NCBI GenBank assembly: GCA_963828465.1
Contig: CAWHEU010000022.1
Coordinates: 416,001 to 480,000, forward strand
DNA length: 64,000 nt
From: an uncultured Acidobacteriota bacterium
Lineage (GTDB): Bacteria; Actinomycetota; Acidimicrobiia; Spongiisociales; ZC4RG35
Reading direction: 5' to 3'
The position numbers were made by a program, and so were the translations under genes. The stretch's first letter is position 1. Each line of letters opens with the position of its first letter. The notes beneath the pieces are model-generated. The model saw nothing but the letters and a program-made list of their open reading frames with translations, was not told the origin of the DNA and did no database searches. This document shows, one piece after another, positions 1 through 64,000 of the stretch.

Positions 1-2
1 TG

Positions 3-620
3 TTCGACACGGTCGAAGGAGCCTTGGAGATCGGCATCGAATGGCTGACCGCCTTCACGTTCTCCACCGAGAACTGGTCGCGTTCTGACGAGGAGGTCGA
101 GTTCCTCATGTGGTTCAACGAGGATCTCCTCACCCGTCGCCGCGACGATCTCCACGCGCAAGGAGTGAGGATGCTCTTTGCCGGCGACATGGACGACCCC
201 AGAATCCCGGACCGGAATCGCAAACACATGGCCGAGGCAGCCCGGATGACGGCGGGCAACACCAGTCTCCACCTGGTATTCGCCTTCAACTATGGGAGCC
301 GCCGTGAGATCGTCGACGCCACGAGGGCTCTCGCCTCCAGGGTGGCCTCAGGGGCTCTGGCAGTCGACGAGATAGACGAGACGCTGCTGGCGGGCTCGCT
401 CTACGTGCCAGAAATGCCTGATGTCGACCTGATCATTCGATCGTCGGGGGAGCATCGGCTCTCCAACTTCCTCCTTTGGCAGTCGGCTTACGCCGAGTTC
501 TACTTCCCGGGCATCCTCTGGCCAGACTTCGATCGACATGCCTTGCTGGACGCCGTGATCGATTACCAGGGCCGGGAGCGTCGCTTCGGCGCCGCCGAAG
601 ACTTGTCCCGGATTGACTAA
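3..620 (+). CDS. uppS: Isoprenyl transferase / undecaprenyl diphosphate synthase (5' truncated by window)
   Basis: Motifs FSTENW.R, FNYGSR.EI, DLIIRSSGE.RLSNFLLWQSAYAE, RRFG. Confidence 0.95.
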   Translation, partial: FDTVEGALEIGIEWLTAFTFSTENWSRSDEEVEFLMWFNEDLLTRRRDDLHAQGVRMLFAGDMDDPRIPDRNRKHMAEAARMTAGNTSLHLVFAFNYGSRREIVDATRALASRVASGALAVDEIDETLLAGSLYVPEMPDVDLIIRSSGEHRLSNFLLWQSAYAEFYFPGILWPDFDRHALLDAVIDYQGRERRFGAAEDLSRID

Positions 621-652
621 GCGCCCGGATCGGGCCACCGTTTCACCTCCGC

Positions 653-1960
653 ATGACGCAACCGACCCTCGAGACCATCTCCAACCTCGCCAAGAAGAGA
701 GGCTTCGTCTTTCAGGCCTCCGAGATCTATGGCGGGATTCGCTCTGCCTATGACTACGGGCCGCTCGGCGTGGAGTTGCTGAAAAACGTCAAAGACGAGT
801 GGTGGCGGGACATGGTCCAGCTTCGGGACGACGTGGTTGGAATTGATTCGGCCATCCTCCAGGCCCGCCAGGTGTGGCAAGCGTCGGGGCACGAGGAGGT
901 CTTCACCGATCCCTTGGTCGAGTGCCGCAACTGCAACGCACGGCACCGGCTCGACAAGCTCGACGACCCGAACACCTGCCCGACATGTGGGAAGTCAGGG
1001 ACGTTCACCGAGCCGAAGCCATTTCACCTCATGTTCCGCACACACATGGGCCCCGTAGATTCGGATGAGAACCTGATCTATCTCCGGCCGGAGACCGCGC
1101 AGGGGATCTTCACCAACTTCGAGAACATCCGCCGCACGAATCGTCTCAAACTCCCGTTCGGGATTGCCCAGGTGGGCAAGTCGTTCCGTAACGAGATCAC
1201 TCCGGGACAGTTCGTGTTCCGCACCCGAGAGTTCGAGCAGATGGAGATGGAGTATTTCGTCAGGCCCGAGGAGGTGGACGAATGGTTCGCCTACTGGCAG
1301 GAGCGACGCTTCGCCTGGTATCTCGGACTCGGCATGACCGAGTCCAATCTCCGCATCCGGCCCCATGACGAGGATGAGCTGAGTCACTATTCGGCCGCGA
1401 CCGTCGACGTCGAGTACAGATTTCCCTGGGACTGGGACGAACTGGAGGGGATCGCAAATCGCACCGACTTCGATCTGAAACAGCACTCGGAGCACTCCGG
1501 TGAGGACCTTCGCTACTTCGACTCTGAGACAAACGAGCGATTCTTCCCTTACGCGATCGAGCCGGCGGCCGGGGCCACCAGGACAACGTTCGCCTTCCTC
1601 ATCGACGCCTATGACGAGGAGAAGGTGAACGACGAGACGAGGACCGTTCTCCGCCTCCATCCCCGTCTGGCTCCATACAAGGTGGCCATCCTCCCGTTGT
1701 CCAAGAAGGAAGATCTGATCGAGCCTGCCGAGCGCATCGCCGCAGAGCTTCGGCAACGGTGGATGGTCGAGATGGACGTGACCCAGTCGATCGGGCGGCG
1801 CTACCGGCGACAGGACGAGATCGGCACCCCGTATGCCGTCACCGTGGACTTCGAGACCTTGGAAGATCAGGCGGTGACTGTCAGGGACCGGGACTCGATG
1901 AAACAGGACCGGGTCTCGATGGACCGTCTTGTGGATTACCTCGCCGAGCGTCTCGACTGA
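653..1960 (+). CDS. glyQS: Glycine--tRNA ligase, alpha2 type
   Basis: YDYGPLG, LRPETAQGIF, GKSFRNEI, FRTREFEQMEME, C-terminal anticodon-binding domain SIGRRYRRQDEIGTP. Confidence 0.96.
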   Translation: MTQPTLETISNLAKKRGFVFQASEIYGGIRSAYDYGPLGVELLKNVKDEWWRDMVQLRDDVVGIDSAILQARQVWQASGHEEVFTDPLVECRNCNARHRLDKLDDPNTCPTCGKSGTFTEPKPFHLMFRTHMGPVDSDENLIYLRPETAQGIFTNFENIRRTNRLKLPFGIAQVGKSFRNEITPGQFVFRTREFEQMEMEYFVRPEEVDEWFAYWQERRFAWYLGLGMTESNLRIRPHDEDELSHYSAATVDVEYRFPWDWDELEGIANRTDFDLKQHSEHSGEDLRYFDSETNERFFPYAIEPAAGATRTTFAFLIDAYDEEKVNDETRTVLRLHPRLAPYKVAILPLSKKEDLIEPAERIAAELRQRWMVEMDVTQSIGRRYRRQDEIGTPYAVTVDFETLEDQAVTVRDRDSMKQDRVSMDRLVDYLAERLD

Positions 1961-2034
1961 CTCCATCGCCGTCTGTAGAGAGTTCGTCCCCGCATCGTGA
2001 AGGAACGCCCGGTCGTACTTATGATCGGTCGGCC

Positions 2035-3771
2035 ATGGCAGAGCGAGGTGACATCGATCGGGTTCGGGAGTCCACCGACCTCGTCGACCTGATCTCCGAG
2101 GTCACCAAGGTCAAGCGCTCGGGCCGGAGCTTCATGGCGGTCTGCCCCTTCCACGAGGAGAAGACCCCTTCCATGTCGGTAGACCGTGCTCGGGGGCTCT
2201 ACCACTGCTTCGGGTGCGGCAAGGGAGGCGATGTCTTCAGCTTCGTGCAGGAGACCCAGGGTGTCGACTTCGCCGATGCCCTCGAGCTGCTCGCCAGGCG
2301 GGCAGGGATCACGCTGGTCCGGGACCCTGCCGACGCCCGGCAGAGGGGGCGTCGGGGGGAGGCAGTCGAGGCGCTGAAGAGGGCGATCGACGTCTATCAC
2401 GACCGATTGAAGAAGGCACCGGAGGCGGGGGCGGCCCGGGCCTATCTTCGCCAGCGTGGTTACGACGTCGGGATCATCGACGAATGGAAGCTCGGGTTCG
2501 CCGCAACCGACTGGGACACATTGACCAAGGAGCTCAAGGCGGGCGGGCTCGATGACCGGGTACTCGTCGATGCCGGTCTATCCCGTCGGGGCCGGCATGG
2601 CCTGTTCGATGTCTTCAGGGGCAGGCTCATGTTCCCCATCCACGACCTCCGTGGTGACGCCGTCGGGTTCGGTGGCCGGAAGATCGACGAGATCGATCGC
2701 AATGCCACGAACAATCCGGACGCGAAATACGTGAACTCGGCCGATTCGGTGGTCTATCACAAGGCTCAGGTCCTGTTCGGGCTGGATCGGGCCCGTCGAG
2801 AGATATCCGACGACCACCCGGCGGTGATCGTCGAGGGGTATACCGACGTGATCGCCATGCATCAGGCCGGGGTCAAGACTGCCGTTGCAACCTGTGGCAC
2901 CGCCCTCGGAGACGGTCACTTCGATCTCCTGCGGCGGTTCAGCGAGAAGGTGGTACTCGCATTCGACTCAGACGAAGCTGGGTCCAAAGCCGCGCTCAGG
3001 GGCGACGAGCTGGAGTCGCCATTTCGCCTCGATCTCGACTTGCGAGTGGCGGTGATGCCCGACGGGCTCGACCCGGCTGATCTGGTGCAGCAGGACCGAA
3101 AAGAGGAGCTGTTCTCGGCGGTAAACGGGGCGAGACCGCTCCTGGAGCGAAGGATCGAGCACGAGGTGAGCCGTCACGATCTGTCCGGACCCGAAGGCAG
3201 AGCGCGTGCCCTTCATGCCGCTGCCGCCCAGGTGCGCCGGGTCAACGATGGGATCGCCCGTCGTGAGTACGCACGGTATGTCGCCCGGCTGGTCGGCGTC
3301 GAGCTCGAGGCGGCTCAAGCTGCGATAGACGGCGACCGGGGCAGGCGCGGCCGCGCCGAGCCCGGAGTCGAGCGGCCGCTGGACCGGATCGAGTTAGAGC
3401 TCATGCGAGTGTTGATCGCGGACCCCTCATCGGTGGAAGGTGTGGTTGCCGAAGACTTCACGGATCAGCGGCTGAGGCAGGCGTTCTCCGCCCTCGATCT
3501 GTCGGCGGTGGTACCGGGTGAGCCGGTCGACATCTCGGAGGCCGGCGAGGAGGAGACGCGATCGTTGCTGCGCTCATTGGCCATGGACGACCGCCCGCTG
3601 TCGTCAGGTCCTGAGATTCTGTCTCGGGTGAAGGAGCGGAGGCTGGACGCCGAGATCGAGGATCTGCAGCGGATATTGGCTGGAATGGAGCCCGGAACCG
3701 ATGCTCATTCCGACAACCTCCGCCGCTTGATAGCTTTACAGCAGGAGAAGCGATCCTCCACCCGGATGTGA
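2035..3771 (+). CDS. dnaG: DNA primase
   Basis: CHC2 zinc finger [10 protein letters not shown]...[28 protein letters not shown] and FDSDEAG; start placed at ATG 2035 (MAERGDI). Confidence 0.95.
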
Positions 3772-4895
3772 ACGAAGAACTCAGCAAGGTCGTCGCCGCC
3801 CTGGTCAAGAGGGGCAAGCATCGTGGCTTTCTCACGATGGCAGAAGTCCAGCAAGAGCTGGAGGATGCCGAGGCGTCCGGAGAGGCATTCGAGGAAGTCG
3901 CTGACGCCCTCCGCTCCCAGGGAATCAAGCTCACGGAGGAGGGGCCGGGAGTCACAGAGGAGTTCGTCGAGGTCGGCCAGATTTCGGTCTCGGACCCGGT
4001 GCGCCTCTATCTCAACGAGATCGGTAGGTATCCCCTTCTCACCAGCCAGCAGGAAGTGGAGCTGGCGATGCACATGGAGGCGGGACATCGGGCGCAGGCC
4101 CGCCTCGACGAGGAGGGGCTGATCGATGAGGACCGGGCTGTCCTCGGGCATGAGATAGACATCGGCGACGCAGCCCAGAAGCAGCTCGTTCAGTCCAATC
4201 TTCGCCTGGTCGTGGCATTGGCCCGACGCTACGTCGGGCGCGGGATGGCCTTGCTCGACCTGATCCAGGAGGGCAACGTCGGTCTGATGCGTGCCGTGGA
4301 GCGGTTCGACTATCGAAGGGGCTTCAAGTTCTCCACCTACGCCACCTGGTGGATCCGTCAGGCGATCTCCAGGGCAATCGCCGATCAGGGCCGGACAATC
4401 CGTATGCCGATCCACGTCCTCGATTCGGTCAACAAGCTGACCCGGGCTCAGCGGGAGATGACCCAGACGATGGGACGTAAACCCACTCTCGACGAGCTGG
4501 CCTTTGAGCTCGACATCGAACCCGCTCGGGTCGCGGAGCTGCAGCGAATCGCCCAGGATACGGTCTCCCTGGAGACGCCGGTTGGCGAGGACGACGACGG
4601 CACTCTCGGTGACCTCGTCGAAGATCTCGAGTCAGATCGCCCAGCGGATGTCGCCACCTTCTCGTCTTTGCAGGATCAACTGGCCATGGCCCTGGAGGGT
4701 CTGAACGAGCGGGAGCGTGAGGTCTTGATCATGCGGTTCGGCCTGGCCGATGGGCGGATGCGCACCCTCGAGGAGGTCGGGTCCCATTTCAAGGTGACCC
4801 GTGAGCGGATCCGACAGCTGGAGACCAAGGCATTGGCCAAGCTCCGGCACCCCGACAAGTCACAGAAGCTGGAGGGGTTCCTGGAGAACTCCTGA
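3768..4895 (+). CDS. rpoD: Primary RNA polymerase sigma factor (RpoD/SigA)
   Basis: [46 protein letters not shown]...VTRERIRQ.E; follows dnaG with GTGA overlap. Confidence 0.93.
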
Positions 4896-4936
4896 TCGGC
4901 CGGGCACGTGGGTGCCCGTCGTGGCAATATCGGGCC

Positions 4937-5182
4937 ATGAGATTTAGATCCGGACTCGTGGTCGGCGCAGCCTTCGGGTATGTCTTGGGAACCCGTGCTG
5001 GGCGGCAGCGGTACGACCAGATCAAGCACTGGGCCGGTGAGGCGAGGAAACACCCTGCGGTGGCCCAACTGGCGAACCAGACCGTAGGCGCGGTCGATGC
5101 GGGACGCTATGTCGCCGCCACCGGGCTCACGTCGGTAGCCAAGGGGCTTCGCACGGTCGACACTCACTCAAGCTCTGAGTAG
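4937..5182 (+). CDS. Small YtxH-like membrane-anchored protein
   Basis: GAAFGYVLGTRAGRQRYDQI motif typical of actinobacterial YtxH-like proteins. Confidence 0.7.
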   Translation: MRFRSGLVVGAAFGYVLGTRAGRQRYDQIKHWAGEARKHPAVAQLANQTVGAVDAGRYVAATGLTSVAKGLRTVDTHSSSE

Positions 5183-5225
5183 ACAGAAGCCGACTGGTAC
5201 CCTGACCCCTGCCAGTCGGCAACCT

Positions 5226-5298
5226 TCCGCGGTAGCTCAATTGGTAGAGCAGTGGACTGTTAATCCATTGGTTGTAGGTTCGAGTCCTACCCGCGGAG
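5226..5298 (+). tRNA. tRNA-Asn(GTT)
   Basis: Cloverleaf TCCGCGG acceptor / TAGCTCAATTGGTAGAGC D-arm / TGGA-CTGTTAA-TCCA anticodon arm / GTAGGTTCGAGTCCTAC T-arm; CCA not encoded. Confidence 0.97.
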
Positions 5299-5538
5299 CA
5301 GCGACACCGACAATCCCTGGTTATACAAGGTGATTTCGGTAATCCCGCCTCCTTCCATGTTGCCCCACGTCGGAAAACTGGGCTGGGGGGCCCATTCCTG
5401 AGACCGCAAGCCGGGCTCGCCGTGGACAGGAAATTCAAAGAACTGGTCGTACGCGACCTCTGGCGATAGCTTTCATCGGTTAGCAACATTGGAAGGCTTG
5501 CCCTGGTTCAAGATCGGACCGTCGTCGAAGGATTCACC

Positions 5539-5970
5539 GTGTTCGTTCTCGGCAACGAACGGCGGCTCCGCCACGCTCTGAGCGCAACCCTGGGGTTGGA
5601 GACCGGCCGTGAAGCGGCAGCCGAAGCCCTGGCTTATGGCTGGGAGCATTGGGAACGGATCAGGGAAATGGAGAATTCGATCGGTTACCTCTATGTGGTG
5701 GGGCGAGACCGGGGGCGGAAGATGAGCCGCAACCGCCGAGTCGTCTTCCCGGATGTCATCGAGGATCGCACCCCGTGGGTGGAACCGGGACTGCCCCGAG
5801 CCTTGGCCGCCCTACCTGAGAGGGAGCGAGTGGTGGTTCTTCTGGTTCATGCTTATGGATGGGCGATGAGTGAGGTGGCCGAACTGCTCGAAGTCACCAA
5901 GAGCACGGTGCAGACCCACTCTGAAAGAGGCGTCAGGAAGCTCCGTCGCAAGTTAGGGGTGAGCCTGTGA
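5539..5970 (+). CDS. ECF (SigE-like) sigma-70 factor 1; true start probably upstream (CTG 5503?)
   Basis: Region 2 AEALAYGWEHW...GYLYVVG; region 4 ALAALPERERVVVLLVH..GW..SEVAELL..TKSTVQTH..RG..KLR. Confidence 0.88.
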   Translation: MFVLGNERRLRHALSATLGLETGREAAAEALAYGWEHWERIREMENSIGYLYVVGRDRGRKMSRNRRVVFPDVIEDRTPWVEPGLPRALAALPERERVVVLLVHAYGWAMSEVAELLEVTKSTVQTHSERGVRKLRRKLGVSL

Positions 5971-7115
5971 GCCGAGACATTCTGAGTCAGATCCGGGATT
6001 ACGGGTCGCAGATCGACGACGGCCAAGCCCCACTCACTGTGTCTGAAGTCATCGACCGGGCGAGTGTGGTGCAGACCATCCCTCAGGACCCGCGTGGCAT
6101 CCACCCCCGACGAACGAGACGTGGACTCAAAGCGTTCGCCTTTGCAGCCGGCCTCGTCGTCATGGTGGCGCTCACCATCGTCCTCGGCGCCACCCGCACA
6201 GATGTTCCGCCTGCGGTCACCACAATCCCTACGCCGACGACAACGCCGGTCATACCACCGACCACGGTCTCCGCGCCGGAGCCCGACCCGACGCCTTTGG
6301 TCAAGTGGCCCCAGTCGAGTCTGGAGGAGGTGCGGGAGGCACAGGAGCTCGCCGATGCTGGAGACCCCAACTACACGTGGCAGCTCGAACCGAACATGGC
6401 ATCGATCTTGATGGGCACGGAGCAGGTCGATACTCCCGAGATCCTCGCCCGATTGCTCCGGGAGGAGCTCGGTTGGGAGGAATTCGCCCTGGTCGCGATA
6501 CCAGGTAACGCCGCCGAGTCCGGGGGCATCCGGGCGGAGGGGCTCCAGTTCATCCGGTGTGAGCCGGGGAAGAGCAATCCCATCTGGCCGGATGATCCCC
6601 GGTTCGGCGGATGCGCACCAACCATCGACGACTTCCACTACGAGAGGGTGGAGATCTACGTGGCGCAGCCCGGCAAGCGGGGCCCGGAAGGGATCTGGGT
6701 GGCTTCCATGTGGGGGGAGGTCGATCCATTCGAGCAGGTCGCCCCACTCACCGACGCCGAGATCGCGGCGATCATGGAGCCCTTCCTCCAGGCAAGGATC
6801 GCCGGTGAGGGAGCCGAGCAGTATCTGGGCGATCTAAGCGCCGGGGACTGGCTAAGCAGCGGGTGGTTGGCGCCCGGGTTCCTGTATGCCACCAGCACCG
6901 GTGCCCCCTATGAGCGAGCCGAGTTCGAGGTCGTCAATGGGGGGGAATGGCCGGGTGGCTCGATGACCGTAAAGGTTCGGCTGTTCGCCGACGGGGGCCA
7001 GACCGTGGTGGAGCAGACCTTCTCGTTGTGGCGGGACGTGGCGGGCCGCTGGCCGCTCTATCACCACCAGGATGACCAGAGCACCGAGAACGGGCAGCCC
7101 CTGCCCAAGACCTGA
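5967..7115 (+). CDS. Single-TM protein, putative anti-sigma/sensor 1
   Basis: GTGA coupling to sigma 1; short N-terminal domain, TM helix AFAFAAGLVVMVALTIVLG, Pro/Thr linker, ectodomain homologous to 8291-9946. Confidence 0.8.
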   Translation: MSRDILSQIRDYGSQIDDGQAPLTVSEVIDRASVVQTIPQDPRGIHPRRTRRGLKAFAFAAGLVVMVALTIVLGATRTDVPPAVTTIPTPTTTPVIPPTTVSAPEPDPTPLVKWPQSSLEEVREAQELADAGDPNYTWQLEPNMASILMGTEQVDTPEILARLLREELGWEEFALVAIPGNAAESGGIRAEGLQFIRCEPGKSNPIWPDDPRFGGCAPTIDDFHYERVEIYVAQPGKRGPEGIWVASMWGEVDPFEQVAPLTDAEIAAIMEPFLQARIAGEGAEQYLGDLSAGDWLSSGWLAPGFLYATSTGAPYERAEFEVVNGGEWPGGSMTVKVRLFADGGQTVVEQTFSLWRDVAGRWPLYHHQDDQSTENGQPLPKT

Positions 7116-7196
7116 GGGACGGCGATGGGATCGATGGAAGGGGCCGGGATCAGGTCAGGATCGCGTCTTGGGTTTGGCCCTGGTGGTCGCGCTGAT

Positions 7197-7375
7197 GCAC
7201 TTCGCGTGTAGCCATTTGTGTAGCCGTACGTAGCAGGACAGGACAACACCAGACAACACGACTGGTGGAAATTCCCAGACAGGACAGCACCAAACATCAC
7301 GCACTAGGACTGGACGGACGGGGTGGGCGGGACTGTTAATCCATTGGTTGTAGGTTCGAGTCCTACCCGCGGAGC
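7197..7375 (+). repeat. attR-like site copy 1: 133-bp arm + 46-bp tRNA-Asn 3' core
   Basis: 165/179 identical to 13802-13980 without indels (hand alignment); core identical to tRNA 5254-5299. Confidence 0.92.
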
Positions 7376-7818
7376 CCAAATTCTTCCGCTCATTGTTGGC
7401 ATTCTTGGTTGTGGCCAGGGGCGAACAAGTGTTCACGTGTAGCCATTCTGTAGAGCAGAGGGGACCGAACCCACGAGGTGTGGTTCGCCACCGACTACTG
7501 CCGAACCCGACGAATCGACGCCATGACCGTCGCTGAGCCTGTCCAGGACTACCTGACCCGGGTGGGCGATGAGCGGCAACCGCCGACTCTGCCGTAACCC
7601 CAACCACCGGCCCAAGAGCCCGATACCCCGCCCGCGGATCCCGTCTGGCGCTATGGAGATTTTGCGAAATACGGGCCCCTGGAGTTTGGCCCGAAGACAG
7701 CCACATCTCCCTACCCGCCAGCGGGTCGGAGTTCCAGCTGCGATGAGGCTCAGGGCAGAAGCGTCGATTCAAAATGCTTGTGGTGTAAACCTCTCAGTCG
7801 GTGTCTTATGACAGTGAC

Positions 7819-8301
7819 ATGGTGAGGCCTGCTCTTTCCGAGGTGGTTGTCGGCCCAGGCTTTGTTGCGTTCGTCCGAGAGGTCGAACCCAAGCTCCGCC
7901 GAGCGCTTGTCGCCGGTTTTGGCATCGACATTGGGCGGGAGGCCACCGCTGAGGCGCTGGCTTATGGGTGGGAGCACTGGGAGAGGGTGCGTCATCTGGA
8001 GAATCCGGCTGGCTACCTGTATCGGGTCGGTCAGAGCTGGGCGAGACGGCGACCACTGCGTCGTGTCCTGTTTCCGGACTCGCCTGCCAGTAATGAGCCA
8101 TGGTTCGAGCCTGGTTTGGGCCCGGCATTGCGGGCCCTGAGTGCGAGGCAGCGACAAGCGGTGATCCTGGTCCACGCGATGGGTCTGAGCCAGGCGGAGA
8201 CCGCCGCGATGCTCGGACTGAAGCCGACTTCTGTTCAGAACCACCTGCAGCGGGGCCTCTCGCGGCTTCGTATAGCCCTGGGGGTTGACGATGAGACTTG
8301 A
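7819..8301 (+). CDS. ECF (SigE-like) sigma-70 factor 2
   Basis: FVAFVREVEPKLRRAL, AEALAYGWEHW, NPAGYLYRVG, region 4 ALRALSARQRQAVILVH..GLS.AETA..LG...SVQNHL.RGLSRLR. Confidence 0.9.
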   Translation: MVRPALSEVVVGPGFVAFVREVEPKLRRALVAGFGIDIGREATAEALAYGWEHWERVRHLENPAGYLYRVGQSWARRRPLRRVLFPDSPASNEPWFEPGLGPALRALSARQRQAVILVHAMGLSQAETAAMLGLKPTSVQNHLQRGLSRLRIALGVDDET

Positions 8302-9946
8302 AACACGACTCCTCGACTACGTCGATGAGATGGCACCGCCGGTCACCACCGAGGAGGCGATTGCTCGAAGTGAGTCGCCGAACCGTTTATGGGTGCGCGT
8401 GGCTTCCGCTACCAAGACCGAGGAGTCAGCGAAGACCCAGACCCCTGGCCCGAGGCGAGGCCTTGTCTGGGCGGTAGTGGTATTCGTGGTCATCCTCGCC
8501 GTGGGCGGGTTGTATTCCGCCTTCAGTGGCGATGACAGCCAGGTGGTCGATCAAACCACCGTCCCCACCCCGACCACGGTCCCCACAAGCGTATTGGACT
8601 CCATGTGGCCGCAGTCGAGTCTGGAGGAGGTGGAGGAGGCCCAAGAGCTCGCCGACGCTGGCGATCCCGATTTCACTTGGCAGCTCGATGCGACGCTGGC
8701 CGCCGGTGGCGATCCATGGGGAGCGGAGATATTCGCCCGGTTTATCGAAGATGAACTCGGCTGGGAGGCCTGGGAGGCCGCTGCTTTCGATGGATGGTTG
8801 GGCGGTGATGGGGGAGGCTACGAGCAGGTCCTCTTCATCCGTTGCGCGCCCGGCGAGACCAACCCATTGAGCCCGGTGTACTCGGAGGCGCCACCCGAGA
8901 TCGGCCAGTGTGCGCCGACGATCGACGAGCTCAGCTACGAGACGGTGGGTATCAGTGTGTCCCAGCCCGGCCTTCGGGGTCGTTCGGGCCTTTGGGTGGT
9001 GACTGGGTGGGAGACTCTCCAGCCCAAGTCCCCTGAGGCTCTCTGGGAACTCCTCACCCCAGACCTCTTGGCCGGGAGGCAGGTCGAGCAGGTCGTCCCG
9101 CCATCCGACACTGAATTAGCCGCTCTCCTGGACGGGTTCCTACAAGCCCGGGTGGACGGTGCAGGGGCCGAGCAGTATCTGCTCCACGAGCCAGAGGAGT
9201 GGATCTTTGAGGATGTGCCGCTCCTGTACGCCACGACCAGCGGCGCACCCTTTGAGCGCTTCGAGATCTTTCGGGTAAATGGCCCGCGCTGGCCGACCGG
9301 AAGGATTCTGGTCAGGGTACGGCTGTTCGCCGAGGGTGGGACCGTGGTCGAGCAGTTGTTCCATGTGGTCCGCAGTGATGGACACCTCGGCCTCGTGTAC
9401 GGATACTTCGACGACGTACTCCAGAGCACCGAAAACGGGCAGTCCGTGAACATCATCCTCGATGGCGAGGTGACCTTCGCCACGGCCCCCCCATGGAGAA
9501 GGTCAGTGATTGACCCTTCCGACGCTTCCGACACTTACATGAGATTTCAGGCGGGGAGAGAGGAATTCGTCGCGATCGGGACGGATCCCCCACCGGCCGC
9601 GGGGGACTGTGAGAACCCCTTGGCTCCTGCAGATGCCGAGGCGCTGGCTCGGAGCATCATGGCCAACCCCGACTTCGAGACCAACGGGACCGTCCCGGTG
9701 CGCATCGCGGGTCTCGACGGGCTGCAGATGGATGTGGGCATTAACCGCAACGTGCACTCCTGCTGGTTTCGGGGGTTCGGACCAGATCAACTCGCTCAGT
9801 GGCGGACGCGCCTGTACATGCTCGACTACCCCGGCGATTCGGCGCAGATCCTGATCATCGCGGTCATCGCCCCGGCGATCGACTTGGAGCGCGTGATCGA
9901 GGAGGCGACACCCATCGTGGAGTCCCTCGAGATCAATGCCCCCTGA
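8291..9946 (+). CDS. Single-TM protein, putative anti-sigma/sensor 2 with extra C-terminal domain
   Basis: Overlaps sigma 2 stop; TM LVWAVVVFVVILAVGGLY; PT linker; WPQSSLEEV..AQELADAGDP ectodomain shared with 5967-7115. Confidence 0.8.
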   Translation: MRLETRLLDYVDEMAPPVTTEEAIARSESPNRLWVRVASATKTEESAKTQTPGPRRGLVWAVVVFVVILAVGGLYSAFSGDDSQVVDQTTVPTPTTVPTSVLDSMWPQSSLEEVEEAQELADAGDPDFTWQLDATLAAGGDPWGAEIFARFIEDELGWEAWEAAAFDGWLGGDGGGYEQVLFIRCAPGETNPLSPVYSEAPPEIGQCAPTIDELSYETVGISVSQPGLRGRSGLWVVTGWETLQPKSPEALWELLTPDLLAGRQVEQVVPPSDTELAALLDGFLQARVDGAGAEQYLLHEPEEWIFEDVPLLYATTSGAPFERFEIFRVNGPRWPTGRILVRVRLFAEGGTVVEQLFHVVRSDGHLGLVYGYFDDVLQSTENGQSVNIILDGEVTFATAPPWRRSVIDPSDASDTYMRFQAGREEFVAIGTDPPPAAGDCENPLAPADAEALARSIMANPDFETNGTVPVRIAGLDGLQMDVGINRNVHSCWFRGFGPDQLAQWRTRLYMLDYPGDSAQILIIAVIAPAIDLERVIEEATPIVESLEINAP

Positions 9947-9967
9947 AGACGACGGAATGGAGAGGAC

Positions 9968-11209
9968 ATGAAGACACGGGCTGAATGGATTCTCGTTGTA
10001 GGGCTGATGCTTGGGCTCGTCGCCTGTGGATCTGATGCGAGCCCGGTATCAACCCGCTCCACGACAACGACCCCAAACACGTCATCGACATCGGGCCCAA
10101 CCACATCATCGACGACGGTCCCAACCACGGTTCCGACGACGCAGACATCGACTGTGCCGATTGAGCCTTTCCCAACTGCGGCGTTTGCAGCGATCAGCGA
10201 TGACCCCGTCGCAGAGGATGTTGCAGCGAAGTTCCTGGCGGCTCTGGATGGCATGGCCCCGGAAGGGGGGATCGCAGCCACCGTGATGACGCCCGAGGGA
10301 ACCTGGAGTGGGGCGGCGGGCACCGCCGACGGCGTGCACGATCTCGAGATCGACAGCCAGTTCGGCATCGCGAGCGGCACAAAGCCGATCATCGCGGCCC
10401 AGGTCATGCTGCTCGTGGAGGCGGGGGAGGTCTTGCTCGACGCACCCGCCACCGACTACCTCCCTGCCGATTTCACCTTCGACACCAACGGAGCAACGAT
10501 CCGCCAGCTCCTGAGTCATCGCTCCGGAATCCCGGACTGGTACGACGCGGAGAGCTTCGCGGTGGACAGGAGTCGGGTCTGGGAGCTCGACGAGATCCTC
10601 GCGCTTGTTCCGGCGGCTCGCCGTCCCGTCGGCTCCTTTGAATACGCCGACACCAACTACAACCTGCTCGGGCTCGTCATCGAGCACGTTCGCCAGCGAC
10701 CGCTAACCGACGTCCTGCGCGATGTAGTCCTTCGTGTCGAAGGGACGGAGCGGCTCATCTACCAGCCCGACGAGGCACCAACCGACCCGATGGCCATGCC
10801 GCGGGGCGAGTCGCGCGACGCGCTCAAGCAGGGCGGCGGCTACCTGCCATCTATCTCGGATACGATCGACGGAGCTGCGGGCGCCATGGCGTCAGATTCG
10901 ATCTCGCTCGCACGCTGGTGGCGGGCGTTCTGCGCCGGTGACATCGTTTCGGAAGCCTCGCTGACCGAGATGGCGGCGTTCTACGACAACGTCGCGTCCG
11001 AGTTGCCGGTCGATTATGGGCTCGGGCTGTTCAATCCCGCGGAGCTAGCGTCCGTCAAGGCCGTGGGGCACCTCGGTGCGAATTTCGGCTACAAGTCGTC
11101 GGCCGGGTGCCTGACCGAGGACCCCCTGATCTTCGTCGTGCTGACAAATCAGGACCTCAACAGCTTCGCTCTAGCCACTCCGCTGCTCATGGCGGCGCGC
11201 TCGGAGTGA
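9968..11209 (+). CDS. Lipoprotein serine hydrolase (beta-lactamase/DD-peptidase family)
   Basis: Lipobox LVAC, Thr-rich linker, F.IASGTK (SxxK), LLSHRSGI, FEYADTNY.LLG, GHLG. Confidence 0.88.
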   Translation: MKTRAEWILVVGLMLGLVACGSDASPVSTRSTTTTPNTSSTSGPTTSSTTVPTTVPTTQTSTVPIEPFPTAAFAAISDDPVAEDVAAKFLAALDGMAPEGGIAATVMTPEGTWSGAAGTADGVHDLEIDSQFGIASGTKPIIAAQVMLLVEAGEVLLDAPATDYLPADFTFDTNGATIRQLLSHRSGIPDWYDAESFAVDRSRVWELDEILALVPAARRPVGSFEYADTNYNLLGLVIEHVRQRPLTDVLRDVVLRVEGTERLIYQPDEAPTDPMAMPRGESRDALKQGGGYLPSISDTIDGAAGAMASDSISLARWWRAFCAGDIVSEASLTEMAAFYDNVASELPVDYGLGLFNPAELASVKAVGHLGANFGYKSSAGCLTEDPLIFVVLTNQDLNSFALATPLLMAARSE

Positions 11210-11367
11210 CCTGTAAACGACGTCCGCGAGCCATCATCCGCCGCGTGACTGTCCGATCCCGCCTCGACTCGGCGAGCGGGAACGCTGGTCGAAAAATGAC
11301 ACAACACCGATGGACAAGTCTCATCACGGTTTCCACCAAAACGACACATTGCGGGCCCGCCAATCGT

Positions 11368-11550
11368 TCAGTTGATGGAGCGTCGGGCGTCGGCGAGGAG
11401 ACGCCGGTAGACGACGTCGGAGATGCGCCGTTTCAGCGCCCGGATCGCTTCTTTGCTGGTCTTTCCCTCGGCGAGCTTCTTTGGTGGTAGTCCCGGCCTT
11501 CGCCGGGGTAGCGGAGCTGGGTGACTGCGGCGATGTGGTGGGCGTGATCG
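11368..11550 (-). pseudogene. IS110-family transposase C-terminal remnant (frameshifted)
   Basis: Two frames join to HIAAVTQLRYPGEGRDYH..KKLAEGKTSKEAIRALKRRISDVVYRRLLADA, typical of actinobacterial IS110 C-termini. Confidence 0.75.
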
Positions 11551-11684
11551 ATGCAAACAGTCTGGGATTCTGACTTCGGAGCCACTTTTCGCCTCCTGGG
11601 CGGAGGTCTCGGCGATGTCTGATTAGAAAAATCGTTGTAGCGCGATTCGTGTCTTCTGGCCTTTACTTGTCTAAAGGAGCAGAT

Positions 11685-12149
11685 GTGGTGCTTGCCCGAC
11701 ATCTCGACGAATCGTTCACGGCCTTCGTGAAAGAGACCGAACCTCGGCTGCGGCTTGCGTTGGTAGCAGCATTTGGCCAGGACCGGGGCCTTGACGCCAC
11801 CGCGGATGCTTTGGCTTACGCCTTCGAGAACTGGGATCGGATTGAGAGCATGGAGAACCCTGCTGGGTATCTCTATCGGGTCGGGAGAAGTCGCGCTCGC
11901 TTCGCGGGTATCCGCCCCAGGTTTGCCCCGGTGCCCGTTGAGGACGCTCCGAATGTGGAGCCGGGTCTGCCCTCCGCACTGCGAAGACTGTCGGAAAAGC
12001 AGCGGGTCGCAGTGGTCATGGTTCACGCCTATGGGTGGTCCCGTGAGGAGACGGCTTTGTTGATGGGCTTGACGATGTCCACTGTGGACACCCATCTGCA
12101 GCGCGGCTTGTCCAAATTACGAAATGTGTTGGGGGTGACCCATGCCTGA
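11685..12149 (+). CDS. ECF (SigE-like) sigma-70 factor 3
   Basis: SD AAGGAG before GTG 11685; FTAFVKETEPRLRLAL, DALAYAFENW, NPAGYLYRVG, region 4 STVDTHLQRGLSKLR. Confidence 0.9.
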   Translation: MVLARHLDESFTAFVKETEPRLRLALVAAFGQDRGLDATADALAYAFENWDRIESMENPAGYLYRVGRSRARFAGIRPRFAPVPVEDAPNVEPGLPSALRRLSEKQRVAVVMVHAYGWSREETALLMGLTMSTVDTHLQRGLSKLRNVLGVTHA

Positions 12150-13671
12150 TCTGAACACTCAGCTCCGTGAATATTTCGATGCCACCGCTCCGCCCTTGGA
12201 GGTCGAGGAGGTCGTCGGTGACGAGGTCTTGGTTCCTGGCGGGAGAAAGACGCGATCGAGGAGATGGACTGCCCCGGGCTGGGCATACGGGCTGGCAACC
12301 ATGGTGGTGGTCCTGGTGCTCATTTTGGGACTCGCCCTGCTGCTACCGGGCGGGAATAACGACGTGGTCGAGCCGACCCCGACAACGGTGGTTCCGGAGC
12401 CCGAGACCATGTCCGATTTCGAAGTGATCGAAGCTGGCGTGGCTGCCCTCTACTCCGGGGACGCCGAGCGGGCTGTCGAACTATTCGGGATCGAAGATTC
12501 CCCGGTTTGGAGATGGCAGGGCGGTGGTGATGACGAAGCTCAGATACGCGACGACGATCTGATACGCCAGGAGGCGGCCTATCAGGCGGCCATCGGCGGA
12601 CGGCTGACCCTCAATTGCACTGAACTGGTGAACACGCCCGGGATGTTCACCTGCAATGTGCCGTACCACAACGCTCTTACGGATGCAGTGGGCTACATCG
12701 ACTCCCCAGGGGACCAGATTGATGTCGTGGTCCAAGAAGGCGTGATCACCCAGTTTGCTCTTCCGAACGCCCTCGTCCAAGGGTTCGCCCACACGTTTCC
12801 TGAGCACAATTTCCTCCTGCGGACGGTGGTGTCCTTCCTCAGAGAGGAAGTCGAGGGCTCTGAAGGCTGCTGGGATTTTCCAACGGACTTCTTGCCGACC
12901 GTTATACGGACTCCCGACTGCGCCAACCTGATCATGGACAATCTCGACGACTGGGCCGCCTGGTACGAGGTGAACGAGCCGACGCCGACAACCCTGGTGA
13001 ACGAGCCGACGCCGACAACCCTGGTGAACGAGCCGACGCCGACCACGGTCCTAACAACCGTGCCCACCCCGACCACGGTCCTAACAACCGCCCCCGAAGT
13101 TGAGGCAACGTCCTCGGAAATATCGATTGCGCTCGCGTTCTTTGACGCCCGCAATGCCTACGACGTGGAGGCCGCCACAGCATTGTTCAACCCCGACGCC
13201 CACATTTACGGAGGGGACTTCATCACCGGCGTCGATATGTACCCGGCCCTCTTCGACTGGCTGCGCGCCACTGGCTGGCAGTGGATGGTTGGTGAGTGCT
13301 CTATGAAATCAGGGGACGCCAACACGGAGTGCGCCTATCACGTTGAGAACGCATGGAGTCGCGCCATTGGTATTCCGCCTGTGCCGGGTGTCATCGCCTT
13401 CGAGATCTGGGAAGGGGGGATGAGGTGGGTGCCTGATTTCGAGGTCGATCAGACCGATTTCAGTATCATGGGACGCGCCTCTGAACATCCTCAGTTCAAA
13501 AACGGTGAACTGGTCGAGGTGTGGGGGACGGTCACCGACTGGATCAGAGAAAATCACCCCACCGACGTGGAAGCGATGATCAGCCCGGACGGCTCTGCCC
13601 CAATTTTCGACGCCCGATCCATCGATCTATGGCGGATGTACACCCAAGAGTTCGTTGAGGCAGTCGGGTAG
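12142..13671 (+). CDS. Single-TM protein, putative anti-sigma/sensor 3 with two SnoaL/NTF2-like ectodomains
   Basis: Overlaps sigma 3 stop; TM MVVVLVLILGLALLL; IALAFFDARNAYDVEAATALFNPDA is SnoaL-like; the two domains are separated by a PT repeat. Confidence 0.75.
   Translation: MPDLNTQLREYFDATAPPLEVEEVVGDEVLVPGGRKTRSRRWTAPGWAYGLATMVVVLVLILGLALLLPGGNNDVVEPTPTTVVPEPETMSDFEVIEAGVAALYSGDAERAVELFGIEDSPVWRWQGGGDDEAQIRDDDLIRQEAAYQAAIGGRLTLNCTELVNTPGMFTCNVPYHNALTDAVGYIDSPGDQIDVVVQEGVITQFALPNALVQGFAHTFPEHNFLLRTVVSFLREEVEGSEGCWDFPTDFLPTVIRTPDCANLIMDNLDDWAAWYEVNEPTPTTLVNEPTPTTLVNEPTPTTVLTTVPTPTTVLTTAPEVEATSSEISIALAFFDARNAYDVEAATALFNPDAHIYGGDFITGVDMYPALFDWLRATGWQWMVGECSMKSGDANTECAYHVENAWSRAIGIPPVPGVIAFEIWEGGMRWVPDFEVDQTDFSIMGRASEHPQFKNGELVEVWGTVTDWIRENHPTDVEAMISPDGSAPIFDARSIDLWRMYTQEFVEAVG
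12969..13090 (+). repeat. In-frame tandem repeat (27-bp x ~2.8, then 22-bp x2 at 30-bp spacing) encoding a Pro/Thr linker
   Basis: GGTGAACGAGCCGACGCCGACAACCCT repeated, then CCGACCACGGTCCTAACAACCG twice. Confidence 0.92.
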
Positions 13672-13801
13672 TCATCCTCGACCCTGACTCACCGAAGGAT
13701 ATTGGGCTAAGAACGCCAGGTCAGAGCACCTCTCTCCATCTCGATTGGTAAGAACGTGTCAAGCACAGTGGCCCTCGTGGGGGCAGAGGCGCTATCTGTC
13801 C

Positions 13802-13980
13802 GCACTTCGTGTGTAGCCATTTGTGTAGCCGTACGTACCCGGACAGGACAACACCAGACAACACGACAGATCGAAATTCGTAGACAGGACAGCACCAAAC
13901 AACACGTACCGGGACTGGACAGACGAGGTGGGCGGGACTGTTAATCCATTGGTTGTAGGTTCGAGTCCTACCCGCGGAGC
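13802..13980 (+). repeat. attR-like site copy 2: 133-bp arm + 46-bp tRNA-Asn 3' core
   Basis: Direct repeat of 7197-7375; core 13935-13980 identical to the tRNA 3' half. Confidence 0.92.
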
Positions 13981-14028
13981 CGGGATGCGCGACCTGGTGC
14001 ATCCAAGAGGCCTCCCGCTAGACCGGGG

Positions 14029-14283
14029 GTGAACATGACAGAGACATTGGAACATAGAGACAAGGTCCAGCGCAGTTTGGAGGACATCCATAGGTCGCTG
14101 GTGGCGGTATCGATGAAGCTGGCACAGCTTCAACTCGATGATGAAATCGACACCGAGCTGGGTAACGCCCTGGAGGAACAAATGACGGCCCTGGCACCGC
14201 TCACAGACCGCCTCGAGAGTCTCGAATCCGAATTTCAGATGGAGACCAACCGCCTGACAAACGAGGGAGAACTCCAGGGTTGA
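14029..14283 (+). CDS. Small acidic coiled-coil hypothetical protein
   Basis: Heptad-like L/E-rich composition, natural-looking sequence. Confidence 0.55.
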   Translation: MNMTETLEHRDKVQRSLEDIHRSLVAVSMKLAQLQLDDEIDTELGNALEEQMTALAPLTDRLESLESEFQMETNRLTNEGELQG

Positions 14284-14456
14284 GGGTGTTTAGTTCGGCT
14301 CGCTCGCGGTAGTCCTTCACGCCCGACTGCATCCATCGGGCGGACACGCCCGGTCGGCCTTCCTCCACCCGCTTCGAGAGTACGCAAGAAGATTCCACGT
14401 TTCGCGTCGGCAAACAGTGGGAATAGTGAGGCGGACCCCGGATTCGAAGAGCGCTG

Positions 14457-14789
14457 ATGACCACAGTTGACGACAGATATGACCTGACCGTCATCTCGAC
14501 GACGCCGTATCACGGGACTGCAGAATTGATCGGTCGGGACGGTCGGGTTGTCGACAGGGTCGCGGCGAGTCTGTTCGCGCGTCGGCCGCCTGGGATCAGC
14601 TTGGGATCGTGGGGTGGTCAGATCCAGGCACTCGAGTTCAATGAATCCGATTGGGGCAATGCGGAAACTATCCGTCTGAGCAACGGGGTGGAAGCCAGGA
14701 TAGTTCTCGAGCGAGAGACGAATCACCCGACCGATGTGGGCCTACACCGCACCGGAACACTCGTCGGTTTGGGGTCCCCGCCTTTCTAA
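14457..14789 (+). CDS. Hypothetical protein
   Basis: 110-aa ORF with globular beta-rich composition, ends G.GSPPF. Confidence 0.55.
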   Translation: MTTVDDRYDLTVISTTPYHGTAELIGRDGRVVDRVAASLFARRPPGISLGSWGGQIQALEFNESDWGNAETIRLSNGVEARIVLERETNHPTDVGLHRTGTLVGLGSPPF

Positions 14790-14962
14790 GGCCGTCGATT
14801 CCCGGCGATTCGGCTTCTTCTGCACGCGCGGGGCAACGGGTCGCGAAAATCGACGTTGTCCGACGACTCAATTTCGACCGCCAACGCGACGATGACTCCT
14901 TTTAGAGGTGGGGGTTTGGGCATTTCAGACGGCGTTGGCGTCTGCTCGGTTCACCCTCCCGA

Positions 14963-15184
14963 ATGATCTTCGGTAAAGAGGTTGGATCGATGACCCTGAT
15001 GCACATGGCCCTGGGAGCCTTGACTTCCATCTTCGGAGCGCACCTGTCATGGGCCGTGACCGACCTGATAATCAAGCGAAAGCGTGAAGGGCGCAGCGTC
15101 GTCCTGCCGACCCTCCTCTCCGTGGCCGGCGTGATCGTGATCGTGGTGACCTGCGGCGTCGTCCTGTCGTCCACCCCCGTCTGA
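14963..15184 (+). CDS. Small two-TM membrane protein
   Basis: Two hydrophobic stretches separated by KRKREGR; start could be ATG 14990. Confidence 0.55.
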   Translation: MIFGKEVGSMTLMHMALGALTSIFGAHLSWAVTDLIIKRKREGRSVVLPTLLSVAGVIVIVVTCGVVLSSTPV

Positions 15185-15216
15185 ATCAAGTCGCGAAAAT
15201 TACCCCCGGTTCTGGT

Positions 15217-15301
15217 TTGACCGCTCGATCAGGTTGGGTATAGTTCCGATCTGAAGCCCCGACGGGTCGAAACTTCGGTTACGACTTGTTGGGGCTTCTT
15301 A
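15217..15301 (+). ncRNA. Putative small-RNA unit copy 1 (sigmaA-type promoter + 46-nt cUUCGg hairpin)
   Basis: TTGACC-N16-TATAGT then hairpin 15253-15298 with G-U pairs; duplicated 504 bp downstream. Confidence 0.5.
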
Positions 15302-15720
15302 AATTGCGGACACCGATCTGATGGATGCCGGTGAGGGTGGCCGCAATCTCCGACGCCGATAGAGGGCTCGTCGCATGGTGCGCCGACTTCGAACTCTGCG
15401 CCTCGATTCCCTGAAGCCGGGATCGATGACCCAGCGATCGAGGCCACCAGAAGGACCAGGCATCTCGAACTCAAATTACGAGCCGCTGGTAAACCGACTC
15501 CCTCGTCTGGGTAACGCGCCCATGAAATGAATGTGAAGCTCGGGTGCGCCCAGGACGCTCCGGGGTCCTTCGAGCGTGGTGTGGACCCCGGTCGCGTCCT
15601 GTCTCAGCAAGGCGGGAGGAGTTGCCTTGGATCAGGAGGGTGGTCCGACGACATGACAGCGAGGTTTCCGCCTGCCAGCAAACACGTGAAGATCGCCCGC
15701 AAAATCATCTCAATCCCGGT

Positions 15721-15805
15721 TTGACGCCCTGATGAGTTTGGGTAAAGTTCCGACCTGAAGCCCCGACGGGTCGAAACTTCGGTTGCGACTTGTTGGGGCT
15801 TCTTA
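15721..15805 (+). ncRNA. Putative small-RNA unit copy 2
   Basis: TTGACG-N16-TAAAGT then hairpin 15757-15802; 65/68 identical to copy 1. Confidence 0.5.
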
Positions 15806-16065
15806 TTTGTCTGCCCACACTCAAGTTCGAGATGTAGTCCTGCCGATATGGGGACATGTTGGAGTGGACGGGGGACCGGAGAGGGCCCCTCCAACATGTC
15901 GCCCTCCGGGTGCCACCATCGCCCGGGGGGTCGGCACGTCCGACCCGAGGCTCGATGAAGTCCAGCTAGGACCCGATTACCTGCCATCCTGTCCCCTTCA
16001 CGGCCTGGTGTAGGGGCAGATTGCTGTCTCGCCACCACCACAGTCAGGTCGACGAGAACTCGAGC

Positions 16066-17235
16066 ATGCCCCCAAGCCACCCAGCGAACAAGAATCGCCC
16101 CAGGTCGATGCGTCCCTTTGTCGTGGTCGCGACGTTGTCCGCAGTGCTGACTGCGAGCCTGTCTACTGGTACAGCCCTGGGAATATCTCGCGCAGAGGTC
16201 GACGAGGCCTGTGCCGACTCCCAGGAGGCATACGACATCTATCGCGGGGCCCGTTCCGACTTCGAGGTGGCGGCGGTCGCACTCGATGAGGCGAACGCCG
16301 AACTCGACGATGCGGAGTACCAGGAACAGCGGATCCGCAACGCCTTTGAGGCACGCCAGGAAGAGAAGGTGGAGTTGTCGACCCGAGTCGAGTCTCAAGC
16401 AGTCGAGCTCTACATGCAGGCCGCCTCCGGACCGTCGATGGGGATGGTCAGCCTTTCTTCACCCAGCGAAGCGCTGACCGCCTACGAGTTCCTTCGTGCG
16501 AATGCAGACCAGAGCATGCAATCTGTGAATGATCTTGCCGCCGTTTCCTCTGAGCTGGATCGATTGGGAGTGACCCTCGAAGCGGCTGTCGCAGACCTGA
16601 CCACCGCCCGCGATGTGCAGCAAGAGCAAACGGCGGACCAAGAGGCTGCGATGACGTCGGCGCTCGGAGCGTATGACGATCTGAGCGATCGATGCAGGGA
16701 ACTGCAGGCCGCATACGAGGCCGAACAGGCCCGTCTGCGCGCAGAGGCGGAAGAGAGAGCTCGTCAGCGTGCGGCGGCGGCGTCCAGTGCGGGATCAGGT
16801 GGTTCCGGAGGTGGTTCCACCGGTCCGATCATCGGCGGCATCATCTGCCCGTTCAGCCCGGGTCGGACGCATTTCAGCAACTCTTGGGGCGCCTCGCGAT
16901 CGGGTGGGAGGTCTCACAAGGGGACCGACATGATGGCTCCCCATGGCGAGCCCATATACGCCGTTGCCAGTGGCAGCATCAGCACGGGGAGCAGTGGCTT
17001 GGGGGGCATGACGATCTGGCTCTCCACCTCCATCGGGGCTTTCTACTACGCCCACCTCAGCGGGTTCGCGGTCGGGGACGGTGCCCGGGTCAGTCAGGGT
17101 GACTTGATCGCGTACAACGGAAGTACGGGGAACGCCTCCGCTAGCGCCCCCCACCTCCATTTCGAGATCCACCCTGGTGGACGAGGCTCCAGCGCCGTCA
17201 ATCCGTACAACGCGGTGGCCTCGGTCTGCTTCTGA
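16066..17235 (+). CDS. Secreted coiled-coil M23 peptidase (EnvC/MepM-like murein hydrolase); start uncertain (16066 or 16108)
   Basis: Signal peptide, long coiled coil, HKGTD (HxxxD), YYAHLS, HLHFE. Confidence 0.9.
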
Positions 17236-17250
17236 CCCGGCCTCGGCGTT

Positions 17251-17439
17251 CTATTTCCTCCGCGCTCCTCGCCAAAGCAACGTGCCACCGGCCAGGACGG
17301 CGACCGCACCCAGCACCACCCACAGCGGGTCGCCGGTCATGAAACTCTGCGGGGCGAACTCGATGTCGAGACCCTGCAAGATCCAGATGACACCGATGAT
17401 GCCGAGAATGATCCCGAGCGCCTTGCTCAAGTCCCGCAT
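17251..17439 (-). CDS. Small two-TM membrane protein
   Basis: GVIWILQG...SFMTG..W motif and hydrophobic helices. Confidence 0.7.
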   Translation of the reverse strand: MRDLSKALGIILGIIGVIWILQGLDIEFAPQSFMTGDPLWVVLGAVAVLAGGTLLWRGARRK

Positions 17440-17494
17440 CGCTCGAACATAGCTCTTGACTCCGACACCTGCGCCAGCTGATAATCTTGCTCAC

Positions 17495-17569
17495 ATGAAG
17501 ACGGACCCGGCTTCGATCACGAGCGCCACGCCTCGGCGTTTCTTCGGGTTCGTCTATTTCGGCGCCTAG
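17495..17569 (+). promoter_or_regulatory. Phe/Tyr-rich leader peptide MKTDPASITSATPRRFFGFVYFGA (attenuator)
   Basis: 4 Phe + 1 Tyr clustered at the 3' end; TTGACT-N18-GATAAT upstream; 17529-17538 is complementary to the downstream SD region 17622-17631. Confidence 0.8.
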
Positions 17570-17638
17570 CGCCGACTCACCCCACCCCCGCGTTACTCCG
17601 TCCCTATCCACTCTTCAACCGCGCCGAGGCGAACACTC

Positions 17639-19672
17639 ATGAATGACAAATCAGACTCAAACCCAGGTGACATAGAACAGATCCGTGACGACATAGACCG
17701 GATCGACGCGGACATCCTCAAGCTCCTCGCGGAGCGGAAGGCGCACAGCCTTCGCATCGCCAAAGAGAAGGGGATCCACGACCGACCCTCCCGGGACCAG
17801 TCGAGAGAAGAGGGCCTCATCTCCGACCGCATCGCGGCCGGGATGGAGCACGATCTCGACTCGGGTCTGGTGAATCGTGTCTGGAGGGAGATCGTCAACG
17901 ATTCGGTGCGGATCCAACAGGAGTATCTCGGCCGCGCCGAGCGGCCCCGCCAGACGATGACCGTGGCCATTCAGGGCATCGAGGGCTCGTACAGCCAGCT
18001 CGCCTCCCAGCAGTTCTTCGACCACAAGGGGATGTCGGTCAACTACCTGCGTGCCCCGACATTCGCCGCGGCCATAGCGGCCGTGCAACGACAGGATGCC
18101 GACGTGGCGGTTCTCCCCATCGAGAACACCACCTCAGGTGCCATCTCGGAGGTCTACGACCTGCTGTTGGAGAGCAGGCTCGATTTCGTCGGTGACGTCC
18201 GTTTCCGAATTCGCCACTGCCTCCTCGGCATCGAAGGCGCCTCGATCTCCGAGTTGCGTCGGATCTACTGCCATCCCCAAGCGGTGGCCCAGTGCTCAGA
18301 GTTCTTGGCCCAGCTCGACCATTGCGAGATCGTCTACTTCTCTGACACCGCCCTCTCCGGGCAGAAGATCCGCGAGTTGGGAGATCCGACGATCGCCGCG
18401 ATCGCCAGCGAGGAAGCAGCGCGTCTTTTCGGCCTCGATGTGTTGAAGACGGGCATCGCCAACAGGGACGAGAACTTCACGCGGTTCGTGGTGGTCGCTG
18501 CTGAGCCGGCGGACGTGCCCGAGGGGGTCGCGGCGAAGACATCGATCGTGATGGCGGTAGGCAACCATCCCGGAGCTCTCATGGAAGCTCTGGCCGTGTT
18601 CCACGACGCCGACATCAACCTCGTCATGCTCGAGTCCCGGCCGATTCCCAACAACCCGCGGGAGGAGCTGTTCTACCTCGACTTCGATGGCAAAATCTCG
18701 GAGCCTGCCGTGCAGGCGGTCCTGGAAACACTCATGCGCCAGGTCCGGTTCCTGAGGGTGCTCGGCAGCTATCCGTCGAGTGACCTCCGGCCTAAGCCCA
18801 TCGAGCGCAAGATGACGAAGGTGAAGCCTAAGGGTCGATCGGCCCTCACCGACCTGTCGCCGACTGCTGCCAGCCCCAAGGGCTACAAGCTGGGGAGCCG
18901 GGGTCACAAGGAGCAGAACACCGTCGTCGAGGTCGCCGGAGTGAAGATCGGGGGAGATGACCTCGTGGTGATCGCCGGGCCCTGCGCCGTCGAGTCCTGG
19001 GATCAGGTGATGACCGCGGCCAAGGCAGTGAAGGAGAGCGGCGGCTCCATCCTTCGTGGGGGATGCTTCAAGCCTCGGACGTCGCCGTACTCGTTCCAGG
19101 GCCTGGCCTACGAGGGTCTCGAGATGCTGGTCGAGGCCGGCAAGGCCTACGGGCTTCCCGTGGTCACCGAGGTGGTCTCACCGGAGGACGTGGAAGGTGT
19201 GGCACGGAAGGCAGACATCCTCCAGATCGGCACCAGAAACATGCAGAACTTCTCCCTGTTGTCGGCGGCGGGTCGAGCTCATCGCCCCGTGATGCTGAAA
19301 CGGGGGATGAGCTCTTCTCTCGACGAGCTGTTGCAGGCGGCCGAATACATCCTGTCCGAGGGGAACCAGCAGGTGTTCCTCTGCGAGAGGGGCATCCGGA
19401 CCTTTGAAACGTCGACCCGGAACACCCTCGACCTGAGCGCCGTGCCGGTACTCCGGCAGCGGACGCATCTACCGATCATCGTCGATCCGTCGCATGCGGC
19501 GGGGGATCGTGACCTCGTGGCGCCCTTGGCGCTTGCGGCTCAGGCGATTGGCGCCCACGGGATCATGGTGGAGATCCACCCCGACCCGGACAATGCCCTC
19601 AGCGACGGCCCGCAATCGCTTCGATTGGATCAGTTCCAGGACCTGATGCTGGCGCTGGGCTTCGGAGGCTAG
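17639..19672 (+). CDS. Fused chorismate mutase / prephenate dehydratase-ACT / DAHP synthase (Ibeta)
   Basis: AroQ-like [17 protein letters not shown]; [29 protein letters not shown]; [49 protein letters not shown]. Confidence 0.92.
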
Positions 19673-19676
19673 AAAC

Positions 19677-20291
19677 TCAAGAGGAGACGTCGACCGTTGT
19701 GGGCAGCCACGCTGGTCGCGCCTCCTCGTGGGAGGCGATCAGGTCGTCGTGGCTCATCGTGACTCCGATCCCATCGAGCCCGGTCAGAAGTCGCTCCTTG
19801 GCGGTCGGGTTGAATTCGAAGTGCTCTTCGAGTCCGTCGGCTGTCACGGTTTGGCTCTCCAGATCGATGCTGACCTCTGCAGTTGGGTCAGAAGCCATCT
19901 CGATCAGGCGGGTGACCGCATCCTGGGGCAACTCGACGACCACGAGACCGACATAACTCGAGTTGTTGCGAAAGATGTCGGCTGCCGAGGCGGTGATGAC
20001 CGCCTCGAAGCCCCATTGTTGGATTGCCCACGGGGCGTGCTCACGTGATGAGCCGCACCCGAAGTTCGGTCCTGTGACCAGCACGCGGGCTCCACGGCGG
20101 GCGGGATCGTTGAGGACGAAGTCGGAGCTCGGCGTGCCGTCGTCGGTGTGGGCCCAGTTGTAGAAGAGGAACTCCCCATAGCCATCCCGTTCGATCCGCT
20201 TCAGGAACTGCTGGGGGATGATCTGATCTGTGTCCACGTCGCCGCGGTCGAGGGGCAGCATCGTGCCGGTGATCGTGGTGACCGGCTTCAC
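19677..20291 (-). CDS. leuD: 3-isopropylmalate dehydratase small subunit
   Basis: [23 protein letters not shown]; GTG start overlapping the leuC stop. Confidence 0.95.
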
Positions 20292-21694
20292 GAGTCCTCC
20301 CATTCCCTGACATCGACGAAATGGCCCGCTACAGCAGCCGCAGCCGCCATTGCGGGGCTGACGAGATGAGTCCGGGCCCCACGGCCCTGACGCCCTTCGT
20401 AGTTCCGATTGGAGGTCGAGGCGCATCGCTCCCCGGCCGGGATGACATCGGGGTTCATCGCCAGGCAGCTCGAGCAGCCGGCGTCCCTCCATGAGAACCC
20501 GGCCGCCTCGAAGACCTCGTGGAGACCCTCGGACTCGGCTTGGGCTTTGACCTGCATCGATCCCGGAACAACCACGGCGCTCACGCGTGAGTCGACTCTG
20601 CGGCCCTCGACAACCTTGGCAGCGGCGCGGAGGTCTTCGATCCTCCCGTTCGTGCAAGAGCCAAGGAATACGTGGTCGACCGCGATGTCGAGGATGGGCG
20701 TCCCCGGTCTCAGGGCCATGTACTCGAGGGCGCGAACGGCAGCGTCCCTCTGCAGGGGGTCGTCGTAGGAGTCCGGGGACGGAACCGACCCGGTGACCGG
20801 GACAGTCTGGGCCGGGTTGACCCCCCAACTGACGTGAGGGACAAGACGGGAAGCATCGAGGACCGCCACCTTGTCGAAGACTGCATCCGGATCGGTGACC
20901 AGGCTCTCCCAGGCCGACACCGCCTCGTCCCACTGGGCGCCCTTCGGCGCGAAGGGTCGACCCTCGATGTACCGGATCGTGGTCTCGTCGGGGGCGATCA
21001 TCCCGGCCCGGGCTCCACCCTCGATCGACATGTTGCAGATAGTCATTCTCTGCTCCATGGACAGGTCGTGTATCGCCTTGCCCCGGTACTCGATGACATG
21101 TCGGGTTCCCCCGGACACGCCGATCTGGGCGATGATCCCCAGGATCAAGTCCTTGGCGGCGACGCCCCAGGGCAGGTCGCCCTCGACCTCGACCGCCATC
21201 GACTGCGGTTTGGCCTGCCAGATCGTCTGGGTGGCGAGGACGTGCTCGACCTCTGTGGTGCCGATCCCGAAAGCGAGGGCGCCGAAAGCTCCATGGGTCG
21301 AGGTGTGGCTGTCACCACACACGACGAGCAGCCCGGGTTGGGTCAGACCCTGCTCGGGACCGACGACATGGACGATTCCCTGTCGCGGGTCGTCGAGGCC
21401 GAACATCGTGATGCCGTGGTCCTTGCAGTTCTGGACGAGAGCATCGATCTGCCGCTTGGAGAGGGGGTCGCGAATCCCGAGGGAGCGACCGGTGGTGGGG
21501 ATGCCATGGTCAACCGTGGCCACCGTCAGGTCGGGTCGTCTCACGGTCCTTCCCGACTGGTTGAGACCGGCGAATGCTTGTGGGGAGGTGACCTCGTGGA
21601 CGAGATGCAGATCGACGTAGAGCAGTGTCGGATCTGCGTCGATCACTATGTGGTCGTCCCACACCTTCTGAAAAAGCGTGCGCGGCGCGGTCAT
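20288..21694 (-). CDS. leuC: 3-isopropylmalate dehydratase large subunit
   Basis: [46 protein letters not shown]. Confidence 0.96.
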
Positions 21695-22770
21695 GCCGGG
21701 GTCCCGGCCTTCTCGGGCTCGGCGACGAGCGAGGCGACCCGGTCGCCGACCTCGGAGGTGCTGATTCCCATCTCACCGGCGCGAAGGGAGGGAAGGGAGC
21801 CGGCCACCTCACCGACTGCGTTCTCGACGGCGTCGGCCGCCGCGCCCTCGCCGAGGATCCGAAGCATCATCCCTGCGGCTCCAATGGCGGCGAGCGGGTT
21901 GATCAGCCCTGTTCCCTCGAACCCAGGGGCGGTGCCGCCGATCGGCTCGAACATGGAGACACCGTTGGGGTTGATGTTGGCCCCGGAAGCGATGCCGAGA
22001 CCGCCCTGGATGGCGGCTGCCAGGTCGGTGATGATGTCGCCGAACATGTTGTCGGTCACGATGACGTCGAATCGGCCGGGGTCCTCGACCATCCAAAGAC
22101 ACGCCGCATCGACGTGTGCGTAGGACGTCTCGACATGCGGATACTCGGCGCCCACCTCATGGAACACTCTCGACCACAGATCCCATGCATAGGTGAGGAC
22201 ATTGGTCTTCCCACAGAGGGTGATGTGTCGCCTGGGCCGACTCCCGGCGAGGTCGAACGCGTATCGGATGCAGCGCTCGACGGCGAACCGGCTGTTGACC
22301 GACTGCTGCACAGCCACTTCGAATGGGGAGCCTTTGGCGGTGAACTCACCCTGGCCGGCATAGAGACCCTCGCTGTTCTCCCTGACCACCACGAAATCGA
22401 CGTCCTCAGGCCGGACGTCGCGGAATGGGCCTTTGACTCCTGGATGGAGCTTCACGGGACGCAGGTTGATGAACTGGTCGAGCTCCCGACGCATCCTCAG
22501 CAGGATGTCCTGCTCGAGGACACCGGGCGGCACCTGTGGATGGCCGACGGCGCCGAAGAGAATGGCGTCGGCGCCGCCCAGGGCCTGGAGGTCCGCCCCG
22601 GTGAGGGTTTCATTCGTCCTCAAGTAGCGCTCGCCACCGAGGTCGAGGTCGTTGTATTCGGTCTCGAAGCCGTGGACTTCAGCAGCGACGTCTAGGACCT
22701 TCACCGCCTCGCCGACTACCTCGGGGCCGGTCCCGTCGCCGGGGACTCTCGCTATGGAATAGCTGCTCAT
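21691..22770 (-). CDS. leuB: 3-isopropylmalate dehydrogenase
   Basis: [29 protein letters not shown]; start ATG 22770 (MSSYSIARV). Confidence 0.93.
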
Positions 22771-23963
22771 TCGAACGAGGCCGTGACCCCGTCCAGTACC
22801 TCGATCCCGGCGACGACCTCCTCGACGATGGCCCGGATCTGATCCGGGGTCACCTCGCCGGAGCGGTCGGCCACCTCCTTCATCCGGGTGAAGGAGGTCT
22901 CGAAGACGGCGTCGCTGACCTCGATGCCGGCCTGATCCAACGCGTGCCTGAAGGCGGCGCGGCCGGAGTGCTTGCCGATCACGATCACGGAACTGCCCAT
23001 GCCTACTGCCACCGGGTCCATTATCTCGTATGTGGTGCGCTCCCTGAGCACGCCGTGCTGATGGATCCCCGACTCGTGGGCGAAGGCATTGCGCCCGACC
23101 ACGGCCTTGTTGAACTGGATGGGGTAGCCCGTCTGCTCCGAGACCAGTCTCGATGTCTCGTAGATCTCCTCTGTGGTGACTCCGACTCCGACGCCGTACG
23201 CGTCGGCACGTACGCGCAACGCCATGACCACCTCCTCTATCGAGGTGTTGCCGGCCCGTTCGCCTATCCCGTTGATGGCGCCCTCCACCTGTCGCGCCCC
23301 GGCCTCCACGGCGGCGAGGGAGTTGGCTACGGCCAGGCCGAGGTCGTTGTGGCAATGGGTCGATACGACCACGTCCTCGCGACCCGCCTTGACCTCCTCG
23401 ACGATGCGTCGGATCAGGATGCCGTAGTCGTTCGGGGTCGCGTAACCCACCGTGTCGGGGATGTTCACGGTGGTGGCACCCGCTTCGACGGCCGCCTGGC
23501 AGACGGCTACGACGAATGAGGGATCAGATCGGGTCGCATCCTCCGGCGAATACTCGACGTTCTCGGTGTAATCGCGGGCGCGCGCCACATTGGCCTTGAC
23601 CGTCGCGAGCACCTCTTCCTCGTTCATGCGGAGCTTGTGCTGCATGTGGATGGGTGAGGTGGCCAGGAACACGTGGATCCGGGGGTCGGCAGCGTCACGA
23701 ATCGCCTCCCAGGCACGGTCCACGTCCTCGGCCTGGGCACGAGCCAGGGCGGCGATGGTTGGGCCTTGCACTTCCTGGGCGATCCGGGTCACGGCCCGGA
23801 AGTCCCCGGGCGAAGAGATGGGAAACCCGGCCTCGATGATGTCGACCCCGAGACGCGCCAGCTGGGTGGCGATCGCAACCTTCTGGTCGGGGTCGAGGGC
23901 GATACCGGGCGCCTGTTCGCCGTCTCTGAGTGTGCTGTCGAAAATCCTTACTCGGTCTTCCAT
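22767..23963 (-). CDS. leuA: 2-isopropylmalate synthase, short form lacking the regulatory domain
   Basis: DSTLRDGEQ, HCHNDLG, NGIGERAGN, HESGIHQ; only 398 aa. Confidence 0.93.
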   Translation of the reverse strand: MEDRVRIFDSTLRDGEQAPGIALDPDQKVAIATQLARLGVDIIEAGFPISSPGDFRAVTRIAQEVQGPTIAALARAQAEDVDRAWEAIRDAADPRIHVFLATSPIHMQHKLRMNEEEVLATVKANVARARDYTENVEYSPEDATRSDPSFVVAVCQAAVEAGATTVNIPDTVGYATPNDYGILIRRIVEEVKAGREDVVVSTHCHNDLGLAVANSLAAVEAGARQVEGAINGIGERAGNTSIEEVVMALRVRADAYGVGVGVTTEEIYETSRLVSEQTGYPIQFNKAVVGRNAFAHESGIHQHGVLRERTTYEIMDPVAVGMGSSVIVIGKHSGRAAFRHALDQAGIEVSDAVFETSFTRMKEVADRSGEVTPDQIRAIVEEVVAGIEVLDGVTASFE

Positions 23964-24023
23964 TGTGTCTCCTGAATCTCGTGGTCTCGTCGGGGCGCCG
24001 GTCTGCCCGGTGGGGCGTTCCGG

Positions 24024-24092
24024 CTAGATAAGAGCGAGGCCGAGAAGGCTCAGGGGAGCCAGGAGACGAAGGGAAAGGGCGGCGCGGGTCAT
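24024..24092 (-). promoter_or_regulatory. Leu-rich leader peptide MTRAALSLRLLAPLSLLGLALI (LEU-element-like translational attenuator)
   Basis: 9 Leu in 22 codons; ATGA overlap with the ilvN stop; GTCTCCTG in the leader is complementary to CAGGAGAC at the leuA SD. Confidence 0.8.
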
Positions 24093-24598
24093 CTTCCCAC
24101 TCCTGCCGTCACCGGGGCCGGGCTGAGCTCCGACTCCCGTTTCATCGCGATGCGGCCCGACTTGACCAGGTCGATGACGCCGTAGGGGCCGAGATGCTCG
24201 AGGAAGGTTCTGAGGTGTTGGGGCGTACCCGCCACCTCGAAGGTCATCGCCGAAGAGCTGATATCGATGACCCTGGCGTCGAACAACGAGGCCGTGTCGC
24301 GGACTTCGCCCCTCGTCGCTGGCTGGGCGCTGATCCGGACGATCATCACTTCTCGTTCGAGTGCCTCTGCCGGCTCCATCTCCTGGACCTTGATCACGTT
24401 TACCAGCTTGTTGAGCTGCTTCTTCAGCTGCTCGAGCTCTGGTGCATCGACGACGAGCGTGATTCGGGATCGCCCATCCTGATGGGTCGGCCCCACCGCC
24501 AGTGAATGGATGTTGAAGGCGCGGTTGGCGAACATTGCCGAAATCCGGGCCAGTACCCCGGGCTTGTCCTCGACGAGCACTGTGAGGGTGTGCTGCAT
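24089..24598 (-). CDS. ilvN: Acetolactate synthase small subunit
   Basis: HTLTVLVEDKPGVLARIS..F..R.FNI.SL.VG, KQLNKLVNVIKV. Confidence 0.95.
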   Translation of the reverse strand: MQHTLTVLVEDKPGVLARISAMFANRAFNIHSLAVGPTHQDGRSRITLVVDAPELEQLKKQLNKLVNVIKVQEMEPAEALEREVMIVRISAQPATRGEVRDTASLFDARVIDISSSAMTFEVAGTPQHLRTFLEHLGPYGVIDLVKSGRIAMKRESELSPAPVTAGVGR

Positions 24599-26319
24599 CA
24601 GAGCTCGTCTCGTCGCATTACGACACGGTCGTTCGAGCCGCCGGCGGGGACCATCGGGAAGCACATCTCCTCGCCGTCGACCACGACTTCGAGGACCACG
24701 GGGCGGTCGTTGACGGACAAAACCTTCTCGATCGCATTGTCGATCTCAGCCGGATGGTCGACCCTGAGGCCGACACAACCCATCGCCTCTGCCAGCTTGG
24801 GGTAATCGGGATAGGTGAACCCGAGGTCGACGGCCGAGAGGCGGCCGCCATAGAAGAGGTTCTGCCACTGCTTCACCATCCCGTAACCGCCGTTGTTGAA
24901 GACGATGATCTTGACCGGGATCTCCTCGGTAGTGGCGGTGATCAGCTCCTGGCAGGTCATCTGGAAGCAGCCGTCGCCGTCGAGGGCGATGACCAGGTCG
25001 TCTGGTCGGGCCGCCTTGGCACCAACCGCTGCCGGAACTGCGAATCCCATCGTCCCCAGACCGCCTGAATTGACCCAGGATCTCGGCTCACGGAAGCCCC
25101 AGAACTGGGAGGCCCACATCTGGTGCTGGCCGACCCCGGCGGCGACCACGGCATCTCCACCGGTGATCGAGTAGAGCCTCTCGATGAAATGCTGGACCTT
25201 GATCGGCCCATCCGGGTCCTGCTCATAGGCGAGCGGGTACTGCTCCTTCCACCTGCCGAGCTGGGCGAACCAATCATCCCGGGCCGGGGAATCGGCCACA
25301 TCGCGTCGAGCGCGGAGACCAATCAGCAGATCGTTCAGGACCGAACGGGCGTCGCCGACGATGGGGACGTCGGCTGCCCGCACTTTGCCGATCTCGGCGG
25401 GATCCACGTCGACATGAATGATCTTGGCATCGGGGGCGAAGGCGTTCGGGTCGCCGGTGACCCGGTCGTCGAATCTCGCACCGAGGCTCACCAGGACGTC
25501 GGATTTCTGAATGGCGGTGGTGGCGGTGTAGAGCCCGTGCATGCCCGGCATCCCCAGGGCGAGTGGATGGTCGTCGGGGAAGGCGCCACGGGCCATCAGG
25601 GTCGTGACGACGGGGGCGTTGACGGCCTCGGCGAAGGCGAGCAGCTCGGGGGCGGCCCCGGCCTTGATCACCCCACCGCCGACGTAGAGCACCGGTCGCT
25701 CCGCCTTTTCGATCATGTCGAGAGCGGCCCGGATCTGCATCGGGTGCCCCGAGACGGTCGGCTTGTAGCCGGGGAGATTGTTCAGATGTGGTTCCCGCCA
25801 GGTGGTGACCTGGTTGAGGACGTCCTTGGGGATGTCGACGAGGACCGGCCCTGGCCGTCCGGTGGAGGCGAGGTGGAAGGCCTCGTGGATCAGGTTCGGG
25901 ATGTCGTCGGCATCGGTCGCCATGTATGAGTGTTTGGTGCAATGCATGGCGAGTCCGGTGGTGTAGGCCTCCTGGAAGGCGTCGCTCCCGATCGCCGATG
26001 TGGGTACTTGCCCGGTGATGGCGACGATCGGTGTCGAATCCATCAGGGCGTTCTGCAATGGAGTGATCAGATTGGTCGCTCCGGGCCCGGAGGTAGCCAT
26101 CACCACGCCCACCAGTCCAGTGGCCTGGGCAAAGCCCTCGGCCATGTGCCCGGCGCCCTGCTCGTGCCGGGCCAGCACATGCCTTATTGGACTGTCAAGG
26201 AGGGGGTCGTAGGCGGGGAGAATGGCACCTCCGGGCACGCCGAAAATGATCTCGACCCCTTCGTACTCCAAGCTACGAAGGAGTGAGTGTGATCCGGTGA
26301 AGTTGGTTGGTTCTGTCAT
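24598..26319 (-). CDS. ilvB: Acetolactate synthase large subunit
   Basis: FGVPGGAILP, RHEQGAGHMA, TSGPGATN, GVGQHQMWA, DGDGCFQMT; start ATG 26319. Confidence 0.96.
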   Translation of the reverse strand: MTEPTNFTGSHSLLRSLEYEGVEIIFGVPGGAILPAYDPLLDSPIRHVLARHEQGAGHMAEGFAQATGLVGVVMATSGPGATNLITPLQNALMDSTPIVAITGQVPTSAIGSDAFQEAYTTGLAMHCTKHSYMATDADDIPNLIHEAFHLASTGRPGPVLVDIPKDVLNQVTTWREPHLNNLPGYKPTVSGHPMQIRAALDMIEKAERPVLYVGGGVIKAGAAPELLAFAEAVNAPVVTTLMARGAFPDDHPLALGMPGMHGLYTATTAIQKSDVLVSLGARFDDRVTGDPNAFAPDAKIIHVDVDPAEIGKVRAADVPIVGDARSVLNDLLIGLRARRDVADSPARDDWFAQLGRWKEQYPLAYEQDPDGPIKVQHFIERLYSITGGDAVVAAGVGQHQMWASQFWGFREPRSWVNSGGLGTMGFAVPAAVGAKAARPDDLVIALDGDGCFQMTCQELITATTEEIPVKIIVFNNGGYGMVKQWQNLFYGGRLSAVDLGFTYPDYPKLAEAMGCVGLRVDHPAEIDNAIEKVLSVNDRPVVLEVVVDGEEMCFPMVPAGGSNDRVVMRRDEL

Positions 26320-26330
26320 GGTGTCGGGTA

Positions 26331-26357
26331 ACAAAAAACCCTCCGGGGTGGAGGGTT
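26331..26357 (-). terminator. Intrinsic terminator of the ilvB attenuator
   Basis: mRNA AACCCUCC-ACCCC-GGAGGGUU followed by UUUUGUU, just upstream of ilvB. Confidence 0.85.
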
Positions 26358-26384
26358 GAGCGCACGCAGGTCTGTTTGCGCGCG

Positions 26385-26432
26385 CTACACGATAAGAAGG
26401 AGTACGTCGGCGGCGGCAAACAACTGTCTCAC
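26385..26432 (-). promoter_or_regulatory. ilv leader peptide (V)RQLFAAADVLLLIV
   Basis: Ends V-L-L-L-I-V-stop before the terminator; TTGACA-N17-TTTACT upstream (TTGACA at 26468-26473). Confidence 0.8.
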
Positions 26433-26527
26433 GTGTGGATTCCAAGTAAACAACCTGCCCGTACGCATGTCAAGAACATCGGGCGTTCCCTGCCCTCCCT
26501 GAACCTTTCTGGCGGCAAAATGGGGGC

Positions 26528-27403
26528 ATGCGTGAGTACGGGGCGGTGGAGATTGGGGGAACCAGGACGTCGTGCGCCGCTGGCTCGTCACCGGATGACA
26601 TGTCGAAGAAAGTCACCTTTCCCACGACCGAGCCGGCGGAGACCCTTGGGAGGGTGGTCGAGTTCCTGCGGGAGCTGGCACCCGAAGCGATCGGGATCGC
26701 TGCATTCGGGCCGCTGGGCCTTGTCGGCGGTCGTATCGGGGTAACACCCAAGGAGGGCTGGTCGGGGACAGACCTTGTCGGTCCGGTGAGGAATGCGATC
26801 GATGTCCCGATCGGCCTGGACACCGATGTCAACGGCGCAGCGCTCGGCGAGGGCCGGTGGGGCGCCGCCCGGGGGTTAGCCACTTTTGTCTATGTCACCG
26901 TCGGCACCGGGATCGGCGGCGGTGCTCTGGTCGATGGTGAGCCGATCCACGGGCTGGGGCATCCCGAGATGGGCCACATCTCGGTGCGACGTCAGCCAGA
27001 CGATGACTATCCCGGCATCTGCCGCCTCCATGGGGATTGTCTCGAAGGACTGGCCAGCGGACCGGCGATCGAGGGGCGGTCGGGGATCCGGGGAGAAGCT
27101 CTATCGGGATCCGATCTGGCGACGGCCGTCGAGATCGAGGCCTTCTATCTCGCCCAGATGGTCCGGAACCTGGTGTACATCCTGGCTCCGGAACGAGTGA
27201 TAGTGGGCGGGGGAGTTTCACATCTCCCCGGCCTGATCGACCGGGTCAACGAGAGTTTGATCGACGAGTTGTCCGGCTACCCGGGGCTCGCCGAGCACGA
27301 ATCAGGGTTCGTAGTTCCGCCCGGGCTGGGCGACATGTCCGGTTTGGCCGGAGCATTGGTCCTCGCCGCGCGAGCCTTCGATCGGGCTATGTCGTCCGAG
27401 TGA
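26528..27403 (+). CDS. ROK-family sugar kinase (fructokinase-like)
   Basis: EIGGT, DTDVNGAALGE, TVGTGIGGG, HPEMGH, C..HGDCLEG. Confidence 0.9.
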   Translation: MREYGAVEIGGTRTSCAAGSSPDDMSKKVTFPTTEPAETLGRVVEFLRELAPEAIGIAAFGPLGLVGGRIGVTPKEGWSGTDLVGPVRNAIDVPIGLDTDVNGAALGEGRWGAARGLATFVYVTVGTGIGGGALVDGEPIHGLGHPEMGHISVRRQPDDDYPGICRLHGDCLEGLASGPAIEGRSGIRGEALSGSDLATAVEIEAFYLAQMVRNLVYILAPERVIVGGGVSHLPGLIDRVNESLIDELSGYPGLAEHESGFVVPPGLGDMSGLAGALVLAARAFDRAMSSE

Positions 27404-28406
27404 CTTTGTGCAGGCCCCGGGGTTGCTCGGGGTCGAGATCCTTTGCCAGCGTGAGGTGGTAGGCGAACAGCTGGCCCAATACGACTGCGGGGATCGGGGA
27501 CAGCCATTCTTCGATCCCGGTTTCGAGCTCGAGGGCACCGGGTGCAATCTCTGCCAATCTGGTGTCGTTCCCGATCGCGACCAATGACGCTCCGGCCTTC
27601 TTGCATCGCCGCAGAACGTCGATCACATCGTCGATCGCCGGGCCACTAGCCGCGACGGCGAGCACCGGATAACCGGGCTCGAGGACAGCGATCGGACCAT
27701 GGAGGAAATCGGCGGTAGAGAAGGGCTGGGCCACTACCTGGGTGAGCTCCTGGAGTTTGAGCGCCCACTCGAAAGCGGTGGCTTGGTTGAAGCCGCGGCC
27801 CAGCACGGCGCAATACTCCATCCCGGCGTGCGCCGTCGCTGTCTCCGCTGTCCGACTCTCCTGGCGCAGGGCGTGTTCGACCAGGGAAGGAAGCCCTTCG
27901 AGAGTCCCGCTCGCCCCGGACATGGCTTCCGATATCAATGCCACCACCGTCAGCTGGGCGGTGTAGGTCTTCGTGGCGGCCACCGCCCGTTCCTCGCCCG
28001 CATCGAGGTCGATGACGACATCGGCCGTCTCGGCAAGGGGGGAGTCGGGCTCGTTGGTGATGGCGACGGTGGGCCGACCCTGCACGCGGCCCTCCTCGAG
28101 GACCGAGACGATGTCGGGCGACTCACCGCTCTGCGAGATTCCGACCACTAACGCCCCTTCGAGGCGAGGAGGGCGGTCGTAGACCGAGAAGAGGGAGGGT
28201 GTCGTGAGGCCCACCGACAGCCCGTTGCGTGTGCCCCAAACGTATTGGGCATACCGACCGGCGTTGTCTGAGGTCCCACGTGCTGCGATCACGGCGTGGG
28301 TACAGCCCGAAGCGAGCCCGGCCACCCGCTGGGCCGGCTGGGCGTTGACCGTGGTGGTCCGGGCAATGACCTCCGGCTGCTCCCGGATCTCCTCGAGAAG
28401 TCCCAT
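27387..28406 (-). CDS. Double-SIS protein (glucosamine-6-phosphate deaminase, NagB-II-like)
   Basis: ARGTSDNA, ISQSGESPD, AATKTY, EWALKLQE, FLHGP, PRGL.KVT.T. Confidence 0.88.
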   Translation of the reverse strand: MGLLEEIREQPEVIARTTTVNAQPAQRVAGLASGCTHAVIAARGTSDNAGRYAQYVWGTRNGLSVGLTTPSLFSVYDRPPRLEGALVVGISQSGESPDIVSVLEEGRVQGRPTVAITNEPDSPLAETADVVIDLDAGEERAVAATKTYTAQLTVVALISEAMSGASGTLEGLPSLVEHALRQESRTAETATAHAGMEYCAVLGRGFNQATAFEWALKLQELTQVVAQPFSTADFLHGPIAVLEPGYPVLAVAASGPAIDDVIDVLRRCKKAGASLVAIGNDTRLAEIAPGALELETGIEEWLSPIPAVVLGQLFAYHLTLAKDLDPEQPRGLHKVTRTT

Positions 28407-29311
28407 CAGCGCCCACTCTCCTGTCCCAGGAGGCGGGCCGGGTTTGTCGAGGCGCAGGCTCGGGCCTGAGCCTCGGTGGCATTGGTCCAGTCATGGAGAT
28501 TGGCAACAGCCTGGTCCATGGTCAGAGTGCTGCCGGCGAGGATGGCGCGTCCGATCCGAGGGCCCTCAGGACCCACGAACACCTCCCGGTCGCCGAGGAT
28601 GTAGATCCCCTCACCAAGCCCGGTCGCCTGCATCGCGTCGGTCACCAGGATGAACCGCTCCGGCCCTAGGAGTTCCCAGGCGAGCCGAACCGAAGCCGGA
28701 ACGGCGTGGATCCCGTCGACGATCACCCCGCAAGGACGGTCGGAGAGGATCGCAGCGCCGACCAGACCGGGGGAGCGGTGGTGAAACGGGCTCATTTGGT
28801 TGAAGAGATGGGTCACGCTGGACCAGGGACCCTCGAGAGCCGCCGCCGCCGTTTCGAAGTCGGCGCCGCTGTGCCCTGCCGAGACCAGCACGCCGGAATC
28901 GGAGAGAATCGCAGCCGTTTCGAAGGCATGGTCCAATTCCGGGGCGAGCGTCACCATCTTCACCGCACCCGACTCAGCCCATCGTCGGGCCACGCCCGGG
29001 TCGGGAGGTCTGAGGTGATCGGGGTTGTGTGCACCCTTCCACTCCTGGGAGATCCACGGTCCCTCGATGTGAAGTCCCACTGCATCGGCGCCGTCATAGC
29101 CCCGAGGAGGGCCGGCCCGGATGACTTCGATGGCGGCATCGACGAATTCGTACGGCGCGGACACGATGGTGGGGAGGAATGCTCTGACACCCGTCTCGGG
29201 AAGATGACGTCCGACTTCCCAGATACTGGACGGGTCGGCGGTGAAGTCGTGACCCCAGCCACCGTTGATCTGTATGTCGATCAACCCGATGGCGCCGTCA
29301 GGTTCGTTCAT
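28406..29311 (-). CDS. nagA: N-acetylglucosamine-6-phosphate deacetylase
   Basis: GLIDIQING, HIEGPWI, KGAH, TLAPE, GHS, THLFNQM, DGIH, VTDA, LAGS.LT. Confidence 0.92.
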   Translation of the reverse strand: MNEPDGAIGLIDIQINGGWGHDFTADPSSIWEVGRHLPETGVRAFLPTIVSAPYEFVDAAIEVIRAGPPRGYDGADAVGLHIEGPWISQEWKGAHNPDHLRPPDPGVARRWAESGAVKMVTLAPELDHAFETAAILSDSGVLVSAGHSGADFETAAAALEGPWSSVTHLFNQMSPFHHRSPGLVGAAILSDRPCGVIVDGIHAVPASVRLAWELLGPERFILVTDAMQATGLGEGIYILGDREVFVGPEGPRIGRAILAGSTLTMDQAVANLHDWTNATEAQARACASTNPARLLGQESGR

Positions 29312-30879
29312 GTCTCGATCCCGTGCCCACGCGGGTAGAGCCCGGGGATAGCTGCGGGTAGATGGCCCTCGAAGGAAATGTCCCCGAACAGGGCTGACGT
29401 CAGGGCGTCGAGCGATGGCCGGTGTGAGCTGTACGTGCACACATGGGTCTTAGAGCCCGGGTAGGCGGCCAGGTCGAACGGGGTTCGCAAGGCGACGGTG
29501 ATCAGCGGTTTCCCCAATTCGAGCAGGGCTTTGGCCAGATCGACCTGTCCCGGTGTCGCCGTGACGGTCCCGAGGATGATCAAGTCATGGTCCTCCGCCT
29601 TCTCGACTACAGCCGAGATATCGCTTCGCTCCGGACGGTGGGGGTAGACAACCTCAGTCACCTCGGAGTGCCTGGAGCGCAGAGCCGTTGCCAGTCGTGG
29701 GGGATAGAAGGCGGTGGTGTCTGCCGGGGTGACGTTGACCGGCTCCGGTTCCAGAGCGAGGATCCGCAGGCCGGGTTCAGATTGCAGCGGGATCAGGGAA
29801 TCGTCGTTGCGGACGAGAGTGATCGATTCCTCGGCTAGACGTTTGGCGAGACGGAGGTGATCAGGCGAGCCCACTATGTCCGGACGCATCTCAGAGGCGC
29901 GCAGGGAGCTGCGCAGACGCTCTACCCGGGCGATCGCGGACTTCAGCGTGTCGTCGGCGATAAGTCCCCGGGAGTGACCTCTTTCCACCGCCATCCGCAC
30001 TCGCTCCTGCAGCCCAGGGTCGGGCATGCAGAGGAGGAGATCGGTCCCCGCCCGCATCATGGCGATGATCTCGACTACCTGAGCCGGGCCCTGGTCGAGC
30101 GCGCCCATGTCGAGGGCATCTGAGATCACCAGACCGTCGAACCCGAGGTCCGACCTCACGAAGCCATTGATCCCTGCCTCCGAGGCACAGAAAGAGACAT
30201 CGGGGCTGCCGGTGAGGGCAGGTACCACCTGATGGGCCACCATCAACAACTCGGCCCCTGCCGCGATCCCCATCTGGAAGGGACGCAATTCGACCTGCTC
30301 CAGCCGGTCCCGGTCGAGGTCCAACCGGGGGAGCTCATAGTGGGGGTCGACGGCGGCCTCTCCGCTGCCCGGGAAATGCTTGAGGGTGGCGTGCACCCCG
30401 GTGCTGATGAACCCGGTAACCATGGCACCGGTGAGGCGGGCCACCTGCTCGGGTTCGTCGCCGAACGATCGAATCCCGAGTGACGGGTTGTCAGCCCGCG
30501 AGGCGACATCGGCAACAGGCGCGTAGTTGACGTTGATGCCCAACGCGGCCAGCTCACCCCCCATTGCGACGGCCACCTGAGAGGCCAGGTCGACATCGCC
30601 CGTTGCCCCGATCGCCATGTTCCCGGCGAATTCGGTGGACCCGGGGAGCCCGATCAGCTGGCCTCCTTCCTGATCGATTGCGATCAACAGCGGAAGTGGG
30701 GACGAGTTGGCCTCCTGCAGGGCCGACGTGAGCTCGGCCACCTGGCCCGGGGAGGTCATGTTCCATTCCCGGAACAGACTGACGCCGGCAGGGGGAGACT
30801 CTTCGAGGCGCTTCCGCAGCCAGTCGGGGACCTCGGTCCCCTCGAACGCCAGCATCAGATGGGGGTCGGCGGCGCTCAT
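29308..30879 (-). CDS. GH3 beta-N-acetylhexosaminidase (NagZ-like)
   Basis: DQEGG, IRSFG, KHFPGSG...DPH, ISDALDM. Confidence 0.88.
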   Translation of the reverse strand: MSAADPHLMLAFEGTEVPDWLRKRLEESPPAGVSLFREWNMTSPGQVAELTSALQEANSSPLPLLIAIDQEGGQLIGLPGSTEFAGNMAIGATGDVDLASQVAVAMGGELAALGINVNYAPVADVASRADNPSLGIRSFGDEPEQVARLTGAMVTGFISTGVHATLKHFPGSGEAAVDPHYELPRLDLDRDRLEQVELRPFQMGIAAGAELLMVAHQVVPALTGSPDVSFCASEAGINGFVRSDLGFDGLVISDALDMGALDQGPAQVVEIIAMMRAGTDLLLCMPDPGLQERVRMAVERGHSRGLIADDTLKSAIARVERLRSSLRASEMRPDIVGSPDHLRLAKRLAEESITLVRNDDSLIPLQSEPGLRILALEPEPVNVTPADTTAFYPPRLATALRSRHSEVTEVVYPHRPERSDISAVVEKAEDHDLIILGTVTATPGQVDLAKALLELGKPLITVALRTPFDLAAYPGSKTHVCTYSSHRPSLDALTSALFGDISFEGHLPAAIPGLYPRGHGIET

Positions 30880-30897
30880 CTCGACCGGGCCGGGGCC

Positions 30898-31821
30898 TCA
30901 GCCCTTGACAGAGCCGGCGAGGAGGCCGCGAACGAAGAACCGCTGCAGAGTGATGAACACGATCAAGGGAATGACCATGGAGACGAAGGCCCCCGCGGTG
31001 AGCAGATGCCACGCCGCGCCCCGGCTCCCCACCAGTTGGGCCAGACTCACTGTCACTACCGCGACATCAGGGTTGGTGCCGAGGAAGACCAGCGACACCA
31101 GCAAGTCATTCCACACCCAGAGGAACTGGAAGATGGCGAAGGACGCCAGCGCCGGGTAGGAGAGCGGGATCACCAGCTTCGTGAAAGTGGTGAACGGAGT
31201 CGCTCCGTCGATGTAAGCCGACTCGAAGATGTCTTTGGGTAGCTGGGAGATGTAGTTGTAGAGCAGATAGATGGCCAGCGGAAGCCCGAAACCGGCGTGC
31301 GCGAGCCAGACGCCGACGAAGGTCCCGGTTAGGTCGTAGTCGCCGTACAGCCTGAGTAAGGGGACCAGCGACATCTGGAGCGGGATGACCAAGAGTCCCA
31401 CCACAACAGCGAAGAGGAAGCTACGGCCGCGGAACCGGGTCCAGGCAAAGGCGTAGGCAGCGAATGCGGCCAGGGTGATCGGGATCACCGTGGCCGGGAT
31501 GGTGACTATGAGACTGTTGACGAACGCCTCGAACATGTCCTCAGAGGTGAGCACCCTCTGGTAGTTGGCCAGGGTGTACTGGGTGAAGTCGAAGGGGTGC
31601 GTGAACACTGTCCACCAGCCACTGGTGGCCACCTCCGCCTCAGGCCGAAATGAGCTGATGAACACTCCAGCGGTGGGGACGGTCCATGCGATCCCGATGA
31701 TCAGGACCAAGACCTTCGCCAGCCACCCGCTCGACTGCCCGCGTTGTGGGGCGGTCGCAGTAGCCGTTGCGACGGCGTCACCGCTCAGAGGTGGCAAGCC
31801 TTCAACAGTCTCTGCGGTCAT
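30898..31821 (-). CDS. Carbohydrate ABC transporter permease
   Basis: EAA-like ESAYIDGA, FQFLWVWNDLL, RFFVRGLLAGSVKG. Confidence 0.93.
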   Translation of the reverse strand: MTAETVEGLPPLSGDAVATATATAPQRGQSSGWLAKVLVLIIGIAWTVPTAGVFISSFRPEAEVATSGWWTVFTHPFDFTQYTLANYQRVLTSEDMFEAFVNSLIVTIPATVIPITLAAFAAYAFAWTRFRGRSFLFAVVVGLLVIPLQMSLVPLLRLYGDYDLTGTFVGVWLAHAGFGLPLAIYLLYNYISQLPKDIFESAYIDGATPFTTFTKLVIPLSYPALASFAIFQFLWVWNDLLVSLVFLGTNPDVAVVTVSLAQLVGSRGAAWHLLTAGAFVSMVIPLIVFITLQRFFVRGLLAGSVKG

Positions 31822-32939
31822 GCCCCGATCCCTTGTCTACGGAGATTTCGCACGTTGACCACCATGATCGGGATCACGGCCACCAACAGGATCACGGCGA
31901 GTGCGGTGGCGAAGCCGAAATTCCGGAATCGGAACATCTCGTTGAACATTCGATTGGCGATCACATCGGTCTCGAAGTTCCCGTTGGTGGTCACGTAGAC
32001 GATGTCGAAGACCTTGAGCACGGCGATCGCGGTGACGGTGAAAACCGTGATGACCGACCCGCGTATCGAGGGCAGCACTATGCGGAGGAAGGTCTGGAAT
32101 TCGCCGGCCCCGTCGATTCGGGCCGCTTCCATGAGCTCTACCGGAACGCCTTTGATCGCGGCGGAGAGGATGACCATGGCGAAGCCGGTCTGGATCCAGA
32201 CGAAGGCGACGATGAGAGCCAGGGTGTTGGTGGGGATCTCCTGGAGCCAGGGGACGGGTTCCCCGCCAAAGGAGGTGACGATGGCGTTGAGGATCCCGAT
32301 CTGTGGCTGGCCCTCGGGGCGCCACTCGTAGATGAAGCGCCAGATGACGGCGACCCCGGCTCCCGAGATGCAGAGCGGGATGAAGATGAAGGACTTGGCA
32401 AGGGACTCGCGTTTGACCCGATCGACCAGACCGGCGAAGGCAAGACCGATCAGGAGTGCTCCCGCCGGAGCCAGGATGAGCCAGATCGCGTTGTTGCGCA
32501 ATGCGATCTGAAGGGCTGGATCGGTGAAGGCCTGACCGTAGTTGTAGAAAGGCCCCTCGCCTTCGGGGACCTCGGTGAAGCTTTGGATGATCGTCCCCAC
32601 CGCAGGCGCCAATAGGAAGATGGAGAGCACCACGATCGCCGGCCCGACGAATACGTAGGGGCGGATGATGGTCGTGGCGCGGGCGGGCAGTAGCTCCACC
32701 AGGGAGTTGGCCACGACGAACAGCGCCCAAATTCCGACCACGCCGAGCACGATGCCGATCAGGGCCTGTACCAGCTTGCCGCCAAAGGGTCCCAGGGCGT
32801 CGAGGGCGGTCTCGGACCGAAGGACCCTCAACCCGAGCCAGATGAGAACGATTACGCCAACCGCGACCGTGAGGTCGCGAACGATCGACAACGGTGGTCG
32901 GCGGTTCGTGTCTAACTGGGCTTCAACAGCCTCGGGCAA
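31818..32939 (-). CDS. Carbohydrate ABC transporter permease
   Basis: EAARIDGA, WIQTGFAMVILSAAIKG, LKVFDIV. Confidence 0.92.
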   Translation of the reverse strand: MPEAVEAQLDTNRRPPLSIVRDLTVAVGVIVLIWLGLRVLRSETALDALGPFGGKLVQALIGIVLGVVGIWALFVVANSLVELLPARATTIIRPYVFVGPAIVVLSIFLLAPAVGTIIQSFTEVPEGEGPFYNYGQAFTDPALQIALRNNAIWLILAPAGALLIGLAFAGLVDRVKRESLAKSFIFIPLCISGAGVAVIWRFIYEWRPEGQPQIGILNAIVTSFGGEPVPWLQEIPTNTLALIVAFVWIQTGFAMVILSAAIKGVPVELMEAARIDGAGEFQTFLRIVLPSIRGSVITVFTVTAIAVLKVFDIVYVTTNGNFETDVIANRMFNEMFRFRNFGFATALAVILLVAVIPIMVVNVRNLRRQGIGA

Positions 32940-32977
32940 TCGAACTCCTCAAACGCCGGACACAAACCTAACAAAAG

Positions 32978-33008
32978 AGAGGTCCCCGGCGTCGCCGCCG
33001 GGGACCTC
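32978..33008. terminator. Intercistronic GC hairpin after the SBP gene
   Basis: GAGGTCCCCGGCG-TCGC-CGCCGGGGACCTC inverted repeat between SBP and permease. Confidence 0.7.
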
Positions 33009-33022
33009 GACTCACTGATGGC

Positions 33023-34486
33023 TCAGCCCGCGGGCCAGCTGTCCTCGATTCCTTGGAATACCTCCTCGGTGCCTTCGCCATTGGCGGCCACCCAGTTGAC
33101 CATCCCGGTCCAGAACGAACCGGCGCCGACCTCCGCCGGCATCAGGTCACTTGCGTCGAAGCCAAAGGCGTCAGCCCCATTCAGGATCGGCACCAACTCC
33201 GTGTTGGGGTACGTGGTGTACCAATCTTGTGGGACCGTCGTATTGGGGCTGATAAAGCCACCAATTTCGATCCAGGCTTGCGCTCCTTGCGGTGTGGCCA
33301 GGTACTCGAGCAACGCCCGAACCTCCGGCCGGTCACCGTCTGTGAACATGGAGAACATGTCGCCTGCTCCCAGAACCGGGTTGCCCACTGCCGGATCGAT
33401 GCCCGGCAGGTAGAAGAACGAACTCGCCTCCCCGGGCGGATTTGCCCAGGCTTCGCGGTCGGGCACGTCACGGTTCCCGGGCCAGAACTCGGGGATCCAG
33501 GACGCCTGCTTCTGGAACCAGCACTGTGGTCCGGCAGCATCGAACATCGGATTCGCCACGTCACGGATGTTGGTGGCGTTGATGGCCGTATTGCCTCCGA
33601 ACACATAGTCAGGGGCGAACCAGATCGCCGACATCTGCTCCGCGGCCGCCAACACCTCTGGGGAGTTGAACGGAACCTCGTGCTTCCACCACTGGTTGTA
33701 GAAGTCGACCCCGGCGGTTCGCAGGACGATGTCCTCGAGCCAGTCGGTCGCGACCCAACCGTCGGCGGCCTCAGACTCGATCCCGATGCACCATGGGTTG
33801 CCATTGCCATCGGCGATGATCTGATCGCTGAGAGCGGTCATCTCGTCCCAGGTGGTCGGAATCGTGTACCCGGCCTCTTCGAATGGTGCCACCGGGTACC
33901 ACACGATCGACTTGACGTCGGTCTTGTAGTAGACGCCGTAGACGCCACCGTCGACCTCGGTCAGCTCGACGAAACCGGCGACCTGCTCTTCTCGGAGCTT
34001 GTCGACGTTGAACCAGCTGCTGATGTCGACCAGTTGGCCGTCCGCCTGGTACGAAGCCATCTTGCCCGGCTGGGCGATCTGGGCCAGGTCAGGAGCGTCG
34101 TTGCCATCGACCCTCGTCTGCAAAGCCAGCTCATAGTCGGGGAGACCCTCGTACTGGACGTCGATCCCGGTGGCTTCACGGAAGGGGTCGAGAGCCGCGT
34201 TGAAGTTCTCCTCTTCGCCTTCCACCCACTGAGCCACGATCTCAACCGTGGTGCCCTCGAACTCCCCGGCCATGGCTTGGTCGAGAGTGTCATAGCCAGT
34301 CGACTCGGCCGGCGCACCGGCTGTCGTCGTGGCGCCCCCCTCAGCGGCCGTCGTCGTGGCACCCGCTGCGGTGGTGGCTGTCTCGCTAGCAGTCGTGGTG
34401 GCTTCCTCACCGTCGCCGCCTCCACAGGCGGCGATCACGAACGCCATCACCACTGCCAGCACCAGCCAGTTCCGGTATTTCTTCAT
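33023..34486 (-). CDS. Sugar ABC substrate-binding lipoprotein (AglE-like)
   Basis: SD AGGAGG, lipobox IAAC, KSIVWY, PWCIGIES, GWVATDWLED, FDASDLMP.EVG. Confidence 0.92.
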   Translation of the reverse strand: MKKYRNWLVLAVVMAFVIAACGGGDGEEATTTASETATTAAGATTTAAEGGATTTAGAPAESTGYDTLDQAMAGEFEGTTVEIVAQWVEGEEENFNAALDPFREATGIDVQYEGLPDYELALQTRVDGNDAPDLAQIAQPGKMASYQADGQLVDISSWFNVDKLREEQVAGFVELTEVDGGVYGVYYKTDVKSIVWYPVAPFEEAGYTIPTTWDEMTALSDQIIADGNGNPWCIGIESEAADGWVATDWLEDIVLRTAGVDFYNQWWKHEVPFNSPEVLAAAEQMSAIWFAPDYVFGGNTAINATNIRDVANPMFDAAGPQCWFQKQASWIPEFWPGNRDVPDREAWANPPGEASSFFYLPGIDPAVGNPVLGAGDMFSMFTDGDRPEVRALLEYLATPQGAQAWIEIGGFISPNTTVPQDWYTTYPNTELVPILNGADAFGFDASDLMPAEVGAGSFWTGMVNWVAANGEGTEEVFQGIEDSWPAG

Positions 34487-34508
34487 ACCGTTCCTCCTTG
34501 TTGGTTGC

Positions 34509-35465
34509 TCATGTTGTCTGCTTGCTTTCTGCGGGTGACTCCCGCGTTTGAAGAAGATGATTGGCAGCCAGGACGGCTGCGCCCCGGGGCCCAGGCGGGT
34601 CATCGACCCTAGCCAGAACGACTTGCTCAGGTCGCAGCCTCCGGGAGGCGAGCTCGGATGCCACGCCGCGGCGGCCAACCTGTTCGCGCACCGCCTCGAG
34701 GAAGGGGTCGCCTGCCCCCGACACGCCCCCGGCCAGGACGATCACCTCGGTGTCGTAGGTCGCTGCAAGCCAGATGAGGGCGGTGGTGAGATGGCCCGCA
34801 ATTCGACCGGCCACCTTCTCGGCGGCGGCGTCACCGTTCGAGGCCGCTCCGAACAGGGCAGTGGCCGCGGTCCCGTTCACTCCTTTGGGCCATGCCCTCG
34901 ATATCGCGGGCCCGGCCGCCACCGCCTCGAGACAACCCCGTTGGCCACATCGGCACATGACGCCCGACCCGTCGACGACGACATGCCCGATCTCGCCAGC
35001 CATACCTCGTGCCCCGCGTAACAATGCACCCTTCACTACGACTCCGGCACCGATTCCGGTTCCGATGCTGACCAGGGCGAGGCTCTCAGGGCTCTGGCCA
35101 TCGAGGCGAAGACTCTCGTACGCCCCCACCGCTGCCGCATGCACATCGTTCTCGACAGTCACCGGGACGCCGAGCGCCGCCTCGATCTCGTTTGCCAGGC
35201 CATACGATTCCGCGCCTACGCCGAGGTTCACTGCCATGGCCACTTGACCCGTCACCGGATCGACTTGGCCTGGCACTCCCACCCCAATCGCCGCGCAATC
35301 GTCGACCTCGAGTGCGGAGAATGCGGCGACCGCTGAGGAGACCATCTGTCGGCCACCCTCGACACCTGTATTGATCTGATGACGGCCCAAGACTTGCCCT
35401 TCGGGGCCGATTGCGACGGCTGATGTGGAAGAGCCGCCGATGTCGATGCCGACCGTCGTCGTCAT
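34509..35465 (-). CDS. ROK-family kinase (GlcNAc/glucose kinase-like)
   Basis: GIDIGGS, ENDVHAAA.G, GTGIGAG, GEIGH, CRCGQRGCLE. Confidence 0.88.
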   Translation of the reverse strand: MTTTVGIDIGGSSTSAVAIGPEGQVLGRHQINTGVEGGRQMVSSAVAAFSALEVDDCAAIGVGVPGQVDPVTGQVAMAVNLGVGAESYGLANEIEAALGVPVTVENDVHAAAVGAYESLRLDGQSPESLALVSIGTGIGAGVVVKGALLRGARGMAGEIGHVVVDGSGVMCRCGQRGCLEAVAAGPAISRAWPKGVNGTAATALFGAASNGDAAAEKVAGRIAGHLTTALIWLAATYDTEVIVLAGGVSGAGDPFLEAVREQVGRRGVASELASRRLRPEQVVLARVDDPPGPRGAAVLAANHLLQTRESPAESKQTT

Positions 35466-36640
35466 CGCAAAACCACACCGAGTCGGTCGACCAGGACGCC
35501 AGAGGCTGCGCCGGCCAGGACGAGGTCCGCTCCCATCTGGGTGGCCTCGATCTCGATCAGATCCGCTGTGGCGGGGAGGATGCGGCTGCGCATCTCGTTG
35601 CGAATCTCCTCGATGAGTACGTCGCTTGCGTTCAGCAGTTCCGGCGCCAGCACCACATGGCCGATGTCGAGGGTCGCGACGACGTTGGCCAGGACCATCC
35701 CGATATGGCGGCCCGCCTCGGAAAGCGCCCGGCGGACTGGCTCGTCGCCGACGAGGCCGGCGAGGGCAAGTGCGTCCCATGGATGCCGCTCCGGGTCGGC
35801 ACCAAGGCGACGCAGGATGGCCGGCACGCTGGCGACGGTCTCGAGACACCCGGAGTTCCCACAGCGACAGGTGTCACCATCGTCCTTCACTCTGACGTGG
35901 CCGATCTCACCTGCGGCCGAATGCTCTCCGCGGTGGAGGGCTCCATTGAGGACGACCCCGGCTCCCACTCCACGGCCGAGCTTGACCAGGATGAGATTGC
36001 GGTCAGTGGGGCGGCGGCGGAACTCGAACAGAGCCGCCATCGCGGCATCGTTGGCGATCGAGACGGGGATGTCGAACCGACGCCGCAATTCGGTGCCCAG
36101 ATCGAATCCATGCCAGTCGAGGTTCGTGGCCTCGAGGACTGTCCCTTCGGGGTTGATCACACCGGGAGCACCGACTCCAATCCCGAGAACAGGGGCTGTG
36201 GACTTCGCGATGAGTGTCTCGATCAGATCGACTGTGACCTCATGTGCCTTCTCACCGACCGGAGCCATGTCTGCCTGATCTGCGTCGACACGCTCGTGGA
36301 TCCGCCCGCTCAAATCCACCAAGGCTCCCCGGAACGGTCGGTGCCCGAGATCTATTGCGACGATGTCGCGGCCCCTCTCATTGAGAGCGAGGAGCGTGGG
36401 TGGCTTGCCCCCTGCAGAGGTCCCTTGGCCCAATTCGCGGAGCAGACCGTTGTCGATCAATTCGCTGACCAGACTCGAGACCGCCGCACGGGATAGACCG
36501 GTCTGCCGTGCGATCTCGGCTCTACTGGTGGCACCCTGGTCGGAGACCAGTTCGAGAGTTGTGCGGAGGTTGCTGCGACGTGAATCGTGACGGGTCGCCT
36601 TGGCATGACGCCGGTCGCTCTGATTGTTGTCGACAGCCAA
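35462..36640 (-). CDS. ROK-family transcriptional repressor
   Basis: HTH SRAEIARQTGLSRAAVSSLV, GGKP, ROK domain CRCGNSGCLE; SD GGAGGAGG before TTG 36640. Confidence 0.9.
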   Translation of the reverse strand: MAVDNNQSDRRHAKATRHDSRRSNLRTTLELVSDQGATSRAEIARQTGLSRAAVSSLVSELIDNGLLRELGQGTSAGGKPPTLLALNERGRDIVAIDLGHRPFRGALVDLSGRIHERVDADQADMAPVGEKAHEVTVDLIETLIAKSTAPVLGIGVGAPGVINPEGTVLEATNLDWHGFDLGTELRRRFDIPVSIANDAAMAALFEFRRRPTDRNLILVKLGRGVGAGVVLNGALHRGEHSAAGEIGHVRVKDDGDTCRCGNSGCLETVASVPAILRRLGADPERHPWDALALAGLVGDEPVRRALSEAGRHIGMVLANVVATLDIGHVVLAPELLNASDVLIEEIRNEMRSRILPATADLIEIEATQMGADLVLAGAASGVLVDRLGVVLR

Positions 36641-36655
36641 CCCTTTCCTCCTCCA

Positions 36656-36699
36656 AAGAAAGTTAAGTAAACTTACAAAGTCTGGAGGTCCGCTGTCAA
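36656..36699 (-). promoter_or_regulatory. Putative promoter and operator for the ROK operon
   Basis: TTGACA-N18-TAAGTT on the minus strand, overlapping the AT-rich palindrome AAGTT-N5-AACTT (36660-36674). Confidence 0.55.
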
Positions 36700-36743
36700 A
36701 CGGCAATCGACCGCCACGACGCGGCAGACCACAATGTTTCCGG

Positions 36744-37946
36744 ATGGGCACCCCACATCTCCTGATCCGGCCCGGCAACCCTGAGTTCCTCGATCTCCCC
36801 TGGGACCAGCCGGTCAACGACTGGGTGCATGAGCGTCTGGTCGAGATGCCGACCGGGATCCATCGCCATCCGGTGGTCTTCGTCGCCTACGACGAAGGCG
36901 TGTTCGTGATCAAGGAACTGCCCAGAAGGCTGGCCAACAGTGAATACCAGGTGTTCCGTGCCCTCGAGGAACGAACGACGAGGTCGGCCGAGGTGGTGGG
37001 TCTGGTCGAGCGGGTATGGCTCGACCCTCATGACGAGCAGTCGGCTGCAGTGATCACGCGATATGTCGAGCACACCTTTCCCTACCGACATCTGGTTAGT
37101 GGATCGGGCTTTGGCCCGAGACGGGACCAGATGCTCGACGCCGTAGCCGGCCTCCTGGTCGAGCTCCATGTCTCGGGGTGCTTCTGGGGGGATTGCTCGC
37201 TGTCGAACCTGCTCTACCGATACGACGCCGAGGCCATCGAGTCGATCATGATCGATGCCGAGACCTCCCGCCTCTACGACCGGCTTTCGGATGGGCAGAG
37301 GTCCGAAGACCTGGAGATCATGAAGCTGAACCTCGCCGGTGAGATGGCCGACATCGCCGCCATGACCGGGTTGGACATCGACCGGGCCGACTTCACGCTC
37401 GGAGAGGATGTGGAGACGCGATATCGGTCTCTATGGCACGAACTGACCGAAGAGCTAGTGATCACGCGTGACGAGAGCTATCGGATTCGAGAACGGATCG
37501 GCCGTCTCAATCAACTCGGGTTCTCGGTCAACGATGTCGACCTCACGCCGACCGATGAGGGAAGTCTTGTCAGGATGAAGGTCGAGGTTGGCGGCCGCAC
37601 CTTTCATTCGGAGCGCTTGCGGCAGCAGACGGGCATCGACGCTTCTGAAAACCAGGCCCGGGTCATCCTCAGTGACTTGAACTATTACCTGGCCAAGCAC
37701 GGCTCGGTCTCGGCGTCGGGAAAGAGCGTGGGCACTTTCAAATGGCTGACCACGTCATTCGAGCCGATGGTCATCCGGATTTCGGAGCTGCGAAAAGGCA
37801 ACCCGGTTCAGGGATACTGCGACCTCCTGCACCATCGATTCCGCCTGGCGCAGCGCCGGGAACAGGACGTCCCCAATGAGGAGGCCCTCGAGGATTGGGT
37901 CGCCTCGGGCATGCCAGGTTTCGATCTGGCCGAATTGCCGGTCTGA
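36744..37946 (+). CDS. DUF4032-type kinase-like protein
   Basis: FLDLPW, GIHRH.V.F, VELH..G.FWGDCSLSN.L, IDAET; adjacent to the sugar ABC ATPase. Confidence 0.8.
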   Translation: MGTPHLLIRPGNPEFLDLPWDQPVNDWVHERLVEMPTGIHRHPVVFVAYDEGVFVIKELPRRLANSEYQVFRALEERTTRSAEVVGLVERVWLDPHDEQSAAVITRYVEHTFPYRHLVSGSGFGPRRDQMLDAVAGLLVELHVSGCFWGDCSLSNLLYRYDAEAIESIMIDAETSRLYDRLSDGQRSEDLEIMKLNLAGEMADIAAMTGLDIDRADFTLGEDVETRYRSLWHELTEELVITRDESYRIRERIGRLNQLGFSVNDVDLTPTDEGSLVRMKVEVGGRTFHSERLRQQTGIDASENQARVILSDLNYYLAKHGSVSASGKSVGTFKWLTTSFEPMVIRISELRKGNPVQGYCDLLHHRFRLAQRREQDVPNEEALEDWVASGMPGFDLAELPV

Positions 37947-38015
37947 CATCTCCCCAGCGCCGGCAAATTCCGCTAGGTTCACGGCGGCGGCCACGCGAGA
38001 TGAGGGAGTTCAGAC

Positions 38016-39245
38016 ATGGCTCGGATCACGATGGAGGATCTCGGGAAGATCTACGAGGACGGCACCAGGGCGGTAGGAGACCTCCACCTCGAGATCGAGG
38101 ATGGCGAGTTCCTCGTGCTGGTGGGCCCCTCGGGGTGCGGCAAGTCGACGGTCTTGAGGATGATCGCGGGTCTCGAGGACATCACCGAGGGCACGATGAT
38201 GATCGGCGACAAGGTGGTCAACGACGTCGCTCCCAAGGATCGCGACATCGCCATGGTCTTCCAGAACTATGCCCTCTACCCCCATATGTCGGTCTACGAC
38301 AACATGGCCTTCGGTCTCAAGCTGAGGAAGTTCTCCAAGGACGAGATCCAACGCCGGGTCCATGAGGCGGCCGACATCCTCGAGATCAAGGAATACCTCC
38401 AGCGCAAGCCAAAGGCATTGTCAGGTGGCCAGAGGCAGCGCGTTGCGATGGGTCGGGCCATCGTGCGCGAGCCAGCCGCTTTCCTCATGGACGAGCCGCT
38501 GTCCAACCTCGATGCCAAGCTGAGAGTGCAGATGCGGGCCGAGTTGGAGCGTCTCCACAGCCGTCTCGAGACGACCACCGTGTATGTCACCCACGACCAG
38601 GTCGAGGCGATGACCCTCGGTGATCGTGTCGCAGTGCTCCGGCCCGTGTCATCCGCCAGGCCATGGAACCTGCAGCAGGTCGGCCGCCCCACGGACCTCT
38701 TCGACCACCCCAACAATCTCTTCGTCGCGGGATTCATCGGCAGCCCGGCCATGAACCTCAGCTACGGGACCCTGGAGAACCGCGGCGATGCGGTCTGGGT
38801 GAAGCTTCCCAATGCCGACTTGAAGGTCGACCAGCGCGCTCTCGAATCCCATCCCGGAATCGAGAACAGGATGGGCGAGGAGCTGGTCGTCGGGGTACGG
38901 CCCAATTCTCTCGAGGCCGCCGCGGTCAAGGGCCCTGACCCGGACCGGACACTGAAGGCGAAGGTGGAGGTGACCGAGATGCTCGGCGCCGAGACTTATG
39001 TCCACTTCACGGTGAATCGGCCTCCGGTGGTCACGCCCGATATCGAGGAACTGCTGGCCGACACCGGACAGGAAGTGTCCTCACTCGGCGACACGACGAA
39101 CTTCATCGCAAGAGTGAGCCCGGATGCCCGGGTCTCCCGCGGTGATGAGATCGACCTGATCGTCGACTGCGCCAAACTCCATTTCTTCGACCCGAAGAGC
39201 GGGCTCAGGGTCGGATCGGAGCAGAAGGTGGGCGCCAGCGTCTGA
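38016..39245 (+). CDS. Sugar ABC transporter ATPase (MsiK/MalK-like)
   Basis: GPSGCGKST, VFQNYALYPH, LSGGQRQR, MDEPLSNLD, VTHDQ. Confidence 0.95.
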   Translation: MARITMEDLGKIYEDGTRAVGDLHLEIEDGEFLVLVGPSGCGKSTVLRMIAGLEDITEGTMMIGDKVVNDVAPKDRDIAMVFQNYALYPHMSVYDNMAFGLKLRKFSKDEIQRRVHEAADILEIKEYLQRKPKALSGGQRQRVAMGRAIVREPAAFLMDEPLSNLDAKLRVQMRAELERLHSRLETTTVYVTHDQVEAMTLGDRVAVLRPVSSARPWNLQQVGRPTDLFDHPNNLFVAGFIGSPAMNLSYGTLENRGDAVWVKLPNADLKVDQRALESHPGIENRMGEELVVGVRPNSLEAAAVKGPDPDRTLKAKVEVTEMLGAETYVHFTVNRPPVVTPDIEELLADTGQEVSSLGDTTNFIARVSPDARVSRGDEIDLIVDCAKLHFFDPKSGLRVGSEQKVGASV

Positions 39246-39264
39246 CCGGCAGACTTCCCGGGGT

Positions 39265-40629
39265 CTGAGCGACAACACGGAATCGGACGCGAGCTTTCCC
39301 GACGATTTCGCCTGGGGTGTCGGCACCTCCGCGTATCAGATCGAGGGCGGCCGGCACGAGCAGGGCAAGGGCGACTCGATATGGGATCGCTTCTCCGACC
39401 TGGGGCGTCTCCGTGATCCCGGTGACATCGCCTGCGACCATTTCCATCGCATGGGCGAGGATCTCGACCTCCTCGCCAACCTCGGTGTCTCTGCTTACCG
39501 TTTCTCGATCTCGTGGCCGCGGGTCATCCCCGACGGCGATGGAAGGGTGAATCAGGCGGGTCTCGATTTCTATCGGCGTCTCGTCGCCGGGTTGTGGGCT
39601 CGTGGGATAACGCCCTACGTGACTTTGTATCACTGGGACCTGCCGCAAGCACTGCAGGACAAGGGTGGATGGGCCAAGCGGAGCACCGTCGACGCTTTCG
39701 CTCGTTATGCCTGTGTGGTGGCCGGAGCGCTGGGGGAGCACGCCACCCACTGGATCACTCAGAACGAACCGTGGGTGACGACCATGATGGGTCACCGGGA
39801 TGGGGTCTTCGCTCCCGGCATCTCCGACTGGCCAACTGCGGTCACCGTCGGCCACCACCTCCTGTTGTCGCACGGGCATGCGGTGGAGGAAATTCGTGGT
39901 GTGGTGACGGACGCCAAGGTTGGGATCGGAATAGATTGCCGCCCGGCCGAGCCCGCCTCCGATTCGGAAGAGGACCGAGCAGCGACCCGCTACTACGACG
40001 GTTCTCGCAATCGTTGGTTCTTCGACCCGGTGTTCGGGCGCGGGTACCCCGACGACGTGATGAGGGTGTACGTGGATCGTGGCCGAATCGGTCCTGGAGT
40101 CATCGCAAAAGGCGACATGGAGACGATCGCCATCCCGATCGACTTCCTCGGGCTCAATTACTACACGACGGTCACCATCGCAGCCGGTGACGACGAGCCC
40201 GCCGAGTTGGGCCTGCCGCCTGGCCCCGATCCACGACCGGGTCACACCGACATGGGATGGAAGGTCGACCCCGACGGTCTGAACCGCTACCTCCGATATC
40301 TGAACGAGACATACGCACCATCTTCGATCCTCGTCACCGAGAACGGCGCCAGCTACTCCGACGGGCCGGATGCGATCGGGGTGATCGACGACCGCCGACG
40401 AATCGACTACCTGAGATCGCACGTAGGGGCCATAGCCGAGGCCCGAGCCGAACAGGTCCCGGTCGATGGCTACTTCGTTTGGAGCTTCATGGACAACCTG
40501 GAATGGGTCGAGGGCTTCTCACAGAAGTTCGGTCTGGTGTGGGTGGATCGCAAAACGCTCGATCGTTCGCCCAAACGGAGCTTCGACTGGTATCGCGAGC
40601 TGGTCACCACGGGTACGTTGACGGGCTGA
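39265..40629 (+). CDS. GH1 beta-glucosidase (apparent non-canonical start CTG 39265)
   Basis: FPDDFAWG..TSAYQIEG N-terminus lies in frame upstream of the first ATG; TLYHWDLP, NEP acid/base, TENG nucleophile. Confidence 0.9.
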   Translation: MSDNTESDASFPDDFAWGVGTSAYQIEGGRHEQGKGDSIWDRFSDLGRLRDPGDIACDHFHRMGEDLDLLANLGVSAYRFSISWPRVIPDGDGRVNQAGLDFYRRLVAGLWARGITPYVTLYHWDLPQALQDKGGWAKRSTVDAFARYACVVAGALGEHATHWITQNEPWVTTMMGHRDGVFAPGISDWPTAVTVGHHLLLSHGHAVEEIRGVVTDAKVGIGIDCRPAEPASDSEEDRAATRYYDGSRNRWFFDPVFGRGYPDDVMRVYVDRGRIGPGVIAKGDMETIAIPIDFLGLNYYTTVTIAAGDDEPAELGLPPGPDPRPGHTDMGWKVDPDGLNRYLRYLNETYAPSSILVTENGASYSDGPDAIGVIDDRRRIDYLRSHVGAIAEARAEQVPVDGYFVWSFMDNLEWVEGFSQKFGLVWVDRKTLDRSPKRSFDWYRELVTTGTLTG

Positions 40630-41369
40630 TGACGAGGACAATGACCTGTGACTGTGAGGCGGTGATCTCCGCCGAGGACACCGAGTCGCTGATCGGCCCG
40701 GTGAAGGCCCATTTCGACGAGGCACATCCCGAGTTCGAAGACACGCTTGCCGCTATCCGAAACTACCTCGAGTCCGAGGATCGCTCCATCGGTCCCACTG
40801 AGCGGCTGGCGACGATTGGCGAGGTGGAGATCCTCCCGATGGGACCAGATTCGGCGACGGATGCGATCGAGTTCTTCGACACAGATGCGTTCCCCGACAA
40901 TCCGTGGTGGGGTGCCTGTTATTGCATGTTCTACCCGCGGGGCGGAAGGACCAATGAGAACTGGGGCCAGGAGCCGTGGCAGGAGAATCGGGACGATCAA
41001 CTGGACCGGATCGAGACCGGGAAGACGACGGGAATGCTGGCCTACTCCGGAGACAAGGTGGTCGGGTGGTGCAACGCGACTCCACGGGCGGAGCTCCCCG
41101 GCCTCGCCACTGGTCGTGACGTCGGGATCCTCTCCATCCTTTGCTTCGTCATCGCCCCTCCGTACCGAGGGCAAGGGGTCGCCACCCGCCTGCTAGACGG
41201 AGTGGTGAGCCACTTCACCGACGTTGGATTCCGTCGGCTCGAGGCGTACCCGGTCAGGGAGGCAAAGGACGAAGCAAGGGCGTTCCACGGGACACTCGAT
41301 TTGTTCTCACGTTTCGGCTTCGACGTGATTTCCGAGGAGCCGTTGGTCGTCGGACGGGACCTGGGATGA
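40629..41369 (+). CDS. GNAT acetyltransferase with small N-terminal domain
   Basis: CYCMFY, VGWCNA.P, CFVIAPPYRGQGVA..LL, LEAYP. Confidence 0.85.
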   Translation: MTRTMTCDCEAVISAEDTESLIGPVKAHFDEAHPEFEDTLAAIRNYLESEDRSIGPTERLATIGEVEILPMGPDSATDAIEFFDTDAFPDNPWWGACYCMFYPRGGRTNENWGQEPWQENRDDQLDRIETGKTTGMLAYSGDKVVGWCNATPRAELPGLATGRDVGILSILCFVIAPPYRGQGVATRLLDGVVSHFTDVGFRRLEAYPVREAKDEARAFHGTLDLFSRFGFDVISEEPLVVGRDLG

Positions 41370-41722
41370 GCGAGCGGCTCGACGATTGGATGGAGGCCTA
41401 CATCGAGGCCTGGACCACCAACGACGACCACGACATCATGGCCCTGTTCACCCCGGAGGCGGTCTACGACCCTCAGACGGCGCACGGCGAGCAGCACGGC
41501 CACGGCGAGATAGTCGAATGGTGGCAGGACGTCGGCGATGACCCCGACGACTGGGATTTCGAATGGCTGCCTCTCGTGGAGACCGATGACATGGCGGTGA
41601 TCACCGCCACCACTCGCTATCTGGACCCCCCGGCCAGCTATAGAAACCTTTTCGTGATCAGATTCGACGAAGACGGGCGGTGCACCGACTTCACCGAGTG
41701 GTATATCGAAGAAGAGGCATGA
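41366..41722 (+). CDS. SnoaL/NTF2-like protein
   Basis: W..AY..AW..ND...I.ALFT.EA.Y; Y.NLFVIRFDEDGRC.DF.EWY. Confidence 0.85.
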   Translation: MSERLDDWMEAYIEAWTTNDDHDIMALFTPEAVYDPQTAHGEQHGHGEIVEWWQDVGDDPDDWDFEWLPLVETDDMAVITATTRYLDPPASYRNLFVIRFDEDGRCTDFTEWYIEEEA

Positions 41723-42546
41723 CAACAGCATTCGTGCTGGGCGGTGGAGGTCGGTGGGGAGCAGTGGAGGTCGGGATGCTCCGTGCTCTCGACGAGGCGG
41801 GGATCGTGCCCGATCTGGTGCTGGGCACGTCGATCGGCGCATTCAACGGATCGGTCATTGCCGACCGGCCGGGCGCCGACGGGGTCGAAGGTCTGAAGGA
41901 GCTATGGATCCGGATCGCGGAGAGCGCTGTCTTTCAGGGAAGCAAGATGACACGCGTCAAGAACGTCGCCAAGCTCAGACCGGCGCTGCACGAGACATCG
42001 GAGCTGCGGGCCCTCCTCGTTAGCGCCCACCCTCCCGATCGTCTCATCGAGGACCTGAGCATTCCTTTTCAGTGCGTGGCTGCATCGATCGAGAGGGCCG
42101 CCGAGCATTGGTTCACCAGCGGTCCTCTCATCGAGGCGCTCCTTGCCTCATCGGCCGTGCCGGCGCTCTTCCCGCCGGTCGAGATCGGTGGCGAGCATTT
42201 CTACGACGGCGGCCTGGTCAACTCGGTCCCCCTGGGCAGGGCAGTCGAATTGGGCGCAAAGGACATATATGTCCTCCAGGTGGGGCGCATCGAGTCGCCG
42301 CTCCGGCCGCCGCAGCGTCTCCACGAGGCTGCCCTCATCTCATTCGAGATCGCTCGTCGCCATACCTATCACACGGCTGTCGCCAACTTGCCCGACGGGA
42401 TTGGTCTTCACCTTCTGCCGTCGGGGAACCCTGTCGCTTTCGATGATGCCCGGCAGCTGAAATGGAGGGACGTGAGCTCGACCATGGGGCTCATCGATGG
42501 CGCATACACCGCGTCGAGGACCTACCTGGAGGCTGAGTGCTCATGA
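41719..42546 (+). CDS. Patatin-like phospholipase
   Basis: GGGG, GTSIG, DGG motifs. Confidence 0.92.
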   Translation: MTTAFVLGGGGRWGAVEVGMLRALDEAGIVPDLVLGTSIGAFNGSVIADRPGADGVEGLKELWIRIAESAVFQGSKMTRVKNVAKLRPALHETSELRALLVSAHPPDRLIEDLSIPFQCVAASIERAAEHWFTSGPLIEALLASSAVPALFPPVEIGGEHFYDGGLVNSVPLGRAVELGAKDIYVLQVGRIESPLRPPQRLHEAALISFEIARRHTYHTAVANLPDGIGLHLLPSGNPVAFDDARQLKWRDVSSTMGLIDGAYTASRTYLEAECS

Positions 42547-43574
42547 AGGTGCCTCCCCTGCCACCGCGCTGGGTGCGACGGCTCCTGATCGATCCGACAG
42601 TCGTGCTCTTGGTAGCACTGGCACTGATCTCGCTCCCGATCTGGATCATTGTCGCCGCCTTCGTCTCCCGATATGTCCCCGGGAATTGGCGCATCCTGCG
42701 CATCGCCTGGTTCCTGTTCCTGTACATGGTTGTGGAGGCGGTGAGCCTGGCCGTGATGTTCCTCACCTGGGTGTTCTCCGGTTTCGGCTGGAAGATGAGA
42801 TCGCCGACCTTCACAGAATTGCACTATCGGATTCTCGCGTTGATGTTGAGGACTGTGATTCGTTCGGCGGAGGTGACCTTCAAGCTCCGCGTGGTGCAGG
42901 ACGAGATGCGGCCGACCACTGCGGTGAACGGCGTCACCCGATCGATCCTGGTGTTGTCGAGGCACGCCGGCCCCGGCGATTCGTTCCTCCTCATGGACGG
43001 GCTGGTCAACGGATACCGGCGCGACCCGCGCATCGTTCTCAAGGAGTTTCTTCAGTGGGATCCAGCCGTCGATGTGATCCTGAACCGGCTGCCTGCCGCG
43101 TTCGTCCCGGTCGGTCGAAAAGGGGGAGAGGAGCTGATCGACGCTATCTCCAGCCTGGCTCACTCGATGGACAATGACGACGCATTCGTCATCTTCCCTG
43201 AAGGTGCGAATTACACCGATGGTCGGCGGGCACGTGCCATCCAGAAGCTGAGGGAGATCGGCCGCCCGGATCTCGCCGAACGCGCCGAGGATCTGAAACA
43301 AACACTGCCGCCTCGCTCGCTCGGTGTGGTCACGGCTTTGGCGGCGGCACCGCCGGACTCAGATGTGTTCTTCGTCGGGCACGCCGGTCTGGAGGCCTTC
43401 ATCACCGCAGGTGACATCTGGAGAGCGATGCCGATGGACACTGAGGTCGAGGTGAAAATCTGGCATTTCCGCTCCGAGGACATTCCGCCACCCGAAGAGC
43501 AGGAGACCTGGCTGTACGACGTCTGGGCCGAGATCGACGACTGGATCAGCGCCGAATTGGCGAAGACGGGTTAA
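42543..43574 (+). CDS. PlsC-family acyltransferase
   Basis: RHAGPGDS (HxxxxD), IFPEG, N-terminal TM segments. Confidence 0.85.
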   Translation: MKVPPLPPRWVRRLLIDPTVVLLVALALISLPIWIIVAAFVSRYVPGNWRILRIAWFLFLYMVVEAVSLAVMFLTWVFSGFGWKMRSPTFTELHYRILALMLRTVIRSAEVTFKLRVVQDEMRPTTAVNGVTRSILVLSRHAGPGDSFLLMDGLVNGYRRDPRIVLKEFLQWDPAVDVILNRLPAAFVPVGRKGGEELIDAISSLAHSMDNDDAFVIFPEGANYTDGRRARAIQKLREIGRPDLAERAEDLKQTLPPRSLGVVTALAAAPPDSDVFFVGHAGLEAFITAGDIWRAMPMDTEVEVKIWHFRSEDIPPPEEQETWLYDVWAEIDDWISAELAKTG

Positions 43575-43583
43575 GTTCTGGCC

Positions 43584-44051
43584 ATGTTGACGATCGTTGG
43601 CAACATCCTCTGGCTGATCCTGTGCGGCATCTGGATGGCCATCCTGTACTACATCGGGGGCCTGCTCGGGCTGATCCTGATCGTCACGATCCCGCTCGGC
43701 ATCCAGTCCTTCAAGTTGGGCAACTACGTGTTGTGGCCCTTCGGGAGGACCGTCGTGACGGAGCCGGGGGCCTCCGTTGTCTGGTCGGTGATAGGGAACG
43801 TGGTCTGGCTCATCCTGATCGGCTGGTGGCTAGCCCTGTTCCATGTCTTGCTGGCCGTCATCTTCTTCATCACCATCATCGGAATCCCATTCGGCATCGC
43901 CAACCTGAAGCTGGCACGCCTGGCCTTGCTCCCCTTCGGGGCGACTGTGGTCACCGAGGTTCCGTACGAGATGGAGACAATCGTGGCGGTGCCCCAGCTC
44001 GGAGCGACCACTGCACCTCAGGCCGTGTCACAGCCGGGCCCACCGACCTAG
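43584..44051 (+). CDS. YccF-family membrane protein
   Basis: Duplicated GN..W...G.W...IIGIPFG...K....L.PFG. Confidence 0.9.
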   Translation: MLTIVGNILWLILCGIWMAILYYIGGLLGLILIVTIPLGIQSFKLGNYVLWPFGRTVVTEPGASVVWSVIGNVVWLILIGWWLALFHVLLAVIFFITIIGIPFGIANLKLARLALLPFGATVVTEVPYEMETIVAVPQLGATTAPQAVSQPGPPT

Positions 44052-44077
44052 GCACGGCCGCCGGAAGCCGCCCGAGG

Positions 44078-45082
44078 TCACGGGGCCGTCTTCGGCTCCA
44101 TGAACGGCATCATCTTCCGCAGCTCCCGGCCCACGTCCTCGATCTGGTGGGCCCGATTTGCTGCCCGCTGCTCGTAGAGGAACGGCGCTCCCTCCCGGGC
44201 CTGGGCCATCCATTCGTTGGCGAATGCGCCCGACTGGATCTCTGCAAGGGCTTCCTTCATCGCAGCCCGGGTCTCGTCCGTGATGATCCGTGAGCCACGT
44301 GTGTAGTCGCCGTATTCGGCGGTGTCGGATACCGAGTAACGCATCCAGGAGAGACCCCCTTCGTAGAGGAGGTCGACGATGAGCTTCAGTTCGTGAAGCG
44401 TCTCGAAGTAGGCGGATTCGGGCTGATAACCCGCCTCGACCAGAGTCTCGAACGATGCCTTGATCAGCTCGGACACCCCGCCACAGAGGATGACCTGCTC
44501 GCCGAACAGATCGGTCTCTGTCTCTTCCTTGAAAGTGGTCTCCAGGATGCCGGCCCTGCCCCCGCCAATGGCTGATGCGTAGCTGAGCCCAACAGCGCGG
44601 GCGTTGCCCGATGCGTCCTGATGCACGGCGAGCAGACAGGGCACGCCGGAGCCCTCTGTGTAGGTGCGGCGGACGAGGTGTCCAGGACCTTTGGGAGCGA
44701 TCATTGCGACGTCGACGTCCTCCGGTGGGACGATCTCCCCGAAATGGATGTTGAACCCGTGAGCGAAGAGCAGCGTGTCGCCGGAATCGAGGTTGGGCTC
44801 GACCGACTCAGCGTAGATAACCCCCATGATCTGGTCCGGGACCAGCATCATGATGGTGTCCGCCCACTGGGCGGCCCCTTCGGGAGTAAGCACCCGAAGG
44901 CCCGCGCCTTCGGCCTCGGCCCAACTCGGGGAACCCTCACGCAGACCCACTACGACATCCACACCTGATTCCTTCAGGTTCAGGGCATGAGCGTGACCCT
45001 GGCTCCCGTAGCCGATGACGGCCACCTTCTTGGCTCGGATGAGCTCCGGATCACTATCGGCGTCGTAGTAGATGGTTGCCAT
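44078..45082 (-). CDS. ilvC: Ketol-acid reductoisomerase
   Basis: [34 protein letters not shown]. Confidence 0.97.
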
Positions 45083-45142
45083 GCCCAGATTGTGGTCGCT
45101 TTCGCTCTCGGGAAAAACTCGGCGTCATAGGATGCCTGGCCA

Positions 45143-46810
45143 ATGACACAGAAGATCAGATCCCAAGAAGTGACGGAGGGCCCGGCCAAGGCAGGTGCAA
45201 GGGCGATGTTGCGCGCCGTCGGTCTGACCGAGGAGGACTTCGGCAGGCCTCAGGTCGGCGTGGTCTCCGCCGGGAACGAGGTGACTCCCTGCAATCTCAC
45301 CGGCCCCGAGCTGTCGAGGCACGCCAAGACCGGTGTGGCGTCGGCCGGGGGAGTGGGATTGGTTTTCTCCACGATCGCCGTCTCCGACGGCATCTCGATG
45401 GGTCACGAGGGCATGAGGGCTTCGTTGGTCTCTCGGGAAGTCATTGCCGACTCGGTCGAGCTGGTGATGCATGCCGAAAGGTTCGACGCCCTTGTCGCCA
45501 TCGCGGGATGCGACAAGTCGCTGCCCGGGATGCTGATGGCGGCCGCCCGGCTCGATCTCCCCGCCATCTTCCTCTACGGCGGCTCGAGTCTTCCCGGCCA
45601 CTACGCCGGGCGGGACATCTCGATCGTGGACGTGTTCGAAGGGATCGGCGCCGAGTCCGAGGGCCGCATCACCATCGAAGAGCTCCTGGAACTCGAGCGA
45701 GCCGCCTGCCCCGGGGCTGGGTCCTGTGCAGGAATGTTCACCGCCAACACGATGGCGTCGGTTGGCGAAGCCATCGGGATGTCACTCCCCGGCTCCGCCT
45801 CGGTCCCCGCCGTCGACCCTCGCCTTCATGGCTATGCCGAGCGATCGGGCGAGGCGGTGATGAGGCTCCTCGAGGATCGCGTACGTCCCCGGGACATCAT
45901 GACGCGGCCTGCCTTTGAGAACGCCATCACCACGGTCATGGCCCTCGGTGGCTCGACCAATGCCGTCCTTCATCTCCTCGCCATCGCCCGCGAGGCGGAG
46001 GTGGGACTGGAACTGGAGGATTTCGACCGGATCTCCCGTCGTACCCCCCACATCGGCGATCTAAAGCCGTTCGGGAGATACCACATGGTCGATCTGGATC
46101 GGGTTGGGGGAGTGCCGATCGTCCTTCGTGCTCTTCTCGACGAGGGCTTGATCAACGGTGACACTCTGACCGTCACCGGTCGCACCATGGCCGAGAACCT
46201 GTCGGAAATCGTCTTCAACCAAGAGCAGGATGTGATCGCGCCTCCGTCCGCGCCACTGGCTCCGGAAGGTGGAATCGCCGTCCTCAGGGGCAATCTCGCC
46301 CCCGGTGGTGCGGTGGTCAAAGTGGCTGGAATCGATCTCGATGTGTTCGAGGGACCGGCTCGGGTCTTCGACGGGGAGCAAGGTGCGATTCAGGCGTTGT
46401 TCGACCATCAGATCAAGCCTGGCGACGTAGTCCTGATCCGAACCGAGGGACCAAAGGGCGGACCCGGGATGCGGGAGATGCTCCAGGTCACCGCTGCCCT
46501 CAAGGGCGCCGGTCTGGGCAAGGAAGTACTCCTGGTGACCGACGGGAGGTTCTCCGGCGGAACAACCGGTCTCTGCATCGGCCATGTCGCCCCCGAATCG
46601 GAGGCCGGCGGCCCGATGGCGCTCGTAGCCGAGGGGGATCGGGTTCGGGTCGATGTCCCAGCCCGACGACTCGACGTCCTCGTCGACCAACAGGTGCTCG
46701 ATGACCGCGCTACGACCTGGTCACCACACCCGGCGCGGTATGAGACCGGCGCTCTGGCCAAATACGCCCGGCTCGTCGGTTCAGCCGAAACGGGAGCAGT
46801 CACCGGCTAG
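45143..46810 (+). CDS. ilvD: Dihydroxy-acid dehydratase
   Basis: [46 protein letters not shown]. Confidence 0.96.
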
Positions 46811-46820
46811 CTTCTCCGAG

Positions 46821-47798
46821 GTGAGCGCAGAACCCGTCCCCCAAGAGAGGGAAAAGCGAGGTTTCTTCAAGCGCGCCGCCCGCGGGGCCAGTGAACGGGT
46901 ACTGGACGTCGTCGACCCGGACTTGGTCCTCGAGCATGTCGATGTGAACGCCCTGCTCGAACGCATAGACATCAATTCCCTTCTCGATCGCATCGACGTC
47001 GAGCGCCTGATCGGGCGGATCGATATCGACGAGCTGCTCAAGGCAGCCGACATCGATGCCCTGATGGAGCGGGTAGACATCAAGGCCTTGATCGATCGGG
47101 CCGGGATCCCCGAGATCGTCGCCGAGAGCACCAGTCACCTGACCGGGTCAGCGCTCGACATGTTCCGCAGGCCCATAGTGGGGATCGACGAGATCCTGTT
47201 CAAGGGCATCAACCGCCTGTTCCGCCGGGACCTCCAGAGTTTTCCAACCGGACCAGGGGCTCTGGTCGACTGGGTGGACGACCACACCGAGGACACCGGG
47301 GTCCGGACCGGGCGCTACGCCGGCCCGCTGACCCGGACGATCGCCCTCATGCTGGACATACTGATCGTGACCACCGGGTTCACCGTGATCGTCGCCGGAG
47401 CGAGCTATCTGATCGAGCTGGTCAGCCCGGTCGAGGTCGAGCCGACGCGAGGGTTGTGGTACATCGTCGGCTTCGTCGTGTGGGCGATCCTCTATCTGTG
47501 GCTGTCGATCGCCATATTCGGCAAAACCCTGGGCAAGACGTTCATGGGCGTCCGGGTCGTGGATTCGCAAGGGTCGGTGGCGCTTCACAGCCGACAGTCC
47601 CTGGTTCGGGCAATCACCTACCCCCTTTCCTTTGTCGTCTTGGGTCTTGGCCTGCTCGGGATCTTGTTCGGCCGGGAGCGACGCGCATGGCACGACAATT
47701 TCGCCGGGACTGCGGTGGTCTACGACTGGGGGAGCCGCACCGCTCGACTGTCCACGCCCCTGGCCGCATGGCTGGAACGCAAAGGTATGGAGAGCTAG
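46821..47798 (+). CDS. RDD-family membrane protein with N-terminal 9-residue repeats
   Basis: YAG..TR..A..LD, GKTLGK..MGVRVV, RRAWHD..AGT.VVY. Confidence 0.85.
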   Translation: MSAEPVPQEREKRGFFKRAARGASERVLDVVDPDLVLEHVDVNALLERIDINSLLDRIDVERLIGRIDIDELLKAADIDALMERVDIKALIDRAGIPEIVAESTSHLTGSALDMFRRPIVGIDEILFKGINRLFRRDLQSFPTGPGALVDWVDDHTEDTGVRTGRYAGPLTRTIALMLDILIVTTGFTVIVAGASYLIELVSPVEVEPTRGLWYIVGFVVWAILYLWLSIAIFGKTLGKTFMGVRVVDSQGSVALHSRQSLVRAITYPLSFVVLGLGLLGILFGRERRAWHDNFAGTAVVYDWGSRTARLSTPLAAWLERKGMES

Positions 47799-48916
47799 CG
47801 GAAGCGGGCCGGTGAGGTCACGGCCGGATCTATTCCCGATAGGTCGGGCGGCAGTCTGGAGCCCAGGACCTGGCTGGCCACGAGGGCGCCATAAGCGGGT
47901 GCGGTTTGGATGCCCGTGCCACCCTGGCCGACCAGCCAGAAGAAACGTGGGGCGGTCGGCTCTTCCCCGATGACCATCTCCCGATCGGGGGCGAATGTGC
48001 GCAACCCGGTCCACTGGGAGTTGACCGACCTGATGTCGAGCGTGGTTGCCTCGTTTATCCGTTCGATGGCGAGGGCGACATCGGCCATGTCGGGCCGGGG
48101 GTCCAGTGGGGGCGACGGCGTCTCCTCGGCGAGCGAGCAGAGGAGCTGGGCGCCATCGGGGCGGAAATAGAAGAGCTGGTCGACATCGACGACAAACGGC
48201 CATCCGTCGTAGGACCGATCTCCCGGAACCATGAAGGCGGTTCGACGCATCGGTTGGAGACCTACCGGTTCGATTCCTGCCAGACCTGCCACCAAATCGC
48301 CCCAAGCGCCGGAGGCATTGATCACGGCTGTGCATTCGACGTCCCCCTCTGGGGTCGACACCCGCCACCCTCGGCCGGCCCTCGCGAGACCGGTGACAGG
48401 CGAAGACACCCGAAGCTCGGCACCGGACTTCCTGGCGATGCGCACAAACGCCTGATGGAGGGCGGCGACATCGATGTCGAGGGCGTTTGGCTCGTAGAGG
48501 CCCCCGGCGACACGTTCCGGCCGCATCATCGGGACGAGCCGGAGGACCTCGTCTGTGTCGACCAGGACCGACCCGGCACCGAGAGTCTCGCCGTCACTGG
48601 CCATAGCGCGCAGACGATCGAATCGAGCCTCGTCGGACACCCAGAGGAGACCGCGATCCGAGAGCAGGGGGGCGTCGGCCGAGTCCTCCGGCGGGTCTTC
48701 GAGGAACGTCCTGCTCGCCAAGCACAGAGGGCGGGAGCCGTCGGCGCCGTAGTTGGCAACGAACATCGCCGCTGACCGACCGGTGGTGTGGAAGGCGAGG
48801 CTTCGCTCCGCTTCGAGCAGAATCACGGAGCCATGAGGGGCGAGGTGGGCGGCAGCCGAGACGCCGGCGATTCCGCCTCCGATGATTGCGAAGTCGGTCA
48901 TTGGATGGGCGGTCAA
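47795..48916 (-). CDS. FAD-dependent oxidoreductase (DAO/DadA family)
   Basis: IIGGGIAG, HTTGRSAA, NASGAW, GLRTFAPD, GQGG.GIQT. Confidence 0.9.
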   Translation of the reverse strand: MTAHPMTDFAIIGGGIAGVSAAAHLAPHGSVILLEAERSLAFHTTGRSAAMFVANYGADGSRPLCLASRTFLEDPPEDSADAPLLSDRGLLWVSDEARFDRLRAMASDGETLGAGSVLVDTDEVLRLVPMMRPERVAGGLYEPNALDIDVAALHQAFVRIARKSGAELRVSSPVTGLARAGRGWRVSTPEGDVECTAVINASGAWGDLVAGLAGIEPVGLQPMRRTAFMVPGDRSYDGWPFVVDVDQLFYFRPDGAQLLCSLAEETPSPPLDPRPDMADVALAIERINEATTLDIRSVNSQWTGLRTFAPDREMVIGEEPTAPRFFWLVGQGGTGIQTAPAYGALVASQVLGSRLPPDLSGIDPAVTSPARFR

Positions 48917-48926
48917 TCGGGCACGG

Positions 48927-49898
48927 TCATGGGGTCACCACGACCCTCCCCACGACTTTGCGATCGGCCACCCAGCGGAGGGCCTGCACCGCTTCGTCGA
49001 GGGGAAAAGTCTTCTGTACCAGGGGGCGGAGGGTGCCATCGGCCACCCAGTCCATGACCATCCGGTTGTTATCTGCGCTCCGGGCGGGCTCTTCGATGTT
49101 GAACCGGCCCCAGAACACACCCACCACCGAGTTCCCCTTGACCAGGGTCAGGTTCAATGGGATCTGCGGGATATCACCCGAGGTGAATCCGACTACCAGG
49201 AGGCGACCATTCCAGTTGGTGGAGCGAAGGGCCAGCTCAGTGGCAGGGCCGCCTACCGGGTCGTAGACCACGTCCACTCCTGCTCCCGATGTGGCTGCGG
49301 CGATGCCGTCGCGCAGAGGAACCTGGTCATAGCGGATGACCTCGTCCGCACCGGCGTCTCGTGCCACCTCGGCTTTCTCATCGGAGGATACGGCCGCGAT
49401 CACCATGGCTCCGAGCGCCTTGCCGATCTGTACGGCGGCGATGCCGACACCCCCGGCGGCGCCCAGCACGAGCAGCGTCTCGTCAGCCCTCAGGCCGGCC
49501 CGGTCGACCAGAGCGTGATAGGAAGTGCCATACGCGACCGGGATGGCCGCCCCGACCTCGAATTCGATGTGGTCGGGCAGCCGGGTGATGGCCCCAGGAA
49601 AGGCGGTGGCGCGCTCCGCCATCGCTCCTGTCCCCACGAACCCCACCACCCGGTCACCTGGTTCGAAATCACCCAGACCGTCGGCCGACTCGACGACACC
49701 GGCGAATTCGTTGCCGGGGACGAATGGAAGCTCCGGCCTGATCTGATACTGGCCGGCCACCACCAGAAGGTCTTGAAAGTTCACCGCTGCGGCCTTGACG
49801 GCTACCACGGCAGTCCCACGGAGTGGTGTCGGATCGGGCATCTCGCCGACCCGGAGGGCGTCCAAACCGTCGTAGCTGTCGCAGATCAGGGCGCGCAT
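48927..49898 (-). CDS. NADPH:quinone oxidoreductase (zeta-crystallin/MDR family)
   Basis: VNFQD, PFVPG.E, GAAGGVG, DPVGG, VVGF.SG. Confidence 0.92.
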   Translation of the reverse strand: MRALICDSYDGLDALRVGEMPDPTPLRGTAVVAVKAAAVNFQDLLVVAGQYQIRPELPFVPGNEFAGVVESADGLGDFEPGDRVVGFVGTGAMAERATAFPGAITRLPDHIEFEVGAAIPVAYGTSYHALVDRAGLRADETLLVLGAAGGVGIAAVQIGKALGAMVIAAVSSDEKAEVARDAGADEVIRYDQVPLRDGIAAATSGAGVDVVYDPVGGPATELALRSTNWNGRLLVVGFTSGDIPQIPLNLTLVKGNSVVGVFWGRFNIEEPARSADNNRMVMDWVADGTLRPLVQKTFPLDEAVQALRWVADRKVVGRVVVTP

Positions 49899-49946
49899 GG
49901 ATCAAGCCTACGGACATCGCTCGTCCCTCTCTGACACAATCGGGGG

Positions 49947-50624
49947 GTGCCTATCGAGCCCATGCCGTCCAGGTTCGAGCTTCCTGACCCGAGCTCGGGA
50001 GACGGTGATGTGGTGGCCGTAGGCGCCGACCTCGAGCCTGGCACCTTGCTCCAGGGATATCGCAGGGGCCTCTTCCCAATGGGCCTGCCCGATGGGCATC
50101 TCGGATGGTGGTCGCCGGTCGAGCGGGCGATCCTCCCCTTGCGCGGGCTCCACATCAGCCGGTCGCTACGTCAATCGACCAGGCGCTTCCAGGTTTCGGT
50201 GGATGCCGATTTCGAGGGTGTCATTCGGGGCTGTGCCGATTCGAGGCGAAGGGATCCCTGGATCACCGGAGACTTCGTGGAGGCCTACACGACGCTGCAC
50301 CGGTTGGGGTGGGCACATTCCGTGGAGGTCTGGGACAACGAGGGCAGCCTGGTCGGGGGTCTCTATGGCGTCGCGATCGGTGGCCTCTTTGCCGGCGAGT
50401 CGATGTTCCACGAGGTTCGGGACGCATCGAAGGTCGCCCTGGTGCATCTCGTGGTGGTGATGAACCGGGGTGGCGGCAGCTTGCTCGATGTTCAATGGCA
50501 GACGCCGCACCTCGAGTCGCTCGGGGCGGTCGTGATCGGGCGTGATGCCTACTTGGGCAAACTGGATGAAGCCCTCAGCGGGCCGGAAGTGTTCGACTCG
50601 GCCTACGAGAGCGACAGCTTCTAG
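49947..50624 (+). CDS. aat: Leucyl/phenylalanyl-tRNA--protein transferase
   Basis: Y..GLFPM, WWSP..R, AHSVEVW, GGLYGV, GESMF, ASKVAL, T.HL.SLGA. Confidence 0.95.
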   Translation: MPIEPMPSRFELPDPSSGDGDVVAVGADLEPGTLLQGYRRGLFPMGLPDGHLGWWSPVERAILPLRGLHISRSLRQSTRRFQVSVDADFEGVIRGCADSRRRDPWITGDFVEAYTTLHRLGWAHSVEVWDNEGSLVGGLYGVAIGGLFAGESMFHEVRDASKVALVHLVVVMNRGGGSLLDVQWQTPHLESLGAVVIGRDAYLGKLDEALSGPEVFDSAYESDSF

Positions 50625-50664
50625 GGACTCACCGCTAGAGTCGATTGCCAGTCCTGGAGGAGCG

Positions 50665-51519
50665 TTGCGGGCCGTCGTTGCCGGAGTCGATTTGACCGCC
50701 ATGGGGCGGCGCGTAGCCGAACGGGCCGGGATGATGGCTGAGTCGTCAGGCGTCCCCTTGCACTTGCTCCACGTCCTGGAACCTGTCGGTGAGGCGATGA
50801 TCGAGCCTTCGCTGGCACGCTTGATGCGCGAGTACCAGACGACCGAAGCCTCCAAGCTCGCGGAATGGGCCAGGGGGAAGACCGGGGTCGAGGTCGACCT
50901 GGAGGTGGTCAAGGGCTCACCCTCATGGGAGCTGACAGCGAGAGGCAAGAGCGCCGACCTGGTGGTGGTCGGGTCGTCGTCTATCAATGCCTTCTCCGTA
51001 GGCCCGGTGGCCAAGCGCGTGGCCCGCAAGACCACCACGGACACTCTTCTGGTGCGCCGTCAGCCACGCGTGCCGTATCGAAAGGTGATCGCCGCGGTGG
51101 ACTTTTCCGAGCACTCTCGAGTGGCGGTGAATCGGGCCCTGGCCCTGTTCCCGGACGCCGATACCACGGCTCTCTACTCGATGCCGTCGCGGTTCGACAC
51201 GATGCTTGCCAGCGCCGGCTTGTTCAGCGAGGAGCTCGAGGCCTCACGCGGCTCACGTTTACGAATGGCGCAGGAGCGCATGGAGGACTTCACGGCCCAA
51301 TGGGATGGCGATATCAGGACGCTGGTCGTCGACGGCCCGCCTACCGAGACAATCGAGGAGGTCGTGAGGAGGAGAGGGGCCGATCTAGTCATCGTGGCAA
51401 GCCGGGGCGCCAGCGCCACCAGGATGGTCCTGCTGGGGACGGTGGCAGAGGGTCTGGTCACCGAGGCGCCTTGTGATGTGCTCGTGGCTCGGGCCAGAGC
51501 CCCATTCCGGCGGCCCTGA
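50665..51519 (+). CDS. Tandem universal stress protein
   Basis: Two USP domains (VVAGVD..., IAAVDFS...G.SRG...LLGTVAE); SD GGAGG before TTG 50665. Confidence 0.88.
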   Translation: MRAVVAGVDLTAMGRRVAERAGMMAESSGVPLHLLHVLEPVGEAMIEPSLARLMREYQTTEASKLAEWARGKTGVEVDLEVVKGSPSWELTARGKSADLVVVGSSSINAFSVGPVAKRVARKTTTDTLLVRRQPRVPYRKVIAAVDFSEHSRVAVNRALALFPDADTTALYSMPSRFDTMLASAGLFSEELEASRGSRLRMAQERMEDFTAQWDGDIRTLVVDGPPTETIEEVVRRRGADLVIVASRGASATRMVLLGTVAEGLVTEAPCDVLVARARAPFRRP

Positions 51520-51524
51520 AGCCT

Positions 51525-52880
51525 CTACGCCTCCACCGAGGGGAAGCTGAGTGTGAACGTCGTGCCCGACGACGATGATTCGACAGCGATGTCTCCACCG
51601 CTCCGAGTGACGATGGTGTGGACGGTGTGAAGACCCAGACCCGTGCCTTGTCCCGGATCCTTGGTGGTGAAGAAAGGATCAAAGATCCGCTGACTCACCT
51701 CCGGGTCGATGCCCGGGCCTGTGTCTGAGATCCGCACATTCACCGCTCCGTTTTCCCGCCCCGCCTCGATCGTCAGAGTTCCCGACCCGTTCATGGCATC
51801 GGCGGCATTGTCGATGAGGTTGGTCCAGACCTGATTGAGATCACGTCCGGAGGCCTCGATGGCAGGCAGATCCGGCTCTATGTCCACAACGGTCTCGATG
51901 CCCCGGAGCTTGTGTTTGAGCAAGATCAGTGTGTCTCTGATCCCCTCGGTTGGATTGATGTGCTGCACCGGCCCTTGGTCGAGATACGAGTAGTTCTTCA
52001 CTACCCGAACCAACTCAGAGATGCGGCCGGCGGCGATCCGGACCTCATTGATCAACTGAGAAGCGAGGACACGCAGGCCGAGCCAGCGCATGAACTTGGT
52101 CGCGGTTTCGGGGTCCAGACCATCGGTGGTCTCCTCGAGCAACTCGAGATCCCATCCGTCCTCGACAAGGGCCGGGGCGATCTCCCAGGCATCGGGGACT
52201 CCGAGATCCTCGAGCCATGTCGCTACGCCATCCTCGAGCGCCGATCTGGCCAGGGGATCCATCGAGTCGGGTTTGGCCGGAACGGGGATGGGCCGGCTGA
52301 GGAGCTCACCGATCCCGGAGAGAAGGATCGTGGCGTCGCCGAGATCCACATAGACCTCTTCAGCACGGGCCATGCTCCGCCCCACGGCGGCAGCCGGGTT
52401 GTTCAGCTCATGCATGAGTTGGGCCGCCATGCGGCCCAACGCGGCCATCCTCTCCTCATGACGGAGTGTGTCCTCGATGCCGCGCAGACGAGAGGTGACC
52501 GTGCGAAACATCCGGCGTACCACTCGAGAGTCTTCGATCAAGTCCTCGAATGCGTTGGCCGGGATCCTGATCAGGGATGACTTCGATACGGCGGTGACAC
52601 TCGCTGTCCTTGGCGCGTTGTCGAGCAAGGCGATCTCGCCAACCACCTCACCCGGTCCGAGGGTGGCCAGGACCACCTCTCGGTCGGTCCCCATCTTTGT
52701 CACCCGCAACTCTCCGTCCACGATCACGAACATGTCCTCGGAGAGAGAATCCTCCTCGATGATCGTCGTCTCCGCCGCGACCTCAATCCTCTCCGACTCC
52801 CTGCAAACCTGGTCGAGAAGGCCCTGCGGGAGATCGGCGAAATAGGGGAGACCGCGCAGGACCTCTGCGATGTCGCTCAA
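51525..52880 (-). CDS. cNMP-binding histidine kinase
   Basis: GEIALL..PRTASV; H-box HELNNP; N, G1, F, G2 boxes NLIDNA, DTGPGI, FDPFFTTK, GTGLGL. Confidence 0.92.
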   Translation of the reverse strand: MSDIAEVLRGLPYFADLPQGLLDQVCRESERIEVAAETTIIEEDSLSEDMFVIVDGELRVTKMGTDREVVLATLGPGEVVGEIALLDNAPRTASVTAVSKSSLIRIPANAFEDLIEDSRVVRRMFRTVTSRLRGIEDTLRHEERMAALGRMAAQLMHELNNPAAAVGRSMARAEEVYVDLGDATILLSGIGELLSRPIPVPAKPDSMDPLARSALEDGVATWLEDLGVPDAWEIAPALVEDGWDLELLEETTDGLDPETATKFMRWLGLRVLASQLINEVRIAAGRISELVRVVKNYSYLDQGPVQHINPTEGIRDTLILLKHKLRGIETVVDIEPDLPAIEASGRDLNQVWTNLIDNAADAMNGSGTLTIEAGRENGAVNVRISDTGPGIDPEVSQRIFDPFFTTKDPGQGTGLGLHTVHTIVTRSGGDIAVESSSSGTTFTLSFPSVEA

Positions 52881-54532
52881 AGCCCGGCCAGGTGGTTGTG
52901 GACGAAGCGAATAGCAGTGGCGCCCTCCCCAACAGCCCCGGCAACCCGCTTGATGGAGCCATGCCGGACGTCGCCGGCGGCAAAGATCCCGGGCACGCTC
53001 GTCTCTAGGGGGAGAGGGTCGCGTTCGACATTCCACCCCTTCAACGGCCCGAGATCTTCCCCGGTGAGGATGAAGCCCCGCTCGTCGAGTTGGACGACGT
53101 CGGCCAGCCAGTCGGTGTGTGCCGTCTGCCCGATGAAGATGAAGATCGCCCCGGCGTCGACTGGCTCCTCTTTCTCCGTCTTCCGGTTTCGCAGTACCAG
53201 ACCGGTCAGGTGAGTGTCTCCCGTGGCCGACACGACCTGGGTGTTGGGACGGACATGGACCGCCGGGTTGGCTTCGATGTTGTCGATCAGGTACTTCGAC
53301 ATCGTGGCGGTGAGGTCGTCGTCCCTGATCATGATCGTGACCGAGTCCGTGAACCTGGACAAGAACAGCGCCGCCTGGCCTGCTGAGTTCCCCCCGCCCA
53401 CGACATACATCGGCTGGTCCTTGTGATTGGCGGCCTCGATGTTGGAGGTCCCGTAGTAGACGCCGGCGCCGAGGAGTGGCTCCAGGCCTTCGGCGGTCAG
53501 TGTCCGGTAGGAGACTCCGGAGGCGACCACCATCGCCTTGCAGGTCACCGTCGTCCCGTCGGCCAGATGGACCACGATGAACGGGTCCTTCCTGGTCAGC
53601 TTTGTGACGGTTCCGGGGACGAGGATCTCAGCTCCAAGACGCTCGGCCTGGGCAGTGGCCCGGCGGGCGAGATCGCTCCCGCTGAGGCCTTTGGGGAAGC
53701 CCAGATAGTTCTCGATGAGAGAGCTCTGCCCGGCCTGGCCCCCGGGAGCCTCTTCCTCGATGAGAAGGGTGCTGAGGCCTTCCGATGCCGCGTACACGGC
53801 GGCGGCAAGCCCGGCGGGCCCTCCGCCGATGATGACCACGTCGTACACCTCCGAGGTGGCATGAGTTTTCAGGCCGACCCGGTCGGCGATCTGAGAGGGC
53901 GTTGGTTTGAAGAGTGGCGGGCCGTCACCGAACAGAACGATGGGGAGATCGGTCATAGTTGCCCCGGCCTCTTCGGTCAGGACCCACGCCTGTGGGTCCT
54001 GCTCGATGTCAAGCGATCGGTAGGGGATTTGGTTGCGAGCCAGGAAGGCCTTGAGATCGTGGGCGGCGCGGGACCATTGCTGTCCGATGACCCTGATCCC
54101 TTCGAACCGTGGCCGGTAGGCCGCCATCCAGTCCTCGAGGAGGTCATCGAGGATCGGATAGAGCTTCTCCTCGGGAGGATCCCACGGCTTCATGATGTAG
54201 TGATCGAGGCCAACGTCGTTGATGGCCTGGATGGCGGCCTCCGTGTCGGCATACGCAGTGAGCAGTGCTCGCTTGGCGGACGGATGGAGCTCGAGGGTTT
54301 CCCGGAGCACATCGATCCCGGTAACGCCGGGCATTCGCTGATCGACGAGCATCAGGGCGACCGGTGTGTCCTGTAATGCGAGGGAGCGGAGTGTGTCGAT
54401 CGCCTCCTGCCCACCACTGGCCCAGACGATCCGGTAGTCCGATGCATATCGGGATCGAAGATCGCGTTGCACCGCCTGGACGACTTCGGGCTCGTCGTCG
54501 ACCGCGATGATGACCGGTTTGACCTCGGTCAC
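52877..54532 (-). CDS. Receiver domain / thioredoxin-reductase-like fusion
   Basis: REC VDDE, DQRMP, LTA, KPW; FAD GGGPAG, IENYLGFP, GGGNSAGQ, AAGDVR; CxxC absent. Confidence 0.9.
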   Translation of the reverse strand: MTEVKPVIIAVDDEPEVVQAVQRDLRSRYASDYRIVWASGGQEAIDTLRSLALQDTPVALMLVDQRMPGVTGIDVLRETLELHPSAKRALLTAYADTEAAIQAINDVGLDHYIMKPWDPPEEKLYPILDDLLEDWMAAYRPRFEGIRVIGQQWSRAAHDLKAFLARNQIPYRSLDIEQDPQAWVLTEEAGATMTDLPIVLFGDGPPLFKPTPSQIADRVGLKTHATSEVYDVVIIGGGPAGLAAAVYAASEGLSTLLIEEEAPGGQAGQSSLIENYLGFPKGLSGSDLARRATAQAERLGAEILVPGTVTKLTRKDPFIVVHLADGTTVTCKAMVVASGVSYRTLTAEGLEPLLGAGVYYGTSNIEAANHKDQPMYVVGGGNSAGQAALFLSRFTDSVTIMIRDDDLTATMSKYLIDNIEANPAVHVRPNTQVVSATGDTHLTGLVLRNRKTEKEEPVDAGAIFIFIGQTAHTDWLADVVQLDERGFILTGEDLGPLKGWNVERDPLPLETSVPGIFAAGDVRHGSIKRVAGAVGEGATAIRFVHNHLAGL

Positions 54533-54789
54533 CGTGCCACCACCGCGTCGGGGAAGCAGTATTTCCAGGTCTCGCCAGGCTCCACCGAGCGTATCAGCGG
54601 GTGTCCCTCACGCTCCCAGTGTTTTCGGGCATGACGGTTCCTGGAGGCGTCACAGCATCCGACCCTGCCGCAGGAGAGGCAAGCCCGGAGATGGACCCAT
54701 GTATCGCCCATCTCGACACAGGATTCGCACACCTCGCCCGTCGGCTCGACCGGCACCAGGTCGATGAAGTGCTCGCAAGGCGCATTCAT
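54529..54789 (-). CDS. UBP-type zinc finger protein
   Basis: C.H...C.SC...WVHLR.CL.CG.VGCCD.S..RHA..H...EPGE.W.YC. Confidence 0.9.
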   Translation of the reverse strand: MNAPCEHFIDLVPVEPTGEVCESCVEMGDTWVHLRACLSCGRVGCCDASRNRHARKHWEREGHPLIRSVEPGETWKYCFPDAVVAR

Positions 54790-54903
54790 TTCCGTTGTCT
54801 ACCTCCCAAGCCCGAAGTTAGCGAGAACGGACGCCGCACCCATTCTGGCGCGGAGATCCGACCCTATAGGGTCGGATCTCCGAACCAACACTCGATCAGT
54901 CGG

Positions 54904-55761
54904 TCAGGTGGCGGCGATGGCTTGTTTGAGGGCGCGGGCCACGAACACCTTGGCCAGATGGGTCTTGTACTCCTCCGAGCCGTAGAGGTCTTCGAGAACC
55001 GTGACGCCTTCGAGGGCATGCTCGGCGGCAGCCTTGACTGCCTCGTCGGATCCGTCGGTTCCGACGATGGCATTGACTACTCCGAGGGCGAGTGTGGGCT
55101 TCGTGCCCACACCGGTGAGACCGACACGGGCGTCCTCCACCGTGCCGTTGCTCTTCTTGACCCAGGCGGCGGCGCCGGCGACCGCATAGTCGCTGTGACC
55201 GCCTCGTCTGCCCAGCTTGTCATAGGCGGATGCCTCGCCGGGACCCATCTTGGGGAGCTGGATCTCGACCAGGATCTCGTCCGGCTCCAATGCGGAGGTC
55301 AATGCGTCGACGCAGAACTCGGACGCCTGTATCTCTCTCGTGCCTGAGGAGGAACGGGCGATCATCGTCCCACCGAGGGCGATCACCGCCGCCGGTTGAT
55401 CAGCCGCCACGTCCGAGTGGGCTAGTGAACCGCAGGTCGTGCCGCGATTGCGCACTTGGACGTCACCGGTGAGCGAGGCCGCAGTGGCCAGTGCCGAGGC
55501 ATGGGTGGCGATGAGCGGGTCCGAGGCCGTGGTGCCGTGACGGACCAGAGCCGGGACCGATATGTAGTCGCCCTCGTCGCTGACCGCGTCGAGACCAGGA
55601 ATGCGCCCGATGTCGACGACAACAGCCGGGGAGAAGAGCCGGGTCTTCATCAGCGGGATGAGGCTCATCCCACCCGCCATCACCTTCGAGCCGTCGCCCA
55701 GTGCTCCCAGCGCCTCGTCGAGCGAGGAGGGTGCCACGTATTCGAATTGTCTCGGGTACAT
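54904..55761 (-). CDS. Molybdenum hydroxylase FAD subunit (CoxM-like)
   Basis: AGGMSLIP.MK.R, QVRNRGT.CGS. Confidence 0.92.
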   Translation of the reverse strand: MYPRQFEYVAPSSLDEALGALGDGSKVMAGGMSLIPLMKTRLFSPAVVVDIGRIPGLDAVSDEGDYISVPALVRHGTTASDPLIATHASALATAASLTGDVQVRNRGTTCGSLAHSDVAADQPAAVIALGGTMIARSSSGTREIQASEFCVDALTSALEPDEILVEIQLPKMGPGEASAYDKLGRRGGHSDYAVAGAAAWVKKSNGTVEDARVGLTGVGTKPTLALGVVNAIVGTDGSDEAVKAAAEHALEGVTVLEDLYGSEEYKTHLAKVFVARALKQAIAAT

Positions 55762-55762
55762 G

Positions 55763-58138
55763 TCAGGCCCTCGCTTCCTGCATCGCCTGCCAGACCTTTT
55801 TCGGTCTGACCGGCATGTCGACGTGTTTCACGCCCATCGGAGTGAGGGCGTCCACGACCGCGTTGACGATGGTATGGGCTGAGCCGATGGTGCCCGCCTC
55901 ACCGATCCCCTTCACCCCCATCGGATTGATCGGTGTCGGAGTCACCGTGCGGCTGAGGTCGAAGGAGGGGAGGTCGGTTGCTGTCGGCAACGGATAGTCG
56001 AGAAGCGAACCGGTCAGCATGTTGCCATCCGCGTCATAGATCGCTTCTTCGAACATTGCCTGCCCTATCCCCTGGGCGATACCGCCGTGGATCTGCCCAT
56101 TGACGATCATCGGGTTGATCACCTCGCCGCAGTCATCGACGCCGTGGTACTCCAGGAGTTCGACGTTGCCGGTGTCCGGGTCCACCTCTACCAGGGCAAG
56201 GTGTGTCCCGAAGGGCCAGGTGGCGTTGCCGGGACTGAAGGACGTGTGCGCCTCGAGCCCGCCGTCGACGTCATCAGGGCTGGTGTGAGACTGGTACGCC
56301 GCCTTCGCTATCGCAGCCCAGTCGACACTCTTGTCCGGTGACCCGGCTACATGGGCGCCGCCGTCGACGAACACCATGTCCTCGGCCGAAGCCTCGAGGA
56401 GATGAGCGGCGATCTTGGCCGCCTTCGCCTTGACCACCTTGGTCGCCTCGAACGTTGCGGCCCCGTCCACGGCGATGGAGCGGCTACCGAAGGTGCCGAT
56501 GCCCATCGGATGCTCCCGGGTGTCGCCGTGCAGAACCCTGATGTCCTCCACTGGGATCCCGAGGCCGTCGCCGACGATCTGAGCCCAGGTCGTCTCATGG
56601 CCTTGCCCCGTGGGCCCGGTGCCGATGACCACGGTGACTGTCGCATCCGGATTGACACGGACCAGCCCGGAGCCGTTGAAGGATGCCGGGAGCCCGTAAT
56701 TGCTCCAGGAGAACCCGATATCGGCCAGCACGGCAGGGCCGAATCCGCAGACCTCGACGTAGGAGCCCACTCCGACCCCGACGAGTCGGCCCTCGGCGCG
56801 GGCTTCTTCCTGTCTCTTTCTCATGCCTGCGTAGTCGGACTGGGCGATCAACTTGTCGACGGCTGCCTCGTAGTTGCCAGAGTCGAGGGCGAAGCCGCAA
56901 CCCATGACCGCGGGAAACTCGTCGGGCTGCCAGAAGTTCTTCTTCCGAACCTCGAACGGGTCCATGCCGATCTCGTGGGCAAAGGCGTCGATGATCCGTT
57001 CCAGGTAGTAGATCGCCTCCGGCCGGCCGGCGCCGCGATAGGCGTCGGTGGTCATGGTGTTGGTGACAACGCAAGCGACCGTCCACGAGACGGGCATCTT
57101 GTACTGACCCGACCCGATCCAAAGTCCCAGCAGCGGGATGGCCACGGTGAAGTTCTGGGTGTAGGCGCCCATATCGGCGATTGCATCGAGCTTGTACCCG
57201 AGAAATTCGCCATCCTTGGTTCCGACCAGAGTGGCGGTGCCAAGCCAGCCCCGACCGTGGATGGTCGACCCGGATGCCTCCCGGCGGGTCTCGGTCCACT
57301 TCACGGGGCGTCCCAGCTCTTTGGCTGCGAACGCGGCCAGGATCTCGTCGTTGTAGACGTTCAGCTTGGAGCCGAACCCGCCTCCGACCTCGGGGGCGAT
57401 CACCCTCACCGCAGTGGTCTTCATCCCGAAGGTCGTAGCGATCGCTCCTCCGAGGGCGTGAGGGACCTGAGTCGAGCTGAAGACAGTGAACTGCCCGTAA
57501 CCCTTGTTGTACTCGGCCATAACGGAACGAGGCTCGATGGCGACGGGGATGAGACGCTGGTTGATCATCTCCAGGCTGACGACAACCGCATCCTCCCGTT
57601 CCATGGCGGCGTCGACCTGTGGCGTCTGGTCCTCGAGACCGAGCGCCTCCCAATAGCCGTGATAGGTCCAGGTGTGGATGACGTTCGAGTCGAGCTCGTC
57701 GTGGACCTTCACCTCGTCTGATGCCGCCTTCTTCAGGTCGATGACAGGGGGCAGCACGTCGTAATCGACCTCGACTGCGTCAGCTGCGTCCTGCGCCGAG
57801 TAGCGATCTTCGGCGACCACCATTGCCACAGCCTCGCCGACATGGTTGACCTCACCTGCGGCGAGCAGGGGGCGGAGCTTCCCGATCGGCACCTGCGCCA
57901 CCAGCGGGCCGAGATGAGCCACGTCGTCGTGGGTGTAGATAGCCACGACCCCTGGCATGGCCTTAGCTGCCGAGGTGTCGAGCGAAGTGATCTTCGCTCG
58001 GGCCACTGGAGATCTGACGAACGCGACCTGGACCATGCCCGTGCGAGTCAGATCGTCCACGTACTCCCCGTAGCCCTGGATGAGGGCTGGGTCCTCACGC
58101 CGACGCACGGCCCCGCCCATCACACTCGTGGTAGCCAT
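55763..58138 (-). CDS. Molybdopterin-binding large subunit (form II CoxL-like)
   Basis: GGGFGSK, AYRGAGR, GQGHET, GTFGSRS, KGIGEAG. Confidence 0.92.
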   Translation of the reverse strand: MATTSVMGGAVRRREDPALIQGYGEYVDDLTRTGMVQVAFVRSPVARAKITSLDTSAAKAMPGVVAIYTHDDVAHLGPLVAQVPIGKLRPLLAAGEVNHVGEAVAMVVAEDRYSAQDAADAVEVDYDVLPPVIDLKKAASDEVKVHDELDSNVIHTWTYHGYWEALGLEDQTPQVDAAMEREDAVVVSLEMINQRLIPVAIEPRSVMAEYNKGYGQFTVFSSTQVPHALGGAIATTFGMKTTAVRVIAPEVGGGFGSKLNVYNDEILAAFAAKELGRPVKWTETRREASGSTIHGRGWLGTATLVGTKDGEFLGYKLDAIADMGAYTQNFTVAIPLLGLWIGSGQYKMPVSWTVACVVTNTMTTDAYRGAGRPEAIYYLERIIDAFAHEIGMDPFEVRKKNFWQPDEFPAVMGCGFALDSGNYEAAVDKLIAQSDYAGMRKRQEEARAEGRLVGVGVGSYVEVCGFGPAVLADIGFSWSNYGLPASFNGSGLVRVNPDATVTVVIGTGPTGQGHETTWAQIVGDGLGIPVEDIRVLHGDTREHPMGIGTFGSRSIAVDGAATFEATKVVKAKAAKIAAHLLEASAEDMVFVDGGAHVAGSPDKSVDWAAIAKAAYQSHTSPDDVDGGLEAHTSFSPGNATWPFGTHLALVEVDPDTGNVELLEYHGVDDCGEVINPMIVNGQIHGGIAQGIGQAMFEEAIYDADGNMLTGSLLDYPLPTATDLPSFDLSRTVTPTPINPMGVKGIGEAGTIGSAHTIVNAVVDALTPMGVKHVDMPVRPKKVWQAMQEARA

Positions 58139-58638
58139 CAGTGAGCCTCCTCCCAATCCGGAGCCGCCGGCTCCTCACCCCTCATCTTGGCCCCGGCGTA
58201 TTCCACGGCGCGGACGATGTTGTGATAACCGGTGCAGCGACACAGGTTCCCCTCGATCCCGTGCCGGATCTCGTCCTCAGACGGGTTCGAATTCTCGGCG
58301 AGGAGGGCCGCCGCTGACATGATCATCCCCGGGGTGCAGTAGCCGCATTGGAGGCCGTGGCGTTCCCAGAAACCCTCCTGAACGGGATGAAGCTCGCCGT
58401 TGCTGGCGAGCCCCTCGATGGTCATGACTTCGGCCCCATCGGCCTGAACGGCAAACATCGTGCATGACTTCACGGCTTTGCCGTCGAGATGCACCGTACA
58501 AGCGCCGCAATAGCCGGTCTCGCAACCGACGTGGGTCCCGGTCAGGTTGAGATCCTCACGAATGAAATGAACCAGAAGCGTTCTCGGCTCGACCTCCCCC
58601 GACACCGATCGCCCGTTGACGGTCATGGACACATTCAT
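58138..58638 (-). CDS. 2Fe-2S subunit (CoxS-like)
   Basis: [23 protein letters not shown]. Confidence 0.94.
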
Positions 58639-58981
58639 GGAGGCCCCTTTCGGTACGACGCCGGAACGCGGCGAAACATATCAAACGGCGTTGGCTCGTG
58701 AAGCCCAGAATGGCCAGGAGGTCAGATGGAGGAGCCCAGGGCGAGACGGTTCCTCTCTCCAACCTCCGTCGCCGCATCGAAATCGGTCACGAGACGGGTG
58801 GCGTAGGTCGCCTTGGTGTTGCCGGCCTGGTCGGACGGGTAGACACCGACCTGGGCTGTGCCGGTGTCATAGAAGATCTGGGGCGAGCCAACCTACAGGC
58901 GGCTAGCCAACGTGTGCCGGTGGCCCGGTCGCGTGGCTGCCACGGGAACTCCGCTCCGGCCCAGGTAACCTGTGGCATCCC

Positions 58982-59056
58982 GGGCCCGTAGCTCAATCCG
59001 GTCAGAGCAGCGGACTCATAATCCGTTGGTTGCAGGTTCAAGTCCTGCCGGGCCCA
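58982..59056 (+). tRNA. tRNA with CAT anticodon, most likely tRNA-Ile2 (lysidine)
   Basis: GGGCCCG acceptor, CGGA-CTCATAA-TCCG anticodon arm, GCAGGTTCAAGTCCTGC T-arm; lacks initiator features. Confidence 0.88.
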
Positions 59057-59072
59057 CAAGAAAGCCCAGGGA

Positions 59073-59249
59073 TTACTTGGGGTTTTCGCTTGCTCTCATC
59101 GCCTCGAACAGGCGTTTGCGGGGCGATTTCCCCGAGGCCACCGCCATGGCACCATCGAGCTTGGCGGCCAGCTCCTGATCGCGGTGGGGAAGATTGTGTC
59201 CGTAGATCTTGGCTCCGCGGACGGGGGTATCGCCATGGGTGAACCTCAC
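59073..59249 (-). pseudogene. Probable tyrosine integrase C-terminal remnant
   Basis: ...AKIYGHNLPHRDQELAAKLDGAM resembles the catalytic-Tyr helix of actinobacterial integrases; points toward the tRNA. Confidence 0.5.
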
Positions 59250-59893
59250 CTGAATACGTGGTCTGGTTCAGCATGAAGCCCCGACAGGGTCGTCGGCCAA
59301 ACCCGTCGGGGCTTCATGTGGGGGAAGATCGATCCGAGCCCCTGGGATACGAGCTCTATCTCCCAGCCCAGTGTCGCCCCCGGAGCCGGTGGCGCTTTTC
59401 GGTTAAGTAATCGCTGAATGGGAGCCGAGGGATACGCGCGTCGGGCAGCAAATCGGTGAACGATCTCGGTCTGAACCTGTCACAGCCACCGCCTAGCTTC
59501 CGGTGTCCTGTGTTCCCGGTCACCCAGAAATGTGTACCTGCTCGAAGCGTGCGGCTCCTGGCCGCTCAGCCCCGAAGTCCTCACCCAAAATTCAGGCGAT
59601 GCCGGAATGGGAGCAGGCATGCCGGCCCGATACCCAAAGGGGATCGTTCACTGCTGACCTCAAATTCTGTTTAGCCGTCAACGCAGCCGGGTAAGCGTAT
59701 ATCAAGGAAAGGCCAACGGACCTTCGGGTTTGTTGGTCTTTCCCCTTTCTCGGGCCCGAAATGCCCGATTCCCACCTGACGCTTTCGGGAAAGTGACAGT
59801 GGGTTGATGGGAGCCCGTGGCCGCCCCTCTCCTTCCGGCGGCTTCCCAATTCCCAGTAGGAAACCTCCCGGCCTCACCCACCGGGAGGTTTCC

Positions 59894-60211
59894 ATGCAAC
59901 GTCCTCCTCTGTATGAGGTGGCTAGTGCTCACACCTCCCGAGGCAGCACCAACCGAATGGCGGAGGATCAGGAACGCCGTCCTCATCCGAAAACAGATCA
60001 CCTGCCAGACCTGCGGACATCCGGCAACCGGCGTCGACCACATCGCCCCCGGTCCCGAGGCGGTGGTGACAACTGGAGGAACCTGGCCGCCTCATGCAAG
60101 CGTCGGCATGCGAGAAAGGTGCCCACGACCCGAACCTGCGATTACGCCGTCCTGCGTTGGGGGCTGAATCTCGACGAGCCCGGCCCGCTCCGAAGATCAG
60201 TCCTCCGCTGA
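59894..60211 (+). pseudogene. Small HNH endonuclease with two compensating frameshifts
   Basis: Frames join to RGST.EWRRIRNAVL..TCQTCGHPATGVDHIAP/RSRGGGDNWRNLAASCKRRHARK. Confidence 0.7.
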
Positions 60212-60968
60212 CAAAAGGAAGGGGCCGCAACCCCTCTCAGGACGGCCCCCTCACCCCACTCGCGAGCGAGCGACACGGACGGTACGACGGGTGAAATCAT
60301 TACCTGGACTCGACGACCGAGATCGCGAAAAATACTGAACGCAAAAGACGGCTCGATTTCCGCCCCGCCGCCCCCCGCTTGGAGCGAGGGTCTCCTTCCA
60401 TAAGGCAACTCTAAGGGCCCGGTGGTACATGTCCGATTACAGCGCGGTCCCGTTGGATGCCGTAGCAATGTGGGGGAGGGCTTACTGCCGAAATCCAATC
60501 CTGAGGGTTGGAGCGCGCAGTGAGATGGATCAGCTATATGGGAGTCGCCGTCGTCGCCTGGCGCGGTGGGATGGTCTGGCGGGGGCGGGAAGCCGAGGGC
60601 CGGGTGCGTACCTGGAAGGGCAGGTGGAGCGAGGACGACTACCAGCCCACCAACCTCCCCACCAAATCCTCGGTACACATCGAGGCTGAGGGTATGAGCC
60701 GGAACATCCCCCGCTAGGCCACAAAAGAGCCGCTTGGGGGATTTGCCGACCGGGTGGCTCGGCTGGGGACGTGCCTGGCAGATGCCGTGTCCGCGGCGCC
60801 TCTGCCGTTGCGCTCGTTCCTGAGGTCGATTCGAGGGATGACCCGCGGATACAGGCGGCCGGTCTGCTGGCTGGGATCACCCGTCGGCCGACGCGTTGCT
60901 GGATGAGCTGCGTGCGGCGTATCTTCAGACGCCCGGAACGGCTGTTGCTCTGGTTGACGATGAGAGCC

Positions 60969-61012
60969 CAGCGGCCTCATAATCCGATGGTCAGGTTCAA
61001 GTCTTGCCGGGC
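60969..61012 (+). repeat. Degenerate copy of the tRNA-Ile(CAT) 3' part (attR-like)
   Basis: CAGCGGCCTCATAATCCGATGGT--CAGGTTCAAGTCTTGCCGGGC vs tRNA CAGCGGACTCATAATCCGTTGGTTGCAGGTTCAAGTCCTGCCGGGC. Confidence 0.85.
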
Positions 61013-61020
61013 GCTCGCCG

Positions 61021-61551
61021 ATGTCGATTCGTCTCTTCTACGACCACTGGTCTCAGTACAACCAACGACTCATCGACGTCGTAGTCGAAATGTCTCCCGA
61101 GCAGCTTGCTCTGCGTCCCGACACAACGCGTGCCCCCGTGTGGGCGATCGTTGCTCACATTGCGGGAGCACGGGTCTACTGGTTGTGCGGTGTCCTCGGC
61201 GAGCCAGGAGCGGAAACGTCGCCATTTCCCGATCCACACGGCGATGGCTGGGAGGATGACGAGGACAAACCGCGAGATGCGCCCGAGTTGGTCACCGCGC
61301 TCGAGGCGACCTGGCAAATCGTGGACGATTGTCTCGAACGATGGACCCCGGAGATGCTGAGCGAGACATTCGAACGTATGAGGCTCGGTGCGCCGCAAAC
61401 GCATTCACGAACCTCAGTCCTTCAGCGACTTTTCAGTCACGATGCGTATCACTGCGGCGAGTTGTCACAGACGCTTGGGGTGGCCGGCCTGCGTCAGATC
61501 GACCTCTGGGGCCCGGAAGGGCTCGTCCGGGAACCTGGTCAATACGGTTAG
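61021..61551 (+). CDS. DinB/YfiT-family protein
   Basis: W..YN.RL, AHIAGAR.YW, H.AYH.GE His triad. Confidence 0.85.
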   Translation: MSIRLFYDHWSQYNQRLIDVVVEMSPEQLALRPDTTRAPVWAIVAHIAGARVYWLCGVLGEPGAETSPFPDPHGDGWEDDEDKPRDAPELVTALEATWQIVDDCLERWTPEMLSETFERMRLGAPQTHSRTSVLQRLFSHDAYHCGELSQTLGVAGLRQIDLWGPEGLVREPGQYG

Positions 61552-61678
61552 CCATCGGCTGGCAGCAAACGCCGGTTGTGACTCCACATTGAGCCAGGAT
61601 CCGGCAATCATGTCTGCAACACGTGAGGGAAAGTAGGGGGCAGCCCCTTCATGCCCGACCAAACGGGAGAAACCAGAA

Positions 61679-62260
61679 TTGGCCATCGACACCAAGAGCA
61701 CGCCGACGGAGCGATCACGGGCTCCGCGATTTCTGGTGTGGTTGCTTGCGCTGGCGGTCGTGGGGGTGGCCGGCGTCTTGTTGACGCTTGTCTGGTTCGT
61801 CGGCCCATCGACCCATGCGATGGAAACCGTCCCGCCCGCTGATGCAGTGGTGCTGTTCGCCGGAGCTACCGACCGTCTCGACACAGCCGTGCAGCTCATG
61901 GAGAACGGAGCTGCTCCGAGCCTGGTCATCCCCAACGGGACGGACATCGAGGACGCCGAGGATCTCTGCGAGGGAGAGGCCTCCTTCGAGGTCGTCTGCC
62001 CCACCACCGACGAAGTGACGACAGCCGGCGAGGCTCGCGCAATAGGCCAGATCGCCGGTGAGAGGGGTTGGTCGAGCCTGATCGCGGTCACATCGGTCTA
62101 TCACGTCCATCGGGCCACCTACTTGTTGGGCCGCTGCTACGACGGCCCGGTCGATGTGGTGACACCGTCGCAAGGTCTGGGTTTGGGGGACTTGGTCGAC
62201 AAGATCCCCCATGAATGGGTCGGATTCCTGGGCGCCGTAGTGCTCCAGCCCGCCTGCTGA
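61679..62260 (+). CDS. YdcF/DUF218-family protein
   Basis: N-terminal TM, ADAVVLFAG..DR, TT.GEA, VTS.YH..RA, HEW. Confidence 0.82.
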   Translation: MAIDTKSTPTERSRAPRFLVWLLALAVVGVAGVLLTLVWFVGPSTHAMETVPPADAVVLFAGATDRLDTAVQLMENGAAPSLVIPNGTDIEDAEDLCEGEASFEVVCPTTDEVTTAGEARAIGQIAGERGWSSLIAVTSVYHVHRATYLLGRCYDGPVDVVTPSQGLGLGDLVDKIPHEWVGFLGAVVLQPAC

Positions 62261-62291
62261 ACCGCTGCCTTCATGGCACACTGACTCTCCA

Positions 62292-62573
62292 ATGACGACA
62301 ACGACCAGCACATGGCCGGCGGGCCGCGTTCTCGCCCTGATCGGCCTCATCCTCTACGTCGTCACCGGTGTGTTCCCCTATCTGGCCTCCGGTCTGGTGG
62401 CGCCGTTGTGGGGCATCGCCGTCCTATATGCGGGCTGGTTGGTGGGATTGTGGGTGACGATCCAGCTCTTCCGCCGCGCTTCGCCATGGGCCCTCGCGAT
62501 GCAGGTCGCCGCTGTCGCCTTCTGGTGGCTCGTCGTGTCGCTAGGGGAGTCGGTCTTCGGCTGGACTGCCTAG
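62292..62573 (+). CDS. Small three-TM membrane protein
   Basis: Hydrophobic; ASGLVAP.W motif; ends GWTA. Confidence 0.7.
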   Translation: MTTTTSTWPAGRVLALIGLILYVVTGVFPYLASGLVAPLWGIAVLYAGWLVGLWVTIQLFRRASPWALAMQVAAVAFWWLVVSLGESVFGWTA

Positions 62574-63563
62574 TCAGGGTGTCGAGACTCGGCGGCCGGT
62601 CTCGAATGATTCGATCGACGCATGGGCCAGCTCCAGCGCACGATGCCCGGTACGGGCGTGTATCGGTGGCTCAGCTCCACCCGTGAAGGCCGGGATCAAC
62701 TCGTCGAGATGTCGATCGAACATGTCATGGAAGTCGCGGTCCCGATCGTTGAAGTAACCGGCCTCCCATACGGTGGAGTTCTCGTCTCCGGCCCTGCTCG
62801 AGACGAATCGTCGGACGGTGTCTTCCACGAGCACCCGGCCATTCGTGCCATTCACCTCTAGATAATGGGTGTTGGGGTATGCGTAGGAGGAGTCATAGCT
62901 CCCGACCAGACTCCCTACCGCCCCGCTGGCGAAGCTCAAGGCGATAGCCATCGTCGAGTTCCCGTGACCGGTGAGGTTGTCGACCATCTGAGCCATCACG
63001 CTGTCGATCGGGCCGCACAGATGCTCGAGCATGTCGAATCCGTGGCACTGGGTCTCGATGAGATTGGCTTGAGGATGCTCGCTCGTCCCGGGTTCCCCAC
63101 CAAACCTCCAGGTTGCAAACACGATCTCGCCCAGCTCCCCGTTCTCGATCGCGGCCCGGGCGCGGATGACCGGGACCGCGTAACGGTGGTTGAAGTTGAT
63201 CGCAAAGAACAGCGAACGCTTCTCGGCTTCCGCTAATAGACGTTGGGACTCCTCGACGTCGAACACGAACGGCTTCTCGACGAGCAGTGGAAAGCCGGCC
63301 TCGATGGTTTGCAAAGTCGTCTCGAAATGATGCTCATTGGGTAGGCAGAGAGAGACGAGATCCGGGTTCTCCTGTTCGAGCATCTCATGAAGGTCGAGAT
63401 ATGGCGTGGTGCCGAACTCGGCGGCTCGGCTCTCGGTCTTCTCTTTGGTTCGACCCACCACTGCCACGAGTTCGCAGTCAGTGCGCCTACTAAACAGCCG
63501 GGCGTGCTCGCGGCCCCACCATTCGCCGGTCCCGACTACGCCGACACGCACTTTCTCAGTCAT
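62574..63563 (-). CDS. Gfo/Idh/MocA oxidoreductase
   Basis: VGVVGTG.WG..H, EKP, NFNHRY, G.LG.I. Confidence 0.92.
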   Translation of the reverse strand: MTEKVRVGVVGTGEWWGREHARLFSRRTDCELVAVVGRTKEKTESRAAEFGTTPYLDLHEMLEQENPDLVSLCLPNEHHFETTLQTIEAGFPLLVEKPFVFDVEESQRLLAEAEKRSLFFAINFNHRYAVPVIRARAAIENGELGEIVFATWRFGGEPGTSEHPQANLIETQCHGFDMLEHLCGPIDSVMAQMVDNLTGHGNSTMAIALSFASGAVGSLVGSYDSSYAYPNTHYLEVNGTNGRVLVEDTVRRFVSSRAGDENSTVWEAGYFNDRDRDFHDMFDRHLDELIPAFTGGAEPPIHARTGHRALELAHASIESFETGRRVSTP

Positions 63564-64000
63564 GGGTCGAATCTTCGTCGCTTTGCGCTGGCCACGACGC
63601 TCGCAGATGCGCCGCGGCTCGCTCCGGGACGACGTCGTTGATGAAGGCCCCGGCTGCGGATTCGCTGGAAGCCAGGTATTTCAGCTTCCCCGGCGCTCTC
63701 CTCGGCGAGACCACCTCGATACGAAGATGAGCGAGGTCGCGCATCTCATGTACGGGAGCCTGAAACACCGTCGAGAGATAGGGGATCTGCTCTCCGAATA
63801 GCCCGTCGAACGCCGCGGTGACATCGGCCTGGAGACGAAGGAGCTCGCCGCGCTCCTCCCGACTGAGGTCGGCGAGATCAGCGAGATGTTTTCTTGATTG
63901 AATGTGGATCTCATACGGCCAACGGGCGGCGGAGGGCACGTATGCAACGAAGTTCGCCGTCTCGCCGACGATGCGCCGCCCATCCTCCAACTCGGCGTCG
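63556..64000 (-). CDS. galT: Galactose-1-phosphate uridylyltransferase, C-terminal part (5' beyond window)
   Basis: VP.AARWPYE.H, QAP, RAPGKLKYLASSE...GAFINDV.PE.AA..LR. Confidence 0.88.
   Translation of the reverse strand, partial: DAELEDGRRIVGETANFVAYVPSAARWPYEIHIQSRKHLADLADLSREERGELLRLQADVTAAFDGLFGEQIPYLSTVFQAPVHEMRDLAHLRIEVVSPRRAPGKLKYLASSESAAGAFINDVVPERAAAHLRASWPAQSDEDSTHD

Follow-up and report, generated by a model that had tools for sequence, protein, structure and literature searches.

Small integrase-less cassettes stacked at a tRNA-Asn gene in soil Acidimicrobiia are probably mobile elements that depend on a helper

Introduction

Elements that are flanked by attL and attR and lack genes for integration or transfer have been described as CIMEs. 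These can form tandems at tRNA 3' ends and make use of the integrase of another element (PMC5704250). In that account, which deals with streptococcal ICE and IME systems, CIMEs by definition arise from ICEs and IMEs by decay (PMC5704250). The additive flexible genomic islands of Alteromonas are likewise located at tRNA genes, where variable cassettes occupy the same site together with partial tRNA repeats, and the word 'integrase' does not occur in the main text of that study (PMC4898812). Tycheposons were found by way of their integrases: 910 out of 937 encode a tyrosine recombinase, and many also carry replication modules (bioRxiv 10.1101/2020.12.28.424599).

Here we describe a tandem array at a tRNA-Asn gene within a 64-kb stretch of DNA, which in its entirety is referred to as the window, from an uncultured soil lineage of Acidimicrobiia. 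Its units belong to a family that we call class 1, and its cassettes are probably helper-dependent mobile elements.

Results

The window carries an intact tRNA-Asn(GTT) gene, identified by ARAGORN in agreement with Rfam, and the 46 nt that form its 3' half recur downstream exactly twice, with 0 mismatches, as had been claimed in the original prediction. The 64 kb contain no further match to this core with up to 3 mismatches; the expectation from 100 shuffles is 0. The spacings of 2076 and 6605 define units of 2,076 and 6,605 bp, and the 180 nt of arm plus core that close each unit (7197-7376 versus 13802-13981) are 92% identical without gaps. These repeats are of the att type and result from site-specific integration at the tRNA gene. 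The locus and its surroundings are as follows:

1759-4895, + strand: conserved upstream flank, syntenic in genus loci, with dnaG primase (1759-3771) and a primary-type sigma-70 gene (3768-4895)
5226-5299, + strand: intact tRNA-Asn(GTT); its 3' 46 nt (5254-5299) provide the att core on the attL side of unit 1
7330-7375, + strand: core copy 2, with 46/46 nt of the tRNA 3' half; serves unit 1 as attR and unit 2 as attL
13935-13980, + strand: core copy 3, 46/46; last attR of the array
13991-14281, + strand: older-cassette sequence, which in G006 is internal to a cassette closed by a decayed arm and core
16021-19672, + strand: conserved downstream flank, with an M23 peptidase (16021-17235) and a chorismate mutase/prephenate dehydratase/DAHP synthase fusion (17639-19672)

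The dnaG gene matches NCBIfam TIGR01391 with 388.6 bits, and its sigma-70 neighbor contains Pfam Sigma70 regions r1.1 to r4. The order dnaG, rpoD, tRNA-Asn, variable segment, M23 is conserved genus-wide, while the cargo between tRNA-Asn and M23 differs in almost every genome of the genus; the tRNA-Asn gene beside dnaG-rpoD is an integration hotspot in this genus. Differences in cassette number, order and cargo had been anticipated, and they are indeed seen in nearly every congener compared, as is an empty site in one genome, G019. Because the att site that closes the G006 cassette is absent from the window at 13991-14281, this stretch represents an older layer of the hotspot.

Between its two window copies the shared arm is 89.47% identical over 133 nt, or 119/133 as previously counted. 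We were able to refine its extent, as the conserved module starts sharply at TGTAGCC (7207 and 13812) and spans about 123 nt, in which tandem TGTAGCC repeats are accompanied by two 24-nt direct repeats:

7207-7329, + strand: class-1 P arm, copy 1; TGTAGCC at 7207 and 7219, 24-nt direct repeats at 7237-7260 and 7278-7301
7432-7455, + strand: P' arm-type site of unit 2, TTCACGTGTAGCCATT, a repeat of the arm's TTCGCGTGTAGCCATT; TGTAGCC 63 nt past the core
13812-13934, + strand: class-1 P arm, copy 2

The flanks of the two units, said to be unrelated, are not wholly so, in that the left end of unit 2 repeats 16 nt of the arm at its TGTAGCC site (7432-7447 versus 7201-7216, 94%). A P' motif TGTAGCC is located 60-77 nt past the core at the left ends of 15 of the 26 distinct class-1 units; the exact motif is missing from the other 11, unit 1 of the window included, and no such site follows any of the 12 terminal cores in the genus loci. 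Apart from arm and P' sites, the 64 kb contain five copies of TGTAGCC, one on the + strand and four on the - strand. It should be noted that the near-invariance of TGTAGCC in 76 pattern-derived loci is there by construction, and that only the 20 copies found by BLAST put it to the test. As judged from sequence, the repeated arm-type sites on both sides of the core are an attP-like layout. The arm repeats are direct, not inverted, and each arm, on either strand, folds less well than its shuffled versions (z +1.57 to +2.21). At the ends of orthologous cassettes of the window's own assembly (G000) and G023, the arm, with about 11 differences in roughly 100 nt by hand count on the alignment, is more diverged than the adjoining 137 nt (98.5% identical).

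The cargo of both units conforms to the original prediction of coupled ECF sigma and single-TM genes, one pair in unit 1 and two in unit 2:

5300-7375, + strand: unit 1, 2,076 bp, with ecf1, its single-TM partner, P arm and core; left end without a TGTAGCC P' site
5539-5970, + strand: ecf1, ECF-type sigma factor; Sigma70_r4_2, SigE-family below cut-off
5967-7115, + strand: as1, 382 aa, one TM segment (about 52-80), Pro/Thr linker and extracytoplasmic domain
7376-13980, + strand: unit 2, 6,605 bp, with ecf2, as2 and a serine hydrolase followed by ecf3 and as3
7801-8301, + strand: ecf2, ECF-type sigma factor; Sigma70_r4_2, SigE-family below cut-off
8285-9946, + strand: as2, 553-aa single-TM partner of ecf2
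9968-11209, + strand: beta-lactamase-family (PF00144) secreted serine hydrolase, E 3.3e-39; signal-like N-terminus
11371-11560, - strand: frameshifted remnant of about 60 aa, possibly of a transposase C-terminus
11544-11648, + strand: ecf3 upstream region; homology to the relatives' ecf3 cassette begins only about 175 nt past their core
11649-12149, + strand: ecf3, ECF-type sigma factor; Sigma70_r4_2, SigE-family below cut-off
12142-13671, + strand: as3, 509-aa single-TM partner of ecf3

Each of the three sigma genes overlaps the start of its partner by 4-17 nt, and all partners possess a Pro/Thr linker and one predicted TM segment, located around residues 43-83. Pfam detects sigma region 4 in all three ecf genes and region 2 in none of them, and the SigE-family model aligns over 127-142 residues at 59-71 bits, below its cut-off of 141.55. 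The partners as1-as3 match no anti-sigma family in Pfam or NCBIfam; as1, which matches no family at all in either collection and is 44-47% identical to as2, is presumed to be an anti-sigma factor or sensor. The three pairs are paralogues, with 44-57% protein identity, and at the thresholds used they are the only members of their subfamily in the genome, as would be expected if one ECF/anti-sigma unit had been duplicated in situ together with an att site and had then diverged. Nevertheless, such duplication, or an assembly artefact of repeats, is highly improbable, given that this protein identity contrasts with 89% DNA identity for the arms and 46/46 for the cores, and that single-cassette orthologues occupy other array positions in other species. 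Moreover, comparable arrays are present in many independent assemblies, and the metagenome contig L115 repeats the arrangement of the G030 locus, its units matching with 97% identity or more over no less than 85% of their length. Beyond the window, ECF sigma genes are present in just 8 of the 26 distinct class-1 units, the others carrying ordinary accessory genes, and thus 'sensor-sigma cassettes' does not hold as a description of the family. The cassettes contain 1-5 cargo genes and 240-425 nt of upstream non-coding DNA, and are thus not promoterless.

Unit 1 looks partly decayed, with its P' site lost; from 5470 onwards the ecf1 frame is open, with homology to ecf2, and the first ATG, GTG or TTG appears only at 5539. 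Judging by its sequence, unit 2 is probably two cassettes fused through loss of an internal att site. In relatives, the ecf3 cassette starts right at the core, either directly after the full tRNA (G004:C102) or, in G030 and G021, behind a first cassette that is different in each, while the core and P' expected before ecf3 at 11544-11648 are missing from the window. The product of ecf3 is 92-97% identical to those of cassette genes in G030, G004 and G023, and a homologue of ecf2 (95% at the amino acid level) lies within a 2,062-bp arm-flanked unit of L075. The remnant at 11371-11560 gives 28-aa tblastn matches (69-75%) under CDSs labeled 'transposase' on two actinobacterial plasmids, and no Pfam or NCBIfam match. 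With unit 2 probably fused and unit 1 devoid of P', both may now be fixed.

A search for the arm, as had been proposed, retrieved it from 12 of 31 genomes of the genus and 1 of 30 other relatives. It was also found in 36 genome and 40 metagenome stretches. There are 84 full-length copies of arm plus core (65 distinct), all in Acidimicrobiia-type assemblies, and most same-genus copies are 84-94% identical to the window copy. The 26 distinct complete units range from 0.9 to 6.6 kb. G015 and G029 share a unit that is 98.1% identical over 944 nt, with 86.3% identity for rpoD and 80.7% for dnaG; for G030 and G004 the figures are 97.0% over 3,059 nt and 81.9% for rpoD, and a block common to G006 and G030 is 99.0% identical over 1,260 nt. 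The identity blocks stop exactly at cores (a few nt at most from the distal one in G015/G029 and G004/G030), and in these two pairs homology is absent past the distal core. Such core-bounded cassettes, 97-99% identical in species with 82-86% rpoD identity, support site-specific integration of integrase-less units with help in trans, and agree with independent insertions of one family as originally proposed. Since related species hold either different or nearly identical cassettes at the tRNA-Asn spot, the cassettes are, by sequence comparison, horizontally exchanged between species. Furthermore, near-identical integrase-less units in species that differ by 14-18% in rpoD imply transfer after loss of an integrase, or without one.

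No similarity to a tyrosine recombinase was found within 5300-13980, and tblastn with six integrases associated with the locus in relatives gave no match in the window, so the statement that both units lack an intact integrase stands. Across the whole assembly, PF00589 retrieves two genes only, located on other contigs; these are XerC- and XerD-like and reach 102-105 bits on the integron-integrase model, whose cut-off is 265, and PF00239 serine recombinases are absent from the assembly. The expectation of a cognate integrase beside the same arm was disappointed, as none was found beside any class-1 arm. What comes closest is a frameshifted fragment of an integrase in G009:C157, 1.6 kb from an arm with an IS30 in between, and its closest intact homologues (71%) lie at another tRNA cluster. 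All these genomes are MAGs, with a completeness of 92% for G000, so that an integrase or helper could be resident and yet have escaped binning.

A viral counterpart does exist: the IMG/VR contigs L142 and L143 have the identical 46-nt core as attP, with tandem TGTAAC repeats at about -119 and +84 and a Phage_integrase gene of 380-384 aa just upstream of the P arm. Within the host family, homologues of this integrase do not exceed 41% identity, and no class-1 arm has one beside it.

Could the cassettes then have been shuffled by homologous recombination after DNA uptake, with tRNA, cores and arms as portable homology and no integrase at work today? Each cassette is flanked by an identical 46 nt and an arm of about 123 nt that is mostly 84-94% identical within the genus, and four arm-bearing genomes (G000, G015, G023 and G029) have two PF00589 genes each and no dedicated integrase. 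Mosaics point the same way, both in anti-sigma genes (an as2-like N-terminus joined to an as1-like C-terminus in L075, an as3/as2 hybrid in G030) and in the identity inside the ecf3 cassette between G000 and G023. However, G015/G029 and G004/G030 would require crossovers within 46-74 nt on each side, with rpoD only 82-86% identical, and shuffling leaves both the arm-type repeats on either side of the core and the viral attP match unexplained. We therefore regard it as quite improbable.

The original prediction offered as its alternative that both units are decayed islands, i.e. eroded remains of an integrase-bearing island, phage or ICE (classical CIMEs), which no longer move and are passed on vertically or along with their neighbors. 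The part that stands is local: unit 2 lacks the att site expected before ecf3 and has a possible transposase remnant there, and unit 1 lacks P' and a canonical ecf1 start where homology begins. Sequence past the last core that is cassette-internal in G006 is in keeping with decay as well, and the published model has such tandems form when elements decay to CIMEs and then accrete (PMC5704250). In G006, moreover, a beta-propeller gene in common with G030 unit 1 comes after an Xer-like integrase that G030 lacks, which fits decay of an integrase-bearing element for that unit only. Several findings speak against the larger island: integrase similarity is absent from all 26 distinct class-1 units, and 0/30 further cargo ORFs match recombinase, transposase, phage, plasmid or conjugation families. 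Small size, the many units with both P and P' adjoining the cargo, and core-bounded near-identical integrase-less units in species with 14-18% divergent rpoD also speak against decay, which we consider unlikely.

Discussion

We propose that the window units are small non-autonomous cassettes of one site-specifically integrated family, class 1, that depend on a helper, and we put the probability of this reading at roughly 0.6. A class-1 cassette would run from a P' site through 1-5 cargo genes and the P arm of about 123 nt to the 46-nt tRNA 3' half. It would enter as a circle, whose attP (P arm, core, P') would recombine with the anticodon-loop/3' half of the tRNA gene. The likely catalyst would be a phage-type tyrosine integrase with an arm-binding domain that reads the TGTAGCC repeats, encoded by neither cassette nor assembly, and supplied by a helper, either a phage or an integrative element with the same tRNA as its target. 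Newcomers would insert beside the tRNA and push older cassettes distally, where these would be eroded by ordinary deletion. We infer mobilization in trans by way of a circle, the kind of helper, and activity that continues today.

How does this family relate to known systems? Like tRNA-targeted integrative elements, class 1 has a distal tRNA 3' repeat and arm sites on two sides, but it lacks an integrase of its own. The viral L142/L143 sites share with it the core, the tandem hexamer or heptamer repeats, which lie at about -119 in P and recur in P', and the paired direct repeats located between these and the core; they differ in their repeat (TGTAAC instead of TGTAGCC) and in having an integrase directly upstream of the P arm, where class-1 units have none. 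With integrons, class 1 has in common tandem small cassettes of the same orientation, each ending in a recombination site, and swappable cargo. Yet 'integron-like' overstates the resemblance: no intI or other integrase is linked to the array, the recombination site consists of half a tRNA and an arm with direct repeats and is not an attC hairpin (z +1.6 to +2.2), and the cassettes hold up to several genes in addition to their upstream non-coding DNA.

As described for Prochlorococcus in that preprint, tycheposons resemble class 1 in their tRNA-targeted cargo, in tandem integrations split by partial tRNAs with newer ones pushing older ones inward, and in the degenerate remnants within islands, whereas class-1 cassettes encode neither integrase nor replication module. 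With the Alteromonas islands, class 1 shares a single site with cassettes variable in number and kind, a partial tRNA repeat after the cassette, and near-identical cassettes in divergent species, discordant with the core phylogeny; a long conserved arm with arm-type repeats, or a systematic absence of integrases, does not seem to be part of that description (PMC4898812). As in the CIMEs of PMC5704250, class-1 units keep attL and attR without integration or transfer genes, stack in tandem at a tRNA 3' end, and would rely on the integrase of another element. Unlike CIMEs as characterized there, they show no trace of an ICE, IME or phage, nor of a parent element, among the 26 distinct units, are much smaller, retain one arm family in 65 distinct copies, and reside in an uncultured soil lineage of Acidimicrobiia. 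The closest known kinds are thus CIMEs and additive tRNA islands, and the array is not an integron.

Results

The array at tRNA-Asn was located with ARAGORN and Rfam and its repeats by sequence comparison, which bear out the coordinates, arm identity and unit lengths of the original prediction. The last 46 nt of the tRNA (the core) recur with 0 mismatches at 7330-7375 and 13935-13980, closing units of 2,076 and 6,605 bp, and the 133-nt arm that precedes both distal cores is identical at 119/133 positions, within a gapless 180 nt at 92% identity. No further core match occurs in the 64-kb window at <=3 mismatches, where the chance expectation is 0. The tRNA gene and the genes of unit 1 (5300-7375) and unit 2 (7376-13980) are listed here.

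5226-5299 (+): tRNA-Asn(GTT), from ARAGORN and Rfam
5539-5970: ecf1, ECF-type sigma gene of unit 1, with a 382-aa partner (as1)
7801-8301: ecf2, sigma gene of unit 2
8285-9946: as2, partner of ecf2
9968-11209: PF00144 serine hydrolase gene of unit 2
11649-12149: ecf3, second sigma gene of unit 2
12142-13671: as3, partner of ecf3

An alignment of 20 arm copies found by BLAST in 13 genomes shows that the arm module (P arm) starts sharply at TGTAGCC, ~123 nt before the core, and that the DNA upstream of it is unrelated between cassettes, orthologous ones excepted. The module contains a tandem pair, TGTAGCCATTTG TGTAGCCGTAC, and two 24-nt direct repeats (GACAGGACAnCACCAnACAnCACG) 41 nt apart. The left end of unit 2 (7432-7447) repeats the first 16 nt of the arm at 94% identity, 57 nt after the core, and such a TGTAGCC P' site lies 60-77 nt past the core, frequently in tandem 11 nt apart, in the left ends of 15 of the 26 distinct units that are closed by an arm and core of the window's type (class-1). 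Terminal cores have no TGTAGCC within 110 nt (12/12 in the genus loci); elsewhere in the 64-kb window the word occurs once on the plus strand and four times on the minus strand. The near-invariance of the TGTAGCC block is there by construction in pattern-derived loci, and is tested only by the BLAST-derived set. Since both strands of the arms give poorer folds than shuffled sequence, we regard them as putative protein-binding direct repeats and not as hairpin sites. An RNA element was rejected on the same folding result, together with an Rfam search of 4800-17000 in which the tRNA was the sole match.

In the window's own genome (G000), the full arm and core are found at the two window sites only; a 28-nt arm-like stretch at C26:87919, conserved in a relative (G029:C8), lies outside any array and was treated as unrelated. 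At the orthologous cassette ends of the window (13802-13934) and G023 (L027 14971-15103), identity is 98.5% over the 137 nt that lead up to the arm, and the arm itself differs at about 11/100 positions, by manual count on the alignment of BLAST-found copies, suggesting that the arm may evolve or recombine otherwise than the neighbouring DNA.

The three sigma genes match region 4, with a SigE-family model match below the cut-off. No family was matched by any of their partners; in all three a single TM segment, at about residues 43-83, precedes a Pro/Thr linker, and each partner gene begins inside the stop region of its sigma gene. A guessed ECF promoter, GAAAC-N15-19-CGTC, is not enriched (2 matches vs 3.9 expected) and was discarded. 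Patchy in congeners, where it is present on other contigs too, the ECF/partner subfamily is restricted to this array in G000 at the thresholds used, and regulatory capacity itself therefore appears to belong to the flexible, exchangeable gene pool. Partner genes in other loci are mosaic (L075 2482-4543; L034 4045-7096, oriented; a contig of sequencing run X4): one combines an as2-like N-terminus with an as1-like C-terminus beside a 95% ecf2, another an as3-like N-terminus with an as2/as1-like C-terminus beside a 97% ecf3. Sensor domains seem to have been swapped between cassettes.

Unit 2 retains its P' site, complete P arm and core. Ahead of ecf3, similarity to the ecf3 cassette of relatives sets in only about 175 nt past their core, and no arm or core trace is left in 11207-11650. 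We read unit 2 as a probable fusion of an ecf2-as2-hydrolase cassette with an ecf3-as3 cassette via loss of the internal att site. Upstream of ecf3 lies a frameshifted minus-strand piece (11371-11560) with a weak likeness to a transposase C-terminus, perhaps of IS110; 28-aa matches under CDSs labelled 'transposase' are its sole support, and nothing matches it in Pfam or NCBIfam. Unit 1 has its P arm, lacks the P' motif and has a doubtful sigma start, in that homology of ecf1 to ecf2 runs from 5470 and the first canonical start is at 5539. Just past the last core, 13991-14281 corresponds to the interior of an older cassette in G006 that is closed by a decayed arm and core. Both insertion and erosion would thus have shaped the locus, so that the alternative raised in the original prediction, decayed larger islands, is partly right for this window's copy. 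Decay as the only process we consider unlikely, given the exchange of units between species set out below.

The arm is present in 12/31 genus genomes (unpublished G018, G027 and G028 included, as in the genus tallies for PF00589, the C157 fragment and the ECF/partner subfamily) and in 1/30 other relatives searched, a count that also takes in the unpublished G039 and G050. It is also present in 36 stretches from a collection of species-representative genomes, the majority with Acidimicrobiia MAG titles, and in 40 from metagenomes; a motif scan of viral contigs gave 0 matches. In total there are 84 full-length arm+core copies, 65 of them distinct. Gene order around the locus is conserved as dnaG, rpoD, tRNA-Asn, a variable part, in places a small ORF, two 88-nt repeats, an M23 peptidase gene and an aromatic-biosynthesis fusion gene. 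As had been anticipated, the content of the variable part is unlike in almost every relative, the exception being the near-identical first unit of G015 and G029, and G019, where only one core is present and the M23 gene follows about 960 nt on, provides an empty site.

Table. Variable part of the tRNA-Asn locus in related genomes
G015, G029: one 944-bp unit each
G003: aldo/keto reductase unit
G023: adenylate cyclase + ecf3 unit
G030: beta-propeller unit, then ecf3 unit
G021: Kelch unit, then left end of ecf3 unit
G026: LysR unit
G012: as2-like gene
G001: inverted ECF/partner pair

The genomes nearest to G000 by rpoD (94.5-96.0% nt), G030, G012 and G021, have at most the ecf3 cassette in common with it. 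A duplication or assembly artefact is very unlikely. Several smaller observations concern the same loci. The 944-bp unit holds a sole 168-aa ORF that matches no family; a 912-bp unit is common to L060 and L075; in G008:C58 (L048 7155-7247) a second core 2 nt after the tRNA leaves a near-empty 47-nt unit; and L061 (795-1179) has two diverged arm+core copies 215 nt apart. The 88-nt repeats (15214-15301 and 15718-15805; 90% identical, 504 nt apart) lie upstream of the M23 gene and are kept in at least seven congeners. Each resembles TTGACC-N17-TATAGT followed by a GAAGCCCC...GGGGCTTC hairpin, without an Rfam match at E<=0.01, and they might represent two small RNAs or two leader elements. The window also holds a tRNA-Met(CAT) gene at 58982-59057.

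The ecf3 cassette starts within 3-4 nt of the core in G004:C102, G030 and G021, where it stands directly after the full-length tRNA-Asn, behind the beta-propeller unit and behind the Kelch unit, respectively; insertions of different cassettes have therefore separated the tRNA from an older cassette that these genomes share. Between G015 and G029 the 944-bp unit is 98.1% identical, vs 86.3% for rpoD and 80.7% for dnaG; high identity begins about 45 nt upstream of the tRNA and stops 3 nt beyond the distal core, after which homology is absent. Similarly, the 3,059-bp ecf3 unit of G030 and G004:C102 is 97.0% identical from core to core, and rpoD 81.9% (the G004 gene being taken from C54, another contig of the bin); G006 and G030 have a common 1,260-nt block at 99.0%. 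Because near-identical units with boundaries at the att core occur in species with such diverged rpoD, the integrase-less units have moved between species recently. Shuffling by homologous recombination seems to us improbable.

Just after the beta-propeller gene common to G006 and G030, the 1,260-nt block contains an inverted, degenerate stretch resembling a tRNA 3' half (79% identity to the Asn core read in reverse, and an anticodon-like TCT loop; L038, from G006:C9, about 380-440, and L034, from G030, about 5115-5145), which hints that this cargo may once have been at another tRNA in the opposite orientation. The G004 bin has two full-length tRNA-Asn genes on separate contigs, L035 (C102) and L036 (C54). 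One, beside rpoD, has a standard T-stem; the T-stem variant of the other contains a compensatory GC pair (GCAGG/CCTGC) that recurs in the distal core of the ecf3 unit belonging to it. Either the bin combines two strains, or a block of tRNA and cassette was transferred.

By our definition there are 54 complete core-to-core units. Of these, 40 are distinct, and they include the 26 with a class-1 arm. None of these 26 is similar to any of eight tyrosine recombinases by tblastn, and eight carry an ECF sigma gene, two of the eight being 97% identical. A further 30 ORFs were scanned from 21 units (17 class-1, and four whose closing arm was filtered as 'other'), of which 22 matched Pfam families: beta-lactamase family, adenylate cyclase, DUF4386, luciferase-like, GNAT, glyoxalase, SLH, LuxR-AAA, PEP-utilising enzyme, amidohydrolase, methyltransferase, APH(6)-like kinase, epimerase, DUF4389 and sigma regions. 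Matches to recombinase, transposase, replication, conjugation or phage families were found for 0/30. The cargo therefore consists of general accessory genes, many of them regulators or sensors, and is not specifically made of sigma modules, which tells against the 'sensor-sigma cassettes' first proposed.

Tyrosine recombinase genes (PF00589) number only two each in G015, G029, G023 and G000 (completeness 76-88% for the first three and 92% for G000); the G000 pair is XerC- and XerD-like, and no PF00239 recombinase is found there. Integrases at this tRNA occur in other relatives. A 364-aa integrase lies directly after tRNA-Asn in G009 and G022, and one of its type is frameshifted in G025, within an 8.8-kb element ending in another arm family (class-2). 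A class-2-type element similar to that of G025, with its integrase about 2 kb before the distal core, occurs in the unpublished G027, the one genome on which this occurrence rests. G006 has a Xer-like 296-aa integrase after tRNA-Asn, and G013 another integrase in its first, non-class-1 unit. Near a class-1 arm, the sole trace is a broken fragment in G009:C157, with an IS30 between fragment and arm. Using six locus integrases and two Xer proteins, tblastn against the 36 genome and 40 metagenome stretches returned only this fragment and the G013-type integrase. The closest intact relatives of the C157 fragment in the genus are 71% homologues at a tRNA-Gly/Cys/Val cluster, whose sites have no TGTAGCC motif. 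Separately, C22:512635-512778 of G000, about 32 kb past the window end, encodes 48 aa that are 44% identical to the C-terminal part of the G025 class-2 integrase, a lone fragment absent from the PF00589 and C157-fragment results for this genome.

Two IMG/VR viral contigs, L142 and L143, bear the same core as attP. In L142 ARAGORN calls no tRNA; in L143 its single call is a 69-nt tRNA-Asn, which we read as a likely P arm plus core. Both have a tandem TGTAAC about 119 nt before the core and again about 84 nt after, paired direct repeats closer to the core, and a Phage_integrase gene of 380-384 aa that ends 0.4-0.9 kb upstream of it. Since the layout matches, the class-1 arm is the same kind of site as the viral attP with a different arm-type word, and this counterpart is the strongest evidence that it is a genuine attP arm belonging to a phage-type tyrosine integrase. 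Searched for at family level, with the unpublished G086 included, homologues of the viral integrase reach <=41% identity, 0 of them beside an arm. The integrase gene that the original prediction proposed to look for beside the arm was thus not encountered, with none cognate in the genome, metagenome and viral searches. At least four integrase lineages, the viral type included, target this tRNA, and the helper could be any of these or an unseen relative.

Part of 5000-14500 is contained in 20/23 listed sequencing runs, at <=0.34 of sampled words and in Logan contigs throughout; four runs examined yielded short stretches that come from related populations. A few joints begin at the end of a core (5300->7844 in X1 and 7376->11589 in X4, with sides of <=30 letters), and one run contig joins as2-like to as1-like sequence (8582->6271). 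These pieces and joints are unusable as evidence for excision, circles or absence.

In G000, the arm of a second family (~100 nt) adjoins the 3' half of tRNA-Arg(CCT). Downstream of this tRNA are five arm+core copies (C25:106033-115500; L163 2033-11499), in units of 0.77-3.5 kb carrying SRPBCC, alpha/beta-hydrolase, MarR, cupin, LapA-domain and other small genes, with no recombinase family in 10 ORFs scanned. Three more copies lie in a 16.7-kb island (C26:90444-107192; L164) with tRNA-Arg(CCG) at one end and the duplicated 3' half of that tRNA at the other. A common motif, TTCATTGAC/TTCATTGGC, is found in the arm and just past the cores, and the same arm occurs in G029 (G029:C8). Owing to this second family, integrase-less arm-flanked cassettes look like a general feature of the lineage; it suggests a general strategy, not a one-off, and raises the odds of a dedicated helper-dependent one.

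Discussion

We consider it somewhat probable (roughly 0.6) that these are helper-dependent, integrase-less cassettes at a tRNA-Asn hotspot, of which the window's own two units are partly eroded. A bolder reading, less likely than not, is that the cassettes of soil Acidimicrobiia are minimal 'att-site parasites' in tRNA-anchored arrays, laid out as P' site, cargo, P arm and tRNA half without a recombinase, and spread between species by hijacking the integrase of a phage or integrative element with the same tRNA as its target. Regulatory and accessory genes would then make up a helper-dependent pool resembling that of an integron.

If mobilised in trans, the cassettes would provide a compact, recombinase-free route by which species of an abundant, uncultured soil lineage exchange accessory genes, at a site flanked by housekeeping genes, and open whole sensor-sigma modules, adenylate cyclases and hydrolases to such exchange. 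The system offers a defined target (46-nt core, 123-nt arm and P' site) for studying non-autonomous use of phage or ICE integrases, and may help explain how 'additive' tRNA islands fill in genomes with no detected integrase.

The original prediction is partly supported, as regards integrase-less cassettes exchanged with boundaries at the core, not in its sigma-specific and integron-like aspects: an integron has intI and an attC hairpin, the tRNA-Asn array has neither, and an integron identity is ruled out. In the portions covered here, PMC5704250, PMC4898812 and 10.1101/2020.12.28.424599 do not describe a family of minimal cassettes that combines one conserved P arm and P' site with the lack of any integrase and with spread across species, a comparison that is set within these sources. 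Already known are inserts stacked in tandem at tRNA genes, repeats of part of a tRNA, and derivatives with flanking att sites but no integrase: as far as those portions go, CIMEs and accretion are treated in one source (PMC5704250), cassettes fill tRNA gene sites in additive flexible islands (PMC4898812), and tycheposons form arrays at tRNA genes (10.1101/2020.12.28.424599).
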